From: Dehalococcoidia bacterium
Lineage (GTDB): Bacteria > Chloroflexota > Dehalococcoidia > Lucifugimonadales > UBA2985
DNA: 64,000 bases
NCBI GenBank assembly: GCA_965221925.1
Contig: OZ244924.1
Coordinates: forward strand, 1,161,352 to 1,225,351
Reading direction: 5' to 3'
A program made the position numbers and the translations under genes. This document shows, one piece after another, positions 1 through 64,000 of the stretch (position 1 is its first letter; the number at the start of each line of letters is the position of its first letter). A model generated the notes under the pieces. It saw only the letters and a program-made list of their open reading frames with translations, was not told where the DNA came from and searched no databases.

Positions 1-695
1 AGCGTCATGCCGTGGTCTTCGAGCAGGGCCAGCTCTACCACCCGCAGGCGCTCCTCCTCCTTCAGCCACCCAAGGCCCCTCCCCTCGTTGGGGTGAGCGT
101 CCTTCAGCTCCCGCCACTCGACGATGAGCGCCCACGCATCGCCGAACACATCCTCGTCGTCCTCGGCGGGCTCCCGCGTCACGAGGTCGGGGTACTCCCG
201 CCGCACCCTGGGTCTCGACGTGGGTTGTCTGCCCCGGCCCGACGCACCGCTCTCCGACTGGGAGGGACCGGCGCCGGCATGACCGGCCCCGGTCCCCTGG
301 GCATCGCTGCTCTTCAGCGCTTCAACCCGGCCCTCGACGGCAGCTATCCGCCTGCGCAAGTCCTTGCCCAGGGTGTCATATCCCTTCGCCATCTCGTCAC
401 CGCCCTTCTCCAGCGCCTCCACCCGCTTCTCCAACCTGTCGTTGCGCTCCCGCTGCCGGGCCGCAGCCGAGCCGACGCCCTCCTGCAACGCCCGCTCCAG
501 AGCCTGACGCACCCTCCGGGGCAGCTGCCCCGTCCTCGCGCACTCGGCCACCGTCCGCTGGTCCAGCTCCAGCACCCTCGCCGCGCCCTTGAAGCCCTTG
601 TCCCGCACCAGCTCTTGCAGCAGCGTCATGAGCCGCATGTGGTAGACGTTCTCCACGTCTTTGCTGTCCTCGATGCCGTGTTCGGTGGTCTTCAT
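1..695 (-). CDS. HTH + coiled-coil regulator-like protein; C-terminus runs off the window edge. Paralog of 39283..40116 and 38453..39181
   Basis: Reverse-strand ATG at 693-695 opens a frame with no stop inside the window, so it is absent from the ORF track. It reads MKTTEHGIEDSKDVENVYHMRLMTLLQELVRDKGFKGAARVLELDQRTVAECARTGQLPRRVRQALERALQEGVGSAAARQRERNDRLEKRVEALE...EDDEDVFGDAWALIVEWRELK. The motif order matches the two complete paralogs. The + strand ORF 12..713 is its antisense shadow. Confidence 0.7.
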   Translation of the reverse strand, partial: MKTTEHGIEDSKDVENVYHMRLMTLLQELVRDKGFKGAARVLELDQRTVAECARTGQLPRRVRQALERALQEGVGSAAARQRERNDRLEKRVEALEKGGDEMAKGYDTLGKDLRRRIAAVEGRVEALKSSDAQGTGAGHAGAGPSQSESGASGRGRQPTSRPRVRREYPDLVTREPAEDDEDVFGDAWALIVEWRELKDAHPNEGRGLGWLKEEERLRVVELALLEDHGMT

Positions 696-1178
696 CGACT
701 TTCCTCCTGCTGAAAACTCCGCCTGACCCTCCGGCCAGCCACTGTCCGGCCCTTCCCACGGTCTCCTGCCACGTTTTCCGGGGACGTCATGCACCCCCAC
801 TTCAATCGCATTTTCCTGGGCCTAATGTCATTGGGACGCCGCTTCAACAGAACCGCCGATGTCATTCCCCACGTTTGGCGATGTCATTGCCGTCCGGAAC
901 ACCGTGTTTCGACCAAGTGTTTCCTGTTCACGTCCTATAGAGGGGCGTTTTACCCTTGTTTCAGCTACGAAACCACGACTCTGGCCGCTCTGTTACCAAA
1001 CTCAAACTCCTGTACACCCCCAATACTGCACGAAAGGGGCTGAAAAAAAGAGGGCCTATAACCCCCCGCATCCCTGCGCAGAGCCACGGGGGAACGGCCT
1101 GTAACGCCCCGCATTCGTGCGCAGAGCTATGAGGGGTCTTATTTCCGGTTTCATTTGCTCACACTTTTCTGCGACCGC
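655..1178. repeat. Conserved ~520-bp non-coding module, copy 1 (copy 2 at 41625..42145); candidate oriT/operator region
   Basis: Near-colinear nucleotide similarity to 41625-42145. Shared blocks include GATGCCGTGTTCGG, ATGCACCCCCACTTCAA, three ATGTCATT repeats (825, 859, 881), CTGTACACCCCCAATACTGCACGAAAG and two 21-bp direct repeats CCCCGCATnCnTGCGCAGAGC (1064-1084, 1107-1127). ORFs 789..1043 and 859..1104 inside it look non-coding. Confidence 0.85.
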
Positions 1179-1230
1179 CGTAATCCGGCCATTGGCGGCA
1201 GACCGCAGAAGAGAGGTGAACGAGTTGGCG

Positions 1231-1830
1231 ATGAGAACGAAACTCCGATCCGTTAGACGGCTTCTTCCCCTGGCAACCGCGCTGGTCTTAGCGGCGCTTC
1301 TGGCAACCCCCGCAAGCAACATCGCCCTGGCCCAGGCCCCGCCCGGTAACGAGCTAACCCTGGTCAACGCCGACCGGGAACTGGTGGAGCGCAAGGGCGG
1401 CGGCGAGTTCGTCGCCCGTCCCATCTTCGACCGCGAGATCGAGAACCTCTTCTACGCCGTCCGCGACGCCGACACGGGCGACTGGATAACCGCCATGTAC
1501 CGGGTCAATGGGGGTGAGAAGAAGCTCCGCGAGGGCTGGGAGTACTCCTGGGAGTACCCCGACCTCGACGAGCACCCCGAGCTCGACCGGGACAGGGCCT
1601 ACCTGCTGGTCATGCTGGCCGTCGCCGAGGACGGCAGGAGAGGCGAGTTCTACGCCGTCGTCCCCATCCACGAACCCGGACGCATCTGGGACAAGATTCT
1701 GAGCGCCCTCAACCCCGCAAGATGGGCGAGGGCCTTCGCCGGCTGGGTGATCGAGGGAGTCCATGGGACCCTCTGCGGGGTGGTGGAGCGGGCCTCGGGC
1801 GGGGACGCCGACAACTGTGGGGGTGGGTAG
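1231..1830 (+). CDS. Secreted protein of unknown function; first gene of the T4SS-like operon
   Basis: ATG at 1231 in frame with ORF 1117..1830. N-terminus MRTKLRSVRRLLPLATALVLAALLATPASNIALAQA looks like a signal peptide. GAGAGG lies upstream. Confidence 0.6.
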   Translation: MRTKLRSVRRLLPLATALVLAALLATPASNIALAQAPPGNELTLVNADRELVERKGGGEFVARPIFDREIENLFYAVRDADTGDWITAMYRVNGGEKKLREGWEYSWEYPDLDEHPELDRDRAYLLVMLAVAEDGRRGEFYAVVPIHEPGRIWDKILSALNPARWARAFAGWVIEGVHGTLCGVVERASGGDADNCGGG

Positions 1831-1833
1831 CCC

Positions 1834-2811
1834 ATGAGCGACATCCTCACCGGCACCCCTCCCGACCTCACCTACGCCAACGACCTGGTGCGCCAGGCGT
1901 GGCTGGTCGTTTGGGCCGTCACATCGGGTGCCCTGGTGGTGATCCTCGGCTGGATGGGGCTGAGCCTCATCGTCTCCGAGCATCTTGGACGCCAGCAGGC
2001 GGGCTGGCGGGAGATGGTCCCCCGGCTCGTTTTGGGCCTTGTAGCCGCAGCGTCGTCCCTGTGGTGGTGCGCCCTGGTCATCGACGTGGCCGACGCCGTG
2101 TCCGGCTTCATCGCCGTCTCCCTCAACGTCACCCCCGGAGACATGCTGCGCTCAACGTTGAGCACGCTGCTGACGGCGGTGCAGGCCGGGAGCGTGGGCA
2201 TGGCGCTGCTACTGGCCCTGCTCTACCTGGTCTACGGCTTCTTCGTCCTCTACGTCATCGTGCAGATGGTGCTGCGCCTCGCCCTCATCGACATTCTCTT
2301 GGCCCTGGCCCCCATCGCTTTGGGGCTGTGGATTCTGCCCCACACGGCGGGCTGGGGCCGCCACTGGCTGCGGCTGTTCATGACGACGGTGTTCCAGCAG
2401 GCGGTGCAGCTCATCGCCCTGGCCCTGGGGCTCGGGTTCCTGGGCGAGTTCGCGGCCATCGCCGCCTTCGAGCCGGTGCAGGACCTGATCTGGAAGCTGC
2501 TGATGTCCCTGGCCTTCGTCTACATGGCGACCAGGGTGCCGTCGATGCTGGGCAACTCCGGCACCTTCGACTCCTGGCTCTCGATGCTCTATTTCGGCAT
2601 GAATCTGCCCTCGTCGCTGATGCGCTCGGCCCGGACCATCGGGCTGATGGCGGGCGGGGCCGCCGGAGGGCCGGGCGGGGTTGCGGTGGGAGCGGTTGCC
2701 GCGAGCGCGGGCCTGTCGGCGGCTGGCAGCGGCCTCAACTCGGCGGCTTCGATGGCGACGCCGTCGGCAGGGGGAGGCGGCGTCGGAGAGCCCCGGAGCA
2801 GCGGCGAGTAG
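1834..2811 (+). CDS. Polytopic membrane protein, VirB6/TrbL-like
   Basis: 325 aa with multiple long hydrophobic segments and a Gly/Ala-rich tail. It starts 4 nt after the previous stop and sits next to pilin-like and VirB4-like genes. Confidence 0.6.
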   Translation: MSDILTGTPPDLTYANDLVRQAWLVVWAVTSGALVVILGWMGLSLIVSEHLGRQQAGWREMVPRLVLGLVAAASSLWWCALVIDVADAVSGFIAVSLNVTPGDMLRSTLSTLLTAVQAGSVGMALLLALLYLVYGFFVLYVIVQMVLRLALIDILLALAPIALGLWILPHTAGWGRHWLRLFMTTVFQQAVQLIALALGLGFLGEFAAIAAFEPVQDLIWKLLMSLAFVYMATRVPSMLGNSGTFDSWLSMLYFGMNLPSSLMRSARTIGLMAGGAAGGPGGVAVGAVAASAGLSAAGSGLNSAASMATPSAGGGGVGEPRSSGE

Positions 2812-2978
2812 CCCAACACACGACAACAACGCAACGGCGCGGACGAGACCCGCGCCGGGCGAACGACACGACGGAGGACCAGCGATGTGCAGATAACGGG
2901 GAGTCACCGAGGAGACAAGACGAAGCGATGAACGCCGGTTGTGGGAGACCCGCCCGGCGGCAGAGAGGAGCAATAGCA

Positions 2979-3263
2979 ATGGAACAACTGACACAGACCA
3001 TCTCGAACCTGGTGGGCATCCTGCTGGGCGTCGTGGGAGCGGTGGGCGTCGGCTTCTTCATCTACGGCGCCTACATGTACCTCACCGCCAGTGGAGCGCC
3101 CAACCAGATGGAGCGCGGCAAGAGTGCCATGATGACCGCCCTCGCGGGCATCGTCCTGGCCCTGGTCACCTACGGCGTCGTGGAGCTGGTGATGAACGCG
3201 GTCGTGGACCCGGTCGTGGATATAGAGGACGCCCTGCCCACGCCGGAAGCCCCCAGCAGCTAA
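2979..3263 (+). CDS. Small two-TM protein, VirB2/TrbC pilin-like
   Basis: ATG at 2979 preceded by GAGAGGAG. The 94-aa product is MEQLTQTISNLVGILLGVVGAVGVGFFIYGAYMYLTASGAPNQMERGKSAMMTALAGIVLALVTYGVV, with two hydrophobic helices. Only the last 94 codons of track ORF 1722..3263 look coding. Confidence 0.55.
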   Translation: MEQLTQTISNLVGILLGVVGAVGVGFFIYGAYMYLTASGAPNQMERGKSAMMTALAGIVLALVTYGVVELVMNAVVDPVVDIEDALPTPEAPSS

Positions 3264-3292
3264 TAGGCGGACGCAGTAAGGAGGAACGAGAC

Positions 3293-5008
3293 ATGAGAGA
3301 ACACGAGGTGCCTACCCATGTGCAGGCCGAGGACAGGGTGCTGCTGGGGTTCACCTTCCCGCAGGTCGTGGCGGTGACGGCGGTGTGCGCCATCTCATAC
3401 GGCGCATACCGCTACGCCCCCGTAGGCCCGTCCGAGGTGCGCATGGCCCTGGCCGTCCTCTTCGGGCTGGTTGGCGTGGCGATGGTGGTGGGCAAGATAG
3501 GCGGTCGGCGGCCACCAAGGGCAGCCGCCGACCTGCTGAAGTACAGGCTGGGGGCGAGGCTCTACGCCGGGCCGGTCGCCCAGCTGGTGAGGGCCGAGCC
3601 GCCCGCGCCGGCGCAGCCGGTCAGGAGCGTCCCCGGTCCGCTGAGCCTGATGGCGAAACGAGTCGGGCGTGGGCTGGGAAGGCTGCGCAAGAAGGGGAAG
3701 ACCCGCAAGAACAAAGAGCGCCGCAACGGGCGGATGCGCTGGTTCGGCAAGCGCAGGGGGAAGGACGCCGGGAACAGGCGCGGCCAAGGGCATAAAGCCG
3801 AGACCTTGCAGAGCAGACGCAGGAAGCCCCGCATGGGCTGGATTCCGGTGGTGGCCCTAGCCGTCCTGATGGCGGCTGTCGTGGCCGTCCCTCAGTCGGC
3901 CTTGGCCGACGGCCACGAGCCCTGGCGGGACGAGATCGACTTCGAGGTGAAGGAGCCCGTCACCGGACGGCGGGTATTCGTCGAGGGGTTCACCGTCTCC
4001 GGCGACCGCGCCGCCGTGACCCTGCGGGCCGCCACGGAACTGGACATCCGCGTCCGTGCCTTTGGGGGGAGCGAGGGCAGCGCCCTCCGCTTCTGGGGGT
4101 CGGCAACGCTTGCCGAGGGGGAGCGGATCGACTACTCGCTCCCCCTCCACGGCCCCGCGCCGTCCTTCACCGTCTCGTGGGAGGACACCCTCGGCCAAGC
4201 CGGGGCCGTCACCTTCGAGGAAGCACAGCTTCCCTTCCCCCTTCCAGTCGTGGAGGGGGAGCTTTGCGACCTTCGCGTGACCTCCCTGGGCTGGACGCCC
4301 GGAGCCGTCAGCGGAGTTATCGAGTCCGAGTGCGTCACGCGCATCGAGCACCCGGTCGAGCTTCAGACGGTGGCCGGACACACCGACGTGATCCAGACGT
4401 CCCTGATGGACGCCCAGGTGACGGCGGTCACGGGCACCGTCGCCGCCGCGACCGGCGCGTCCCAGGCGAGCGTCGCCTTCGTCCCCAACGGCGAGACCAG
4501 CTTCCGGCTTCCCATCGGGGATAGTCAGGCGATTCACGCCGTGAGCGTGGACGTTAGCCTGGAGGCGAGCCTCCGCATCCCCATCCCCCCGCTGACGCAG
4601 CTCACCCACCACCCGGAGCGGGTCGAACACGTCACCAAGACCGTGCACCTCCATCGGCCGGGGGACAGCGACTCCGACAGTGAGACGGCGACGGGCACCT
4701 GCGAGGACGGCTCCACGTCGTCCGCCACCGCGACGGCCTACGCCTACGTCCCCAGCGCCACCATCGCCAGGGAGGTGACGGTGGAGGTCCTGCACAAGGA
4801 GCACGTCAAGGCCGAGACGGTGGAGCGAGAGCCGGTCACCCGCACCCGCGAGGAGTCCCTGAGCCTTGCGGCCGCAGTCGGCTCCGACGACCCCCTCGCC
4901 GTCCTGGTCCTGCCGGGGCCGGAGCCGGAGGACCCGCCCGCCGAGCAGGAGCCAGCGGACGGGTTGCGCAGCTGGTTCGACCTGCTGGGATGGGAGTGGC
5001 CCTGGTGA
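3293..5008 (+). CDS. PrgI/VirB3-like N-terminal membrane domain fused to a large extracytoplasmic region
   Basis: ATG at 3293 preceded by AAGGAGGA. N-terminus MREHEVPTHVQAEDRVLLGFTFPQVVAVTAVCAISYGAY resembles the PrgI-family signature (V/IPxxVxxEDrvLxxLTxxQ). A basic linker follows, then a second signal-like segment MGWIPVVALAVLMAAVVAVPQSALA at ~3833. Confidence 0.55.
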   Translation: MREHEVPTHVQAEDRVLLGFTFPQVVAVTAVCAISYGAYRYAPVGPSEVRMALAVLFGLVGVAMVVGKIGGRRPPRAAADLLKYRLGARLYAGPVAQLVRAEPPAPAQPVRSVPGPLSLMAKRVGRGLGRLRKKGKTRKNKERRNGRMRWFGKRRGKDAGNRRGQGHKAETLQSRRRKPRMGWIPVVALAVLMAAVVAVPQSALADGHEPWRDEIDFEVKEPVTGRRVFVEGFTVSGDRAAVTLRAATELDIRVRAFGGSEGSALRFWGSATLAEGERIDYSLPLHGPAPSFTVSWEDTLGQAGAVTFEEAQLPFPLPVVEGELCDLRVTSLGWTPGAVSGVIESECVTRIEHPVELQTVAGHTDVIQTSLMDAQVTAVTGTVAAATGASQASVAFVPNGETSFRLPIGDSQAIHAVSVDVSLEASLRIPIPPLTQLTHHPERVEHVTKTVHLHRPGDSDSDSETATGTCEDGSTSSATATAYAYVPSATIAREVTVEVLHKEHVKAETVEREPVTRTREESLSLAAAVGSDDPLAVLVLPGPEPEDPPAEQEPADGLRSWFDLLGWEWPW

Positions 5009-5322
5009 GGCGGGCGACGGCCCTGCTGCCGCTGACCGGCGCGGCCCTCGTCTTCATGGGGGCCTCGCCGGAAGAGGAAGCGATGCTTCACGCCTTCGAC
5101 CGCGTGCTCACGGCGATGGCCTACGCCGCCTCCGGCCTCTGCCTTTTCGCCATCGTCTGGGCCGGGTTCGTCCTGATGGCCGAGGGAGGCGAGGAGCGCG
5201 GCGGCGGACGGGCCAAGGCCGCCGTCGTCATGGCGGTCGTCGGCCTGGTGCTGGTGCTGTCGGCCAAGGGCGTCGCCGCCCTGCTGAAGCACGGCATCAT
5301 CCCATCCTTCCCAACCCCATAG
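4990..5322 (+). CDS. Small membrane protein, second pilin-like/TrbC-like candidate
   Basis: 110 aa with a signal-like N-terminus and two hydrophobic helices (LCLFAIVWAGFVLMA, AVVMAVVGLVLVLSA). It overlaps the previous gene's end by 19 nt. Confidence 0.45.
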   Translation: MGVALVRRATALLPLTGAALVFMGASPEEEAMLHAFDRVLTAMAYAASGLCLFAIVWAGFVLMAEGGEERGGGRAKAAVVMAVVGLVLVLSAKGVAALLKHGIIPSFPTP

Positions 5323-5342
5323 AGAAAAGGAAGCAAACCGAA

Positions 5343-7616
5343 TTGAAGAAGCTGATTGAACGAATCACGAGGCGCGGAGGGGAGACGCCGCCAAGCGAGT
5401 CTGCCGCTCCGCAGGAGATGCCGGAGGGCCAACTCCCCACGGAGTCAGCACCCTGTGGAACGACGGAGGCCGCGCCCAAGCCCCCGCCCGAGCTGCCCCT
5501 GTTCTTCATGCTGTCGCACCTGGACGACGACGGGCCGGTGCGCCTGGACGGGGTGAAGCTCGGCGTGTGCGAGGTGATGGGCCTGGAGATCGACGAGCCG
5601 AAGCTGGGGGCGTTCGCAGGGGCGCTCAACGCCCTGGACTTCCCCGCCCAGCTGCTCATCAGGCAGCACCCGCCGCGGCTCGGAGGGATGCGGGCGAAGC
5701 TGAAGGAGTCCCAACCGGACGACCTTCCCCCGCAGACGAGGGCCGCCGCCGAGTCCCTCCAGCGTCTCTTGACCGACCTGGAGGCCCGCGACGGCATCCT
5801 CGACCGGCGCTTCTACGCCGTGTGCGAGTTCGAGCGGGCCGACGAGCTGCGCGGCCTGCTGGCAAGGGCCGGTCTGTCCGTCCACCCCCTCAGAGGCCGC
5901 CAGCTTCGGATGTTTTTCGTAGCAGCCGCCCTGGGCGGCTCACCCTCCGAGCTTGACGAGGAGACGCCGGTGGAGGTGGAGATGCGCCGACGCGAGGTGC
6001 GCGTCGGAGACCGTCTGGTGCGCTCCCTCCACCTGGGCAAGTGGCCCCGCTCGCTGGCCCCCGGCTTCCTCCAGGGGCTGATGGCAGCCGGAGCGCCGAT
6101 GGACCTGGCAGTCCACGTCGGCCCAATACCCGCTGAGCAGGCGGCGAGGACGCTGGAGTGGCAGAAGGTCAGATTCGAGTCGGCGCAGAGCCTGTCATTC
6201 AAGCGGGGCCGCACCATGTCGCCCGAGGCGGAGATCGCCCTGGAGGACATCACCCGGCTGCGCGACGAGGTGCAGCGGGGACGGGAGAGGCTCTTTCATG
6301 CCTCTCTGTCGGTCACCCTGCACGCGAAGGACGAGGCGTCCCTGAAGGAGATGACCCAGCGGGCCAGGGCCCACTTCGCCGCCACGCTGGGCAAGCTCGA
6401 TCCCCTGGCCTTCCGGCAGCGCGAGGGCATCCTGTCCACGCTGCCCCTGGCCCTGAACGCCGTGGCCGAGTGGAGAACGCTGGACACGTCGTCCCTGGCC
6501 CGGCTCTTCCCCTTCTCGCCCCCCGACCTGGACACGAGGCAGGGCACCCTCTACGGCATCGACATGCGGGCCTGCGCCCCGGTGGTCTACGACCCCTGGG
6601 ACGGCACCCACCTGAACGCCAACACCGCCGTCCTCGCCCGCTCCGGCAGCGGCAAGAGCTTCGCCACGAAGCTCGGCGTGCTCAGGGGTCTGACGAGAGG
6701 CGTGACCGCCTACGTCATCGACCCCGAGGGCGAGTACGCGGACATGGCGAGGGCGGCGGGCGGGCGGGTGCTCTCTCCCGGAGTGCCGGGCCAGGGCATG
6801 AACCCCTTCGTCATCGACAGGGGCGACTCCGAGGAGCTGCTCCAGCGCATCGGCAGCCTCAGAAGGCTGATCGAGGTGATGGTGGGCGAGCGGCTGAGCG
6901 CCGACCGTCGCGCCTCCCTCGACCACGCCCTGGCGGGCTACTACGCCCAGACCCGCGAGCGCACCGGCTTTCGCGACTTCTACAGGTACCTCCAGGAAGA
7001 CGAGTCCGGAGACCCCGGTCTCGCAAGGCTGCTGCGCCCCTTCGCCACCGGCAGCCTGCGCCACCTCCTCTCCTACGAGGGCGACGACCTGCTGTCCAAC
7101 GAGGCCCTGGTGACGGTCTTCGACCTGCGGCTGCTGGAGCCGGAGCTTCGGCCCGCCGCCGCGATGGTCTGCACCGAGACGGTGTGGGCCGCCGCCCAGG
7201 ACCCCAAGCCGAGGCTGCTGGTGGTGGACGAGGTGTGGAGCATCATGCAGCACCCCGAAGGCGCGGCCTTCATGGTGTCGATGGCGAAGCGGGCGCGGAA
7301 GCACCGGCTGGGGTTGCAGTTCATCACCCAGGACGTCCAGGACCTGCTCAGCGAGGACACCTCCCGCGCCATCACCGGCCACAGCGGGAGGGCGCTGCTC
7401 CAGAACGCCGCCTTCAAATTGCTGCTCCAGCAGGACGCAGCCGCCATAAGCACGGTGGGCGACGCCTTCGACCTGCCCGAAGACCTTCAACGCTGGCTGC
7501 TTTCGTGCCCCAGGGGAGACGGCCTGCTGCTGGCGAAGGGATACCGCTTCCCCGTGCGCATCGAGGCGACGCCGGAGGAGACGGAGGTGATCGAGTGGAG
7601 GCCGGGCAGGCGCTAG
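5343..7616 (+). CDS. virB4: VirB4/TrbE-family T4SS ATPase
   Basis: Walker A is VLARSGSGKSFATK and Walker B is RLLVVDEVWSIM; size and context fit. The start is set at TTG 5343 because AAAGGAAG lies 9 nt upstream and the same upstream motif precedes the coupling-protein gene. An internal ATG at 5418 is an alternative. The track ORF 4866.. N-terminal extension looks non-coding. Confidence 0.85.
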   Translation: MKKLIERITRRGGETPPSESAAPQEMPEGQLPTESAPCGTTEAAPKPPPELPLFFMLSHLDDDGPVRLDGVKLGVCEVMGLEIDEPKLGAFAGALNALDFPAQLLIRQHPPRLGGMRAKLKESQPDDLPPQTRAAAESLQRLLTDLEARDGILDRRFYAVCEFERADELRGLLARAGLSVHPLRGRQLRMFFVAAALGGSPSELDEETPVEVEMRRREVRVGDRLVRSLHLGKWPRSLAPGFLQGLMAAGAPMDLAVHVGPIPAEQAARTLEWQKVRFESAQSLSFKRGRTMSPEAEIALEDITRLRDEVQRGRERLFHASLSVTLHAKDEASLKEMTQRARAHFAATLGKLDPLAFRQREGILSTLPLALNAVAEWRTLDTSSLARLFPFSPPDLDTRQGTLYGIDMRACAPVVYDPWDGTHLNANTAVLARSGSGKSFATKLGVLRGLTRGVTAYVIDPEGEYADMARAAGGRVLSPGVPGQGMNPFVIDRGDSEELLQRIGSLRRLIEVMVGERLSADRRASLDHALAGYYAQTRERTGFRDFYRYLQEDESGDPGLARLLRPFATGSLRHLLSYEGDDLLSNEALVTVFDLRLLEPELRPAAAMVCTETVWAAAQDPKPRLLVVDEVWSIMQHPEGAAFMVSMAKRARKHRLGLQFITQDVQDLLSEDTSRAITGHSGRALLQNAAFKLLLQQDAAAISTVGDAFDLPEDLQRWLLSCPRGDGLLLAKGYRFPVRIEATPEETEVIEWRPGRR

Positions 7617-7699
7617 CAGAGCGAAAGGAGGACGAGACGGATGGACGACGGACAACGGCGCGACTACGAACCGACCGACGACCCCAATAGAGAAAGGAA

Positions 7700-8869
<1,170 letters not shown>

Positions 8870-8882
8870 AAGGAAGAAAACC

Positions 8883-11443
8883 ATGAAGCTGAACTTCTTC
8901 AAGAGGCTTTCCGACGACCGCGACAGGAAGACCCCCGTGCTGCTGGCGGTGACGCCGCCGAGGACCGGGGAGCGCACCCTCCTGGGAGTCGAGAACATGC
9001 TCGGCTCCATCGCCGTCCCCGAACCCTTCTCCCTGGAGCTGGCCGGGGACGAGGACGGCGTGACGCTGATGGCCCGCTGCCTCGACGACGAGGTGGTGCG
9101 CGGCCAGCTCTCCGCCCACTATCCCCAGGCCCGCATCCGGAGGCTGGACCCGGACGACGACCCCCTGCGCATGGGCGAGGGCGAGCAGGCGTGGAGCATG
9201 ACCCTGCGGGCCGACGCCCCCGAGTACGTGCCCATGAGGACCTTCAGGGACGACGACCTGCTCGATCCCGGCTCAGACCCCCTCATCGCCCTCATGGGCG
9301 CTCTCTCCAACATCAACAAGGGTGAGCGCATCGTGGCGCGGCTGCTGCTGCGCTCCCTGGGACCCGAGTGGTCGCAGGCCCATCTGGAGAAGACCCACAA
9401 GCGGCCCGTGGACGACCGGCGAGACCCCTCCTACACCTATCAGACCAGGCCCCTCCAGACCGACGGCGTGACGATGGCCGTGCTGGGCGTGGCGGCCCTT
9501 GCCGCGCTGCGGGGCTACCTGTGGGTGCAGGCGGGGGAGACCTGGAAGGCCGTGGTCATGGGCATCGGCGTCGCCGCCGCTCTGACCGCCGGGGGCTGGT
9601 TGTGGCACCGCTGGAAGAAGGCCAAGAAGCGCGTCTACGACCCTCTGATCATCAGGGAGAAGGTCTCCCGCATCGCCTTCGAGGGGGAGATACAGGTGAC
9701 GGCCATCCTCCCCGCGACGGACGAGCCGCGGGAGGGACTGGAGCGGGCTAGGAGGGTACTTGAGCCCGTGGCGGCGGCATACCGCCACTACGACAACCCC
9801 GCCGGGGCGCGCCTCGACGTGAACCGGGTGCGACCCGCCGTGCCCGACCCCGCGATGCTCCACCCCGCAGGCTCCGGCCTGTTCGGGAAGCGCAGCGTCA
9901 TGGGGGTGCGGGAGGTGGCCTGCCTGTGGCACCCGCCGGGAGCGGGAGACGAAACCCCCCCTGGTGGAGCGTTCCGGCGCGCGGGCGCTCAGCCCCTCGG
10001 CCAAGGGCGTCCGGGGAGGGGCACTGGTGGGGGACACCACGGCGAGAGCCAAGCGGGAGATCCGCTTCCCCGAAGACCTGCTCCGCCGCCACCACCTCTA
10101 CGTGGCGAGGACCCGCATGGGCAAGTCCACCCTCATGCACCACCTCGTCGCCCACAAGATGCGGGAGAAGGCGGCGGGCAGGGACCCCGACGCCATCGTC
10201 GTCTATCCCCACGCCGACCTGGTGGCGGGGCTGCTCCGGCAGGCGCCGGAGTCCCTCATCGACCGGGTACGGCTCATCGACCTGGCCGACCAGCGGAGGG
10301 CGTCGGGCATCAACCTGCTGGACACCCGCATCTTCTCCGACCGGGACCGCACCGCCGATTCCGTCGTGCGCGTGTGCAAGGGGCTGTGGGACCAGTGGGG
10401 GCCGAGGATGCAGTCCATCCTAGAGCAGACCGTCAAGACCCTTCACGAGGCCAACGAGCGGACGGACGCGGGTGAGCAGTACACCATCCTGGACGGGCTA
10501 CGTATCCTGGCCGACGACGACTTCAAGGCCGAGGTGCTGGCGAAGGTCAACGACCCCTACCTACTCCAGTGGTGGGCCAGGGACTTCTTCGGCTGGCGGC
10601 GCGAGACCCGCGCCGAGGCCCTCGCCCCCGTGCAGACCCGCCTCTCCTACTACGCCTCCTCGAAGCGGGCAAGGGCCATCCTGGGCCAGCGCCGCTCCAC
10701 CATCGACCTGCGCCGGACGATCCACGACGGCGGCGTCCTGCTCGTCTCCACATCACAGGGGACGGTGGGCAGAGACGTGGCCTCCCTGGTGGGCGCGTCC
10801 CTGCTCAACCTGGTGGACGCCGTGATACGGGAGCAGGGACAGCCTGCCCCTGAGTAGAAGACGCGGCGCCCTTGTGGTGGTCGACGAGATGCAGTCGATG
10901 CCCGGCGTGGACTACGAGTCGATGCTCAGCGAGCTGGGCAAGTTCGGGGCATCCTTCGTCCTGGCGACCCAGAGCCTCGCCAAGCTCGACGACCTCTCCC
11001 GCACCATGCGCGACACCCTGCTTGCCAACGTCGGTTGCCTGGCCGTCTTCCAGGTGGCGGGCAACGACGCAAGGCAGCTCGTGTGGGAGCTGGGCAAGGA
11101 CCGCGTGTCCGAGGACGACATCGTGTCGCTGCCCGTCCACCACTGCTACGTCCGGGCCACCGTGGGCAAGGAGCGGATGCCCGCCTTCTCGATGATGGTC
11201 AGGAAGCCCGAGGAGGGAAACGCCGGCGCCGGCGCCCGCATCCGCGCGGCGGCGTCCGCATACACCGTCCCCGCCCCGCAGATTGCCTACGGCGACGCCG
11301 AGGGCGACCTGAAGGTGGAGGAGTACCGCAGGGGCGTCGACGAGCTTGGGAAGGACGACGGACAACAGCAGCAGAAGCAGGACGCCGAGCAGGGGCCGGA
11401 TCGCAGGAGCCAGCGGAGCAGGCGGAAGGAGGCTGAGGAATGA
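8883..11443 (+). pseudogene. VirD4/TraG-like T4SS coupling protein split over three reading frames by two frameshifts
   Basis: Frame 1 (8883..~9960) ends its sensible sequence at HPPGAGDETP. Frame 2 (LVERSGARAL...HHLYVARTRMGKSTLMHH, Walker A) runs to 10857. Frame 3 (RRRGALVVVDEMQ, Walker B; FVLATQSL) runs to 11443. The shifts lie at the C7 run 9955-9961 and near the GGG run 10836-10838. Confidence 0.75.
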
Positions 11444-13092
11444 GACCCGAAGGATGCGAACCCGACCTGCTCCGCGCCCTGGCGTCCATGCCCTTCCTCA
11501 ACCGGCTGGAGATGGTCGCCGTCACCGGCTGGTCCAGGGGCGCGGTCTACGAGGCCGTCGAAATGCTGGAGTCCGGCGGCCTCTGCGCCTCCGTGCTCCA
11601 CGCGACGGTGCTGCTTCCCCAGGCGCGGAGGTTCCACCTGACCGCCGCGGGGCTGCACAGGCTCGCAGGCGACGAGGGCATGGCCCCCGACGAGCTGGTG
11701 CGCCACTGGCCCGTCTCGGCCCAGTGGCGGCGCAGCCTGATGGAGCGCCTGGACGCCGTGGCATCGATCTACGACGTCGCCTCCGCCGTCTCCGACGTGG
11801 CGTTCCCCGTCCGCTTCCACTGGTACCGCTCCATCCCCCTGGACGCCGCCATGACGCTTCCCGATGGGAGGACCGTGGGCGTCGTCCGGCAGGGACTCAC
11901 CGCCGATAGGTCGGGCTTCGCCAAGCGCCTCTGGCGGCTGCGCGACTGGCCGATGCCCGGAACGGTGCTCGTCCTCGCGGCCGACGAGGTGCGGCTCAGG
12001 CACGCGCGAAGGGCGCTCTCGACCACCGACGCACCGGCGCTGCTGGCCCTCGAACGCGATGCGGTCCCGGCCGGAGCGGGCGACCCGGTATGGAGCCCGC
12101 CCAGGATCGGCGCATCCGTCGCCCTGCGCTACGCCCTCGAACGGGCCGCCCCGGGCGGCGGGCTGCCGGTGGAGCCGGAACCCGCACGGGCCGACCCGCC
12201 CGCCGACCTGCCGGACAGGGGAGCCGCGTCGGACATGACCGACCAGATGCTGCCCGTCATGCTCAGGCCCGCCGAGAAGCGCGCCCTCGACCTCATCTCC
12301 GATTGGCCCTGGATCGCCCTGGGGGAGTTGGCCGGGCTGATGGACGTCACGCCCCAGAGGGCCTCCAACATCGTCATACCCCTGGAGGGGTTCGGACTGG
12401 CGGCCCGTCCCCGGGAGGCGGGAGGACGACTGGCCCTCACCGACCGGGGGCTCTCCCTGCTCGCCCGCAGGGACCGCACTTCCGTCGCCGTGGCGAGGAG
12501 CCGGTGGAGCATCGCCCTGGAAGACATGGAAGGCCCCCTGGAGTGGCGCAACGTGACCGGCAGGAGAACACGGCAGCTGCTCAGGAACATGGAGCACACC
12601 TCAGCCGTCCACGGCTTCCTGGCCGCCCTCTCCGCCCAGGCCCGCCTGCTGGGGTGGGAGGTCGTCCAGCTCGACCCGCCCCGGAGGGCCTCCCGCCACT
12701 TCCGGCACGACGGCGGTATGCGCGCCATCAACCCCGACGCCTTCGGTGTCCTGCGCAAGGACGATACAACCTGGCCCTTCTTCCTGGAGTGGGAGAGACG
12801 GGCCGTGCGGCCCTCCACCATGTCCGACCGGCTGGCCCCCTATCTGCGCTACTACTCATCTCACCGGCCCACCGACGACCACGGCGCGAGGCCCTCGGTC
12901 CTGGTCGTCTTCGACGACGAGATCACCCGGACCCACTTCCTGCGCGTGGCGCGGGAGGAGATGCGGGCCGAGGGGGTGACGGTCCCCCTGTTGGTGTCCC
13001 ACAGGCAGGCCGTGGACGCCCTGGGGCCGCTGGGACGCGCATGGGGCTCCCCCGCCGACCCGCAGTCGCCCCAAGCCCTGCCGACCCCATGA
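11440..13092 (+). CDS. Replication-relaxation (Replic_Relax)-type protein with duplicated wHTH and a PD-(D/E)xK-like C-terminal region
   Basis: ATGA overlap with the previous gene. LLRALASMPFLNRLEMVAVTGWSRGAVYEAVEMLESGGL and a second wHTH EKRALDLISDWPWIALGELAGLMDV are present, plus a C-terminal NPDAFGVL...WPFFLEWERRA block. Paralog at 46375..48567. Confidence 0.65.
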   Translation: MRPEGCEPDLLRALASMPFLNRLEMVAVTGWSRGAVYEAVEMLESGGLCASVLHATVLLPQARRFHLTAAGLHRLAGDEGMAPDELVRHWPVSAQWRRSLMERLDAVASIYDVASAVSDVAFPVRFHWYRSIPLDAAMTLPDGRTVGVVRQGLTADRSGFAKRLWRLRDWPMPGTVLVLAADEVRLRHARRALSTTDAPALLALERDAVPAGAGDPVWSPPRIGASVALRYALERAAPGGGLPVEPEPARADPPADLPDRGAASDMTDQMLPVMLRPAEKRALDLISDWPWIALGELAGLMDVTPQRASNIVIPLEGFGLAARPREAGGRLALTDRGLSLLARRDRTSVAVARSRWSIALEDMEGPLEWRNVTGRRTRQLLRNMEHTSAVHGFLAALSAQARLLGWEVVQLDPPRRASRHFRHDGGMRAINPDAFGVLRKDDTTWPFFLEWERRAVRPSTMSDRLAPYLRYYSSHRPTDDHGARPSVLVVFDDEITRTHFLRVAREEMRAEGVTVPLLVSHRQAVDALGPLGRAWGSPADPQSPQALPTP

Positions 13093-13113
13093 ACGACGAG
13101 GAATGAGAGACCA

Positions 13114-13395
13114 ATGCGTACACAAGATGCCCATAAGCGGGAAGGCCCCCGGAGGCGCGGAGGACGGACCGTTGTCCAGCTCGACGTGGCGGCCCTCTGG
13201 AGGCGGCTCGCTGTGCTGAACCGCTCCCAGAACTGGCTCGCCAGGGAGATCGGGATAAGCCCCGGCTACGTGTCGAAGCTGGTCAACACGGGGCGCTCCC
13301 CCTCCGGTCGCATCCGCCGCCGGATGCTCAAGGCCCTGGAACTGACCGAGTTCGGAGACCTGTTCAGATTGGAGGATAGCGATAAACAACAGTAA
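13114..13395 (+). CDS. XRE-family HTH protein
   Basis: LAVLNRSQNWLAREIGISPGYVSKLVNTGRSPS is a classic Cro/C1-type HTH. Confidence 0.75.
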   Translation: MRTQDAHKREGPRRRGGRTVVQLDVAALWRRLAVLNRSQNWLAREIGISPGYVSKLVNTGRSPSGRIRRRMLKALELTEFGDLFRLEDSDKQQ

Positions 13396-13462
13396 CGACC
13401 CGACCCGTTTCGACGGGCAGGACAACCCCGTAGCCGATGGGACCCAGCCCCTGGAGGACGGC

Positions 13463-13708
13463 GTGCTGCCCGAGGACTTCGGTGAGCGCCTCGAACGCCT
13501 CAAGGAGCTCAGCGGCCTCAGCTGGCGCGGCATGGCCAAGGCCCTCGGCGTGGACCCCAAGCAGCTGCGCATGTGGCGCAGGAAGGGCGTCGAGCCCTGC
13601 GGCGGAGCAATGCTCTCCATCTGCCGCTTCGCGTCCCGGATACCCGGCGGCCTGCCGGTCATCCTGAGCGAGGGCTTCCAGATGACCTTCTTCAAGGAGG
13701 AGAGCTAG
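13463..13708 (+). CDS. Small HTH protein
   Basis: FGERLERLKELSGLSWRGMAKALGVDPKQLRMWRRKG. GTG start as given by the track. Confidence 0.55.
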   Translation: MLPEDFGERLERLKELSGLSWRGMAKALGVDPKQLRMWRRKGVEPCGGAMLSICRFASRIPGGLPVILSEGFQMTFFKEES

Positions 13709-13873
13709 ACACGCGGCCCCGCCGTGCGGCCGATGCGCGCTCTGCGCCCGGCGGGGCCTGAACCGGCTTGGAGGCCGCAGGCGCTCGCCCCCTCCGTCGG
13801 CGCCGGCGGCCCGGCCGCACAACCTGCAACGAGAGGCCATCGGCCCACAGAGACGCCGCTGCGACCACGCACC

Positions 13874-14098
13874 ATGAGAGATCCTAGAAGAAACAACGGA
13901 CGAAAGAGGCCTAGAGAGCAGGAGCTTGAAGACGCCCTAGAGCGCTCCATGCCGTCCTATACGCCTGAACATCGCAGGGCGGTCCTGAAGGGGCTGCGCA
14001 TCCTGGCGCGAGTCGCCATCCGCTCCTACATGGAGGAGCAGGTGGCCGCATCGCCCCGAGCCAAAACCGGGGAGGACGGCGGCGGGGAGGAGGGCTGA
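13874..14098 (+). CDS. Hypothetical small basic/acidic protein
   Basis: Internal ATG of ORF 13724..14098. No recognisable motif; coding status is uncertain. Confidence 0.25.
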   Translation: MRDPRRNNGRKRPREQELEDALERSMPSYTPEHRRAVLKGLRILARVAIRSYMEEQVAASPRAKTGEDGGGEEG

Positions 14099-14196
14099 TG
14101 GGGTGCGAGGGGGAGCGCGGACGCCAGTGCAGGTCTCGGGAGCCTGAGATGGCGGTGGTGCACGACGGGAGGGCGCGCGGCGGGCGCCGCAGCCTC

Positions 14197-14553
14197 CTAG
14201 TACATGATGAGATGGGTGGGAACGAGTCGCTGCGCAATGGGGTCCACCGCCAGCCTCAACCCCTCCAGGGTGTAGGCTCCCAGCAGAGCCGGGGCGTCGT
14301 CCTCTCCGAACACGACGAGAGTAACCTCGCTGGAGCCGTCGACCGTCGCCCAAGCTCTCCCAATGTCCATCTCCACCCGGCGACCGTCGGCGAGCAGGAA
14401 GACGCCCTTGTCCATCGGCTCGATCCCCAGCTCGCGCAACAGGCTGCCGGGCAGCGTCGTGTAGGCGGCCCAGGTGTCTACCGTCGCCTCTACGTCCCGC
14501 CCCTGTTGGCCGTCCATGCTGGAGATGCGCAGCTGGCACCTGAAAGTCCCCAT
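14197..14553 (-). CDS. Retropepsin-like (clan AA) aspartyl protease-like protein
   Basis: 118 aa. VEATVDTWAAYTTLP resembles the D-T/S-G-A active-site loop (here DTWA), and the size is typical of single-domain bacterial retropepsins. Confidence 0.45.
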   Translation of the reverse strand: MGTFRCQLRISSMDGQQGRDVEATVDTWAAYTTLPGSLLRELGIEPMDKGVFLLADGRRVEMDIGRAWATVDGSSEVTLVVFGEDDAPALLGAYTLEGLRLAVDPIAQRLVPTHLIMY

Positions 14554-14630
14554 AGAGAGAGCTTCTCCTTCTCAGTGTCTACCACCTCATTTTACTCCAT
14601 TCAGAGATCCCGTTATAGGGGCTGCATCCA

Positions 14631-14660
14631 TTGACAACGGCGGCCCGATTCGTCCATGAT
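14631..14660 (+). promoter_or_regulatory. Putative sigma70-type promoter for the RHH-recombinase pair
   Basis: TTGACA (14631-14636), an 18-nt spacer, then CATGAT (14655-14660), ~40 nt upstream of ATG 14701. Confidence 0.3.
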
Positions 14661-14700
14661 AAGGGTAAGACATTGTGCGACATCGAAAGGCAAAAAAAAC

Positions 14701-14919
14701 ATGCCGAAAAAACGAAGGACCGTCACCTTCTCACTGCCGCCCGAGATGGACGACCAGCTCAGGCAGGCGGTCAGGGAGGACGGCCGCACGCTGAGCGAGC
14801 TTCTGCGAGAGGCATTCCGCCTCTACCTGGAGGAGAGGGAGTGGCGCAGGCAGGAAAGGACGCAGATGCGGCGCTCACGCCGAACCAGCAGGAAGATACA
14901 AGGAGGAGCAGATGAGTGA
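14701..14919 (+). CDS. Ribbon-helix-helix (CopG-like) protein
   Basis: MPKKRRTVTFSLPPEMDDQLRQAVREDGRTLSELLREAFRLYLEE. Paralog at 45709..45912. It overlaps the recombinase start by 8 nt. Confidence 0.7.
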   Translation: MPKKRRTVTFSLPPEMDDQLRQAVREDGRTLSELLREAFRLYLEEREWRRQERTQMRRSRRTSRKIQGGADE

Positions 14920-16594
14920 ACGACACGACCGCACGCCGGCGGCCCTCTACGCCAGGGTCTCCAGCGACCGCCAGGACGTGGACCTGTCCGTGTCCACCCA
15001 GCTGAGAGCGCTCAGGGACTACGCCGACAAGAACGGCTACGAGATCGTCCGGGAGTACGTGGACGAAGCGGAGAGCGGGCGCGTGATGAACCGCCCCGAA
15101 TTCCTCAGGATGATGGACGAGACCAAGAAGACCAAGGCCCCTTTCGAGGAGATTTTGGTCTGGAAATTCTCCAGGTTCACCCGCAAGCGAGAGCACGCCG
15201 TCGTACTGAAGTCCATGCTCAGGCGCAAGGGCCTCCGCGTCGTCTCCATCACCGAGCAGGCCGAGGACAACCCCACGGGCAGGCTCCTGGAAGGCATCAT
15301 CGAGACCGTGGACGAGTTTTACAGTGACAATCTTGCCATGGAGGTCTTGCGCGGAATGCGCGAGGCCGCCTCCCGCGGCTTCTGAGTCGCTCCCATGGCC
15401 CCCTACGGCTACAGGAAGGTCAAGGTGCAGGACGGCCCCAAGGAGAGGCCCACCCTGGAACCGGACCCCGAAACGACCGGCATCGTCAAGCGCATCTTCG
15501 ACCTGGCCGAGTCCCGCAAGGGGATGCTGAAGATCGTCCGCATCCTCAACGACGAGGGCATCGCCAGCCCCGGGGGTAAGCTCTGGAACAAGCCCACCGT
15601 CCACAACATCCTCAGAAACGAGGCGTACTTGGGCACCCTCGTCTGGGGCAACAACGCCAAGGACGGGGCCGAGCCGGTGCGCGTGGAAAGGGCGTTCCCC
15701 GCCACCGTCTCCAAGGCCCAGTTCGACCGAGTGAACAGGATACTGCGCTCCCGCGCCCCCAAGGTCTCCCACCCCCGCAGGGTCGGAAGCACCTTCCTGC
15801 TGAGCGGCCTGGTCAAGTGCTACAGGTGCAAGAGGGCGCTCTCGGGCCGCTATTCCAGCAGGGGCACGTTCCCCTACTACGTCTGCCACTCCTTCGTAAA
15901 GCGCGCGCCCGGGTCCTGCGACTCGCCCAGGGTCGACGCCCGGCAGTTCGAGGAGCTGGGCGTCGGCCTGATTCGCTCCAACATCCTCACCGAGGGCAAC
16001 ATTCGGAGTCTGGTCAATGTCGTGGACGAGCAGATGGACGACGTGGCCGACGAGGAGCGCAAGCGGCTTGAGACCATCGAGTCGGAGCTTGCCGACGTGC
16101 GGGGCAGGCTGGGACGGCTCTACGACCTTGTGGAGACGACGACCGAGTTCAACATGGCCGACTTCGCCCATCGCATCCGAGACCACAAGGAGCGTCAGGA
16201 GCGCCTTGAGTCCGCCGCGGAGGGGGCGAGGGCAATCCTGGCTCAGCGCAGGGCGGTACTCGACGACATCAAGACGATCACCGCCTACGCCCAGGACATG
16301 AACAGGTTCCTGCAAAAGAGCGAGCTGACCGAGCGCAGGGCCTTCATCGAGACCTTCGTCAAGGAGATCGAGCTCCTGCCCGATAACGCCGTCGTCCGCT
16401 ACAGCGTGCCCATGCCCGACGACAGCTTGATTCCGGGGGGAAAAGTCCAGGAGATACCGCTGAACGGCTCGGTGGTATCTTCCGTAAAAGCTAGCCCACC
16501 AGGCTGTACTGTACTGCGAACTCGCCCGGTGAGGGCGACCTCGGCGGCGTCCGCTCCTCCTATGGGAGAGTCTTCCGGCGTAGGTATGGAGTAG
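14912..16594 (+). pseudogene. Large serine recombinase of element A, interrupted by an in-frame TGA at 15383-15385
   Basis: Resolvase domain ALYARVSSDRQDVDLSVSTQ...VWKFSRFTRKREH, then RGMREAASRGF-TGA-VAPMAPYGYRKV in the same frame (track ORFs 14912..15385 and 15395..16594). The paralog reads REFWVTSYAPYGYRRV, so the stop replaces a Trp codon. Confidence 0.85.
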
Positions 16595-17658
16595 ACGATG
16601 GCGGCCTTGCCGGGCTTGACCTCGACCTCCTTGACGAAGGAGTGGACGAACGCCTTGGTCTCGGTGAGCTCGCTGGTTTTGAGGAACTCGCTCATCTCGG
16701 CGGCGAAGGTGGCGATGGTGTCGGCGCTGTCGAGGAACTGCCGTCGCTCTGCGAGCAGCCCTCTCGCCTCCTCAGCGGCGGCCTCCAGCCTCTCTTTGCG
16801 CTCCCGGTGCTCCCTGATGCGGTCCGAGGCGTCGGCCATCTCGATGTCGGTGGTCTCGATGGCGTGCCATATCCGACCCAAGCGCCGCTTGACCTCCTCA
16901 AGCTCCTCCTCGATGGTCTGAAGCCTATGGCGCTGCTCGCGGGCGATGCCGTCCATCTCCTCGTCCACCAGCTTCACCAGGTCGCAGATGTTGCTCTCCG
17001 TGAGGATGTTCTCCCGGATGTTGCTGACGATCAGGTCCTCGAAGCGCTTAGAGTTGAGCCTGGGCGTCTTGCACATCCCCTGGCCCTTTTTGAGCAGGGA
17101 GTGGCAGACGTAGTAGGGGAACTGGCCGCTCTTGGAGTACTGGCCGGTGAGTGCCCTCTTGCAGGTCTTGCACTTGGCGATGCCGCTGAGCAGGTAGGGG
17201 CTGGAAGCCCGTCGGGGGTTCACCTTCTTGGGGGCGCGGGACCCCAGCAGCTTCTTGACCTTCCGGAACTCCCCCTTGGAGACGATGGCGGGGTGTGCGT
17301 CCTCGACCCGCACGGGCGGAGCGCCGTCCTTGGCGGTAGTCCCCCAGACCAGGGTGCCCGTGTAGGCTTCGTTGAGCAGCACGTTGTGGACGGTGGTCTT
17401 GAGCCACTGCTTTCCCCTGGGACTGGCAACGCCCTCGGCGTTGAGGGTCTTGGTCACGTCGAGGATGCTACTGCCCTGGAAGGCCATGTCGAAGATGCGC
17501 CGTACCACGGCGTCGGCGGGAGGGTCAACCTCCAGCTTGGGGCGCTTCTTCGGCCCGTCCTGGACGTAGACCCTCCTGTAACCGTAGGGGGCGTAGCTGG
17601 TGACCCAGAATTCCCTCGAAGCGGCCTCCCGCACCCCCCGCGTCACTTCTTGGGCCAA
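16399..17658 (-). pseudogene. C-terminal 418 codons of element B's large serine recombinase gene, whose 5' part is at 45266..45688
   Basis: Begins (L)AQEVTRGVREAASREFWVTSYAPYGYRRV, exactly after the resolvase domain, and is colinear with the 15395..16594 product. There is no catalytic domain upstream; attL follows instead. Confidence 0.85.
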
Positions 17659-17681
17659 GATATCGGTTATCCAATCAACAC
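17646..17681. other. attL of the 27.6-kb island (B arm, AA core, P' arm)
   Basis: CTTCTTGGGCC-AA-GATATCGGTTATCCAATCAACAC. The P' arm is the inverted repeat (20/23) of the arm at 45244-45266. Confidence 0.75.
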
Positions 17682-17951
17682 AAGAAAATCAGGTACACAT
17701 GGGCAGTGGGACTTGAGGTCAGTTGACGACAGGAGTTGATCGCGAGTCCTGTTTGGTTCGATCCCACGTAGGTTGGACAGCGTGTAGCAGGTGTCTCCGC
17801 GATTGTCTCTCTGTTCGATCAGGCCACAAGCGTTGACTAGGGTGTGCATCACCTGGCTGACTCGACCCTCGGAGACGCCCAGCCAGAGGGCCAGATGCTC
17901 GCTGGGATAATCGCGTGATCGGCCCCAATTGCCAGGATGGCTCAGCGTGAG
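17667..17951 (-). pseudogene. Winged-helix DNA-binding protein remnant with no canonical start codon
   Basis: The open frame reads ...RSRDYPSEHLALWLGVSEGRVSQVMHTLVNACGLIEQRDNRGDTCYTLSNL. The only ATG/GTG in frame (17852) lies inside the HTH. Confidence 0.35.
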
Positions 17952-17999
17952 TCAGAGGGTCTTGTGGTCATCTAAGCCGCCCTTGCTTAAGAATATCCG

Positions 18000-19910
18000 C
18001 TAATGGTTCGCCCGAAGGTAGCGAACGATTTCCATCATCACTTTGCAGTCGATCTCATTGTAGCGGGCAATCTCATCCATGAGCGGTACGCTGGTCATCG
18101 GCACACCTCTCCTTCGAGCCTCCTCATCGCAGCGCCAAGCCCCCACCATCGCCCCGAGGCCATCGACCTGGCTCTCGGCCCAGTTGGTTTCGATGAGGCC
18201 TTTCGAGTGCATGGCGTTGGCCACTGTCTTCAGACCGAAACCCAGCGCGCCTCTCACCGCCACTGGCTCCTCACGCATCACTTTCTGAAGGAAATCGTAC
18301 CAGCCTAATACCGGCCAATCTGCGGGTTGATTGTGCCTATTCCATGCTGAATTGTGAGCATTCTGCAGCGTAGTTGGTTCCGCGGGCGACCAGTGGAAAA
18401 TCCGAGGCTTGCCGTTGGTTGGATCAAGCCGATCCCGAACTGCGGACATATGATCCATCCATTCCTGGATTATGCGGATTTCTTCCGTTTCAGACAGTTC
18501 ATTGGCGACCAGCGAGTTGAATTGCCACTCCCCATTTTCCACGTGGCCGCAGCCGATCATAAATATGAGCGGCTGCCCACCCTTCTCAGGCAGTGTGGAA
18601 AAGTCATCGTTCAGATCGCTGCAATACTCGAAGTCGACGTAAAACTCGACATCGGGTACCGCGTGCCATTCTCCCTGAGTCTTCCCAATGTGCAACGGGA
18701 GGACCGACGGGCCGCCATCCCTGTTGACCGCTAGCAATTGCTGCAGTATTGCCCCCTGCTTTGGACCCGTAATTCCAACTTTCGATGGTGTAAGCCCTGG
18801 ATCGTCCCAACGGTAGATGCCGCCGGAATGGGCATCTTTGCGTTTGTTCACTCCGACCTGCCATAGCTGAGTCAATTCTTTCAACTCGTCCGCCAGCCAC
18901 CTTTTGACACTCTCCCACCGGTCGCTCGACCCATCTTCCTCGTCGCCCGGATCTAACTCGGCATAACTGCTTGCCAACATCATATCGTCGTCGGCACCGC
19001 CCATATTGGGATAGAGTTCAGGCAAGGACGGTTCGGGCAAAAGTTGCCAGTCCTTACCTTCTGTGCGGACCCGGCGCACCCAGTTGAAGGCCTCCTCCAC
19101 GGCTTCTGCGATGAGGACTTTGTTGGTGGTAGTCCCGTTCTGTGGTACCGGCCCGAGCCGTTCTAGCGCACGAGTACCGCGATGGGTAACACCCTTGCTC
19201 GTCAGTTGCCATCCGCGTCCCAACAGGTAAGATTCGGGTGGCTCGAATCCCTGCAGGCGGCCCAACATGCGGTTGTAAACATACAACTGCGCCTTATACG
19301 CTGGCCCGCTGCCATCGTTGCCCAACTCGGTGCCTGTTGAGTTCAGATGTATCGTCGTGAACTTCGTGTCCACGACCCGATAGTGCCATTTGTTGTCTCC
19401 TAGGTGGGGCGCGGGCACTGCCACCTCTTGCCCCGAGATGGAATCCGGGAACAGTTGGCGCAGGATATCGCTTCTCACCAGGAAATCAGGTGAGCCGTAG
19501 TTCAGATGCTGGGCGTCCCACAGAACTGCTTGGTAGATGATGGGAACACCTTTCACCATTGCCGAAAAGGTCTCCTCGGCTTTGTCCAGTTCGCGGATTT
19601 CCTCGTAGCCACCGGCAATAGTGGTCACTTCGTACTTCTCCTGCAGCAGCCGCAGGATGCCCGCCTCGAATCCTCTACCCTTCTCGAAGATAAACTCGAC
19701 AAAGTCCAATTCATTGGCATAACCGGCCAGTTCTTGCCTTGGGACATAGCCGCGGCTCCTGCCGTACAGTCGCAGCCAGTCGATTAGCGGAGCATTCAAC
19801 ATCCAATTCCGGGTCCGTCCTGCGCTTACCCATTGTCGCCAGTCATCGTGGGAAACGGGAGTTGCAACTCTCGATCCGTCGTTACGGTGTGTCAGCGCAT
19901 CAATGCCCAT
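18000..19910 (-). CDS. Fusion of a RecB/Cas4-like PD-(D/E)xK nuclease domain and a C-terminal RNase H-fold (DEDD-like) exonuclease domain
   Basis: GSPDFLVR...YRVVDTKFTT...YKAQLYVYNRML gives the D...DxK...QxxxY pattern. The C-terminal FYVDFEY, IFHWSPAE and RYNEIDCKVM resemble Exo I/II/III motifs. Visibly lower GC than the backbone. Confidence 0.6.
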   Translation of the reverse strand: MGIDALTHRNDGSRVATPVSHDDWRQWVSAGRTRNWMLNAPLIDWLRLYGRSRGYVPRQELAGYANELDFVEFIFEKGRGFEAGILRLLQEKYEVTTIAGGYEEIRELDKAEETFSAMVKGVPIIYQAVLWDAQHLNYGSPDFLVRSDILRQLFPDSISGQEVAVPAPHLGDNKWHYRVVDTKFTTIHLNSTGTELGNDGSGPAYKAQLYVYNRMLGRLQGFEPPESYLLGRGWQLTSKGVTHRGTRALERLGPVPQNGTTTNKVLIAEAVEEAFNWVRRVRTEGKDWQLLPEPSLPELYPNMGGADDDMMLASSYAELDPGDEEDGSSDRWESVKRWLADELKELTQLWQVGVNKRKDAHSGGIYRWDDPGLTPSKVGITGPKQGAILQQLLAVNRDGGPSVLPLHIGKTQGEWHAVPDVEFYVDFEYCSDLNDDFSTLPEKGGQPLIFMIGCGHVENGEWQFNSLVANELSETEEIRIIQEWMDHMSAVRDRLDPTNGKPRIFHWSPAEPTTLQNAHNSAWNRHNQPADWPVLGWYDFLQKVMREEPVAVRGALGFGLKTVANAMHSKGLIETNWAESQVDGLGAMVGAWRCDEEARRRGVPMTSVPLMDEIARYNEIDCKVMMEIVRYLRANH

Positions 19911-20074
19911 GTCCTATCTCCTGAGTCGTGTGGCTATATGTGGGTGAGCAGCAAGCACCGTCATCCAACGCATGCCTCCAACGATGGATTTCTCTCTCAC
20001 AGCTGGGTCTCGATCTTTCTTCTCCTTGTCCGTATTGTAAACCCTGGACGAAGGCTGCGGTCCTGGAGAGCGAT

Positions 20075-21763
20075 TCACCCAAAGGTCGGAAGGGTCACTA
20101 ACTCCTGCCCTTGCTTCAGCAATTTGAAGAATCTGTCGTAGTCAACTATGCGAAGCGGCCTATCATATGTGAACATCCATGGCCGGGGACAATTAACGAC
20201 GACCACACCTTCAACGGAATAGCTTTCATCAGGTGGCACTTCATACTCAGATGCAAGCTCCGTCAGGTGCTCAGTAAACCAGGACATCTGCAACTCTAAT
20301 TTCGCGATATAGTCGATGAACTCTTGCCGTTCGTTTCTCATTATTTTGGGAACGAATCCTTCGTTGGCCACGTTCTTGGCCTCAACTAGAATGAACCTAC
20401 GTGATCGCCGGTCAATCACAAACACATCGACGGGACCGAATCCCTGTCCTTTAGGGAGCGGTTGTCCCCCAACGTTGTCTTTTCTCAGTTTGCTTTCGAA
20501 TCCGAGGTCTGCGCACTTGTCGGCGATGTCTCGTTCGAATGGCAAGCCCAGTCTCTCTTGGAGGGTCCCAACCACTTCCTTGATCTGTCCATCATGGCTG
20601 TGCACGAAGTCGATGCGTCCTGACTCGATTCGGGCTAAGGCCATCTGAAGGCCCATACTTGTGGTTTCCACGCCATATAGACAATACCGTGAGCCTCCGC
20701 GTTCCAGTAGTACCACAGGCCTACGCAGAAGTCGGGAGTCGCGCCTAGCGTTTTCCACAGGGAGCATTTCTCTGATGTCGACGCTCTTCAGCATTTGGTT
20801 TGAGATTCCATAGTCCTGCAATAGGCAATCCAGCCGTTGGTCAAGCTTCCATTTCCTTGATAGGAATGAGGCAAGTCTAGGTTGTCTAGGAATCCTGACA
20901 TACTCCGTTTCACCAAAGGAATCGACTAGGCCAAGAGAAAACCTGATCCAATCGCTCATGCTGTAGCCCCGCTCTCGCGTGAGCGGTTCGTCTAGTTCCT
21001 TAAGGTCTATCTGGTCGATCATGTCCTCAACGGTCATCCCCTCTTGCGAGGATTGGAACATGTTGAACCGTTCGGCTTCGGACTCAGCCATACCAGGCAT
21101 CAAAGCGCTTCGGTAGGCTTCCAAGGCTTTCATAGCCTGGGGAGTAGGCCTAGGGACGGTGATAAAGTCACCATCGACTACAATATCGTGTTGAACGACC
21201 CTATGCGCTACAGTCTCCCAGGCCATGTCCCATTCGACTATGGCACGTGCCAATTCAATCAAGCGGTCAAATTTGGATCTGCCTACCGTTCCTCCGGTGT
21301 GGTTATAATGCTTGACGGCCACTTCGATAAGCCAACGGATGGATTCAGTATATGGGGATAGTCTTTCCCAAAGCCGTTGATTACCCATAGAGGATTCCTG
21401 AGAGTGTCCGTATTTCCGCTGAGCGGCCAAGTGATGGTGGCCTTTGAGTATGTGTCCCAGAAACTCCTCGTGTCGCTTGTACAAACGGATGCAGAGATCA
21501 AACGTATCCACCCAGGACAGTTCCTCCAATAGCTTATGGAACAAGCCGTCATAGACGGCTTGAACGTGCGGAAAGAGAGCGCCATCCAGGGAAGAATAAA
21601 CTCCTGGTTGGATACCGGAGTCCCTGATGAGTGACCTCTTCAAATCATCCACAAACGTAACTTGCCTTTGGGCCGGAGGTCTCAGCCCAGGCAATACATC
21701 GAAGCTCGACGGAGTATGGAATTGGCCGAGCGGCCATATGGGAGATGGTTCTTCAGGAGTCAC
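20075..21763 (-). CDS. 562-aa protein with a C-terminal PD-(D/E)xK (restriction-endonuclease-fold) motif; the N-terminal ~430 aa are unrecognised
   Basis: GPVDVFVIDRRSRRFILVEAKNV fits D...ExK. It lies upstream of and on the same strand as 18000..19910, with a 164-nt gap. Lower GC. Confidence 0.55.
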   Translation of the reverse strand: MTPEEPSPIWPLGQFHTPSSFDVLPGLRPPAQRQVTFVDDLKRSLIRDSGIQPGVYSSLDGALFPHVQAVYDGLFHKLLEELSWVDTFDLCIRLYKRHEEFLGHILKGHHHLAAQRKYGHSQESSMGNQRLWERLSPYTESIRWLIEVAVKHYNHTGGTVGRSKFDRLIELARAIVEWDMAWETVAHRVVQHDIVVDGDFITVPRPTPQAMKALEAYRSALMPGMAESEAERFNMFQSSQEGMTVEDMIDQIDLKELDEPLTRERGYSMSDWIRFSLGLVDSFGETEYVRIPRQPRLASFLSRKWKLDQRLDCLLQDYGISNQMLKSVDIREMLPVENARRDSRLLRRPVVLLERGGSRYCLYGVETTSMGLQMALARIESGRIDFVHSHDGQIKEVVGTLQERLGLPFERDIADKCADLGFESKLRKDNVGGQPLPKGQGFGPVDVFVIDRRSRRFILVEAKNVANEGFVPKIMRNERQEFIDYIAKLELQMSWFTEHLTELASEYEVPPDESYSVEGVVVVNCPRPWMFTYDRPLRIVDYDRFFKLLKQGQELVTLPTFG

Positions 21764-21991
21764 ACGTTTCCTCTCAGACTCTCACTGTGCGGCATCGTCC
21801 CTTGTTGTACCTCCATGTACTACTGCCGACACCTTGCCTAGCGCCGTGATCGGACCATTCGCTGAGTTGAGTTTCCGGAATAGCCATGTCTTCCCCGGTA
21901 CGATCCCTATAGCATCGTCAGCGCAGCCGTAGTTGCGGTTGTTGAGTGTTAGTGTAACTGCTATAATTCTGACATTCAAGGAGTTGTGCCG

Positions 21992-22588
21992 ATGCCGAGT
22001 TCGCCGGAACAGATCATGACCTACGCCGCTACCTTGCCCGAGGGCTCGCTGTTGCATCCGAAGGTACTGCTGCACCTGGGGACCAGGGCAGTAATTGACC
22101 AGGCGTTGTCCCGTCTTGTCAAGAAAAGAAGTTTGATGCGGGTTTGCCACGGCATCTACGTATGCCCCGTAGAGACCCGCTTCGGTCTTCGCCCGCCTGC
22201 CGTCGAGAAGGTGATCGCGTCGCTGTCGGTGCTCTGGGGAGAGACGATAGTGCCTTGTGGCGGAGCTGCAGCGAACGCCCTTGGGCTCACCACCCAGATG
22301 CCGGTGCAGTCGGTTTACCTGACTTCCGGACCTAATCGCAAGCTGACGCTCGGCGAGTTGACGGTGGGGTTGCGCCATGCCCCCCGTTGGCAACTGGCGG
22401 CACCGTACCGACCCGCAGGTGAGGCGGTTCGTGCGCTGTCGTGGTTGGGGCCTGACAAAGTAGAGGCGGGCTTGGATGTGATTGGGCGCAAACTCTCATC
22501 CGAGGACCTTGAGGAATTGGCCGCGTTGCGGGCTATCATGCCAACTTGGATCGCCGAACCAGCGAGCGCATTGGTCGCCGATAGGTAA
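21992..22588 (+). CDS. AbiEi-like/DUF6088-type wHTH protein with no AbiEii partner adjacent
   Basis: ALSRLVKKRSLMRVCHGIYVCP is typical of AbiEi-family N-termini. ATG 21992 lies 8 nt after AAGGAG, and TATAAT is at 21962-21967. Confidence 0.55.
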   Translation: MPSSPEQIMTYAATLPEGSLLHPKVLLHLGTRAVIDQALSRLVKKRSLMRVCHGIYVCPVETRFGLRPPAVEKVIASLSVLWGETIVPCGGAAANALGLTTQMPVQSVYLTSGPNRKLTLGELTVGLRHAPRWQLAAPYRPAGEAVRALSWLGPDKVEAGLDVIGRKLSSEDLEELAALRAIMPTWIAEPASALVADR

Positions 22589-22627
22589 CGCACATCTTCG
22601 ATGAATCAGAGATAGAGGAGATAGCGG

Positions 22628-25600
22628 TTGACCATCGACACCGCAATCCGTGAAGGGCAGGTACTGACCGGGCCGCTGTTCAGTGAACCGATGCGGGTGG
22701 AGACCGTTCGCACGAACGGTCTGGGTTCCGTGGAGGCGGGCCTTGTCGGGCAGCGCACCGAGCAATTCCGGCGTGTTACGTTGACCTCAGTCGACATCGC
22801 GAGACTCGTTATCGCCGACCCCACCCTTTCATACAACAGCGACGGACGGCTCCTGCGCCTTGGCCTCCAGGCGTATTCCCTCGGCATTGCCCACGAGTTC
22901 GACCCCTACTTCGGGTTGTCCATCTCTCGAGTGGACCCACTACCCCACCAGCTTGAGGCCGTCTACGACTATCTCCTGAAGCTCCCCAGCGTACGGTTCC
23001 TGCTGGCAGACGACGCTGGGGCCGGTAAGACCATCATGGCCGGTCTGCTCGTCCGCGAGCTCAAGTTGCGGGGGCTGGCCGAGCGGGTCCTTGTTGTGTG
23101 CCCGGCGAACCTGACCTTCCAGTGGCAGCGGGAGCTGAGAGAGAAGTTCGACGAGCGGTTCTTTGTCCTGAAAGGCGGCGATATCCGAGACCAGTTCGGC
23201 GTCAACCAGTGGCTCGACCAGAAGCAGACCATCACGTCCCTCGACCTCGCCAAGCGCGAAGATATTCTTCCCGGTCTACGGCAGGTGCGTTGGGACTTGG
23301 TGATTGTCGACGAGGCCCATCGCATGTCGGCGCGGGACGAGACCCACAAGAGCCAGCGCTACAGGCTGGGTGAGCTGCTCCGGGACAGCGCCGACAACGT
23401 CTTGCTGCTCACAGCTACACCTCACAAGGGTGACCCTCACAACTTCACGCTGTTCCTACAACTGCTGGATCGAGACGCCTATGCCGACGTAAAGTCCATT
23501 CGCGAGGCGATGGAACGGCGGCGAGCGCCCTTCTACCTTCGCCGCACCAAAGAGGCGATGGTCTACTTCCCTGAGCGCCAGCTAGACGGCGCTTGGGTCG
23601 CCAAGCCCGTGTTCACAAAGCGAATCACACGCACGGTCGGCTTCACCATGGATGATGCCGAGTTCGAGCTGTACCAAGCGGTTACCCGGTTCGTGAAACG
23701 GCAAAGCGCCCGCGCTGCGGCCCAGGGCGACGACTCGAGGGCTCGCGCCGTCGGCTTCCTCATGTCTTTGTATCAGCGACGGTTGGCCTCCAGCGCCCAC
23801 GCGATGCGCCGTTCGCTTGAGAATCGGGCCAACCGCCTGGAAGAGGGACTAAAGCAGGCCCAAGACTTGGCGCGGACTGCGCCGCCGAGACTTCCCGACT
23901 GGGAGGACCTAGAAGAGCTTGAGGACACCGAGCGCGAACGTTTTGAGCGGATGCTGGAGGCGGTCACGCTAGCAGGGAACGCCGACGAAGTCCGCAAGGA
24001 GATTGCCGAGCTCAAAGAACTCGCGGCTCAAGCGACCGCCGTGGAGTCATCGGGTGAGGAGGCCAAGCTCAGCAGACTCAAGGACATCATGCAAGAGCAG
24101 GGGTTCTTCGAAGACCCGGACCAACGGCTGCTGATATTCACTGAGTTCAGGGATACCCTGGACTATCTTGTGGAGAGGCTGAAGTCCTGGGGCTTCCGGG
24201 TAGGCTCCATCCACGGGGGCATGAGGCCCGGCTCACGGGATGAGGTTGGCTCCCGTCTCTACACCGAACAGCAGTTCCGCGACGGAAACATCCAGGTCTT
24301 GGTGGCGACCGAAGCGGCCGGCGAGGGAATTAACCTCCAGTGCTGCCACATCCTCTTCAACTACGACATTCCCTGGAACCCGAACCGGCTAGAACAGCGC
24401 ATGGGGCGCATCCACCGCTACGGCCAGCGTTTCGACTGCCTCATTTTCAACTTCGTAGCGGCTAACACCATCGAAGGGCATGTGCTCCAACGCCTCTTGA
24501 CCAAGCTTCAAGAGATCAGGGATGCCCTCGAAGATGACGCCGTGTTCAATGTCGTTGGCGAGGTTTTGCCCGCCGCCCAGGTGGACCGGGTCTTTCGCAA
24601 CTACTACTCTGGTAAGCTGGGCGACGCCGATCTTGAGGACCGTCTGCTGAGGGACGTGGATGAGGGACGCTTTCGACAGATCTGTCAGACGGCGCTTGAA
24701 GGTTTGGCTGCCAAAAAACTCAACTTGGAGATGCTGGTGGAACGCCGCGCACGCGCCCAGGAGCGCCGGGTGGTGCCGGAATCCATAGCCCGCTTTCTAT
24801 CGGAAAGCGCTGAGCAGGCATCCCTCACCCTCAACCCGGTGCGCCACTTGCCTCACTCCTTCGAGCCGGGCCGAACGCCGACTGCCTTGAAGAAGTATGA
24901 GCGCGATCCCGACTGGAGCCTTACCGAGTTGGTGTCCCGCTATCCGCGCCTATCTACGGACCGGGACATAGCGGAGGAGCACAATCTGGAATGGGTCACG
25001 CCCGGTCATCCGCTGTTCGAGGCGCTCCGCCGCCATTGCGTCGAAACCAGCAGGGACGCCTTTGCCACGGGAGCCTGTTTTCACTCTCTTGACCACGAGA
25101 CCCCGGCGCGCCTTGATTTCTACCGGGCGCGGGTCGTCGATGGTCTCGGACACGTGATCCACGAGCGGCTCTTCACCGTGGAACTAGCGGAGGGCGGTGT
25201 GCCTTGCCTCCGGGAGCCGGAGATACTCGGCAACCTGACTCCCACTGCCGCTCCGGAGGGCCTTCCCACGGTGGCATCGCTATCGGAGCCAACCGACTGG
25301 CTGAACGAGCACGCATTCACCCCCTTCATCGAAGAGGTACGCGCCGAGCGGGTGGCAGAAGTCGACCGCATCGCAGAGCACGTCGAGCTGTCGCTGACCG
25401 AGGTGCTGCTGCGGACCGACCAGGAGGTCGGCCGCGCCTCCGAGGATATGGAGAAGCAGGTCACAGGCGCTGAGGGGCGCTTGGCCCAAGCCGAATCCCG
25501 TCACGACGAGGCTATGGCACGCCGCGAGCGGCGGCGGCGTGAGCTTACCCAGCAGAGAGCGCTCACACTTCAGGGCGTCGAACGACTGGCCAGCATTCTG

Positions 25601-26065
25601 ATCCTGCCCCACCCAGAGCGCGAGACTCCCGAAGTAAAGCGCCTACGTCCGAACGCCGAGACTGAGATGACCGCCATGCGGGTGGTGATGGAGTACGAGG
25701 CCGCCAAGGGCCGCCAGGTGTACGACGTTCACGAGAAGAACCTTGGCTACGACGTGACCAGCCTGGATGTGAACTCTGGCGTATTGCGCCTGATAGAAGT
25801 AAAGGGCTTGGCCTCCGCCTCGGGTACTATCCTGTTGTCGCCAAATGAACGCCGGGTGGCCGAGGACCGCCGCGACTGCTACTGGCTATACGTCGTCACC
25901 AACTGCGCTGCCGATCCGCAGCTACAGGATCCCATCGAAGACCCAGCCCGCTTCCCTTGGCATGAGGTCAGCAAGGTGCAGCACTACTGGCTGAACGTGG
26001 ATGCCATGACCAAGCCCATGAGGATTGCGGACGAGCGGGCGCAATATGGAGAAAGACATGATTGA
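22628..26065 (+). CDS. SNF2/RapA-type helicase with a C-terminal DUF3883 (endonuclease-fold) domain
   Basis: Helicase motifs are LLADDAGAGKTIMAG, LVIVDEAHRM, LLLTATPHKGD, ATEAAGEGINLQ and QRMGRIHRYGQ. The C-terminus YDVHEKNLGYDVTSLDVNSGVLRLIEVKG...CYWLYVV is DUF3883-like. TTG start follows AGAGGAG. Confidence 0.9.
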   Translation: MTIDTAIREGQVLTGPLFSEPMRVETVRTNGLGSVEAGLVGQRTEQFRRVTLTSVDIARLVIADPTLSYNSDGRLLRLGLQAYSLGIAHEFDPYFGLSISRVDPLPHQLEAVYDYLLKLPSVRFLLADDAGAGKTIMAGLLVRELKLRGLAERVLVVCPANLTFQWQRELREKFDERFFVLKGGDIRDQFGVNQWLDQKQTITSLDLAKREDILPGLRQVRWDLVIVDEAHRMSARDETHKSQRYRLGELLRDSADNVLLLTATPHKGDPHNFTLFLQLLDRDAYADVKSIREAMERRRAPFYLRRTKEAMVYFPERQLDGAWVAKPVFTKRITRTVGFTMDDAEFELYQAVTRFVKRQSARAAAQGDDSRARAVGFLMSLYQRRLASSAHAMRRSLENRANRLEEGLKQAQDLARTAPPRLPDWEDLEELEDTERERFERMLEAVTLAGNADEVRKEIAELKELAAQATAVESSGEEAKLSRLKDIMQEQGFFEDPDQRLLIFTEFRDTLDYLVERLKSWGFRVGSIHGGMRPGSRDEVGSRLYTEQQFRDGNIQVLVATEAAGEGINLQCCHILFNYDIPWNPNRLEQRMGRIHRYGQRFDCLIFNFVAANTIEGHVLQRLLTKLQEIRDALEDDAVFNVVGEVLPAAQVDRVFRNYYSGKLGDADLEDRLLRDVDEGRFRQICQTALEGLAAKKLNLEMLVERRARAQERRVVPESIARFLSESAEQASLTLNPVRHLPHSFEPGRTPTALKKYERDPDWSLTELVSRYPRLSTDRDIAEEHNLEWVTPGHPLFEALRRHCVETSRDAFATGACFHSLDHETPARLDFYRARVVDGLGHVIHERLFTVELAEGGVPCLREPEILGNLTPTAAPEGLPTVASLSEPTDWLNEHAFTPFIEEVRAERVAEVDRIAEHVELSLTEVLLRTDQEVGRASEDMEKQVTGAEGRLAQAESRHDEAMARRERRRRELTQQRALTLQGVERLASILILPHPERETPEVKRLRPNAETEMTAMRVVMEYEAAKGRQVYDVHEKNLGYDVTSLDVNSGVLRLIEVKGLASASGTILLSPNERRVAEDRRDCYWLYVVTNCAADPQLQDPIEDPARFPWHEVSKVQHYWLNVDAMTKPMRIADERAQYGERHD

Positions 26066-28751
26066 CACAGACGTAATTGCCGGTACTCGACGGCTTCCGT
26101 CGGGCGCACGCTTCTTCAAATGTGCGCTCCAAGTGAATCCTCACCACTACGCTAAGACCTTTCGCGGCAAAGAGACCGCCGGTAGTCCAGAAGATTACGC
26201 CAAAGTTATCGTTGAGAAGGCTGAGGAACTTGACGTGTCGGTCCTTGCCATCACCGACCATAACAGCGTCACTGATGTCCGGATGTTTCGGGATGCCTCT
26301 AAAGGTCGCAGCGTCACGATACTCCCTGGATTCGAGCTTACCTCCTCTGATGGTATTCACGTTCTTTGCATTTACCCTCCGCACATCGCTGAAGAGCAGC
26401 TCGAACGGTTCTTGGGTGAGTTCGGGATTCGAAAGACCGAACCCTCGTCCGACCCATCCGGTGAGCCTTTCGATGATATCCTCAAGAAAGTCCGCGAACA
26501 GGGAGGAATCAGCATTGCCGCGCATGTCACAACCGCGCACGGACTCTTTAGTGTCCTAGAGGGGCAAGCACGAATCCGAGCATGGCAGTCTAACGACTTG
26601 CTTGCTATCCAGATTCCCGGTCCTACCAATGACCTGTCCGATGACGCGCGACCGATAGTGGAGAACAAGAATCGTGACTACCACCGTGCCCATAGCGCCG
26701 GAGAGGAACTGGCGGTTGCCGTAGTCAATGCCAAGGACATCACGAAGCCCGAGGACTTGGAAGATGACTCCGCAACCTGTTGGATAAAGATGTCTGAGGT
26801 TACTATTGAAGGATTGCGTCAAGCTTTCCTCGATCCGGACTCTAGGATACGCCTCAATAGTGATCCCACGCCGGAAGAGCATGCAGAGCTAGTCTCGCTT
26901 GGATGGGAAGGTGGGTTCCTAGACGACACGGCCATCCACTTCAATCAGAATCTCAACGTTCTGGTTGGAGGACGTGGTGCTGGAAAATCCACCGTCATAG
27001 AGAGTCTGAGGTATCTGCTTGACTTAGAGCCTGTCGGCGAAGAAGCACGCAAGGCCCATCAAGGGCTAGTGCGCCAAGTGCTCCGCAGTGGGACGAAGGT
27101 CTCGCTTCGTATACGCTCCTACCGTCCGGGGAAACAAGAATATCAAGTGGAGCGGACCGTGCCCAACCCACCTGTAGTCCGCGACGAGAATGGTCAGATT
27201 TCGAATCTCCTCCCTTCAGATATTCTCCCTCGGGTTGAGATTTACGGACAGCATGAAATATCCGAACTCGCCAGAAGTCCTGAGAAACTCACCTCGTTAC
27301 TCACTCGCTTCGTCAGGCGCGACGAAGCACTAGAAAGGCGCAAGGCTAGCGTGCGCCGGGACCTTGACCAGACCAGAAAGTCTCTTGGTGACGTGAGCTC
27401 TGAGATCCAGCAAATCGATGAGCGCATGTCTGCACTACCGGGCCTAGAGGAAACACTCAAGCGCTTTCAGGACGCTGGCCTTGAAGACCGTTTGCGCGAG
27501 CAGAGCCTCCTGGTTCGTGAAGAGCGTGTGCTCAATTCGATTCCTGAGCGTACGCGGGTTTTCCGAGAGTGCCTAGAGATGATCCGAGGGGAATTGCCTA
27601 TAGACCGTGCCTTCTTGTCAGAGAAGGCCCTTGAAGAGCTGCCCGGTAAAGACATTCTCACGGACGCCAACGGGGCACTCGAACGTCTTAGCCGTGACCT
27701 CGAGCAGATCGCGCAACAGATTGAGGAAGCGCTCCAACGAGCTGACGCAGGAATCAAAGAGGTTCAGGCCCGCTGGGGCGAACGTAAACGCGATGTAGAA
27801 GCTGCTTACCAGAAGATACTGCGGGATCTACAGCAGTCGGCTGTGGATGGGGAGGAATTCATCCGACTGAGACGTGAGATTGAAGGATTGCGCCCTCTAC
27901 GTGAGCGGCGACCTTTACTGGAAAGACTAGAGAGAGAACACCAGCAACATCGGCGCGAATCCCTTGCTGAGTGGGAGGACCTTAAATCCACCGAGTTTCG
28001 ATTGCTCGACAGCGCAGCAAGGAGCGTAAGCCACAAACTACGAAACCGTGTTCAGATTGAAGTCATTGCCGCAGGCAACCGGGAGAGCCTCTTCAACGTG
28101 TTCAAGGAGGAGATTGGAGGTCGCCTCTCGGAAGCCATAGACAGAATTAGGCAACTGTCAGAAGTCTCTTTACCTGAGTTCGTCAAGTGCTGTCGGGACG
28201 GTGCGGAGGCAGTTGAAAAGAAGTACGCGATTCCACCATCTCAAGCAGAACGGCTCGCCAAAGCACCCTCCGAGACCCTAATGCGTATCGAGGAGTTGGA
28301 GCTGCCACCAACAACAGTGATTAAGCTTAACACGGCCTCCGCTGGCGATCTCCCTTCCTGGCGTTCGCTCGACGAGCTCTCTACCGGCCAGAAGGCTACT
28401 GCGGTGCTCCTCCTTCTGCTGCTAGAGTCCGATGCGCCCCTCATCGTCGATCAGCCTGAGGACGACCTTGACAATCGCTTCATCACAGAGGGTGTAGTGC
28501 CTAAGATGCGGGAGGAGAAACGCCGCCGACAGTTTGTCTTCTCCACTCACAACGCGAACATTCCAGTCCTTGGTGATGCGGAACTAATTCTGGGGCTCAC
28601 CCCATTGGGTGAAGCAGGGAGGGGGAAGGCGACCATCAGACATGAGCATATGGGTTCGATCGATGATCGTCCAGTTCGCGAACTCGTTGAAGAGATACTT
28701 GAAGGAGGCAAAGATGCCTTCGAGACACGAAGGCTAAAGTATGGCTTCTGA
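26058..28751 (+). CDS. PHP-domain phosphoesterase fused to an SMC/RecF/OLD-like ABC ATPase with a long coiled coil
   Basis: PHP motifs are FKCALQVNPHHY, LAITDHNSV and ISIAAHV. The P-loop is VLVGGRGAGKSTVIESL, followed by ~400 aa of coiled coil and the signature/Walker B LSTGQKATAVLLLLLLESDAPLIVDQPEDDLD. ATG 26058 follows GGAG and overlaps the helicase stop; TTG 26025 and ATG 26046 are alternatives. Confidence 0.8.
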   Translation: MIDTDVIAGTRRLPSGARFFKCALQVNPHHYAKTFRGKETAGSPEDYAKVIVEKAEELDVSVLAITDHNSVTDVRMFRDASKGRSVTILPGFELTSSDGIHVLCIYPPHIAEEQLERFLGEFGIRKTEPSSDPSGEPFDDILKKVREQGGISIAAHVTTAHGLFSVLEGQARIRAWQSNDLLAIQIPGPTNDLSDDARPIVENKNRDYHRAHSAGEELAVAVVNAKDITKPEDLEDDSATCWIKMSEVTIEGLRQAFLDPDSRIRLNSDPTPEEHAELVSLGWEGGFLDDTAIHFNQNLNVLVGGRGAGKSTVIESLRYLLDLEPVGEEARKAHQGLVRQVLRSGTKVSLRIRSYRPGKQEYQVERTVPNPPVVRDENGQISNLLPSDILPRVEIYGQHEISELARSPEKLTSLLTRFVRRDEALERRKASVRRDLDQTRKSLGDVSSEIQQIDERMSALPGLEETLKRFQDAGLEDRLREQSLLVREERVLNSIPERTRVFRECLEMIRGELPIDRAFLSEKALEELPGKDILTDANGALERLSRDLEQIAQQIEEALQRADAGIKEVQARWGERKRDVEAAYQKILRDLQQSAVDGEEFIRLRREIEGLRPLRERRPLLERLEREHQQHRRESLAEWEDLKSTEFRLLDSAARSVSHKLRNRVQIEVIAAGNRESLFNVFKEEIGGRLSEAIDRIRQLSEVSLPEFVKCCRDGAEAVEKKYAIPPSQAERLAKAPSETLMRIEELELPPTTVIKLNTASAGDLPSWRSLDELSTGQKATAVLLLLLLESDAPLIVDQPEDDLDNRFITEGVVPKMREEKRRRQFVFSTHNANIPVLGDAELILGLTPLGEAGRGKATIRHEHMGSIDDRPVRELVEEILEGGKDAFETRRLKYGF

Positions 28752-28760
28752 GGGTGTGAG

Positions 28761-29990
28761 ATGAACCGATCTCAGCTCCTAGAGTTGTTATTGAATCGCG
28801 AGAACTCTGGCTTGGAGTTCAAACGAGACGACATACAACCAGAGAAGCTTGCGGCAGAGATTGTGGCTCTGCTGAATCTGGAGGGCGGGCACATCTTGCT
28901 TGGTGTCGAGGACGATGCAACTGTTACCGGCCTTACACGAGAGCCGCCTAAGGCCGAAGAATGGGTTATGCAAATAGCGCGAGACCACATCCAACCCAGT
29001 GTGATCCCGTATTGGGAGACACTAGATTGGGACAATGGCACTGTTATCGGAGTTGTCTCTCTTCCTGCGGATGCACCCGATAAGCCTTATAAGGCGAAGC
29101 GCGGCCCTTCTTGGGTCACACGAATCCGTGTGGGAACGACGACTCGGGACGCATCAAGAGAAGAGGAGGAGCGACTCTATCAACAATCTGGACGGTTGAG
29201 ATACGGCCTAAAACCAGTACTAGGAACAGGTCTCAACAGTCTAGATGTTAGACGCCTCCGGGACTATTTCGTTCGAGTGCGTGGAGAAGGTACCTTTCAT
29301 ACCGACGATGCAGACCAGTACCAAAGATTACTTTGCAACCTAGAGCTTGCCACAGAATCAGCCGGATATGCTTCGACGACGGTGGACGGAATACTGTTGT
29401 TTGGCCAAAACCCTGGTCGGTTCCTCCCCCAATCGGGTATACGAGCCATCTGTTACCTCGGTCAGGAACCGGACTATGCTGTCCGTGCAGACGAGGACAT
29501 CAAGGGGCCTCTTGTTCCCCTAGGGAGTGCCGATGGTTCGACAATTGAATTTGGAATTGTTGATAGAGCCTGGGACTTTGTTCGGCGCAATACCACACCA
29601 ATAGCGTGGCTTGAAGGAGCACAACGGCACGAGCGTTGGGAATACCCAGAAGATGCCCTCCGAGAAGTCTTGGTCAATGCACTGGTCCATCGGGACTACA
29701 GCATATCCGGTACCGACACCACGTTGTCTATCTTTTCCAACCGTCTAGAGATTCAAAGCCCAGGCAGGTTGCCAAATACCGTGACTATAGACGGGATGAG
29801 ATCAGGAATGCGTTATGCCCGAAATCAGACTTTGGTCAATGTCATGCGGGACTACGGCTACGTCGACGCTCGCGGGATGGGGGTACGGAACAAGGTAATT
29901 CCAAGTATGCTTGCCCACAATGGGACAGACCCCGACTTGATAGAGGGCGAGTACAGTTTCACGGTGCGCCTTTGGAAGGAGGCGACGTGA
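28761..29990 (+). CDS. AlbA_2 (Schlafen-type) N-terminal domain plus HATPase_c_4-like C-terminal domain protein
   Basis: N-terminal ENSGLEFKRDD...LLNLEGGHILLGVEDD and C-terminal REVLVNALVHRDYS...IQSPGRLP. It starts 9 nt after the previous gene. Confidence 0.8.
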   Translation: MNRSQLLELLLNRENSGLEFKRDDIQPEKLAAEIVALLNLEGGHILLGVEDDATVTGLTREPPKAEEWVMQIARDHIQPSVIPYWETLDWDNGTVIGVVSLPADAPDKPYKAKRGPSWVTRIRVGTTTRDASREEEERLYQQSGRLRYGLKPVLGTGLNSLDVRRLRDYFVRVRGEGTFHTDDADQYQRLLCNLELATESAGYASTTVDGILLFGQNPGRFLPQSGIRAICYLGQEPDYAVRADEDIKGPLVPLGSADGSTIEFGIVDRAWDFVRRNTTPIAWLEGAQRHERWEYPEDALREVLVNALVHRDYSISGTDTTLSIFSNRLEIQSPGRLPNTVTIDGMRSGMRYARNQTLVNVMRDYGYVDARGMGVRNKVIPSMLAHNGTDPDLIEGEYSFTVRLWKEAT

Positions 29991-29992
29991 CT

Positions 29993-32900
29993 ATGATCCC
30001 CACAGCGTGCAAGCGGCTCGCCGAGGTGGACTTCCCCATCGCAGAGGTGTCCAAGCACGCGGCGCGGGAGAAGTCGATACGCCACGGGCACCCATCCACG
30101 CTGCACTTGTGGTGGGCGCGGCGACCGTTGGCGTCGTCGCGGGCGGTGCTGATGGCGTTGCTGCTGCCGGACCCGTGCGACCCCCACTGCCCGCCGGGGT
30201 TCAAGTCGCAGGTGCGGGAACTGCTTCTCGCCATGCGCAGCCGCGCCTCCGGCTGGGACGCGGACGTCGCCACCGACGAAGGGCTGCGCCGGACGCTGCT
30301 GCGGTTCATCGCCGACTTTGCCAACTGGGACAACGCCGCCAATCCCGACTACCTGGAGACGGGCCGGGCGCTGGTGCGGGCCGCTCACCCGGAGGAGACG
30401 CCCCTGGTAGTCGACCCCTTCGCGGGCGGTGGTTCCATCCCCTTGGAGGCCCTGCGGTTGGGCTGCGAAGCCTTCGCCAGTGACCTCAACCCAGTTGCCT
30501 GCCTCATCCTCAAGGTGATGCTGGAAGACATCCCCCGCCATGGTCCGGGCCTCGCCAAGGAACTGCGCAAAGTCGGCGCAGAGATCAAGGCCAAGGCTGA
30601 GAAGGAGCTGGCCGACCTCTACCCCAAGGACCCGGACGGCGCAACGCCCATCGCCTACCTCTGGGCGCGGACGGTGCGCTGCGAAGCCCCCAACTGCGGC
30701 GCGGAGATTCCCCTCATGCGCTCCCTGTGGCTGTTGCAGGAAGCCCAATCGCAAGTGGGCACTCAAGACCAACGTGGTGCGGGATGACGGCGTTCCGCCA
30801 CGCGTGGAGTTTGAGATTTTCGAGCCAGAGTCCGATAGAGATGTGGCCGCAGGGACTGTGGCACGCGCCAGGGCAACCTGCGTCTGCTGCGGCGCGGTTC
30901 TGCCGCCGGACCGGGTGCGGACCCAGCTCTCCGTCCAGCGCGGCGGTGGCGACGCGGTATTTGACGAGAGCAGCAAGCGCGTTGGAGGGGCGCGTATGAC
31001 GGCGGTGGTGACGCTCAAACCCGGGGAGCAGGGCCGACACTACCGCCTTCCCACGGACGCCGACTACGAGGCGGTGCACCTAGCCCAGGAACGCGTCACG
31101 GAGATGCTGGACGAGTGGGAGCGTGGAGGCAGGCAGGGCCTCTGCCCCGTGCCGGACGAGCCGTTGAATCCAATCCGTCCCTCCCCGAATGCCCGAGGTC
31201 TCTCAGCGGTAACCCGTTATGGCATGTCTAGTTTCGGGGACCTATTCAATGTCCGCCAGAAGGCAGTTCTGGTGGAGTTAGGGCAGTTGGCTCAAAGGGA
31301 ACCGTCCAATGATTCGCCTATCATTCAAACAACGGTTGCGATGTGTCTGGATAAAGTCGCGATGCAGAACAGTTCGTGTTGCCGTTGGAAGCCTTCTGGT
31401 GAATCGTTAATGGACACGTTTGGTCGCCAGGCTCTTCCAATGGTTTGGGACTTCGCTGAGTCCAGCCCCATCAGCGGTTCGACCGGTGATTTTCAATCCC
31501 AAATGCAATGGCTTGTGCAGATTGTTGAGCGTTCCCCCATCAGGGTTTCTGCGAATGTCCAGTCCGCCGACGCAACTGCCCACCCTCTTCCGGATCAGTC
31601 TGCCGGGGTCTGGTTTACCGACCCGCCGTACTATGATGCGATCCCCTATGCGGACCTTTCCGACTTCTTTTTGGTCTGGCTCAATCGAACTCTGCCGCGT
31701 CATCCCTTGCTGCGCGATCCATTTGATGCAAGCAACACACTCTCACCCAAATTACAAGAGTGTGTGTGGAATCAATCCTACAGTTACGGTGGCAGGCCTA
31801 AAGATGCAGCATTCTTTGAGTCCACGATGGCGAAAGCCTTTGAGGAGAGCCGACGCTTTCTCTCTCAAGGAGGGGTAGGTGCGGTTATATTCGCACACCA
31901 GAGCACCGAAGGTTGGGAAGCATTCCTAGGTGGTCTAATCAAGTCTGGGTGGATAATGACTGCTTCGTGGCCTATAGCCACGGAAATGGCCTCCAGGATT
32001 CGCGCCCGCGACAATGCGTCTCTCGCCACCAGCGTCCACTTGATCTGCCGCCCGCGGCTTGAGGATGCGCCGGTCGGCGATTGGGCCGATGTGCTTCGGG
32101 AGCTGCCGGGCCGCGTTGGCGACTGGATGCAGCGACTGCAGGGCGAGGGCGTCCGGGGCGCGGACCTGGTCTTCGCCTGTGTCGGGCCAGCGCTGGAGAT
32201 ATACAGCCGCTACTCCGGTGTGGAGACGGCGGAGGGTCGGGTGGTCGCCCTGCCGGAGTACTTGGAGAGGGTGTGGGAGGTGGTGGGGCGCGAGGCGTTG
32301 CAGCAGGTCCTGGGCACGGCGGAGGCCCAGGCGCGCAACGGCGCGGCGGGCGCGCTGGAGGAGGACGCCCGCCTGACGGCGCTATTCCTCTGGACGATGC
32401 AGAGCACGGCGGACAGCACTCCCTCCGGTCACAGGACTGACCCAGGCGACGATGATGATAGTGACGACGAAGAGGATGAAGCGCCCAGCAGGAAGGCATC
32501 CGGATACAGCCTACCCTTCGACGTGGCCCGCCGTTTCGCCCAGCCTCTTGGCGTCCACTTGGACGACTGGGAGTCGCGCATCATCAGGACGGAGAAGGGC
32601 GTGGTCCGTCTCTTGCCCGTCTCGGAGCGGGGAAAGCAGCTCTTCGGCGAGTCCGGCGTTGCCGCCGCAGCCGACGAGATGGACGCCGCATCGAATGCTT
32701 CACCCCAGTTAAGCCTCTTCCCGGAAGATGCGCCGCCGGTGCGGGGCCGGGCGCGGCGTCGGGGTAAGTCAGCGACGGTGACGGCTGATGGGATAGAGCC
32801 TACGCTGTCGGCGACGACTCTGGATCGGGTCCATGCCGCCATGCTGCTACAGGCGTCGGGCCGCAGCCAGGCGCTCCGTAACCTGCTGCGGGCTGAACAG

Positions 32901-33011
32901 GAGCGCAGCCCCGACTTCCTGCGCCTAGCCAACGCCCTGACGGCCCTCTATCCTCGCGGCAGCGAAGAGAAGCGCCTGCTCGACGCTATGCTGCTGGCTG
33001 TGCCGCGGTGA
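29993..33011 (+). pseudogene. DUF1156-family DNA methyltransferase (DPPY type) interrupted by a +1 frameshift at ~30734
   Basis: MIPTACKRLAEVDFPIAEVSKHAAREKSIRHGHPSTLHLWWARRPLASSRAV is the DUF1156 hallmark. Motif I VVDPFAGGGSIPLEA lies in frame 1 and motif IV FTDPPYYDAIPYADLSDFF in frame 2. The junction reads SLWL|CRKPNRKWALK with an extra T in CTGTTGCAGG (track ORFs 29636..30787 and 30540..33011). Confidence 0.85.
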
Positions 33012-33054
33012 CCCGGCTCAATGAGGGCAAATACTTTCGTACAGGAGGGAAAAC

Positions 33055-33306
33055 ATGTCAGGTAACGGGAAACTCCTAGAGCGCATCACGGCGCGCCCAG
33101 ACGTCTTTGGCGGGAAACCGATTATCCGCGATATGCGGATATCGGTGGAGCTAATTCTGAGCTTGCTGAGCCAGGGAGCCCCCCAGGAGGAGCTCCTGGA
33201 CGACTACCCCGGACTGGAACCGGAAGACATCCGCGCCTGCATCGCCTACGCTCACACGGTCATAGCAGGGGACACGCTGGCTTCGGTTTCGGTTGCTGAG
33301 GCATGA
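33055..33306 (+). CDS. DUF433-family small protein (putative antitoxin)
   Basis: ITARPDVFGGKPIIRDMRISVELILSLLSQG...EDIRACIAYA. Confidence 0.8.
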   Translation: MSGNGKLLERITARPDVFGGKPIIRDMRISVELILSLLSQGAPQEELLDDYPGLEPEDIRACIAYAHTVIAGDTLASVSVAEA

Positions 33307-33659
33307 GGTTCCTGGTAGACCGATGCGCCGGACGCCGATTGGCAGAGTGGCTCCGCAATGACGGCCATGACGTGCTCGAAGCTCAAACCCTCGGCCCTGA
33401 TCCTGGGGACCGGGCCTTGCTGGAGCTTGCAAACTCGGAAGATCGAATTCTGGTCACAATAGATACGGACTTCGGGGAGTTGATTTATCTGCATGACGTC
33501 CCACACGCTGGACTGGTCCGCCTGCCGGATGTGCCGGTCGAGGAGCGCCTCGCACTGGCGGCTGAGGTGATCAATCGCCATCGGCAGGCATTGGAAGACC
33601 GTGCAGTGGTAACCATACGCGGCGGAAGAGTCCGGATATCACATCCGCCAACGCCTTGA
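33303..33659 (+). CDS. DUF5615-family PIN-like protein (putative toxin partner of DUF433)
   Basis: MRFLVDRCAGRRLAEWLRNDGHDVLEA...ILVTIDTDFGELI. ATGA overlap with the DUF433 gene. Confidence 0.75.
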   Translation: MRFLVDRCAGRRLAEWLRNDGHDVLEAQTLGPDPGDRALLELANSEDRILVTIDTDFGELIYLHDVPHAGLVRLPDVPVEERLALAAEVINRHRQALEDRAVVTIRGGRVRISHPPTP

Positions 33660-33682
33660 GTGAGGGGGTAAGAGTCTTGCCA

Positions 33683-36472
33683 ATGGAACCCTGGTACAAA
33701 GTAGTAACTCTCCGGAAGGAAGTCCGCGAAGGGCGGTCCTTTAGCCCGGACGAATTCGCCATCGCCTTGGAGCAGGTGGTTGCAGGGACTGCGCCGCCGG
33801 ACTACAGCGACCCGGCGCAGTTCTTCTCCCGCACCTGCTTCACACGCGCGCTGACGGAGCACTCCGGCATGGTGCTGCGACGCCTGTCCGGTAGGACGGA
33901 GAACACCGCGCCAGTCCTGACACTCATCACCCAATTCGGCGGCGGAAAGACCCACACCCTCGCCTCGCTGTATCACCTCGCCAATGCCGGACGGGATGCC
34001 GGCGCTTTGCCCGGCGTCTCGGAGCTTCTGCGGGAATCAGGAATCTCTGAGGCCCCTGCCGCTCGTGTCGGCGTCTTTGTTGGCAACGCCTGGGATCCGT
34101 CCGAGGGGAAGGAGACCCCCTGGATCGATTTGGCCCGGCAACTGGCGGGCAATGATGGCGTCGCCGCCCTCGGCAGCGCAGCAGAAACAACACCCCCTGG
34201 GACCGAGGCATTGGCAAGGGTGTTCGCCGCAGCCAATGCGCCCGTGCTGCTCCTGTTCGACGAGGTGCTGAACTTCGTCAACCGCCACCGTCCCATGGCC
34301 GACTCCTTCCATGCATTCCTTCAGAACCTCACTGTCGCCGTCACCGGTTCGACCCATGCGGCTGCGATCGTCAGCCTGCCCCGCAGTCAGATTGAGATGA
34401 CCGAGTGGGACCAGGAGTGGCAAGACCGCATCACTAAGGTCGTGCGCCGCGTCGCTCGCGACCTCATCGCCAACGGCGAGTCGGAGATCAGCGAGGTCGT
34501 TCGCCGACGCCTGTTCGAGGACCTGGGTAGCGAGCGTGTTCGACGACGCATCGCCCAGACCTTCGCGGACTGGTGCTTCGAGCGTAGCGCGCGCCTTCCC
34601 TCGGAGTGGACGGCCGTGGACACGGCTACTAAATCGCCGAGAGGGAGGGATGTTCTCAGGAGCCGCTTCGAGGCGTGCTATCCCTTCCATCCCGCGACCC
34701 TCTCCGTCTTCCAGCGGAAGTGGCGCGCCCTCCCCCAGTTCCAGCAGACACGGGGCGCGCTGGCAATGCTGGCGCAATGGATTTCCTGGACCTCACGGGA
34801 GCAGTTCCGGCAAGCGCGGACGGAGCCGCTTATCACCCTTGGGTCCGCGCCTCTGGACGTACCGGAGTTCCGCGCGGTGGTCCTAGGACAGCTGGGCGAG
34901 TCCCGTCTCGACGTAGCCATAGACGCAGACCTCGCTGGGGAGACGGCGCAAAGCAGTGCCCTGGACGCAGATACCAAGGGGGCTCTACGCGACATCCACC
35001 GCAGGGTTGGCACAGCGATCCTGTTTGAGTCCTCCGGCGGACAGGTCGACAAGGTGGCACACCTGCCGGAGCTGCGATTCGCCCTCGGCGAGCCGGAGAT
35101 CGAAACGACTACCATCGACAATGCTGCCTCGGCCTTGGAGAAGTCCGGCTTCTTCATGCGCAAGGTCGGTACGGACGGCTATCGCATCCACCATCAGGCG
35201 ACGCTGCGGAAGGTGGTCAGCGATCGGCGCGCCTCCCTTGACGAGGAGACAGAGATCAAGCCTGCAGTCCGCAAGGTCGTGCAGGAAGAATTCACCCGCG
35301 GCGCACCGGTTCCCGTCAACTACTTCCCGGAGGATGGCGACGCAGTGCAGGACTCGCCCCGCCTGACGCTGATCGTCCTGGACCCTGCGGAAGAGTGGCG
35401 GGGGAGCGACCAGCTTGCAGAACGCATTGGCCGTTGGACCAAGGAACGTGGGAAGTCCCCGCGACTCTACCCTGGGGCATTGGTCTGGTGCGCCAGGAAG
35501 CCGGGGCGTGAGCTGCGTGAGAGCGTCGAGTTGTGGCTTGCCTGGCGAAGAGTGGCCCAGGAGGTTTCGCAGGGCATTCTTGGCGCTGAGTTTGACCAGG
35601 CGGAGCGCGCCGATTTGCAGGCCAGGGTCAGGGATGCGGAAGAGGCGGCCAAGGACGAGGTATGGGTGGGGTACCGCTTCGTGGCGCTGGGGGATACGCA
35701 AGCGTCGGATGGGCTGAAGGTGATCGACCTCGGCTCCGGCCATTCCAGCGGGAGCGAGACGCTCTGCGGGCGCGTTATCGCTGCGTTGAAATCGGGGGCG
35801 TTGCTCAACGAGTCCGTGGGCGCAGGGTACATCGATCGACATTGGCCGCCAGCGTTCAAGGAGGCGGGAGCCTGGCCGCTAACCAGTCTGCGCCAGAGTT
35901 TCCTGAACGGAGCTTTGACTCGACTGATGGACCCGGACGCCGTGCTTCGACAGCGGATTGTGGAGTTCGTGGATGCAGGAGACTTTGGGCTGGCCTCAGG
36001 AGATAAGGGAGGCGGCGAATATGAAAGGGTGTGGTACAGGGAACCGGTAGGGACGGATGAGGTAGCTTTTGAGTCTGGGGTCTTTCTGTTGACCAAGGCC
36101 AAGGCTGAGCAACTTCGGAAGACACCCGATGACACGAAGCCCGCGCAACCGGACCCTCAGCCTAACCCAAGCACTACGACTGAGCCGGATCCCCCGCCCG
36201 GTCCTGGCGAAACCCAGGTCGGGCTTCCCATCCAGACTGGTCAGAGAGCGACACTGCGTATCAAGGGAACCGTGCCCCCGGAAGTCTGGAATCGGCTCGG
36301 AACGCGATTCCTGCCGAAGCTGCGTTCTGGTGATGACTTGATCGTGGGCGTCGAGTTCTCTGTAAGCGTCGATGCAGGTCTATCACAAGGCTTCCAGTTG
36401 GAGTTGCGGCAAGCCCTCACAGATCTAGGTCTCCAAGAACAAGTATCGGTGGAGACATCGCAAGGTCAGTAG
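33683..36472 (+). CDS. DUF499-family ATPase
   Basis: MEPWYKVVTLRKEVREGRSFSPDEFAIALEQVV...PAQFFSRTCFTRAL...LITQFGGGKTHTLASLYHL. ATG 33683 follows GAGGGGG; TTG 33656, overlapping the DUF5615 stop, is the alternative start. Confidence 0.85.
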   Translation: MEPWYKVVTLRKEVREGRSFSPDEFAIALEQVVAGTAPPDYSDPAQFFSRTCFTRALTEHSGMVLRRLSGRTENTAPVLTLITQFGGGKTHTLASLYHLANAGRDAGALPGVSELLRESGISEAPAARVGVFVGNAWDPSEGKETPWIDLARQLAGNDGVAALGSAAETTPPGTEALARVFAAANAPVLLLFDEVLNFVNRHRPMADSFHAFLQNLTVAVTGSTHAAAIVSLPRSQIEMTEWDQEWQDRITKVVRRVARDLIANGESEISEVVRRRLFEDLGSERVRRRIAQTFADWCFERSARLPSEWTAVDTATKSPRGRDVLRSRFEACYPFHPATLSVFQRKWRALPQFQQTRGALAMLAQWISWTSREQFRQARTEPLITLGSAPLDVPEFRAVVLGQLGESRLDVAIDADLAGETAQSSALDADTKGALRDIHRRVGTAILFESSGGQVDKVAHLPELRFALGEPEIETTTIDNAASALEKSGFFMRKVGTDGYRIHHQATLRKVVSDRRASLDEETEIKPAVRKVVQEEFTRGAPVPVNYFPEDGDAVQDSPRLTLIVLDPAEEWRGSDQLAERIGRWTKERGKSPRLYPGALVWCARKPGRELRESVELWLAWRRVAQEVSQGILGAEFDQAERADLQARVRDAEEAAKDEVWVGYRFVALGDTQASDGLKVIDLGSGHSSGSETLCGRVIAALKSGALLNESVGAGYIDRHWPPAFKEAGAWPLTSLRQSFLNGALTRLMDPDAVLRQRIVEFVDAGDFGLASGDKGGGEYERVWYREPVGTDEVAFESGVFLLTKAKAEQLRKTPDDTKPAQPDPQPNPSTTTEPDPPPGPGETQVGLPIQTGQRATLRIKGTVPPEVWNRLGTRFLPKLRSGDDLIVGVEFSVSVDAGLSQGFQLELRQALTDLGLQEQVSVETSQGQ

Positions 36473-36722
36473 CGATTCTCGTCACTTCAAGCTGGAGAAG
36501 GCAAGAACTGGCTGGACCATTTGCGCCTGAGCGATCCGCGGAATGAGATTGGTTTGAGTAATCCCTAGCCGTGAGACATTCGTTGGGAGATGACGAAGAT
36601 AAGTAGGAAGGTCCAAGCTGATCGCCGATGAAATCGACCATGTGCTGGCAGACACCACGGCTTCAATAGCAGGATGGATGGAAGAAATAGACCAGTACCC
36701 ATGAGGATGAGGCGTCGTCCAG

Positions 36723-37781
36723 ATGTCGTTTGACAGAACAACATTGGAAAGTCTTCTTCTTGAAGAGGAATGACCATATCTCGATTTCAAGTCCGAGCAG
36801 TATCGGTTTATTGGGGAAAGCAGCAGCGTCAAGAGCGAACTGCTCAAGGACATCCTGGCGTTCGTTAACAGCAATCGATACCGCACTGCCCACATCTTGA
36901 TGGGTGTCCGGGAAGTTACAGGCGGACCAAGCGAGATCATTGGCGTAGATCGGCACTTGGATGACGCTGAGTTGCACCAATTCGTCAATAGCAAGACAAA
37001 CAGACCGGCAGAGTTCAACTATATCCCATTTCGGTTCGACGACAAAGAGATCGGGGTGCTTAACATTCCTCTTCAGATCCGTCCGGTCTATTCACTAAAG
37101 AATTACGGAAAAGTGGACGCGAACACCGTGTACCTGCGAGATGGGAGTTCAACAGGAATAGCCAATCCTGACGACATTGCAGACATGGGGCGTGCCCAGA
37201 CGCCTAAATTCCTTGAGTGGTTCATTCGACGACTACGGAATACTGCGATGCACGCTGTGACGGTTACTGAACAGCAATGGTTCGACCATCCTGGGCGACA
37301 ACGTGAGCACGATTCACTGGGACGTCCACAAGACTACAGAGGGGCCTGCGACTTGATTCTACGGCTAACAGAATCCAGACCGCTGGAGCCCACAGTCTTT
37401 TCGAAGGGTATCGATTCGTACGGCTCCCTCCGTTGGGTCTTTAGGATATTTGAAGAATTGGCCGCTCATTGCACCCAAGCAGTTCGAATCACTGGCCCCT
37501 CCCTCATCGAATTTGGGGCGCTGGCGCGGGCAATCTTGGAAATGGAAGGACGGGTGAACTCCGAGGCGAGAGTTTGGGATGAATTCCGGATCAGGATGAA
37601 AGATGAAGGGGACAGTCTGCCCAACCCGGCCAACTACAACGTCTTGAGCTTGGCACTTAAGGCGGTGCGTTTTGTTGAGGTTCTGGAGGACGAGGAACAC
37701 TACAGGGATCCCGACGTTATCGATCAGTTTAGAGGCGAGGTGCTACTGCAATCTCCCGAGTGGGGAGACTGGCGAAAGTAG
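36723..37781 (+). pseudogene. Second AlbA_2-domain protein, with an in-frame TGA at 36771-36773
   Basis: ATG 36723 gives MSFDRTTLESLLLEEE-TGA-PYLDFKSEQYRFIGESSSVKSELLKDILAFVNSNRYRTAHILMGVREV, in frame with track ORF 36897..37781. LDFK and ILMGV match the AlbA_2 pattern seen in 28761..29990. Confidence 0.5.
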
Positions 37782-37920
37782 CAACGGTCAGCTAAGGCAC
37801 CTGTCGGCTGCCAGAATCCGCGCTTCAGTCCGATGCCAAAGCCATTGTAGTAAATGGCAACCGTCATCCCTGTGGCTCGTAGTCTTCGTCCACCGAAAGA
37901 ATCGCCCCGAAGCGTCGCCC

Positions 37921-38457
37921 TTAGCCTGCTTCGACCATGTCCTGCTCAACTTGTTGTGAGGGGGCAAGACTCTTCTTAGACAACTGACGGGACCTGGCAG
38001 TCCTGCGCTCGGCGGGAGCGTCAGCACTCTCGTCGCGCACGGCGAGGTCCGCGACCATATCCCAGTCCAGTGCTATGCCCAGGCACTCCTCGGCAGCAAG
38101 AAACCAGTTCCGGGCCTGCCGCCACTCGTAAATCAGGTCCTCCACTTTGCGCTGCGCCGCCGCACCCGGGCGCCACCAGGGTGGGCCGTTTCTAGTCCCG
38201 GTACGTCCGCTCTCATCGGCGCCGGTCTCATCGCTGGCGGGGGTCTCTGGCGCCGTGGCTGCGTGGCTCAGCACCAAGGCGGCCATTTGTCTCTCAACCC
38301 GACGCTGGTGACTGGCATGCGCCCGCCGCTGTCCGTCGAGTGCGGTTCTCGGTTCCTCTAGGCCGCTTCGGAGCCCCTCCTCCAACGCATCGAGCCGCTT
38401 CCCCAACTGGACGTTGCGCTTTCGCTGCCCGGGGGCGGCACAGCCTTCTCCATCAGC
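37921..38457 (-). pseudogene. Partial third copy of the HTH/coiled-coil family (coiled-coil and C-terminal parts only)
   Basis: ADGEGCAAPGQRKRNVQLGKRLDALEEGLRSGLEE parallels GVGSAADRQRERSDKLEARMDKLEAQLKEMKENLRSGLKG of the neighbour, and VEDLIYEWRQARN parallels LIVEWRELK. It abuts the stop of 38453..39181 in a frame offset by one at a GGG run. Confidence 0.3.
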
Positions 38458-39181
38458 CCACGCCCACGTCGGACAAATGGTCCTTAACCTCTTGCGAGCA
38501 GGCAAGGTTCCTCCGTGACACCCGAGTCGGCCCAGGAATCCCAGGCTCGGAGGGCGCATCAGCTTTCTCGTCACTACGGCCGGGTGGCGCCGACGTGCCC
38601 CACTCGACCACCCCGTTCGTCCGCTCCCTTGCATCCACCAACTCGGCCAGTGTCGGGTCCGTGAGCTTCCCTGGGAACCCTGTGCCGGCTGCGACGCTTC
38701 TCGCCCCAGGACCGCCACTCCCATCATCTGTGGGTGCTCCGGTTTCCGTACTGTCACGGTCCGCTTCCAAGACCAAGAGACGCTGCTCGATTAGCCGACG
38801 CTGTACGCCGTAGTATTTCCGCACCCCGTCCAGTGACATCCTCAATCCCTTGAGACCGCTCCTGAGATTCTCCTTCATCTCCTTGAGTTGGGCCTCCAGC
38901 TTGTCCATCCGGGCCTCCAGCTTGTCGCTGCGCTCCCGTTGCCTGTCGGCTGCGGATCCCACTCCGTGCTGAAGCGCCCTTTGCAGGCTCTCACGCACCC
39001 GGTGTGTCAGCTGGCCCGACTGCATGCTGGAGGTCACCGTCCTGGGGTCGATCTCCAGCACCCGCGCAGTACCTGTGCACCCCCATGTCCGCACCAGCTC
39101 CTGCAACAGCGCCATGAGCCTCAGGTGGTGCATGTCTCGAACACTATTTCTCCCTACGATGAGTGGATCTTTGCGTTTCAT
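38453..39181 (-). CDS. HTH + coiled-coil regulator-like protein (paralog 2)
   Basis: MKRKDPLIVGRNSVRDMHHLRLMALLQELVRTWGCTGTARVLEIDPRTV...GVGSAADRQRERSDKLEARMDKLE. ATG 39181 follows GAGGGGG. The C-terminal tail diverges from the family. Confidence 0.6.
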   Translation of the reverse strand: MKRKDPLIVGRNSVRDMHHLRLMALLQELVRTWGCTGTARVLEIDPRTVTSSMQSGQLTHRVRESLQRALQHGVGSAADRQRERSDKLEARMDKLEAQLKEMKENLRSGLKGLRMSLDGVRKYYGVQRRLIEQRLLVLEADRDSTETGAPTDDGSGGPGARSVAAGTGFPGKLTDPTLAELVDARERTNGVVEWGTSAPPGRSDEKADAPSEPGIPGPTRVSRRNLACSQEVKDHLSDVGVG

Positions 39182-39282
39182 TCGGCCCCCTCTCTCTCTG
39201 TATAAACCGTCCATATGTTCAATCTCTTTGTCCCGGCACAACGCCACCGAACCGGCTAGAACACCCCAGCACCCCGGTCCGG

Positions 39283-40116
39283 CTACTTCCACAGACGTCG
39301 GAAGGTCAGCGTGTTCAGAAGCTCACGCTTCTTCAGCGCCCTCCGCGTGTCGGAGAGCGCTGTCTTCCGCCAGTTGACCTGGCCGTTGCGGTCGAAGCCC
39401 CGCAGAGGAAACGTCGCCGGGGGAAGCGTCAGCCCGTGCTCCTCCAAGAGCGTCAGCTCCAACGCCAGGAACCGCTCCTCGGTCGTCAGCCAGGACAGGC
39501 TCTTGCCTTCGTCGGGATGAACGGCCTTAAGCTCCCGCCACTCAACGATCAGGGACCAGACCTCGCCGAACATGTCCTCGTCGTCCTCGGCGGGCTCCAA
39601 CGTCACGAGGTCGGGGAACTCCCGCCGCAGCGTCGCTCTTCGCCTGAGCTGCGGGCCGGCGCCGTTCGCCTGCGCCCCGTCCTGCCCACCCCGTCCCGTC
39701 TCAAGACCCGCCAGCATCTTCTCCACCTTGTGAAAGCCCTGGGCCACCTCCTCCCGAATGGCCCTGTCTCTGTCCTCGCTCGCCCTGTTGTTCGCCCGCA
39801 TCTCCTTGCCCTGCTCCTCGACCTTGCCTTCCAGCTCTTCCAGCCGGTCCGCCAGCTGGTCGTTGCGGTCCCGCTGCTCGGCGGCTGCGGAGCCCACACC
39901 TGCTTGAAGAGCCTTGTCCAACGCTCCCCGCATGCGCCTCGACAGCGCCCCCTCATCCAGGCTGATGTCCAGCGTCCTGCGGTCCACCCCCAGGAGCTCG
40001 GCAGCCTGCTTCCGACCGTGTTCCCGCTCCAGCTCTTGAAGCAGCGCCATGAGCCTCAGGTGGTGCATGTCGGCCACCTCCCCGCTGCCTTCGATGACTG
40101 GTCTTCTCTGTTTCAT
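39283..40116 (-). CDS. HTH + coiled-coil regulator-like protein (paralog 1, apparently complete)
   Basis: MKQRRPVIEGSGEVADMHHLRLMALLQELEREHGRKQAAELLGVDRRTL...GVGSAAAEQRDRNDQLADRLEELE...EDDEDMFGEVWSLIVEWRELK. ATG follows GGGAGG. Confidence 0.7.
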   Translation of the reverse strand: MKQRRPVIEGSGEVADMHHLRLMALLQELEREHGRKQAAELLGVDRRTLDISLDEGALSRRMRGALDKALQAGVGSAAAEQRDRNDQLADRLEELEGKVEEQGKEMRANNRASEDRDRAIREEVAQGFHKVEKMLAGLETGRGGQDGAQANGAGPQLRRRATLRREFPDLVTLEPAEDDEDMFGEVWSLIVEWRELKAVHPDEGKSLSWLTTEERFLALELTLLEEHGLTLPPATFPLRGFDRNGQVNWRKTALSDTRRALKKRELLNTLTFRRLWK

Positions 40117-40249
40117 TCGGTTCGACCTCCCTCTGTGACCTATTCACAAGCTCGATTCTCCGTACTCAGGTTTGTCCCACCGACCTACTCACGCCCCGTC
40201 ACTCCTGTAGAGGGCTTTCCCGCCACAGCGGATTGCCCGATTACTGCAC

Positions 40250-40771
40250 CTAGCGTCCCCGCCAGCCAAACCGCCGTCCGGCCTGCTCCCGCTCTGGGTC
40301 CAGCGCATCACCGGGCTCACCCTGCTGCCCTTCCCCCTCCGTATCCTCGCTCTCATGCCCCGCAGCCTCGTCGCTGGACTCTGCCTCCTGTTCCTTCGTC
40401 TGTGGCTGTGGCCGCGCCTCCTCCAACGCTTCCACTCGCAGCGTCAGTCTGTCGACAAGCCCGTAGATTTCGTCCACGGACTCGACGAGACCACTGACCT
40501 GCGACTCAATCCGGTCCAGAGGCATGACTTCCTGCGCCACGGGGTCATCCAGATTGGCCAGGAGCGTCTGGACTGCGTGCGTCATCCTGCCCGTCAGCCG
40601 TTCCCGGCGCAGCGCCAGGGCCACCGTCTTCCTGTTCACCCCCAGGATCTCAGCCGTCCGCCGCTGCCCCTCCCGCCTCACCAGCCACTCCACAGCCCAC
40701 TTGAAGCCCCGCTGCCCGGACCTCGCCTCAGCCTCCGGTCTGCCGTTCTTCTCCTCAGTCTTGCTCGCCAT
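40250..40771 (-). CDS. Shorter HTH protein related to the same family
   Basis: RRTAEILGVNRKTVALALRRERLTGRMTHAVQTLL followed by a coiled-coil segment and an acidic tail. ATG follows AGGAGG. Confidence 0.6.
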   Translation of the reverse strand: MASKTEEKNGRPEAEARSGQRGFKWAVEWLVRREGQRRTAEILGVNRKTVALALRRERLTGRMTHAVQTLLANLDDPVAQEVMPLDRIESQVSGLVESVDEIYGLVDRLTLRVEALEEARPQPQTKEQEAESSDEAAGHESEDTEGEGQQGEPGDALDPEREQAGRRFGWRGR

Positions 40772-41624
40772 CTCATGCCTCCTGTAGGGGGTGGCCCATT
40801 TTTGTAATCGGGGCCTCTCTTCCGCCGGACTGGGGCCTTAACTCAAAGTGTTCACAGAAACCGTCCAATGTACCCCGAAACCATGCTGCTTCCCTAGCTA
40901 AATGGCCCAGAATGTCCGTTTCTACCCAAAGTCTCTTTTCCCTGTACAGCCCCTTGACTGCAATTGGCCTCTGGACCGATGGGCCAACCTGGGCCACCTG
41001 TGGAGCAATCGCATCCCCTGAAAGTGCTCGATTTGGGATTGATGCCTTCGCCCTGAACGGCTTATCCCCTTCAGATATCGCCGCTGGGCGGTGTCCAGGC
41101 CGGAGGCGCATGCCTGCCGCTGCTCCGCCTCCAATCACAGCACAACGAAGGCCGCCTGCAAATCCCTTGGAAGGGGCGACATTTGTGTACCCCCGTTCAG
41201 GCAGTTTCCCACCGAGCTGCGGCCGTTCACACTTGAATCGAGCGGCCCGGGTCCCCGCTGGCGGTCTCGCCGCGAATAGGCCGAGCGAAACCGAGCTCAT
41301 GGTTGCGAAGACGCCGCCGGCGCCTGTGCCCCCGACCATGCCAGCGGCCGATGCGCCGACCGTCAATCACTCTGGGCAAAGGTAGCTGCAACTGGACGAT
41401 ATGAAAGATACGAAGACGGAACTCACCAGCCAGGGAGAGGCAATGCACGGCCGGAAGGGGCTCTCTTCCAGATGCCCGGCACGCCGACCACTGTTGACGG
41501 GCGTCGGCGTGATGCGGTCAGACCCGTTTCACAAGCGGCATCAGTGGCCGCTGACGCGTTCATCGATCAGCCAAGAGGCCCCGAACCTGACAGTCCAGCG
41601 GGTCGCGCCCCTTCTCCTGCAACA

Positions 41625-42145
41625 CGTCCCTGCTGTCCTCGATGCCGTGTTCGGTCGTTTTCTTCGACTTTCATCCTTCCCAAACCTCCGTCTGAACCTC
41701 CGGTCGGCTGAGGTCCGGCCGTTCCCCTGGTCTTCGGCCAGGTTTTTGGGGCACGTCATGCACCCCCACTTCAAGCGCCATTTTCGGGGCCTAATGTCAT
41801 TGGGACGCCGCCCCCACGGACCCGCCGATGTCATTCCCCCCGTTTGGCGATGTCATTGCAGTCCGGAACGCACCCTTTCTGAAAGTGTTCACTGGTTACG
41901 TCCTGTAGGGGGGCAATTTACCCCTGTTTCAGCTACGAAATCACGACTCTGGCCGCTCTGTTACAAAACTGAAACTCCTGTACACCCCCAATACTGCACG
42001 AAAGAGGCCGAAAAAAAGAGAGTCCATAGCCCCCCGCATTCGTGCGCAGAGCCACGGGGGGACGGCCCGTAACGCCCCGCATTCGTGCGCGGAGTTATGA
42101 GGGGTCTTATTTCCAGTTTCATTTGGTCACACTTTTTGCGACCGC
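41625..42145. repeat. Conserved non-coding module, copy 2 (copy 1 at 655..1178)
   Basis: Same block order as copy 1. It includes a decayed remnant of the HTH gene start (ATGAAAGTCGAAGAAAACGACCGAACACGGCATCGAGGACAGC on the minus strand at ~41640-41682), three ATGTCATT repeats and the 21-bp direct repeats at 42032-42052 and 42075-42095. Confidence 0.85.
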
Positions 42146-42148
42146 AAC

Positions 42149-42349
42149 ATGAAAGATCCCAACGGACAGAACAGAAGGCGAAAGCCCACCAGGGACGCCC
42201 CCGAGCTGAGGGTCGTCGGCATCGACGTCAAACCCGCGCCCGACGCCCAGGACCGGCTGCGCCGAATCTTCACCATCCTGCTGGAACACGCAGCCGGCGA
42301 GAGGCACGCCGCGCCCGACGAGGACTCCCTTCCAGAGGCGGAAGCCTGA
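42149..42349 (+). CDS. Hypothetical 66-aa protein
   Basis: Starts directly after the conserved module. Its stop overlaps the ATG of the next gene (TGATG). No recognisable motif. Confidence 0.35.
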   Translation: MKDPNGQNRRRKPTRDAPELRVVGIDVKPAPDAQDRLRRIFTILLEHAAGERHAAPDEDSLPEAEA

Positions 42350-43502
42350 TGCAGCCGGAACGGCGCCCAACCGACGTCACCCACTACCAGGCCGTCTTCG
42401 GCGACGTGTCGAAGATCATCGACGCCGCCAGGGAGTCGGCCGCCCGCTCGGTGAACGCCGCCATGACCGCCGCGTACTGGCTGGCCGGGCGGCGCATCAT
42501 CGAGTTCGAGCAGTCGGGACAGGAGCGGGCCGAGTACGGGGCCGCGCTGATCGAGAGGCTGGCCGAGGACCTGACCGTGCGGTTCGGGGACGCGGCTTCT
42601 CACGCCAGAACATCCAGAACATGCGCCTGTTCTACCTCTCATACCCAATCGGGCAGATTCGCCAGACACCGTCTGGCAAATTGGCTCGACTCCCCGCACG
42701 GCAGATTCGCCAGACGCCGCCTGGAGAATTCGATCCCCCATCCGTCGAGGTGCGCTTCGACGACCTTCGCACGGCCTTTCCGCTGCCTTGGTCCGCCTAC
42801 GTGCGGCTGCTGTCGGTCAGGGACGAGCACGCCCGCGCCTTCTACGAAGCCGAGGCGCTGCGCGGGGGATGGTCGGTCCGCCAGCTCGACCGGCAGATCG
42901 GCTCCCAGTTCTACCAGCGCACGGCCCTATCGAAGAACAGGGCCGCCGTGCTCGCAGATGGGCAGAGGAAGCGTCCAGAGGACATCGCACTTCCCGGCGA
43001 GCAGATCAAGGACCCCTTCGTCTTGGAGTTTCTGGACCTAAAGGATGAGTACTCCGAGAGCGACCTGGAGGAGGCCCTCATCCGCCACCTGGAGACCTTC
43101 CTCTTGGAGTTGGGAGACGACTTCTGCTTCATGGGCAGGCAGAGGCGTCTGCGCGTCGGCGGTCGGTGGTACCGGGTGGACCTACTGTTCTACCACCGGA
43201 GCCTGAGATGCCTCGCGGTCATAGACCTGAAGATCGGGGCGTTCACCCACGCCGACGCCGGGCAGATGCACTTCTACCTGAACTATGCGCGGGAGCACTG
43301 GATGCGCGAGGGAGAGAACCCGCCCGTCGGACTGATCCTATGCTCCGAGAAGGACGAGGCGCTGGCGCAGTATGCCCTGGAGGGGCTGTCGAACAAGGTA
43401 ATGGCTGCGGAGTACCGGATCGCCCTGCCCGACGAGACGGTCCTGGCGGCGGAGCTCGACCGGACGAGGCAGGCGATGGAGCAGCGCCCGGACGCTCTTT
43501 GA
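42349..43502 (+). pseudogene. DUF1016/YhcG-type PD-(D/E)xK nuclease with a frameshift at the G run 42586-42589
   Basis: Frame 1 reads MQPERRPTDVTHYQAVFGDVSKIIDAARESAARSVNAAMTAAYWLAGRRIIEFEQSGQERAEYGAALIERLAEDLTVRF. Frame 3 continues GRGFSRQNIQNMRLFYLSYP...WSAYVRLLSV...LEFLDLKDEYSESDLEEALI...DLLFYHRSLRCLAVIDLKIG. Both halves are typical of DUF1016. Confidence 0.8.
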
Positions 43503-43686
43503 TGCCATCCTGTTCAACGCGGTAAAATGGCGGGCAGAGGTTGGCCCGGCGATGCTGCAAACACCCCGGTCCGTGGCGCCACCTGTTGGGACAGGTGATG
43601 CGAAGTAATTGTACTACTCGCAGACCCGCTCCCGGCAGGAGGCGGGTCTTCTTCATTTTGGAGGGTAAGAAAGAGAGGAGGGAGCC

Positions 43687-45303
43687 ATGCCGGGGATCAA
43701 GGTGAAGCGCCGTAAGGCGAAGGAGAACAGGGCAGCCATATACGCCCGCGTCTCCGACCAGAGCCAGGACACGGAGGACAAGACATCCATCACGGAGCAG
43801 ACGTCCGAAATGGAGGCCCACTGCGAACGCCGGGGGCTGACCGTCGTCGCCCGCTACCAGGAGGTGGGCCAGGGCTGGTCGAAGAAGCGCCCTGAGTTCC
43901 AGAGGATGCTGGCCGACGCCAAGCGCGGACGTTTCGACACCATCGTCTGCTGGAAGTCCGACCGCCTCAGCCGGGGCATGTACCCCGCCGCCGCTCTTAT
44001 GGAGGTCGTCGAGGCCCATCAGATAGAGCTTGAAGCCGTTATGGACGCCATCGACATGAAGACCTTCGGCCTCATGGCCGCCATCGGCAAGATCGAGCTG
44101 GACAACTTCAGGGAGCGCGCGTCGATGGGCAAGCGGGGCACGGCCAAGCAGGGGCGCATCCCGGTCAGCAACATCCCCTACGGATACCGCGTCCGAGACG
44201 ACGGCAGGCCCGAGATAGTGGAGTCCGAGGCCGAGGTCGTGCGGCGCATCTACCGCATGTGCGTGAAGGACGGACTGGGGGCGCGGGTGATCGGCCAGCG
44301 GTTGATGGCCGACGGCGTTCCCGCAGCCAATAATGCCAAGCGGTGGTGGGACGGTCAGGTCTACCGCGTCCTGAGCAACGAGACCTACAAGGGAACCTGG
44401 TGGTACGGCAAGGCCCGCTACATCTCGACGGAGGACGGGATACGGGTCCACGAGAAGGACAAGGAGACGTGGATACCGGTGCCGTTCCCTGAGATAGTGG
44501 ACGAGCACACCTGGGACCTGGCGCAGAGCATCATGAAGAAGCGAAGGACCCGCTCCGGGCGCAACACCAAGATATTCTACCTGTTGCAGCACATGGTCCG
44601 GTGCACCGGGTGCGGGATGCTCATGGGATGCATGGCCACCAGGAAGCGGACAGTCAAGCGCAACGGCAAGGTCTACAAGTACGAGCTGGAGACTCCGCGC
44701 CGATACTACAAGTGCTATGGAGTGCAGCATTTCCGCACGGGATGCCGGGAGCACACGATGATCCGGGCGGAACGGCTGGAGGGCCTGGTCTGGGGCCAGG
44801 TCAAGAAGGTGATGGAGAACCCCGACCTCATCGTCGCTGGAATCGAGTCCCTGGACTCCCAGGAAGGCGAGGGGTTGGAGAAGCAGATCGCCGGGACGGA
44901 GCGCGAGCTCCAGAAGGTGCAGTTCGAGGAGGACCGGGCCATCAGGCTGTACGTGTCAGAGAAGATAACCGAGGAGCAGCTGGACCGGCAGCGCAAGTTC
45001 ATCACCGAGAGGCTGGAAACTCTGAGGGCGAGGCTGGCCGACTACCGGGCCAAGGAGACCGCCTCAATTGAGAAGCGGGCGCTGGGGGAGCACGTGGTGG
45101 AATGGGCTAACAGGGTTGGCGACGGGCTGGACGACCTGCCCCAGGAGAAGCGGCGAGACGTGCTGCGGCTGCTGCTGGACGAGGTGACCATCGACGGGGA
45201 GAACAACGTCAATCTCACGCTGGCAGTCCCAACCGAAGAGTTGGTGTCGATTGGATCACCGGTATCAAATTCTCACTGTAGAATTCGTCCACGGACTCGA
45301 TGA
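43687..45303 (+). CDS. Large serine recombinase (integrase of element C); the only uninterrupted one in the window
   Basis: AAIYARVSDQSQ...VCWKSDRLSRG (resolvase domain), a recombinase domain PYGYRVRDDGRPEI, a zinc-ribbon CTGCGMLMGC...YYKCYG and a coiled coil. ATG follows AGAGGAGGGAG. The ORF crosses attR, so its last 12 codons are flank-encoded. Confidence 0.9.
   Translation: MPGIKVKRRKAKENRAAIYARVSDQSQDTEDKTSITEQTSEMEAHCERRGLTVVARYQEVGQGWSKKRPEFQRMLADAKRGRFDTIVCWKSDRLSRGMYPAAALMEVVEAHQIELEAVMDAIDMKTFGLMAAIGKIELDNFRERASMGKRGTAKQGRIPVSNIPYGYRVRDDGRPEIVESEAEVVRRIYRMCVKDGLGARVIGQRLMADGVPAANNAKRWWDGQVYRVLSNETYKGTWWYGKARYISTEDGIRVHEKDKETWIPVPFPEIVDEHTWDLAQSIMKKRRTRSGRNTKIFYLLQHMVRCTGCGMLMGCMATRKRTVKRNGKVYKYELETPRRYYKCYGVQHFRTGCREHTMIRAERLEGLVWGQVKKVMENPDLIVAGIESLDSQEGEGLEKQIAGTERELQKVQFEEDRAIRLYVSEKITEEQLDRQRKFITERLETLRARLADYRAKETASIEKRALGEHVVEWANRVGDGLDDLPQEKRRDVLRLLLDEVTIDGENNVNLTLAVPTEELVSIGSPVSNSHCRIRPRTR
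45244..45286. other. attR of the 27.6-kb island (P arm, AA core, B' arm)
   Basis: GTGTCGATTGGATCACCGGTATC-AA-ATTCTCACTGTAGAATTC. Confidence 0.75.
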
Positions 45304-45688
45304 TGGCCTCAAGGAGCCTGCCGGTGGCGGTGTCGTCGGCCTGCTCAGTGATGGAGACGACCCGGACGCCGCGCCGCCGGAGCATGGCCTTGAAGGCGAC
45401 GGCGTGCTCTCGCTTTCGGGTGAATCTCGAGAATTTCCAAACAAGAATCTCCCTGAAAGGGGACTCCGGCTTGGCCGCCTCGTCCAGCATCCTTTGGAAC
45501 TGGGGCCTATCGGCGATGCGCCCGCTCTCGGCCTCGTCCACGTACTCGCGGGCGATCAGGTAGTCGTTCTTTTCGGCGTAGTCCCTGAGCGCCCGAAGCT
45601 GGGCGGCGATGGACAGGTCCACGTCATGGCGGTCGCTGGACACTCTTGCGTAGAGGGCCACCGGCGTCAGATTGAGTCGGTCATTCAT
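45266..45688 (-). pseudogene. N-terminal 141 codons (resolvase domain) of element B's serine recombinase gene, whose 3' part is at 16399..17658
   Basis: MNDRLNLTPVALYARVSSDRHDVDLSIAAQ...VWKFSRFTRKREH...IIESVDEFYSENL, then the frame enters the island arm and stops at 45215. ATG 45688 follows AAGGAGGA. Confidence 0.85.
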
Positions 45689-45708
45689 CGGTGTCTCCTC
45701 CTTGTGCT

Positions 45709-45912
45709 TCACTCTGTCCGGTCTTGGCGGGAGCGCAACCGTTCCAGCCGCTCCCGTCTGCGCCACTCCCGTTCATCCATGAACAGGCGTATGGCCTGGC
45801 GGAGCAGCTCGCTCACGGAGAGGTCATCCTCCTTCATCACCTGGCGCACCTGCGCCTCCATCTCCGGGGGCAGGGAGAAGGTGAGGGTCTTGGACTTTCT
45901 GGGTGTGGACAC
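45709..45912 (-). CDS. Ribbon-helix-helix (CopG-like) protein, paralog of 14701..14919
   Basis: MSTPRKSKTLTFSLPPEMEAQVRQVMKEDDLSVSELLRQAIRLFMDE. It lies 20 nt upstream of the recombinase start. Confidence 0.7.
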   Translation of the reverse strand: MSTPRKSKTLTFSLPPEMEAQVRQVMKEDDLSVSELLRQAIRLFMDEREWRRRERLERLRSRQDRTE

Positions 45913-46374
45913 TCCTTTAGTCTCCTGTTGTAGTATATTGTCTTACTATACACCATCATGACACCGGCCCGCAACCCCAATGAGGGTGGAGTCGTCGCGG
46001 GTCTGGGCGCTGCAACAATTGTCACGATTTGACCTGTTGGGGGCTGACACGGCAAGCGTAGGGAATGCCCTTTTGCCCCCTATAGGAAGTCCTAGGAACG
46101 GATTAACGTCGGTCGTGGAACATGCTCCACTGGCAATGTTGCCGCTGTGTCCGAGGCTGCCTGGCAAGGCTGTTGTTGCTAGGAGCCGTAGCTGATGGGC
46201 CATAGGGAAAGGCGGTGTGTGGCGTGTCAACGATGACGGCCTGGCCTGTCAGTTCTGCACCACTTTGTAATCGGGAGGGCGTAAGAGGCATGAGGGGTTG
46301 CAGGTGGGCGGACAATGGTCCCAGCAGCCATGCTGGGACACCTTTGCAGGAAGTGTTCGGAACGGCGAAAGTGG

Positions 46375-48567
46375 TCATTCTGCAAGTTGCTCCAGGGATG
46401 ATAACGGCCTTCTGTCTAGGGAATGGGGCGGCGGAAGTATCCATACGTCGCCCAGGATGCAATGCTCGGCAAGGGCCTCTGTGTTGGATGTGATGATAGG
46501 CACGTCATCCACCCCGTCGGCGATGTCGAGGAAGGCAGTCTCACTGCTGGGGGACTCGAACACGAAGAGCACCCGAGGCAGGTGTCCCTCGTGGTCACGC
46601 TCTGCCCAGCCGCTCTGGAAGTAGCGGCGGTAGGACTCTAGGCGTTTGGGGATTCGCTTCGGCGTCGTGGCCCGACGCTCGAACTCCAGGAGGAAGGGAC
46701 GACACCGGCCCTGGTACTCCAGGGTGAAGGAGGCGTCGGGGTGAATCACGTAGGTGGTCCAGTCGTAGCGGTAGCCGATGCTGGAGCGATGAGTGGGCAG
46801 CAGGTCGAACAGGTCGTAGTCGGGGGAGCGGGCGACCTCGGCAGACAGGGCGGCGGCGAAGCCGGTGACGCCGGCGTGATGCCGCGACTGGGAGGAGAGG
46901 ACGCGCAGGGCGGTCCCTGCGTAGACCGAAGGATTTATGTAGGAAGGTTGGGCGCTCCAGCGATCGAGGGTCAACCCCACGGCGGCCCGGTCCCTCCGGG
47001 CCAGGTACGTCAGCCCCTCGTCGGTGAGCACGTGCAGGGAGTCATCCTCCCGCGCGAGGCCATGCTGCCGCAGGGAGCGGAGCACCTGATTGACCCGGCG
47101 CAGGGTGACCCCGCCCATCAGTCCGGCAAGCTGCTCGCGGGTGCCCAGCGGCCATGCTGCCAGCAGGTTGAGGGCGTCCTTCTCGGCGCTGGTCAGCTGA
47201 ACCGAGAGGGTTGATGTGAGTTGCTCAGTAGGCTCCGGCATGGAGGCCTGCACGCCGGAGGGGTAGAGCGTGCCGGGCTTCGGCTTCGGGTTGTCACGAA
47301 GGAAGGGGTAGGACGACTCCAGCAACCGCTCCGCCCACGCTATGATACCTGCCGGGGATCCGTCGGGTGAGATACGCACTGGAGGGTTTTCGCCCAGGCC
47401 GCTACCACACTGCTGCCAGACGACCCCGGTGTGGTCTCCGGCCAGAAGCTCTCCCTCCGTCACCGCGAAGGTCCTGCAGTGCTCCCTCGGATCGCCCAGG
47501 GAGCGGATGGCCCTGCGGGTGGCCTGGTCTGCGTGGGTCAACACCAGGGTGACGGAGGGCGTCTCGAAGCTGTGCAGCCGCTCGATGCTCCTCAGGCGGT
47601 AGTGCAGATTGGCCGTGGGCAGCGTAGGCCCCTGGCGAACCAGGCCGATGGAGCGGCCCCCGGACAGGGTGAACAGCATGTCGTAGGGGCCGTTGCGGTA
47701 GTGGTCCACGCGCACGGGGTCGTTGTGGGGGTCGGCGCCGGCGATCATGGCGGCGACGCGGTAGAGCACAGCCGCGGCGTCCAGCCGCTCGGCCAGTAGC
47801 CGGAACCACTGCTTCGACACCGGGTAGGCCCCCAGCATGTGCTTTCGGCCCTTGGTGGCCGCGCCTGCGGCGGTGACGCCTTCCTCGGTCGGGAAGTAGC
47901 GGCGCTGCGGGCGAGACCCCAGCACACTCAGCTGGTGTTGTACTGAATCCACAAGACCCCGTTTGGCGAGCTTCCAAAGCCGTTCCCGCAGCGTGGATGC
48001 GGGAACGCGCCCGAACCGGGACAGTTCGTCCACGGTGGCCAGGGGTGTGCTGCACAGCAGCAGGAGCGTTTCCTCAAGACCCTCGCGCAGGGACCGCAGT
48101 GCCGGATCAGGCCGCAGGCCCTCCAGGTCGATGATGATCTCCAGCGTGGCGGCTTCCAGCGCCTCGACGTCCCCGCCGACGGAGTTGAGGACGGCGTGGG
48201 GCACAGCCCGCCCCGTGTGGCCCCGTTCGAGGAACCGCCACAGGGTGTGGCGGGACACGCCGAGGTCCTCGGCTGTCTTCCTCTGTCCATGCAGCGACGC
48301 GTAGGCGCGCACGTAGCGCCGAACTGCTCTCCTGAGGTTCGGTCCGGCTGGCGCAGCGCCGTTGATTCTTGCAGCTTGTGGATTCGTGGCTACCAATCCG
48401 ATGCTCCAACTTGCTAATGTCCCAATATCCCATCTTGAGGGGAAAACTGCTCGCATGTAATGCCCTGCAAGCCATTGTTTAGGGTGGGGTTTTGTGGTAG
48501 GGGGGAGGGGTGGCTGGGTCTGCCCCACCGCTACCGGGCAGCGAGCGGAAGGAGGCGTTAGCTTCAC
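46375..48567 (-). CDS. Replication-relaxation-type protein of element B; start uncertain (48567 or an internal ATG such as 48456)
   Basis: PLATVDELSRFGRVPASTLRERLWKLAKRGLV, a second wHTH EKDALNLLAAWPLGTREQLAGLMGV and a C-terminal HPDASFTLEYQGRCRPFLLEFERRA block, colinear with 11440..13092. Confidence 0.65.
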   Translation of the reverse strand: MKLTPPSARCPVAVGQTQPPLPPTTKPHPKQWLAGHYMRAVFPSRWDIGTLASWSIGLVATNPQAARINGAAPAGPNLRRAVRRYVRAYASLHGQRKTAEDLGVSRHTLWRFLERGHTGRAVPHAVLNSVGGDVEALEAATLEIIIDLEGLRPDPALRSLREGLEETLLLLCSTPLATVDELSRFGRVPASTLRERLWKLAKRGLVDSVQHQLSVLGSRPQRRYFPTEEGVTAAGAATKGRKHMLGAYPVSKQWFRLLAERLDAAAVLYRVAAMIAGADPHNDPVRVDHYRNGPYDMLFTLSGGRSIGLVRQGPTLPTANLHYRLRSIERLHSFETPSVTLVLTHADQATRRAIRSLGDPREHCRTFAVTEGELLAGDHTGVVWQQCGSGLGENPPVRISPDGSPAGIIAWAERLLESSYPFLRDNPKPKPGTLYPSGVQASMPEPTEQLTSTLSVQLTSAEKDALNLLAAWPLGTREQLAGLMGGVTLRRVNQVLRSLRQHGLAREDDSLHVLTDEGLTYLARRDRAAVGLTLDRWSAQPSYINPSVYAGTALRVLSSQSRHHAGVTGFAAALSAEVARSPDYDLFDLLPTHRSSIGYRYDWTTYVIHPDASFTLEYQGRCRPFLLEFERRATTPKRIPKRLESYRRYFQSGWAERDHEGHLPRVLFVFESPSSETAFLDIADGVDDVPIITSNTEALAEHCILGDVWILPPPHSLDRRPLSSLEQLAE

Positions 48568-48749
48568 ACCTACAAGAAGCTCTGCGTGAGCAGCACGATA
48601 GGGGTTAGGGCAATTGGGGAGGCGGGTGGAGCGGACGGGACGGGACGGGACGGGACTGTGGCAGGAACTACGTCGCGTCTCAACTTGCAGACTGTAGCGG
48701 AGCTAGGCGATTGGGGCATCTGGCCGGTGATTGCGAAACCCTCAAGTAC

Positions 48750-49637
48750 CTATTTGACAAGGCCGAGTAGATCATTGGCAATATCGTCAGCGCTCTTTAA
48801 CGATGTGTTCAAAGCTACCTTGTCTGCCAGTGTTGGACTGTAATGGGCGACTTCATCTACCGAAACTTTGTGCCAAATCGGAAGAATCCGACTAAGCCCC
48901 TGAGCTTCAAGGGCAACAAGCCCATCAAGCTCCTTTTGTGGCCACTCCTTCTTGAAAAAGGCTTCTGAGAGAACCACCACCCCAAATCGTGAATTCACCA
49001 ACCCACGGCCAATCTCCCGACGCAGGCTGTCCCCGACTTTGAGCGTGAATTCATCGTACCAGACACTGGCTCTCTTGCTTTCAAGGGCCTCTGCTAGCTG
49101 GCGAACGAAACCTTCCTTATCTTCGCTGGCGTGGGAGATGAAGAAATCATAGTATTTTGGGCTGGGAGGATCAATCACAAGCTCCCCATGTACTTGAGCA
49201 CGTTGCATGATTTCTCCTGTAATCCGACGCTCATGTGCCTCTCGTTCTCGAATCAGGCGCTTCTGTTCTTCAGCGGCTACCCTTCTCTCCTCCGTACTCT
49301 TCCGGGCTTGACGTTCTCTCTCAGTAGCAAGCTTCTTCCGCTCTCCCTCATTCTCTCTCGCGTGACGTTCTTCATAGGAGTGCAATCTCTTGGACTTGTC
49401 GGCTATCTGACTTGCCAGATTCGCCATCCTTTTCTCTACTGTGGCAAGGTCTCTACAGGCGTTCTCCATCTCTCTGGCCCTTGACTTGAGGGTCGCGGAG
49501 TTCTTTGTTCTCGAAGCAGCAGCGTTCGCTCGGTTGACCCTCGTAAGCAGCCCGGCTTGTTTCTCTCGCTCTCGCGCCTCGCGCTCCCTTAGTGTGGCGA
49601 TCTCTCTATTGAGGTTGTCAATCTGGCTAGTAGTCAT
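48750..49637 (-). CDS. Coiled-coil + TIR-domain protein
   Basis: About 150 aa of charged heptad-like sequence are followed by YYDFFISHASEDKEGFVRQLAEALESKRASVWYDEFTLKVGDSLRREIGRGLVNSRFGVVVLSEAFFKKEWPQKELDGL (TIR, with a conserved Glu). Its ATG overlaps the helicase stop (ATGA). Confidence 0.85.
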   Translation of the reverse strand: MTTSQIDNLNREIATLREREAREREKQAGLLTRVNRANAAASRTKNSATLKSRAREMENACRDLATVEKRMANLASQIADKSKRLHSYEERHARENEGERKKLATERERQARKSTEERRVAAEEQKRLIREREAHERRITGEIMQRAQVHGELVIDPPSPKYYDFFISHASEDKEGFVRQLAEALESKRASVWYDEFTLKVGDSLRREIGRGLVNSRFGVVVLSEAFFKKEWPQKELDGLVALEAQGLSRILPIWHKVSVDEVAHYSPTLADKVALNTSLKSADDIANDLLGLVK

Positions 49638-52600
49638 TCAGGCATCACCACCTGGTAGCAAACGACTCCCAAGTCGTCCTCGGTGATGGGCTCGGGAGCT
49701 GGTGGAGCTTCTATTGGCCGCAGACCAAACCTCTCAACCACTTCAATGATTCGGCGAATGCAGTCCGTCACGCTCATTCCGCCGCCTTCATACTCCCGGC
49801 GAAGCTCCGAGAGCTTGCGGCGCACCAAGTTGTTCCTGCCGACCGAGAGGGCTTGGTCAGCCTCGTCGTACTCGTCACCGGCGGGAGCATCCGGCGACCG
49901 TAGCACGTCCAGCGCCCAACGCTGGCTGGCTGGCAATGCTGCGAACCTGGCTTCGGGGTCGAGAAGGGCGTTGTGTGCCGCGCAGATGTCGGCTGCTGCT
50001 ATGGCAAACATCCGCTCCAAGTCGAGGCTGTCGGGAATGGGGCAGCCAGGCTGCTCTTGCGGGTCTATCAGCCGCAGCATCGGCAGATTTTCCCTGTACA
50101 GGATCTGTCCAGATTGCGACACCATACGCCAGTACCGCTCATCTCTACGCGTCCGGCATGCGAAGAACACTGTAGACTCTGCCAGTGTCGGTGACCGCTG
50201 CACGAAAGCGGCGCCTATGCCCCAAGGCATGTCCCGGAGCCTGGCAATCTCGCCCTCTTCGGCAGCGCGGCGAAGATATGAGCGGAAGAGCTCTCCGGCG
50301 AAGGCGGAGCTGGTCTCCCCGCCACTCTCCTGCTCGTCCAGCAGGGTGGCATCCCCCCTGGCGAGACGTTCGGCAAAGGTGGTCAGGTCAGCGTACACCC
50401 GGGATTCCGCCTCTACGTTGGCAAGTACCGGAGTTTCCATGCCCACCGAGGCGTTCGCCGCCATGATCTTTACCTGGAGCTTGGCCTCCAACTTTAGCAG
50501 CCGGTCCAAGTCACCCTGCTTGGGAAGTAGGGTGTAGAGATATGCCGTGTCGTGCGGGCTGCGCAGGCGGATGATGCGTCCGTTGCGCTGCACCACACGT
50601 TGAGGATTCCAGGGCATATCGAAGGAGAGCACCGCCTGGGCCTGCTGCAAGTTCTGCCCCTCGGAGAGGATGTCAGTGCTGATAATCACGTCTACTTCGC
50701 CGCCGTCCGGCCGATAGCCTTGCTCTCCCGTCACCGACTCCGGACAAAATCGTTCTAGCTCTCTCGTGCGGGCGTCGGCGCTGGTTTCCGAGCCAATGGC
50801 CACCGTCCATTTGCGGTCTCCCAGCAGGTCCGGTTGGCTCTCGATTCGCTCCTTCAGATAGGTCGCCGTATCCTGGAATGCCGTAAAGACGGCGACTTTA
50901 CGCGACGGCGTTGTCGCCATCACTGCTCTGAGCGTGTCCAGTTTGGGGTCAGGTCTGTTCTTCAAGCTCTCCAACCGTGCTGACATGGTTGACAGTGCAT
51001 CCCAGTCTTTCTGCAAGTCGGTCAAGAACTGGTCGTTGAAACTATCGGCGGCAATCCCACCTTCCGAGCCTGCCAATGCCTCGTCGATCAGGTCGGCGCT
51101 AAGGAATGTGTCGTCCTCTCCCGCATTGCCAACCAGGTCCCTAATGGCTTCCGGCGGGGGAACCGCTCCACGCTCTGCGATGACCCTGAGCATCACTTCG
51201 TTCCCATCCCGCATCCTGTTCACAGTTTGCAGGGCCGCATACCAGGACGACTCGAATCGTTTCAGCAGTTGCGACTGCATGAGTCCGGCCAGCGCTTCTT
51301 CCGATGCCGACTCTCCCTGTTTGTCCAACCTGTAGGCCGATGGGCGGTAACGCGCCATCGTCAGCCCGTCGATTCCGTCGTAGATGGCTTGCACGATTCC
51401 AGGGTGCGCTCTGTCCAAGTCGTAGCGGCATTCGTGCAGTTCTGGCTCCGGAAACTTCACCGGCGTTCCGTCGGCGAAGCGCTCGTCGCGATACCGCTTC
51501 TTGATGAAGGCCCGATCACGCCGCACTGTCAGTGCATCGATTAGCGGGAAGAGCTTGGCTTCCGACAGGTTCTCGGACTTGGAGGCCCCGGCATCGGCGA
51601 AGAACTTCCGCAGGCTCGGAATCCTCAGCGGCTCACCGTTGAATCTCCCATCGTGCCGACCGAACAGCAGGAAGAGATTGTGCAGGTCCCATAGGGAGTT
51701 GTTGACCGGAGTCGCGGTCAGAAGCAGCAACTTCTTCGGCGTTCCTCCCATAAGCCGGTCCAGCACCGCATACCAGGTGTTGTCCACGTTGCGGTAAGCG
51801 TGGGCCTCGTCGATGATGACGAAACGGTACACGTCCTTGTTCACTGGCAGGACCCTTTGCCCTCCATCAGGGGACAGTTGCCGGTCCTGGGCCAGCTGCT
51901 GGTAGGACACCACGGTCCCCGGCAGGTTCTCCTCAGCCAGGCGCTGCTGCCAGAGGCGGTCCCGGAGCTGGGCCGGGGAGATGACCAACACGTGCTGGCC
52001 CAGGTCACGGGTGTGTTCGCGGATGAACTGGACGCCTATCTCCGTCTTGCCCATGCCAACGCCATCGGCGTAGAGAACGCCACCGTAGCGGTCAAGGATA
52101 CGCTTTGCCCGCGCCAGCCCGTCCCGCTGGAAAGCGGTGAGCGTATGCAGATCGGGTAGAGGTCCATCGTCTTCTAGCTCGCCCTCGTAAAGCTCCAGCA
52201 GGGCGCGTAGGAAGACGGTCTGAGGGTCGCTCTCCAAGGCAGGGGGCCGCAGCAGCTCTAGCAGCTCCTCACGAAAGTCCTGGGCGTCGTCCCAGAGGCG
52301 CTGATACCAGTCCAATGCCCTGCCGACGACGTTGGGTTGGTAATGCACCATGCCCAGCTCGAGATTGGCGACCAAGCCGCCCTGTGTCAGGTTGGCCGAC
52401 GACACCAGCGCCGCCCCCGGCCCTACCGGAGACCCGGCGTTGCTCAGTTCGCCGATGACGTAGGCTTTGCCGTGGAGGAAGCGCCGGACGTAGCGCCGCG
52501 CCGCAACGCCGTCGGACTCGAAGAAGCGGGTCACCCGCTCCAGGACGGCTCGCCGGGCGGTGGGAAAGGCCGAGAAGTCGCGTTGGCGGCGTAGCGCCGA

Positions 52601-52876
52601 GACAGATTGCTCGAAACGGTCGGCGACGGTTTCCCCCGCCGGGCCGATCAAGGCCTCCGGCACTGCACCTATCAATAAGCGTGTAGGCCGTTCCGGCTCC
52701 GCCGCTATCCTGGTCAGAGCGTCCAGCCCCTCTAGGCCAACGTAGCCCGTGGCAACGCTCAGAGGCCCCGCGTAGTGCTCCGCCAGCCACGCCAACGCCT
52801 GCTGGTGGTTGCCGTAGTCAACGTTGTCCACCAACTCGAAGGGGCCGTGCTGGGATGGATGGCTTTGGCTCGTCAT
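49634..52876 (-). CDS. PLD-family nuclease domain fused to an SNF2-family helicase
   Basis: PLD motif is FLHGKAYVIGE...ALVSSANLT. SNF2 motifs are YADGVGMGKTEIG, VIIDEAHAYRN, LLLLTATPVNN, STDILSEGQNLQ and QRNGRIIRLRS. Confidence 0.9.
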   Translation of the reverse strand: MTSQSHPSQHGPFELVDNVDYGNHQQALAWLAEHYAGPLSVATGYVGLEGLDALTRIAAEPERPTRLLIGAVPEALIGPAGETVADRFEQSVSALRRQRDFSAFPTARRAVLERVTRFFESDGVAARRYVRRFLHGKAYVIGELSNAGSPVGPGAALVSSANLTQGGLVANLELGMVHYQPNVVGRALDWYQRLWDDAQDFREELLELLRPPALESDPQTVFLRALLELYEGELEDDGPLPDLHTLTAFQRDGLARAKRILDRYGGVLYADGVGMGKTEIGVQFIREHTRDLGQHVLVISPAQLRDRLWQQRLAEENLPGTVVSYQQLAQDRQLSPDGGQRVLPVNKDVYRFVIIDEAHAYRNVDNTWYAVLDRLMGGTPKKLLLLTATPVNNSLWDLHNLFLLFGRHDGRFNGEPLRIPSLRKFFADAGASKSENLSEAKLFPLIDALTVRRDRAFIKKRYRDERFADGTPVKFPEPELHECRYDLDRAHPGIVQAIYDGIDGLTMARYRPSAYRLDKQGESASEEALAGLMQSQLLKRFESSWYAALQTVNRMRDGNEVMLRVIAERGAVPPPEAIRDLVGNAGEDDTFLSADLIDEALAGSEGGIAADSFNDQFLTDLQKDWDALSTMSARLESLKNRPDPKLDTLRAVMATTPSRKVAVFTAFQDTATYLKERIESQPDLLGDRKWTVAIGSETSADARTRELERFCPESVTGEQGYRPDGGEVDVIISTDILSEGQNLQQAQAVLSFDMPWNPQRVVQRNGRIIRLRSPHDTAYLYTLLPKQGDLDRLLKLEAKLQVKIMAANASVGMETPVLANVEAESRVYADLTTFAERLARGDATLLDEQESGGETSSAFAGELFRSYLRRAAEEGEIARLRDMPWGIGAAFVQRSPTLAESTVFFACRTRRDERYWRMVSQSGQILYRENLPMLRLIDPQEQPGCPIPDSLDLERMFAIAAADICAAHNALLDPEARFAALPASQRWALDVLRSPDAPAGDEYDEADQALSVGRNNLVRRKLSELRREYEGGGMSVTDCIRRIIEVVERFGLRPIEAPPAPEPITEDDLGVVCYQVVMPE

Positions 52877-52888
52877 GTCACCAACCGC

Positions 52889-53674
52889 CTAGTCTGACTT
52901 GAGAATGGGGTACTGCCCGGACAACGGGTGACAACCGTTCTTTGCATGCAGGATAAACCGGTCTATCACTTGCCGTGCGGTTTTTATTACGTCACTTCGC
53001 TCACTTCCAGAGAGGTGTTTCGCCTCTCCATGGTGCTGGTATTTGCTGAAGTCTTCTAGCTTTGTAGTTAGTGCCTGGTCAATGCGCAGACATTCCCTCA
53101 TACTGATCCATGATTTCTTGGCTCTAGCCTTCTCCTTATCTTCTGAGTTAACGAAATGCTGTCTGAGGCTCTCGATGGCCCGGTAGGCAAACAGGCCTGT
53201 GTCATGGGGCATTCGATACGCTCTTCCGACGTCTCCCAGAGCGCGGCGAAGCGGGTCCGTTATAGAGGCACTATTAGATCCCACTGAAAATAGAACCTCG
53301 GCAATCTCCTCGTACTTCTTTTCGGTCTCTTCGGTCCAGCTAAAGTTGGATCCTGTTCTATACTCGAACTCTGGCGACAACCCATTATTCGCACATACTG
53401 CCAATCGGATCTCCATATCAAGACCTTTCCTTGCCGCATATCCGTATGCATCAACAAGGCTTCTCGCGATGGTGTCAATGCAGTTGCGTAGCGTGGCGAT
53501 GTCCTTGACCTCTGTGTCACTATGCGCCGCCACTGATATTTGAGATTGGTGAATTGATAGCGTCACCCCAAGGTCAAATTCAACATCGGGAAACTTAACA
53601 TGGCCGCTGACCGGAGGAAGGGTCAGTCCCAGGCGCTCCGGTATAACGACCCCATAGAAAATGTATGTGAACAT
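52889..53674 (-). CDS. 261-aa protein of unknown function
   Basis: Clean ORF with a purine-rich stretch upstream, 22 nt after the methylase stop and 12 nt before the helicase start. Visibly AT-richer than its neighbours. I recognise no motif. Confidence 0.7.
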   Translation of the reverse strand: MFTYIFYGVVIPERLGLTLPPVSGHVKFPDVEFDLGVTLSIHQSQISVAAHSDTEVKDIATLRNCIDTIARSLVDAYGYAARKGLDMEIRLAVCANNGLSPEFEYRTGSNFSWTEETEKKYEEIAEVLFSVGSNSASITDPLRRALGDVGRAYRMPHDTGLFAYRAIESLRQHFVNSEDKEKARAKKSWISMRECLRIDQALTTKLEDFSKYQHHGEAKHLSGSERSDVIKTARQVIDRFILHAKNGCHPLSGQYPILKSD

Positions 53675-53696
53675 TTCTGTTATCCTTCTCCCTCAC

Positions 53697-56600
53697 CTAC
53701 AGCCCCTCGAACTTCTCCAGAACCTGCCGCCGGTAGGCGGGGCTGACGGCGTTCTCCGTGAAGTCGGTGAAGATGAAGCGCAGCTCGTCCTCGGTCAGGC
53801 CGTAGGCGCGGGCAACCAGTGCGTCTATCTCCGCTCGCATGTCGTTGTGCTGAGCCTCGGTCAACACCCCGCACTCCACCCCGGCCTCCACCGCGAACTC
53901 GGCGAACCGATCATCCACGCAGGACAGCCGGGCAGCCAACCTACCGATGTGCTCCCACGGCGTGTTGTCTGGAGGCGGGAGGGTGAGACTGTTGAGAACG
54001 TAGAAGTTGAGATGCGTTTCGACGTATCTTCGCGCCACCCAGTCGAAGGGGACACTGTTCAACACACCCAGCAGATTCGCCTGCGAGATAGGGTCCCATC
54101 CCGCAAGCACGAGGTATGGTGCGCTATTCGTGAGTGGGGTTGTGGGGGGTATGAGACAGGCTATCGATGTGCGAGAGTCGGTAGCTCGCCCTATGTCCCG
54201 GAACGCTACGCGGCAGTGGTTCATCGGATGGGTCTTGGGATCGGCTAGGACCTCTTTGGAAAACATGCGCTTGAAGACGGGAGAGCGCATCCGTTTGGTC
54301 TGCACGAAGTCCAAAACCTCATCCCGTACAGAGTATCCAGCGGGTTCATTGCCATGCGGCTCGTATTGGTTGAAGGAACGGCCCTTCCACACGGGGGTGC
54401 CTTGGGAATGGGAGAAAAGGGCGCGCTGCTGTGTCTCATCTAGCTCCCTATGCGGAACTGCATGAGACACAGCAGCGCGCCCTTTTGCGGATTTTTGCAT
54501 TTCAGGGCTTTGAAGTGCATCGAACTGGATGCCGCGCCGCAGCTTGGCGAGCACGTCGGCGTGCTTCTGGCTTGGCATGAGTGGCACTACATGGGCGCTA
54601 CCCAGGGAGGACGTAGGGATGGTAATACCATCGCCTTGAGCGGATGCCTGAAACTCGTCAAGGCTTGCTGACGGACCGGTGACTTGAAAGGCGGCCTGAC
54701 CGGTTGGAGTGTGGCGTTGGCTAGTCAGCAGCGCAATCGTGTATTGTGGATGAATAGTGAACGCCCAACTTCGGTTATTCAGCAGAAGGTCGAGACGCCG
54801 CACGCTGTTACGGGTAAAGAGCCATTGCCTGAAGCGCCTGGCCCCTTCCGCAAGAAACGCACTTCTGGGCAGCACCACGCCCAGCCGCCCATCTTGCCTG
54901 ACGAGGTGGCTGTATCGCTCGCAAAAGAGTTGGTAGAGGTCTTTGTCGCCCACTCCCTGAAGCTTGTATCCCCCGCTCTCGGAGAAAAATCCCCTGACGG
55001 TCGCCAACTGTTGCTGCTGGGATCCAAACTCTCCACGCCAGTCGGGTTGCTGCTCATCGAGCGCGGCGATGCGCTTTCTCCTATCGGCCAAACTCGGCAG
55101 TCCACGCAACCCGGGTTCCCGCAGCGCGTAGAAGGCAAGCTCTTCGACCGTAACTTCGTTCCACGGTGGGTTGCCGACCACTACGTCGAAGCCGGGGCGG
55201 TCGCGGTGGAAGACGTTGGGGAACTCCAGGGGCCAGTGGAAGAAACTGAATCGATCGGCAACGCCGCCCGCCTCTTCGATGGCCACGCGGACATCGGCGG
55301 ATGCAGCGCCTTCGACGATGGCGTCGGCGTTGATTTCCAGCGTGTGGCGAGCGCCGTCCAACCCCAGCGGTTCTGCCGCCCATAGGTCGAAGGCGGCGCG
55401 CAGCCCAACGGTGGCCTCCTCCCTTCGGACTCCCAACTCCTCGGACTGCTTGACCTCTTCAGGTGTACGGTCGGGAACGGCGGCCTGTTCCCGCTGTAAC
55501 TGTGCGGCTTGCTCCATAGCATTCCGCACCGTCTGGCCGGTGAAGAGCGGGCTGTCGCTGGCGCCGACGACGGATGGGTCGGCCACGCCGATGAGGGCGT
55601 CGCCGCACTTGAGGTTGCTGCCGAGGTAGGAGAGGGCTAGGCCGGGCACGAAGGACGCGAGCCACAGGGTGACGTTGGCAACCTCCACGGCCATGGGCGA
55701 AAGGTCTACGCCGTAGATGCAGCGTTTGAGTATGAGCCTCCGCAGCAGGTCGCCGTCCTCCGGCTGTTGGGCAATCGGCCCGCTGTCCTGGCTCAACTCG
55801 CTGAGCAGCTGGGCAATGCCGGGCAGGCCGCCTACCTCGGCGAGGAAGATTTCGATGCGGTCGGCGATCATGTCCAGGGCCGCCGTGAGGAAGTGGGCGC
55901 TTCCCATCGCCGGATCCACCACCGAGAAATCGAACAGCTGGCGCGCTGCTTCATTCGGGTCACGGCCGGCTACCTGTTTGACCTCGGCCAAGTGGTCCTC
56001 AAGAGCGGGCAGCAATGAATGGTTGAGCAGGTGAGACACAAACTCGTGGCGTGTATAGAACACGCCTACGGCCTTGCGTCCACCCGCTTCGGCTTGGTAG
56101 TAGAGCTGCGCCCTAGTCACCTCCGGGCGCTCACCGGCGCGGAGTGGCCGGAATACGTCCTGCCTGGCGTCGTAGGCCAGGTCTTCGGGAGCGTGGGTCA
56201 GCCGAAAGGTGAGCAACGCTTCGTAGATGGCTCCAAGGTGGCCGACTTGCAACCCGGCGTAGTCCAGTCCCGGAGCGTCGGGTTTGTCCGTCTCGTAGGA
56301 GATGGCCGTGAGCGCAGGAGCGAGATAGACATCGGCTATTTCGGCCCGTTCCAGCAATGCGCTGCCAGGGAAGCCATCGGCAGCGAAGAGGCTGCCGTTG
56401 TAGGCGGGTACCCCGGCCGAGCGGTCTCCTGTGCGCACCATCCGCACCAGCGTCCGCATCCGATCCCATCGCTGTGTTGCCCTCCGGCTGTAGGATGCCC
56501 GGGCCAGCCGGGAGTCCTCGGCAAGCTGGCGTGCGCTGTAGGGCCGGTAGGCCGCCGAGCCGATGGGCAGATAACCGCGTGCCTCGGTGTGCAGCAGGAA

Positions 56601-57674
56601 CATGAACCGGAACACCAGCGTCAGCGCCGCCTCCTCTATCTGCCGGAGTTGCTCCCGGTCACGCATTTCCGCGCCCTGCGATTCAAGATACTCGCCGAGC
56701 CCCCGTGCGATATTGGGCAGCGCGTCCTTGATGAGCCGCTCCTCAAGTCCCTTTCGCAGCTCCTCTCCAAAGTCCTTCGCCTCACCGACCCACGCGGTCA
56801 GCCAGCCGTTCTCCTTCAGCGATTCGGGCGCGAGCAGGCCGAGGTAGAGGCGGTCCTTCCGCTCCAACTCGCCAAGGTCTATCTCCACGTGTTGCCCGGT
56901 CGCCGGTCCTACCGGAGGCCGCCGCTGAAACAGCCGATAGCGGCCCTCTGCTGTCAATACGCCCCAATGCGCCCCGTGCTGCCCGCAGTCCGCCAGCACC
57001 AAGCCCTCGGGCAGCTCTCCGTTGTCCGTGAGACGGCTGAACTGCGAGGCGTCCCGGTGAGGATGCACCACGGCAACTGGGGCATTATCGTGCCTCAGTA
57101 AATAGCCGCGCTGTGGGAGCTGCTCGACCTGATAACCCATGCCTTGGAATAGCGTCCGCCATGGCATGTTGCCGGTAGACGCGATACCTTCTACGGTACC
57201 GGACAATCGCTGCTCGTTGATGGGCCAGCGCAGACGTTCCCGCAAGAAGTGAGGGGTGAGGAGGTCTTTGACCCGCAGACCGGGGACGACAGCCTCTTCA
57301 AGACGGCTGAACTCCCTGGCCAGGAAGGACGCTGCTTCGCGGGCCGCCAGACTGCGGCTCGTCTCCAACAGATCGAGGACTCGGCTGACTGGCAACTCTC
57401 GAACGGGCCGGGCATCCTGCGGCCCGGCGACCCGGACTTTGTCTACGTCGTCCGACCGGGCCAGCAAGACAACCGGATAGGCTTGACGGCCTTTCCGTGC
57501 TTCCCACAGCCTCCGTAGTTCCACATCGCTCGCTGCATCATCGAACCACAGAAGATGGTAAGCAGGCGTCTCCCAGACCGTTGCGGACTGCCCTGCCTGC
57601 GACGTCCAGTCGCGCCCAAAGCCGAATGTGGCTTCGAGGTATGCGGACGTCTGATTGGCGGTAGGTGAGGTCAT
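53697..57674 (-). CDS. 1325-aa gamma-class N6-adenine DNA methyltransferase (Eco57I/PglX/DrmMI-like architecture)
   Basis: Motif I is FSVVDPAMGSAHFLTAALD and motif IV is FDVVVGNPPWNEV, with long N- and C-terminal extensions. Confidence 0.85.
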   Translation of the reverse strand: MTSPTANQTSAYLEATFGFGRDWTSQAGQSATVWETPAYHLLWFDDAASDVELRRLWEARKGRQAYPVVLLARSDDVDKVRVAGPQDARPVRELPVSRVLDLLETSRSLAAREAASFLAREFSRLEEAVVPGLRVKDLLTPHFLRERLRWPINEQRLSGTVEGIASTGNMPWRTLFQGMGYQVEQLPQRGYLLRHDNAPVAVVHPHRDASQFSRLTDNGELPEGLVLADCGQHGAHWGVLTAEGRYRLFQRRPPVGPATGQHVEIDLGELERKDRLYLGLLAPESLKENGWLTAWVGEAKDFGEELRKGLEERLIKDALPNIARGLGEYLESQGAEMRDREQLRQIEEAALTLVFRFMFLLHTEARGYLPIGSAAYRPYSARQLAEDSRLARASYSRRATQRWDRMRTLVRMVRTGDRSAGVPAYNGSLFAADGFPGSALLERAEIADVYLAPALTAISYETDKPDAPGLDYAGLQVGHLGAIYEALLTFRLTHAPEDLAYDARQDVFRPLRAGERPEVTRAQLYYQAEAGGRKAVGVFYTRHEFVSHLLNHSLLPALEDHLAEVKQVAGRDPNEAARQLFDFSVVDPAMGSAHFLTAALDMIADRIEIFLAEVGGLPGIAQLLSELSQDSGPIAQQPEDGDLLRRLILKRCIYGVDLSPMAVEVANVTLWLASFVPGLALSYLGSNLKCGDALIGVADPSVVGASDSPLFTGQTVRNAMEQAAQLQREQAAVPDRTPEEVKQSEELGVRREEATVGLRAAFDLWAAEPLGLDGARHTLEINADAIVEGAASADVRVAIEEAGGVADRFSFFHWPLEFPNVFHRDRPGFDVVVGNPPWNEVTVEELAFYALREPGLRGLPSLADRRKRIAALDEQQPDWRGEFGSQQQQLATVRGFFSESGGYKLQGVGDKDLYQLFCERYSHLVRQDGRLGVVLPRSAFLAEGARRFRQWLFTRNSVRRLDLLLNNRSWAFTIHPQYTIALLTSQRHTPTGQAAFQVTGPSASLDEFQASAQGDGITIPTSSLGSAHVVPLMPSQKHADVLAKLRRGIQFDALQSPEMQKSAKGRAAVSHAVPHRELDETQQRALFSHSQGTPVWKGRSFNQYEPHGNEPAGYSVRDEVLDFVQTKRMRSPVFKRMFSKEVLADPKTHPMNHCRVAFRDIGRATDSRTSIACLIPPTTPLTNSAPYLVLAGWDPISQANLLGVLNSVPFDWVARRYVETHLNFYVLNSLTLPPPDNTPWEHIGRLAARLSCVDDRFAEFAVEAGVECGVLTEAQHNDMRAEIDALVARAYGLTEDELRFIFTDFTENAVSPAYRRQVLEKFEGL

Positions 57675-57713
57675 CGACTCTCTCTTGATAGTTAGCTCAG
57701 GAGCGCAATGTCT

Positions 57714-57742
57714 TTGACATTATCCAACTATCACTGTACAGT
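57714..57742 (+). promoter_or_regulatory. Near-consensus sigma70-type promoter upstream of abiEi
   Basis: TTGACA (57714-57719), a 17-nt spacer, then TACAGT (57737-57742), in the 116-nt divergent gap between the methylase and AbiEi genes. Confidence 0.5.
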
Positions 57743-57790
57743 TGCAAGTAGTTGCTCTTTTGTCTGGGTGCAAAGTTTGGAGTCCGTCCA

Positions 57791-58630
57791 ATGACTACTA
57801 GCGCAAGGCCCAAGCAATCTCTGGTCGGCATCGAGTTGGTCCGGCTGCTCGCCTATGAGGGGGACCGCATCTTCACCACGGACCGGGCTCGGGAACTTGC
57901 GCCTCGTGTAGGCCTAAAGAATGCCTACCTCGGAGAGTCACTGTACCATCTCCGGAGGAACAATTGGATCGTCCCACTGCGCCGAGGGCTTTATGCGCTG
58001 TCCCCCACTGTTCCTGGCGTCGCGGCCGCCCACGAATTCGAGATAGCTATGGCCCTAGTCGATCCCGCCGCAATCTCCCACTGGTCGGCCTTGCACCATC
58101 ACGGGCTGACTGAACAGATACCCAGGGACGTATTTGTCCTAACGACAACCGGAACTTGGATCCCTCGCCCTAGGAAGAACCGGCAAGGACAGCTTGGAGG
58201 TGGGTACCAGGTGGGGGATACCACGTACCGATTCCTTCAGATCAAGCCCAACCACTTCTTCGGCGCTGAGAAGGTGTGGGTCGGCGATGCCCGCGTGTCC
58301 GTCACAGACCTGGAGCGCACCTTGCTGGACGGGTTGTACACGCCCCAACGCTGCGGCGACTTCGCAGAAGTGCTCCATGCCTTCCAGCTAGGAATGAATC
58401 GGCTGAACACCGAGCGCATCACTGAGTATGCCATCAGACTAGGCGTGACGACGGCCAAGCGCCTGGGATGGGTGCTCGAAGCTCAGGGAGCCGCCTCGTC
58501 CGAACTCGAAAAGCTGTCCTCACTGCCCATCAAGGGCTACCGCAAGCTAGATGCTGCGGGGCCTCGAAAGGGACCTTGCAACAGTCACTGGATGGTCCAG
58601 GAGAACCTGCCGGGAATGGTTGCGACATGA
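57791..58630 (+). CDS. abiEi: AbiEi-family antitoxin/transcriptional regulator
   Basis: MTTSARPKQSLVGIELVRLLAYEGDRIFTTDRARELAP...LRRNNWIVPLRRGLYAL. ATG 57791 lies 9 nt after GGAG. Its stop overlaps the next start (ATGA). Confidence 0.75.
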   Translation: MTTSARPKQSLVGIELVRLLAYEGDRIFTTDRARELAPRVGLKNAYLGESLYHLRRNNWIVPLRRGLYALSPTVPGVAAAHEFEIAMALVDPAAISHWSALHHHGLTEQIPRDVFVLTTTGTWIPRPRKNRQGQLGGGYQVGDTTYRFLQIKPNHFFGAEKVWVGDARVSVTDLERTLLDGLYTPQRCGDFAEVLHAFQLGMNRLNTERITEYAIRLGVTTAKRLGWVLEAQGAASSELEKLSSLPIKGYRKLDAAGPRKGPCNSHWMVQENLPGMVAT

Positions 58631-59505
58631 GACCTCTCCGCACGCGCCTTCAGGAAGCACGCCAGCGTCTGGGCATCCCCTGGGAGGCACTCGAACGGGA
58701 CTATCTGTTGTCTTGGGTGTTGGCCGGGATTAGCCAGACGCCGGTGCTCCAGAACACGCTGGTCTTCAAAGGCGGCACAGCCCTCAGGAAGTGCTACTTC
58801 GGCGACTACCGCTTTTCCGAAGACCTGGACTTCTCTGCACTGGAAGGCGTCCCCACCGGACAGGAGATGGAGCGATTGGTGATGGAAGCGTGCGAGACTG
58901 CCGTTAGACTGTTGAACGAATACGCTCCCGTAGAGATCGTCTGCGAGCGTTACACGGAGCGCGAGCCGCATCCTGGTGGCCAGGAAGCCTTCACGATTCA
59001 CGCTAGGTTCCCGTGGCAGAGCCGTCCCCAGACCCGCGTCATGATCGAGATCACGTTGGACGAGAGAATCCTGCGGCCAGCCGAGAAGCGGCAGGTCATC
59101 CACGAGTACGGGGAACCGCTCGACGCGGAAGTGAAGGTGTATTCCCTCGAAGAGATCGTTGCCGAAAAGCTGCGAGCGCTCCTGCAACAGGCGGAAATGT
59201 TCGAGAGGAGAGGTTGGAGCCGCTCACGCGCCCGCGACTACTACGACCTCTGGCGGGTGCTCGGGACTTACGGAGACCAGATGGCCCTAGTGAGCTTCGA
59301 CTCGCTGCTGCGTGAGAAGTGCGGCGTCCGAGATGTCACCTTTACAGGCCCGGAGGACTTCTTACATGACGCCATGCTTGCTTATGTCGAGGAGACTTGG
59401 GAGCAGTGGCTCGGCCCGCTGGTGCCGGACTTGCCAATATTCGAGACTGTGATCAGCGAACTGCGGCCACAGGTGGCGCAGCTGGTTCGTTCAGGCGGCG
59501 CATAG
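58627..59505 (+). CDS. abiEii: AbiEii/DUF1814 nucleotidyltransferase toxin
   Basis: MRPLRTRLQEARQRLGIPWEALERDYLLSWVLAGIS...LVFKGGTALRKCYFGDYRFSEDLDFS. Confidence 0.85.
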   Translation: MRPLRTRLQEARQRLGIPWEALERDYLLSWVLAGISQTPVLQNTLVFKGGTALRKCYFGDYRFSEDLDFSALEGVPTGQEMERLVMEACETAVRLLNEYAPVEIVCERYTEREPHPGGQEAFTIHARFPWQSRPQTRVMIEITLDERILRPAEKRQVIHEYGEPLDAEVKVYSLEEIVAEKLRALLQQAEMFERRGWSRSRARDYYDLWRVLGTYGDQMALVSFDSLLREKCGVRDVTFTGPEDFLHDAMLAYVEETWEQWLGPLVPDLPIFETVISELRPQVAQLVRSGGA

Positions 59506-59663
59506 TATGTTTTGGGTGAGGGGACACACTCACAGGACCAGCCGCATCTCGAAGATGGTTCTGCCTACCGTCCCCTCAGCTCCACCACGTCTCCAGAATA
59601 GCGTCTAGAGAAGAATTCAGCGGGCAGGCGGAATAGACGGGTTAGACTCGCTCCGAATCGGCA

Positions 59664-59707
59664 GACGATGGGGCATGGACCGTGATCACGGTCCATGCCC
59701 CATCGTC
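59664..59707. repeat. Perfect 44-bp palindrome between convergent genes; possible bidirectional terminator or protein-binding site
   Basis: GACGATGGGGCATGGACCGTGA|TCACGGTCCATGCCCCATCGTC. No flanking T tract. Confidence 0.9.
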
Positions 59708-59725
59708 ATGGCGATTGCGCCGCGT

Positions 59726-60874
59726 CTAGGAGGCAGTGCAACCGGTCACTGCCCTGGTTACCTTGTTATAAGTGCAAGTCCCTATTTCAGCCCCCACGGG
59801 CCGACCAAACCCATCTATCGTCGCTAGATCTGCTCGACCCGGCATGGGGACCCCGCCGGTTTTCCCCCCAGACAGCCAACTCGAGTAGCGCCCGTAGTAG
59901 CTGTTGAACAGATTTCTGCCGTGCGCGCTACCGTGGTAAGCATACATCTTGCAGGAGCCGTTATTGCAAGACACGCTGTACATGCCGCCGTCGCTCCCAC
60001 GGCATGCATGGCAGAGGCCCGGCATCAATGTGCAACTGCTGGGAACGGCCGGCGCCTGACGCTCAGCCCTGATCTTAACTGGCTCCTCCTTGTATCTTCC
60101 CAGCCAGCCGTCAGGGTCCGTACAGCCGCGTTGGGCGAGGATGCCTCGACGCCTCGCCTCGTCGCTTCCCGCCGTAGCAAGACCTTTCACCGCGTACTTG
60201 AGCTTCTCGCACACCGCGTCGTCATTGAGCAGCAAAAGCGCAGAGGGCGCCGGCGCCGCCGGCTCGGCGGCAACCACTGCCGGCTCGGCGGCAACCACTG
60301 CCGGCTCGGCGGCAACCACTGCCGGCTCGGCGGCAGCCACAACCGGCTCGGCGGCAGCCACAACCGGCTCGGCGGCAGCCACAACCGGCTCGGGCGGGGG
60401 CTGCGCATCGTCGTTTCGGATGGTGCCGAAGGCAGTGTCCTTGCCAACCACAACATCTGCAGGGAGACGGTAACTACCCCTGCGCGGGAAGATGCGCACA
60501 CTGATGCGCTCGTCGGACTCGTACTTGCTATCCTGCGTCGTCCTGATCCTGACGGTCGTGGATGTTGTCCTCGGCTTGATCTTCACGTGGCCGGACTGAC
60601 CGCTCGGGTAGTCCCCGTCCGACTCCTGAGCCTCTGCATCGGAGATGCGCCACCCCATCTTGATCGGCTTATCGATGGGCGTGGATACGCTCACGGTGAA
60701 ATAAAGGGCGCCTCCCTCCTGCGCGCTGGCGTCCGCAATGGACACCGTGGGAGCGCCGGACGCGGAGGCAGGAGTCGCCGCCATCGCCATCACGATGACC
60801 ATCAACAGCCCGAAGGGCAAACTTGCCCACAAGCGCGGCGCCGGTCGGTGCATTCCTGCCAGGACATTCTTCAT
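59726..60874 (-). CDS. Secreted Calx-beta-domain protein with an EPVVAAA/EPAVVAA repeat linker and a Cys-rich C-terminal domain
   Basis: ATG 60874 follows GGGGAGG. The signal peptide is LPFGLLMVIVMAMAATPASASG, and Calx-beta-like sequence runs VSIADASAQEGGALYFTVSVS...TAFGTIRNDD. Confidence 0.7.
   Translation of the reverse strand: MKNVLAGMHRPAPRLWASLPFGLLMVIVMAMAATPASASGAPTVSIADASAQEGGALYFTVSVSTPIDKPIKMGWRISDAEAQESDGDYPSGQSGHVKIKPRTTSTTVRIRTTQDSKYESDERISVRIFPRRGSYRLPADVVVGKDTAFGTIRNDDAQPPPEPVVAAAEPVVAAAEPVVAAAEPAVVAAEPAVVAAEPAVVAAEPAAPAPSALLLLNDDAVCEKLKYAVKGLATAGSDEARRRGILAQRGCTDPDGWLGRYKEEPVKIRAERQAPAVPSSCTLMPGLCHACRGSDGGMYSVSCNNGSCKMYAYHGSAHGRNLFNSYYGRYSSWLSGGKTGGVPMPGRADLATIDGFGRPVGAEIGTCTYNKVTRAVTGCTAS
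60261..60386. repeat. Six in-frame 21-nt tandem repeats (3 + 3 of two subtypes) inside 59726..60874
   Basis: GGCTCGGCGGCAACCACTGCC x3, then GGCTCGGCGGCAGCCACAACC x3. Confidence 0.95.
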
Positions 60875-61079
60875 TTTTGGCCTCCCCTTTGATTTTCCTG
60901 TTCCATCGAAATTATGCATTGGATTATGGAGGAGGGAGTGATTAATGTCAAATACCCTGGCGCTCCTTCAGATATCGAGTATTTACCCATCGAAAATATC
61001 CACAATCTGCTTCTCCTCTTCTCTCTGGGGAATGAGCAGCGAGCGGCATTGAGCCAGGGGATTCAGGCCGTTGGCCTTT

Positions 61080-62283
61080 GTAGGGGCGGTTCGCGAACCG
61101 CCCCTACGCTTGGTTAGTTGTCCGCAGGGCGTGAGCGGGTAGGGCGCCACGAACGGTAGCGGGGCGTTAGCGGGTCCCCTTTCCGTTCGTCCTGAGCTTG
61201 TCGAAGGGCGTGAGCGGGGCACCATCCCACAGGCGCGCCGCGGGCCCAGGGCACTACCTCGAGGTGGAGTCTGGGTCAAGCACCATCCCACAGGCGCGCC
61301 GCGGGCCCCTCACCTGGGTGAGGGGCCCGCTATCGTCGGTTGGCGTTGCCGCCGTCGGCCTTTGTAGGGGCGGTTCGCGAACCGCCCCTACGCTTGGTTG
61401 GTTGTCCGAAGGACCACAACGGGAACTCGCCCGCTCGCATGGTTCGACAGGCTCACCACGAACGGGCGTAGGGGAGGGCACGAACGGGCCGGAGGAGCAC
61501 GAACTGGCAGGGGAGCCATCCCACAGGCGCGCCGCGGCCCCTCACCTGGGTGAGGGGCCCACTATCCTCGGTTGGCGTTGCCGCCGTCGGCCTTTGTAGG
61601 GGCGGTTCGCGAACCGCCCCTACACTTGGTTAGTTGTCCGCAGGGCGTGAGGGGGCAACCATCCCGTGCCCCATCCCCCTTTCCGTTCGTCCTGAGCTTG
61701 TCGAAGGGCCACAATGGGAACCAACTCGCCCGCTCGCATGGTTCGACAGGCTCACCACGAACGGGCGTAGGGGAGGGCACGAACGGGCCGGGGGAGCACG
61801 AACTGGCAGGGGAGCCATCCCACAGGCGCGCCGTGGGCCCCTCACCTGGGTGAGGGGCCAGCTATCGTCGGTTGGCGTTGCCGCCGTCGGCCTTTGTAGG
61901 GGCGGTTCGCGAACCGCCCCTACGCTTGGTTAGTTGTCCGCAGGGCGTTAGCGGACCCCCTTTCCGTTCACCCTGAGCTTGTCGAAGGCCACAACGGGAA
62001 CCAACTCGCCCGCTCGCATGGTTCGACAAGCTCACCACGAACGGGCGTAGGTAAGGGCACGAACGGGCGTAGGGGAGGGCACGAACGGGCCGGGGGCGCC
62101 ATGAACGGTAGCGGGGCGTGAGCGGGTCCCCTTTTCCGTTCACCCTGAGCTTGTCGAAGGGCGTGAGCGGCGCGCCATCCCACAGGCGCGCCGCGGGCCC
62201 ATCACAGGGGTGAGGGGCCCGCTATCGTCGGTTGGCATTGCCGCCGTCGGCCTTTGTAGGGGCGGTTCGCGAACCGCCCCTAC
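61080..62283. repeat. Block of five tandemly reiterated composite palindromic (REP/MITE-like) units
   Basis: The perfect hairpin GTAGGGGCGGTTCGCGAACCGCCCCTAC occurs at 61080, 61364, 61596, 61896 and 62256. It is interleaved with GGCCCCTCACCTGGGTGAGGGGCC hairpins and with inverted arm pairs CCGTTCGTCCTGAGCTTGTCGAAGGGC / TTCGACAGGCTCACCACGAACGG. The short ORFs here are translation artefacts. Confidence 0.9.
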
Positions 62284-62318
62284 ACTTGGTTACGTGTGCC
62301 GCCGTCAGTCTTTAGCCG

Positions 62319-64000
62319 TTAGGCGGCTGCGTTGCGGCGCTGCATGAAGACCACGCCTGCCGCCACGCCCGCTACTATCAGTATCAGGATGGCCACCAGC
62401 CATATCGGGAACCCGCCGCCGCCCTCATCAACCGGCGTGGCCGTTGGGGCCGGTGTGGCTGTTGGGGCCGGCGTAGCCGTTGGGACCGGTGTGGCCGTTG
62501 GTTCCGGCGTTGCTGTTGGTTCCGGCGTTGGCGTTGGGGTGGGAGGAATGGCCGCCACCATCACCGTCACGGTCTGCGTGGCGAAGTGGCCGTACGGGTC
62601 GGTTGCGGTTATCGTGATCACGGCCTCGCCGGGGCTGAGCGGCCGCGAGACCAGAATGCTCTCGCCCTCCAGCAGGATCGCTGCCGCAACGGCCTCGTTG
62701 TCCGACTCCGCCGTGTAGGCAAGCTCATCGCCATCCGCGTCCGTGAAGTAGTCGCTTGTGTCGACTTCCTGCGAGGCCCCGCCGGCCCTCATGGCCTGGG
62801 TTTGTATGGAGCCCACCGCCTCCGGTGGGGTGTTGGCCCTCACCGAGGCCTGCTGCATGGCGGTCTCATCGAAGCGGTCCGTGGCGACTATGGTCACCGT
62901 TGCCTCGCCGGCGGCCACCCACATCAGGGTGAGAAGGCTGCCGGTAATGTCCACGGTCACCGCCTCCACGTTGTCGGACTCCGCCGTGTAGGTCAGGTTG
63001 TCGCCGTCCCCGTCTGAGAAGTACGGGGCTATGTCCATTGTCAGCGGCTCCGCGCCAACCACCTGGTCTTGAATCGTGCCTTTCGCCTCCGGCCCAACGT
63101 TGGCCGGCTGCACTGTTATGGCGAACGACTGGAACGCCGTCCCGCCCGTTGGGTCTATGGCTATGACCGTCATGGTGGTCGAGCCGGGCCTGACCATGTT
63201 GAACACTACCGTGTTGCCGCTTACGGACGCCGTCACCACCGTTGGGTCGGACGACATTGGCTGGTAGCGCAGCCTGTCGTTATCCGGGTCACGGAAGAAC
63301 TCGCTCACGTCAAGCGTGCTGTTGGAGCCGATCATCACCATCTGTTCCGGGATTGTCCCCACCCTGGAGGGAGGGGCGTTCGGCGCTGCCACGCGCCTGG
63401 CCAGCGCAAACTGGCTGAAGCTCGCTATGTTCTTCACGTCGATGACGCCCATGTTGTCGTTGTCCGCGCTCGGTAGCGTCACGCTGTAGCACTCCACCTT
63501 GTCGTCCGTTGCGCACTTGGGGACCGGCGTCCAGCGTGAGGAATCGTCTGAGCGCCTGTGGAAGGTGAAGCTGCTGTCGCTGTACTTCAGCGTGGCCCAT
63601 GCTTCGCTGTCCAGCTTCACCTCTATGCTGGCGTCCGTCCGGCTGAGGTCCGTGGTGGCAGCGCCTGTAACTTCCATGCACAGCCGGATGGAACGGGAAC
63701 TTATTCTGCTGCCGCATTCGGTCCTTGCTGTGATGGCGGCGGTGAGTTTCCCGGCGTCAACGGGGGCGTAAACTGTCCCCGTCACGCCATCCAGCGTCGA
63801 GGTTGCCGAGGTCGGCTTGAGGGTTACGTTCAGGGTTGCGTTGGCTATGTCGCTTGCCGTTGGAGTTGCCGAGTGGCCGGTCTTGCCGTTGACCTCTGCC
63901 GTGACCGTGAAGGAGGCGCCCACGCCGTTTGTGAGCGCATAGTCGCCAAGGTCGGCGTTCGCCGCTGCGTAGAGCTTTTCGGCGAAGTCCTTGACGCAGG
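62319..64000 (-). CDS. Cell-surface protein, N-terminus outside the window: tandem Ig/cadherin-like ~95-aa repeats, a Pro/Thr linker and a C-terminal TM anchor
   Basis: Three repeats of the type VGTIPEQMV...FFRDPDNDRLRYQ...TVTVIAID are followed by PTPTPTPEPTATPEPTATPVPTATPAPTATP and FPIWLVAILILIVAGVAAGVVF. The frame stays open upstream of the track start 63923 to the window end. Confidence 0.75.
   Translation of the reverse strand, partial: CVKDFAEKLYAAANADLGDYALTNGVGASFTVTAEVNGKTGHSATPTASDIANATLNVTLKPTSATSTLDGVTGTVYAPVDAGKLTAAITARTECGSRISSRSIRLCMEVTGAATTDLSRTDASIEVKLDSEAWATLKYSDSSFTFHRRSDDSSRWTPVPKCATDDKVECYSVTLPSADNDNMGVIDVKNIASFSQFALARRVAAPNAPPSRVGTIPEQMVMIGSNSTLDVSEFFRDPDNDRLRYQPMSSDPTVVTASVSGNTVVFNMVRPGSTTMTVIAIDPTGGTAFQSFAITVQPANVGPEAKGTIQDQVVGAEPLTMDIAPYFSDGDGDNLTYTAESDNVEAVTVDITGSLLTLMWVAAGEATVTIVATDRFDETAMQQASVRANTPPEAVGSIQTQAMRAGGASQEVDTSDYFTDADGDELAYTAESDNEAVAAAILLEGESILVSRPLSPGEAVITITATDPYGHFATQTVTVMVAAIPPTPTPTPEPTATPEPTATPVPTATPAPTATPAPTATPVDEGGGGFPIWLVAILILIVAGVAAGVVFMQRRNAAA

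Follow-up and report, generated by a model that had tools for sequence, protein, structure and literature searches.

Organization of the operon

The window, by which we mean the whole 64,000-nt stretch of contig OZ244924.1 that was analysed (mean GC 0.626), carries four minus-strand ORFs that we designated genes A, B, C and D in their order on that strand (Table 1). The ORFs and their junctions are all present as claimed in the preliminary description of this DNA: A and B are separated by 22 nt, B and C by 12 nt, and C and D share an ATGA in a 4-nt overlap. Every motif quoted there was located in the products of A, C and D. The four genes are almost certainly co-transcribed, as had been proposed. 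A single transcript fits a signal scan in which the minus strand showed no terminator-like match within the operon. A promoter-like site precedes A and is divergent from a plus-strand site facing the AbiE genes; such consensus signals are weak evidence, the scan having found 3 matches where 2.0 were expected. Judging from the ATGA overlap, D is predicted to be translationally coupled to C.

The two small genes had also been described as AT-richer than the two large ones, and this held: GC is 0.503 in B and 0.519 in D vs 0.629 in A and 0.623 in C, and GC3 is 0.54-0.55 in the former and 0.74-0.75 in the latter. Since B and D stand at GC 0.50-0.52 and the core genes at 0.62-0.63, we read B and D as being of foreign origin, and the suggestion that their lower GC reflects modular assembly was correct.

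Table 1. Features of the operon and its surroundings (positions within the window)
Feature	Position	Strand	Description
Gene A	53697-57674	-	1325 aa, ATG start; core component 1, Eco57I-family N6-adenine DNA methyltransferase (Pfam Eco57I, 6.6e-19)
Gene B	52889-53674	-	261 aa, ATG start; slot 1 cargo, DUF8168 protein, GC 0.50
Gene C	49634-52876	-	1080 aa, ATG start; core component 2, single HKD-type PLD nuclease domain fused to SNF2 ATPase/translocase
Gene D	48750-49637	-	295 aa, ATG start; slot 2 cargo, coiled-coil TIR of the TcpB/BtpA-PdTIR-AbTIR family, GC 0.52
Promoter-like site TTGCAA-17-GATAAT	57719-57747	-	sigma-70 consensus match, 45 nt 5' of A start
Conserved inverted repeat	54415-54486	.	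inside the A reading frame, about residues 1063-1087
AbiEi-like + AbiEii gene pair	57752-59505	+	divergent from A; Pfam AbiEii, 1.6e-40
Replic_Relax gene	46375-48567	-	Pfam Replic_Relax, 4.7e-08; conserved downstream flank of slot 2
Resolvase-type gene	45215-45766	-	Pfam Resolvase, Recombinase and Zn_ribbon_recom, jointly with the large serine recombinase
Large serine recombinase	43687-45303	+	Pfam domains given jointly in the row above
HmaC (DUF499) gene	33656-36472		part of a complete Hma locus

The methylase and nuclease-helicase genes

Gene A combines gamma-class N6A methylase motifs (motif I, VVDPAMGSAHFL (DPAMGSAHF), at residue 585; motif IV, VVGNPPW, at residue 832, with NPPW at 834) with a large fused architecture, both of which are Type IIG features. 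Its best PADLOC model was REase_MTase_IIG (PDLC03620, 6e-119), which matched residues 47-1321 and so covers the full length of the protein, whereas the PADLOC DrmMI models cover residues about 515-839 only. Models of BREX PglX and DrmMI gave scores far under their cut-offs or partial matches, and a search of the PDB found no sequence relative. Judged by eye, the positions that are invariant over the first 520 aa show no obvious PD-(D/E)XK motif. Conservation along the protein is lowest at residues about 850-1200, a hypervariable stretch that we read as the presumed target-recognition (specificity) domain.

The coding sequence of A also contains an inverted repeat, present as a single copy in the window, with an outer stem of 25 bp, an inner stem of 6 bp and an RNAfold energy of -61.6 kcal/mol. 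A comparable hairpin occurs in 29 of 31 A orthologues, with 95.4% of cells paired and 18 of the 31 pairs changed on both sides; none of 500 shuffles scored as high, and slid controls were 35-49% paired. Rfam holds no family that matches it. This strongly covarying hairpin is an extra feature, of unexplained function.

In gene C a PLDc_2 match (residues 106-195) is followed by SNF2-rel_dom and Helicase_C, with the corresponding motifs FLHGKAYVI (residue 133), VSSANLT (158), GVGMGKT (272), DEAH (356), TATPVNN (387) and QRNGRIIR (763). The HKD residues are H135 and K137, and because one HKD motif makes half a PLD active site, C would act as a dimer. The C-terminal region of about 250 aa is uncharacterised, and the Pfam domain search recognised no DNA-reading or modification-reading domain in the protein. 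The best PADLOC match was C3a139 'HKD+Snf2' (1.7e-42). More than 1600 homologues of C were found, and identity in the top 120 clusters ranges from 75 to 100%.

The 261-aa and TIR genes

The product of gene B, which the preliminary description had called unknown, belongs to Pfam family DUF8168. Our local Pfam copy, from which the DUF8168 models are missing, gave no match for B; in precomputed Pfam data both models (PF26505 and PF26504) match P0001, a protein 98% identical to B, and DUF8168 matches are also recorded on P0002, P0124 and P0393. An HMM built from 151 representatives of the family, out of 825 representative homologues, scored 7e-87 on the copy of B at locus L004. The AF2 model of B (pLDDT 92.6) begins with a beta-sheet domain and ends in a helical bundle resembling HEPN, and the sole meaningful fold match found by Foldseek was to the HEPN protein 2hsb (E 0.04, probability 1.0; 119 columns, TM 0.64 normalised to target). 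The conserved residues of DUF8168 are R165, E168, R214-H215-G216 and R226, with no canonical Rx4-6H motif, and from that one match B is possibly a HEPN-like RNase. In B itself the conserved R150 is replaced by G and the conserved R214 by H, and given these two replaced arginines the protein may be inactive or altered. DUF8168 relatives elsewhere are solitary genes in unrelated neighbourhoods with no constant partner; in 44 metagenome loci their neighbours were heterogeneous and mostly housekeeping genes.

Over its full length, the product of gene D belongs to the TcpB/PdTIR/AbTIR family of coiled-coil TIR proteins, and it is a predicted NADase. It matches PADLOC model PDC-S66 over residues 2-294 of 295 (5.6e-90) and Pfam TIR_2 at 1.6e-20, with motifs FISHASEDK (residue 166), WYDEF (193) and WPQKELDGL (232). 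Phmmer searches with its TIR domain against PDB entries 4lzp, 4lqc, 3h16, 7uwg and 8g83 gave E-values of 1e-57 to 1e-46, the relatives being Brucella TcpB, PdTIR and AbTIR; the alignment is near-gapless and the match to 4lzp reaches into the pre-TIR helix. E, R, A and K are abundant in the first 160 residues, which we read as a coiled coil from their profile and composition. Residues E208, W204, G174 and S176 of AbTir are needed for NADase activity (bioRxiv 10.1101/2022.05.07.491051), and in the alignment D has E236, W232, G202 and S204 at these positions. It thus retains the catalytic Glu, the W232xxxE motif and both BB-loop residues (Gly and Ser). The characterised members of the family are solitary genes, whereas in the subclade of D the TIR gene overlaps, by 4 nt, the 3' end of a gene for a restriction-type helicase.

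That overlap is present in all seven linked loci (among them L003, L011, L060, L145, L146 and L148), and all nine contexts of TIRs at least 74% identical to D derive from a helicase-linked arrangement. The TIR-helicase link is stable within this subclade. At two loci (L061 and L147) A and C have been deleted and the TIR ORF is intact, preceded by the last 28-33 codons of C. The more distant TIR genes at L062 (67% identical) and at L063 (56%, Parvularcula) stand alone, with no trace of the helicase gene.

A conserved gene pair with two variable slots

We compared about 55 related loci and counted the A/C pair over 44 species-level genome loci, mostly Dehalococcoidia MAGs. At least one of the loci, L029, is of sponge origin: its MAG, MPND, is a SAR202 bin obtained from Aplysina aerophoba. 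In 40 of the 44 loci gene A stands directly upstream of C, often with a spacer of just 10-50 nt. The position between the two genes, inside the operon, we call slot 1, and that following C we call slot 2, whose conserved flanks are the Replic_Relax gene on one side and the end of C on the other. Slot 1 is empty in about 14 loci. Elsewhere its cargo includes DUF5131 with a PDC-M30A-like partner (PADLOC PDC-M30), Uma2 (PDC-S03), a PIN gene, a trypsin-like peptidase (Trypsin_2) and two unknown genes. B occupies it only in the window and in two near-identical elements, L001/L004 and L149, which are two contigs of one sample. Slot 2 holds a CAP12/Pycsar-type TIR with RNase H at L014, a HepT-like gene at L023, Shedu SduA_C at L008 and PIG-L at L009, and most of the 44 loci are without TIR.

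The contents of the two slots vary independently, as three sets of loci indicate: L149 has an intact A-B-C without a TIR gene, L003 has B internally deleted to a remnant of roughly 90 nt with A, C and D intact, and L011, L060 and L146 combine the TIR with other slot-1 cargo. In all, D is paired with at least five slot-1 states (DUF8168, deleted DUF8168, DUF5131 with its partner, trypsin-like peptidase and PIN), and the complete four-gene set was found in the window only. A and C are a conserved restriction-like unit, and B and D are probably two of many interchangeable stand-alone defence genes.

These comparisons alter the picture given in the preliminary description, which had proposed that the four genes form a single system, with the TIR as its dedicated effector and the fourth gene as an integral part. 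Just A and C are conserved together; B, confined to the window and two other elements and reduced to a remnant at L003, does not behave as an integral part, nor does D, missing from one intact A-B-C locus and combined with several slot-1 states, behave as a dedicated effector. By that description's own criterion the proposal would fall if the two small genes were never linked to the pair elsewhere; at least seven other loci do have the TIR gene linked to the helicase, so the four-gene idea is weakened, not refuted.

Gene A is interrupted by an IS element at L001/L004, where C is intact, a state that fits a nuclease needing its methylase for recognition or could simply be decay.

Mobile element and neighbourhood

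AbiE homologues lie upstream of A in 8-9 loci (L003, L004, L005, L008, L011, L014, L037 and L044, with a weak AbiEi-only match at L036), and the AbiE pair is part of a mobile-element backbone common to the closest relatives. On the other side, blastn homology to L008 and L005 resumes at the Replic_Relax gene after a differing slot-2 gene. Homologues of the recombinase and resolvase genes are found downstream of the module at L005, L008, L011, L028, L061, L145-L147 and others, and these genes are likely to be the integration/mobility functions of the element that bears the operon. The defence genes packed onto the element include AbiE, Hma and PDC-S02. The Hma locus, 13 kb from the operon, is complete, and in it HmaA and HmaB are separated by two extra genes, a further precedent for auxiliary genes embedded in an R-M-like locus. 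It contains the only DUF499 gene of the window; a DUF499 homologue lies within 10 kb in just 2 of about 50 related loci.

Comparison with named systems

The operon had been described as defence-type and lacking DrmA/DrmB, PglZ/BrxC and ThsA, with which we agree, and none of the named systems in PADLOC, NCBIfam and the other libraries used holds all four genes. Class 1 DISARM likewise has an SNF2 helicase, a PLD nuclease and a large N6A methylase, and A and C partly match the DrmMI, DrmD and DrmC models. We rejected this assignment: there is no DrmA or DrmB (DUF1998) among the operon or flanking ORFs, the sole match to the DrmA model being a partial one to the Helicase_C part of C (8e-14), and C scored 105 bits against NCBIfam DISARM_DrmD (cut-off 610). 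In DISARM, moreover, the PLD is a separate protein, whereas here it is fused to the helicase, and A is closest to Type IIG. BREX was rejected as no PglZ or BrxC is encoded in the operon or flanking ORFs, and A scored 36.9 bits against NCBIfam BREX_1_MTaseX (cut-off 500). A TIR protein is shared with Thoeris, and D matches the ThsB1 model at the domain level (2.7e-39); this candidate was rejected in turn, there being no ThsA-like (SIR2/Macro-SLOG) match or other cADPR-isomer sensor in the operon or its flanks.

The architecture of C recurs in the effector of Type-2 BR systems, an N-terminal HKD (PLD) endonuclease with a Swi2/Snf2 helicase, and these systems also share an N6-adenine methyltransferase partner, an R-M-like reading and embedded auxiliary/backup effectors (NAR 2026, PMC12839542). 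Their methylase is of the DUF1156 type, however, and A is of the Eco57I type. A DUF499 AAA+ ATPase is core to all BR systems and DUF3780 occurs in 98% of taxa (PMC12839542); no DUF499, DUF3780 or DUF1156-type methylase is present in the operon, and we rejected this assignment also. The word TIR is absent from the text of that paper, so TIR proteins are not among its auxiliary effectors (PMC12839542). Also cited there is SauUSI, a fusion of PLD nuclease and SF2 helicase that works as a single-protein restriction enzyme (PMC12839542).

Parallels are offered by two other arrangements. For cargo of the kind seen here one is PrrC, which is embedded with EcoprrI, as HEPN genes are within R-M operons, and is held inactive by its type Ic R-M partner, a physical control that has been demonstrated (PMC3710099). 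In both cases a restriction-unrelated effector gene inside an R-M operon provides, or would provide, a second layer of defence; control by the partner is proven for PrrC, whereas the cargo of the A/C pair is exchangeable among many families. The other is given by the Type III and Type ISP enzymes: like them, the A/C pair would combine a methylase/recognition part with an SF2 motor and a nuclease, and translocation-dependent cleavage is expected. The motor of C, however, is of the SNF2 type rather than the Res/ISP type, and its nuclease is PLD rather than PD-(D/E)XK. Type ISP is a single chain, whereas the putative functions of A and C are divided over two proteins.

Interpretation of the locus

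The locus is not a new TIR system with a fixed set of four genes. An obligate four-component system, in which the methylase and helicase sense unmethylated DNA and signal to the TIR with B as an essential adaptor, would account for the operonic spacing, for the coupling of the last pair and for gene content that matches no named system, and the B remnant at L003 shows that the common ancestor of that locus and the window had the order A-B-C-D. That same locus, however, has lost B and kept A, C and D; L149 is intact without D; A and C are adjacent with slot 1 empty in about 14 loci, most of the 44 have no TIR, and the full set is known from the window only, all of which makes this reading highly improbable and strongly disfavoured. 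It is also very improbable that A is a self-contained Type IIG R-M enzyme with its own N-terminal nuclease and C an independent nuclease-helicase, e.g., a SauUSI-like modification-dependent one. The full-length match of A to the Type IIG model is in its favour, as are the PLD-helicase fusions of the SauUSI type that act as single proteins and the survival of C beside an IS-interrupted A; yet the two genes are adjacent in 40 of 44 loci with a spacer often of 10-20 nt, C has no recognisable DNA- or modification-reading domain, and no PD-(D/E)XK stands out by eye among the invariant residues of the first 520 aa of A. D might instead be a host-interaction factor, as Brucella TcpB/BtpA was first proposed to be, and not a phage-defence effector; the bacteria that carry it appear to be animal (sponge) symbionts. 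TcpB/BtpA is a near relative of its TIR domain (phmmer E about 1e-53 to 1e-57, in a nearly continuous alignment), at least one locus (L029) is from an Aplysina aerophoba bin, and other host names, e.g., Entotheonella, fit a sponge habitat. Set against this, D is coupled to a restriction-type nuclease-helicase on an element packed with AbiE, Hma and PDC-S02, and slot 2 of the relatives holds Shedu, HepT or a Pycsar-type TIR; we consider a host-interaction role very improbable.

We give a modest chance, well short of even, to a guarded backup resembling PrrC and EcoprrI, in which the cargo, especially the TIR, would be bound and held inactive by the A/C complex until a phage anti-restriction protein disabled the core, whereupon D would deplete NAD+ or produce a cADPR isomer and B would cleave RNA. 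The ATGA overlap of C and D is kept in all of the linked loci, slot-1 cargo sits between the methylase and nuclease genes within the operon, and the TIRs at least 74% identical to D, including those of L061 and L147, all have a helicase-linked ancestor. There is precedent both in PrrC, inactive under its type Ic partner (PMC3710099), and in the BREX/BR analysis, which proposes semi-autonomous backup effectors needing input from the host system (PMC12839542). What weighs against it is that the TIR ORFs stay intact after A and C are deleted (L061 and L147), that the more distant TIR relatives are solitary genes, and that Shedu, Uma2, PIN and the DUF5131 pair are unlikely all to dock on one complex.

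The explanation we favor, and think probable though far from certain, is that an integrative or mobilisable element carries a two-gene, ATP-dependent R-M-like core, A and C, with two exchange slots for autonomous defence genes. In such a core A would supply sequence recognition and mark a short motif in the DNA of the host, and a C dimer would translocate on unmodified DNA and then cut. B (DUF8168) and D (a predicted TIR NADase of the TcpB/AbTIR type) would be optional effectors that give a second line of defence by abortive infection, each with its own trigger and neither belonging to the restriction mechanism. The invariant overlap of C with the TIR gene, and the fact that slot 1 lies within the operon and not beside it, could nonetheless mean a coupling between core and cargo that is tighter than co-carriage.

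Layout of the operon and its two core proteins

We confirmed the four minus-strand open reading frames claimed in the preliminary description, both in their positions and in their spacing, with 22 nt between the genes for the methylase (A) and the DUF8168 protein (B), 12 nt between those for B and the PLD::SNF2 nuclease-helicase (C), and a 4-nt ATGA overlap between those for C and the coiled-coil TIR protein (D). The motifs quoted in that description were all located in the proteins, and the two small genes were indeed AT-richer (GC 0.50 for B and 0.52 for D versus 0.62–0.63 for A, C, and the whole window). A signal scan, which is weak evidence, gave a promoter-like consensus match 45 nt upstream of A and no coding-strand terminator-like sites within the operon. 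A megablast search of the PLSDB plasmid collection gave no match to the operon.

Coordinates of the features discussed (L numbers are related loci on genome or metagenome contigs)
Feature	Sequence	Coordinates	Strand	Size or description
A	window	53697-57674	-	1325 aa, Eco57I-type methylase
B	window	52889-53674	-	261 aa, DUF8168 protein
C	window	49634-52876	-	1080 aa, PLD::SNF2 nuclease-helicase
D	window	48750-49637	-	295 aa, coiled-coil TIR protein
Inverted repeat	window	54415-54486		72 nt, within A, residues about 1063-1087
Complete Hma system	window	22628-36472	+	
HmaA	window	22628-26065	+	SNF2 helicase with NOV_C nuclease-like end
Extra gene 1	window	26025-28751	+	ABC/OLD-like ATPase; weak Ppl, mad3, LmuB hits
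Extra gene 2	window	28761-29990	+	Schlafen AlbA_2 + HATPase_c_4
HmaB	window	30540-33011	+	methylase
HmaC	window	33656-36472	+	DUF499 ATPase
Mobility-type and PDC-S02 gene regions	window	4866-7616 (+), 42085-43041 (+), 43687-45766, 46375-48567 (-)		
IS element in methylase gene	L001	8153-9267		
IS element in helicase gene	L145	6959-8200		
A-C spacer with DUF8168 remnant	L003	9859-10000		142 nt
Adjoining PIG-L and DUF8168 genes	L002	69-1759		
C 3'-end remnant before TIR gene	L061	7900-7998		
C 3'-end remnant before TIR gene	L147	2182-2265		
CAP12/Pycsar-type TIR + RNase H	L014	13284-14537		slot 2
PIG-L gene	L009	13358-14065		slot 2

By Pfam A is an Eco57I protein. Its match to the PADLOC model "Type IIG REase-MTase" spanned the entire protein (6e-119); those to the DrmMI and PglX models were confined to the methylase core and fell far under the NCBIfam cut-offs. 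There were no sequence relatives of A in the PDB. Since residues ~850–1200 are the least conserved stretch among 32 orthologs, they fit a putative target-recognition region.

C has PLDc_2, SNF2-rel_dom, and Helicase_C domains and a single copy of the HKD motif. Other one-motif PLD nucleases act as dimers, and the single motif implies by analogy that C would work as a dimer. The best PADLOC match to C was the candidate model C3a139 "HKD+Snf2" (1.7e-42), a cluster originally catalogued as a neighbor of type III CRISPR loci (PMC6546367), and matches to the DrmD models were only partial (105 bits, where the cut-off is 610). An AF2 model of C with its 44 close homologs was too poor for fold comparison (pLDDT 48.6).

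The effector of the locus most resembles that of the Type-2 BREX-related (BR) systems, whose HKD-Swi2/Snf2 effector is similar to C (PMC12839542); these systems, however, require a DUF499 ATPase, a DUF3780 protein, and a DUF1156-type methylase, and the A-D operon has none of them. We rejected membership in DISARM, BREX, and Thoeris because defining components were missing (DrmA or DrmB, PglZ or BrxC, and ThsA, respectively), in agreement with the absences noted in the preliminary description. A+C is an uncharacterized restriction-like module and lacks the ATPase found in the described systems nearest to it.

Conservation of the A+C pair

C has more than 1600 homologs. We scanned it against one genome per species and obtained 44 close loci with C 55–91% identical, nearly all in metagenome-assembled genomes (MAGs) of Dehalococcoidia or other Chloroflexota and the remainder in Entotheonella, Binatia, Acidimicrobiia, and Gemmatimonadota. 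Tblastn searches with the four window proteins placed A on the same strand and directly upstream of C in 40 of the 44 loci, the spacer between them being about 10–50 nt in 14 loci, 142–235 nt in 3, and 0.4–2.7 kb in 23. Since the amino-acid identity of A+C is 65–91% across MAGs of Dehalococcoidia, Entotheonella, Binatia, Acidimicrobiia, and Gemmatimonadota, recent transfer of the pair between phyla is implied. The MAGs with A+C appear to be sponge-associated; one of the loci (L029, accession MPND) is from a SAR202 bin (bin90) of the sponge Aplysina aerophoba. In the MPND/Aplysina aerophoba paper, restriction-modification genes (endonucleases, helicases, methylases) made up the largest sponge-enriched network, and the sponge-enriched COGs included COG4422 "bacteriophage protein gp37".

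Several loci were disrupted. An IS element splits the methylase gene in L001/L004 (two handles for the same contig) and leaves the helicase gene intact, an IS element splits the helicase gene in L145, and in L148 the helicase gene is split and the methylase gene is gone; such modules are often seen in a state of decay.

Slot 1 and protein B

The long spacers between A and C (slot 1) carry ORFs on the same strand that come from several families unrelated to one another. Eight loci have DUF5131, in most cases beside a ~365-residue partner (the two together match PDC-M30 and PDC-M41, which are two-gene candidates of PADLOC), 7 have Uma2 endonuclease (PDC-S03), 2 have PIN, and 2 a trypsin-like peptidase; two proteins of no known family (246 and 147 residues) were also encoded there. 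DUF5131, a frequent cargo of this slot, is presumably the same as COG4422. DUF8168 was in slot 1 only in the window and in two contigs of one metagenome sample, namely L149, with A, B, and C intact, and L001/L004, with A broken by the IS element. The short spacer of L003 is an internally deleted DUF8168 gene; what is left is the leader, approximately 15 codons at the start of the coding sequence and 14 at its end, and the stop codon. From this remnant we conclude that the A-B-C-D order is ancestral to the window and L003 and that B was deleted afterwards in L003, where A, C, and D are intact despite the loss. A role of B as antitoxin or adaptor of the TIR protein was also dismissed, since L003 keeps its TIR gene with B deleted and the TIR gene occurs with four other states of slot 1.

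The assignment of B to Pfam DUF8168 rests on hits already computed for a protein 98% identical to it, the models being missing from our local Pfam copy, in which B had no domain even at E ≤10; B as a DUF3780-like reader of the Type-2 BR kind was rejected for this lack of a hit. A full HMMER search identified 825 representative DUF8168 relatives of B, nearly all ~250 residues long and stand-alone, as compared with 2 relatives by a word-index homology search. In the AF2 model of B (pLDDT 92.6) the N-terminal part is a five-stranded sheet with a helix and the C-terminal part a helical bundle. Fold comparison gave one meaningful match, the HEPN protein 2hsb (probability 1.0, TM 0.64 on the target, E 0.04), and Foldseek found nothing meaningful among viral structures. 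The near-invariant residues of DUF8168 (R165, E168, W189, R214-H215-G216, and R226) do not make up the canonical HEPN Rx4-6H motif, and in B the conserved R150 and R214 are replaced by G and H, respectively; due to this, a possible HEPN-like RNase is a lead from the model and not a finding.

Our survey of DUF8168 neighborhoods covered 80 metagenome loci (12-sequence alignment), with 109 nearest neighbor genes at 44 non-redundant loci. Since no family recurred among these 109 genes, DUF8168 is a solitary gene without a constant partner; the neighbors were mostly housekeeping genes, and methylase, Type ISP, and Cas1 genes appeared now and then. The literature on DUF8168 and on PDC-S66, a PADLOC candidate matched by D, gave nothing useful. 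A gene for a PIG-L family deacetylase adjoins the DUF8168 gene in L002, and the PIG-L genes there and in L009 may be a coincidence or an unrecognized cargo family.

Slot 2 and protein D

D has a Pfam TIR_2 domain and matched PDC-S66 end to end (5.6e-90), and its TIR domain aligned almost without gaps to those of Brucella TcpB/BtpA, Paracoccus PdTIR, and Acinetobacter AbTIR (E-values 1e-57 to 1e-46). Residues that matter in AbTir are the catalytic E208, W204, and the BB-loop G174 and S176 (bioRxiv 10.1101/2022.05.07.491051), the counterparts of which in D are E236, W232, G202, and S204. D is a member of the TcpB/PdTIR/AbTIR family, and the full-length PDC-S66 match together with this alignment led us to reject a TIR of no known family.

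A TIR gene 91% identical to that of the window follows C in L003 and L011 with an identical overlap, and L037 carries a TIR remnant. The 4-nt overlap between C and TIR was also present in L060 (methylase, trypsin-like peptidase, helicase, TIR), in L145 and L146 (methylase, PIN, helicase, TIR, then GmrSD), and in the decaying L148. In L061 (79%) and L147 (76%) the last 28–33 codons of C stand just before the TIR gene, from which it follows that both loci once had A and C and lost them by deletion without damage to the TIR ORF, and that the solitary look of these genes is derived. The TIR genes of L062 (67%) and L063 (56%, Parvularcula) are solitary: the genes around them are unrelated and include no trace of a helicase.

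Other loci carry different genes after C (slot 2), such as a CAP12/Pycsar-type TIR (PF10137) with RNase H in L014, a HepT-like protein in L023, Shedu SduA_C in L008, PIG-L in L009, and in some loci genes of no known family; a 486-residue ORF of L028 has the same position as the SduA_C of L008. Since blastn homology of the window with L008 and with L005 resumes in the Replic_Relax gene downstream, slot 2 is a replaceable segment with conserved flanks on either side. In a neighbor-joining tree of C the TIR carriers were scattered among loci without TIR, and the slot-1 cargo was clade-specific only in part.

A covarying hairpin inside the methylase gene

The inverted repeat within A forms a predicted hairpin of a 25-bp outer and a 6-bp inner stem (RNAfold, −61.6 kcal/mol). 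A comparable hairpin is present in 29/31 A orthologs with a differing encoded peptide; it is an island of nucleotide conservation in the most variable third of A, and BLASTN alignments of divergent loci restart there. In a 30-sequence alignment 95.4% of cells were paired and both sides had changed in 18 of the 31 pairs, and none of 500 shuffles reached the observed values; shifting the 3' partners lowered pairing to 35–49%. Given the near-absence of G-U pairs in the outer stem (11/750 cells), the pattern points to selection that acts on the DNA of the hairpin itself or favors a perfectly paired duplex. Template switching can "correct" palindromes mutationally, and such correction could contribute. 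A repeated mobile element was rejected because the window has a single copy, and Rfam gave no family for the hairpin, with sub-threshold matches to miRNA-precursor models (generic long hairpins).

Mobile-element surroundings

The closest relatives have a common backbone in which divergent AbiEii/AbiEi genes lie upstream of A and the module, with its two slots, is followed by Replic_Relax and then by either a resolvase or a large serine recombinase. Besides Replic_Relax, resolvase, and large serine recombinase genes of its own, the window encodes a TraG/TraC/VirB4-like ATPase and a DUF1016_N protein (PADLOC PDC-S02) and looks like a conjugative or mobilizable element; the operon sits in a defense-loaded mobile element. 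A second locus in the window encodes a complete BREX-related Hma system (HmaA 6.5e-172, HmaB 4e-66, HmaC 1e-92) in which two further genes separate HmaA from HmaB, and the pattern of embedded extras is visible twice, in the operon and in the Hma locus.

Interpretation

Since the A+C pair is conserved, the two slots are variable, the cargo families are solitary elsewhere, and the cargo has lower GC, we think it reasonably probable that the locus is a two-gene restriction-like core with optional modular cargo. A would methylate host DNA and supply sequence recognition, a dimer of C would translocate on unmodified DNA and then cut, and B and D would be optional second-line effectors riding in the operon. 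The proposed ATP-dependent restriction by A+C would resemble that of Type III enzymes, Type ISP enzymes, and SauUSI. The contig with C intact and A broken (L001/L004) would fit a restriction mechanism that relies on A for recognition; decay could equally explain it. Optional effectors riding in such an operon have precedent in PrrC within EcoprrI and in the many HEPN genes within R-M operons (PMC3710099), and "auxiliary and backup effectors" have been described in BREX and BR loci (PMC12839542).

The invariant C-D overlap, and the descent of every TIR at least 74% identical from a helicase-linked arrangement, would also suit cargo, the TIR above all, that is under physical control of the A/C core, but intact TIR genes have outlived A and C in some loci, the cargo families are diverse, and we consider such control rather unlikely. 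It is something of a long shot that a TcpB/AbTIR-class TIR NADase is wired to the PLD::SNF2 motor and fires as a suicidal backup once restriction has been blocked; translation, and perhaps activity, of D would then depend on C, and the covarying palindrome could act as a recombination or expression switch. The preliminary description had put forward a candidate undescribed four-gene system with a dedicated TIR effector and an integral fourth gene. This did not hold, as B is deleted in L003 and the TIR is found with other slot-1 cargo; A-B-C-D is one combination among many, and we regard an obligate four-gene system as very improbable.

With a two-gene core and modular cargo as the preferred reading, the unit of analysis is A+C plus exchangeable cargo, and the four-gene set is a lineage-specific combination. 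The A+C module with two slots, here holding DUF8168 and a TcpB/AbTIR-type TIR, is uncharacterized, and the proposed four-gene system is not a new one; what merits testing is the module, the slot logic, the helicase-TIR fusion, and the intragenic palindrome. By position the slots yield candidate defense genes, among them DUF8168 and two families of no known kind, and the stable helicase-TIR gene fusion is a setting in which to probe the role of this well-studied TIR family in its own bacteria. If the TIR is indeed wired to the motor, it would give a native role to the bacterial "Tcp" TIR proteins, long taken as virulence factors, and the locus would be a restriction-modification platform with two slots recruiting guard-controlled effectors.
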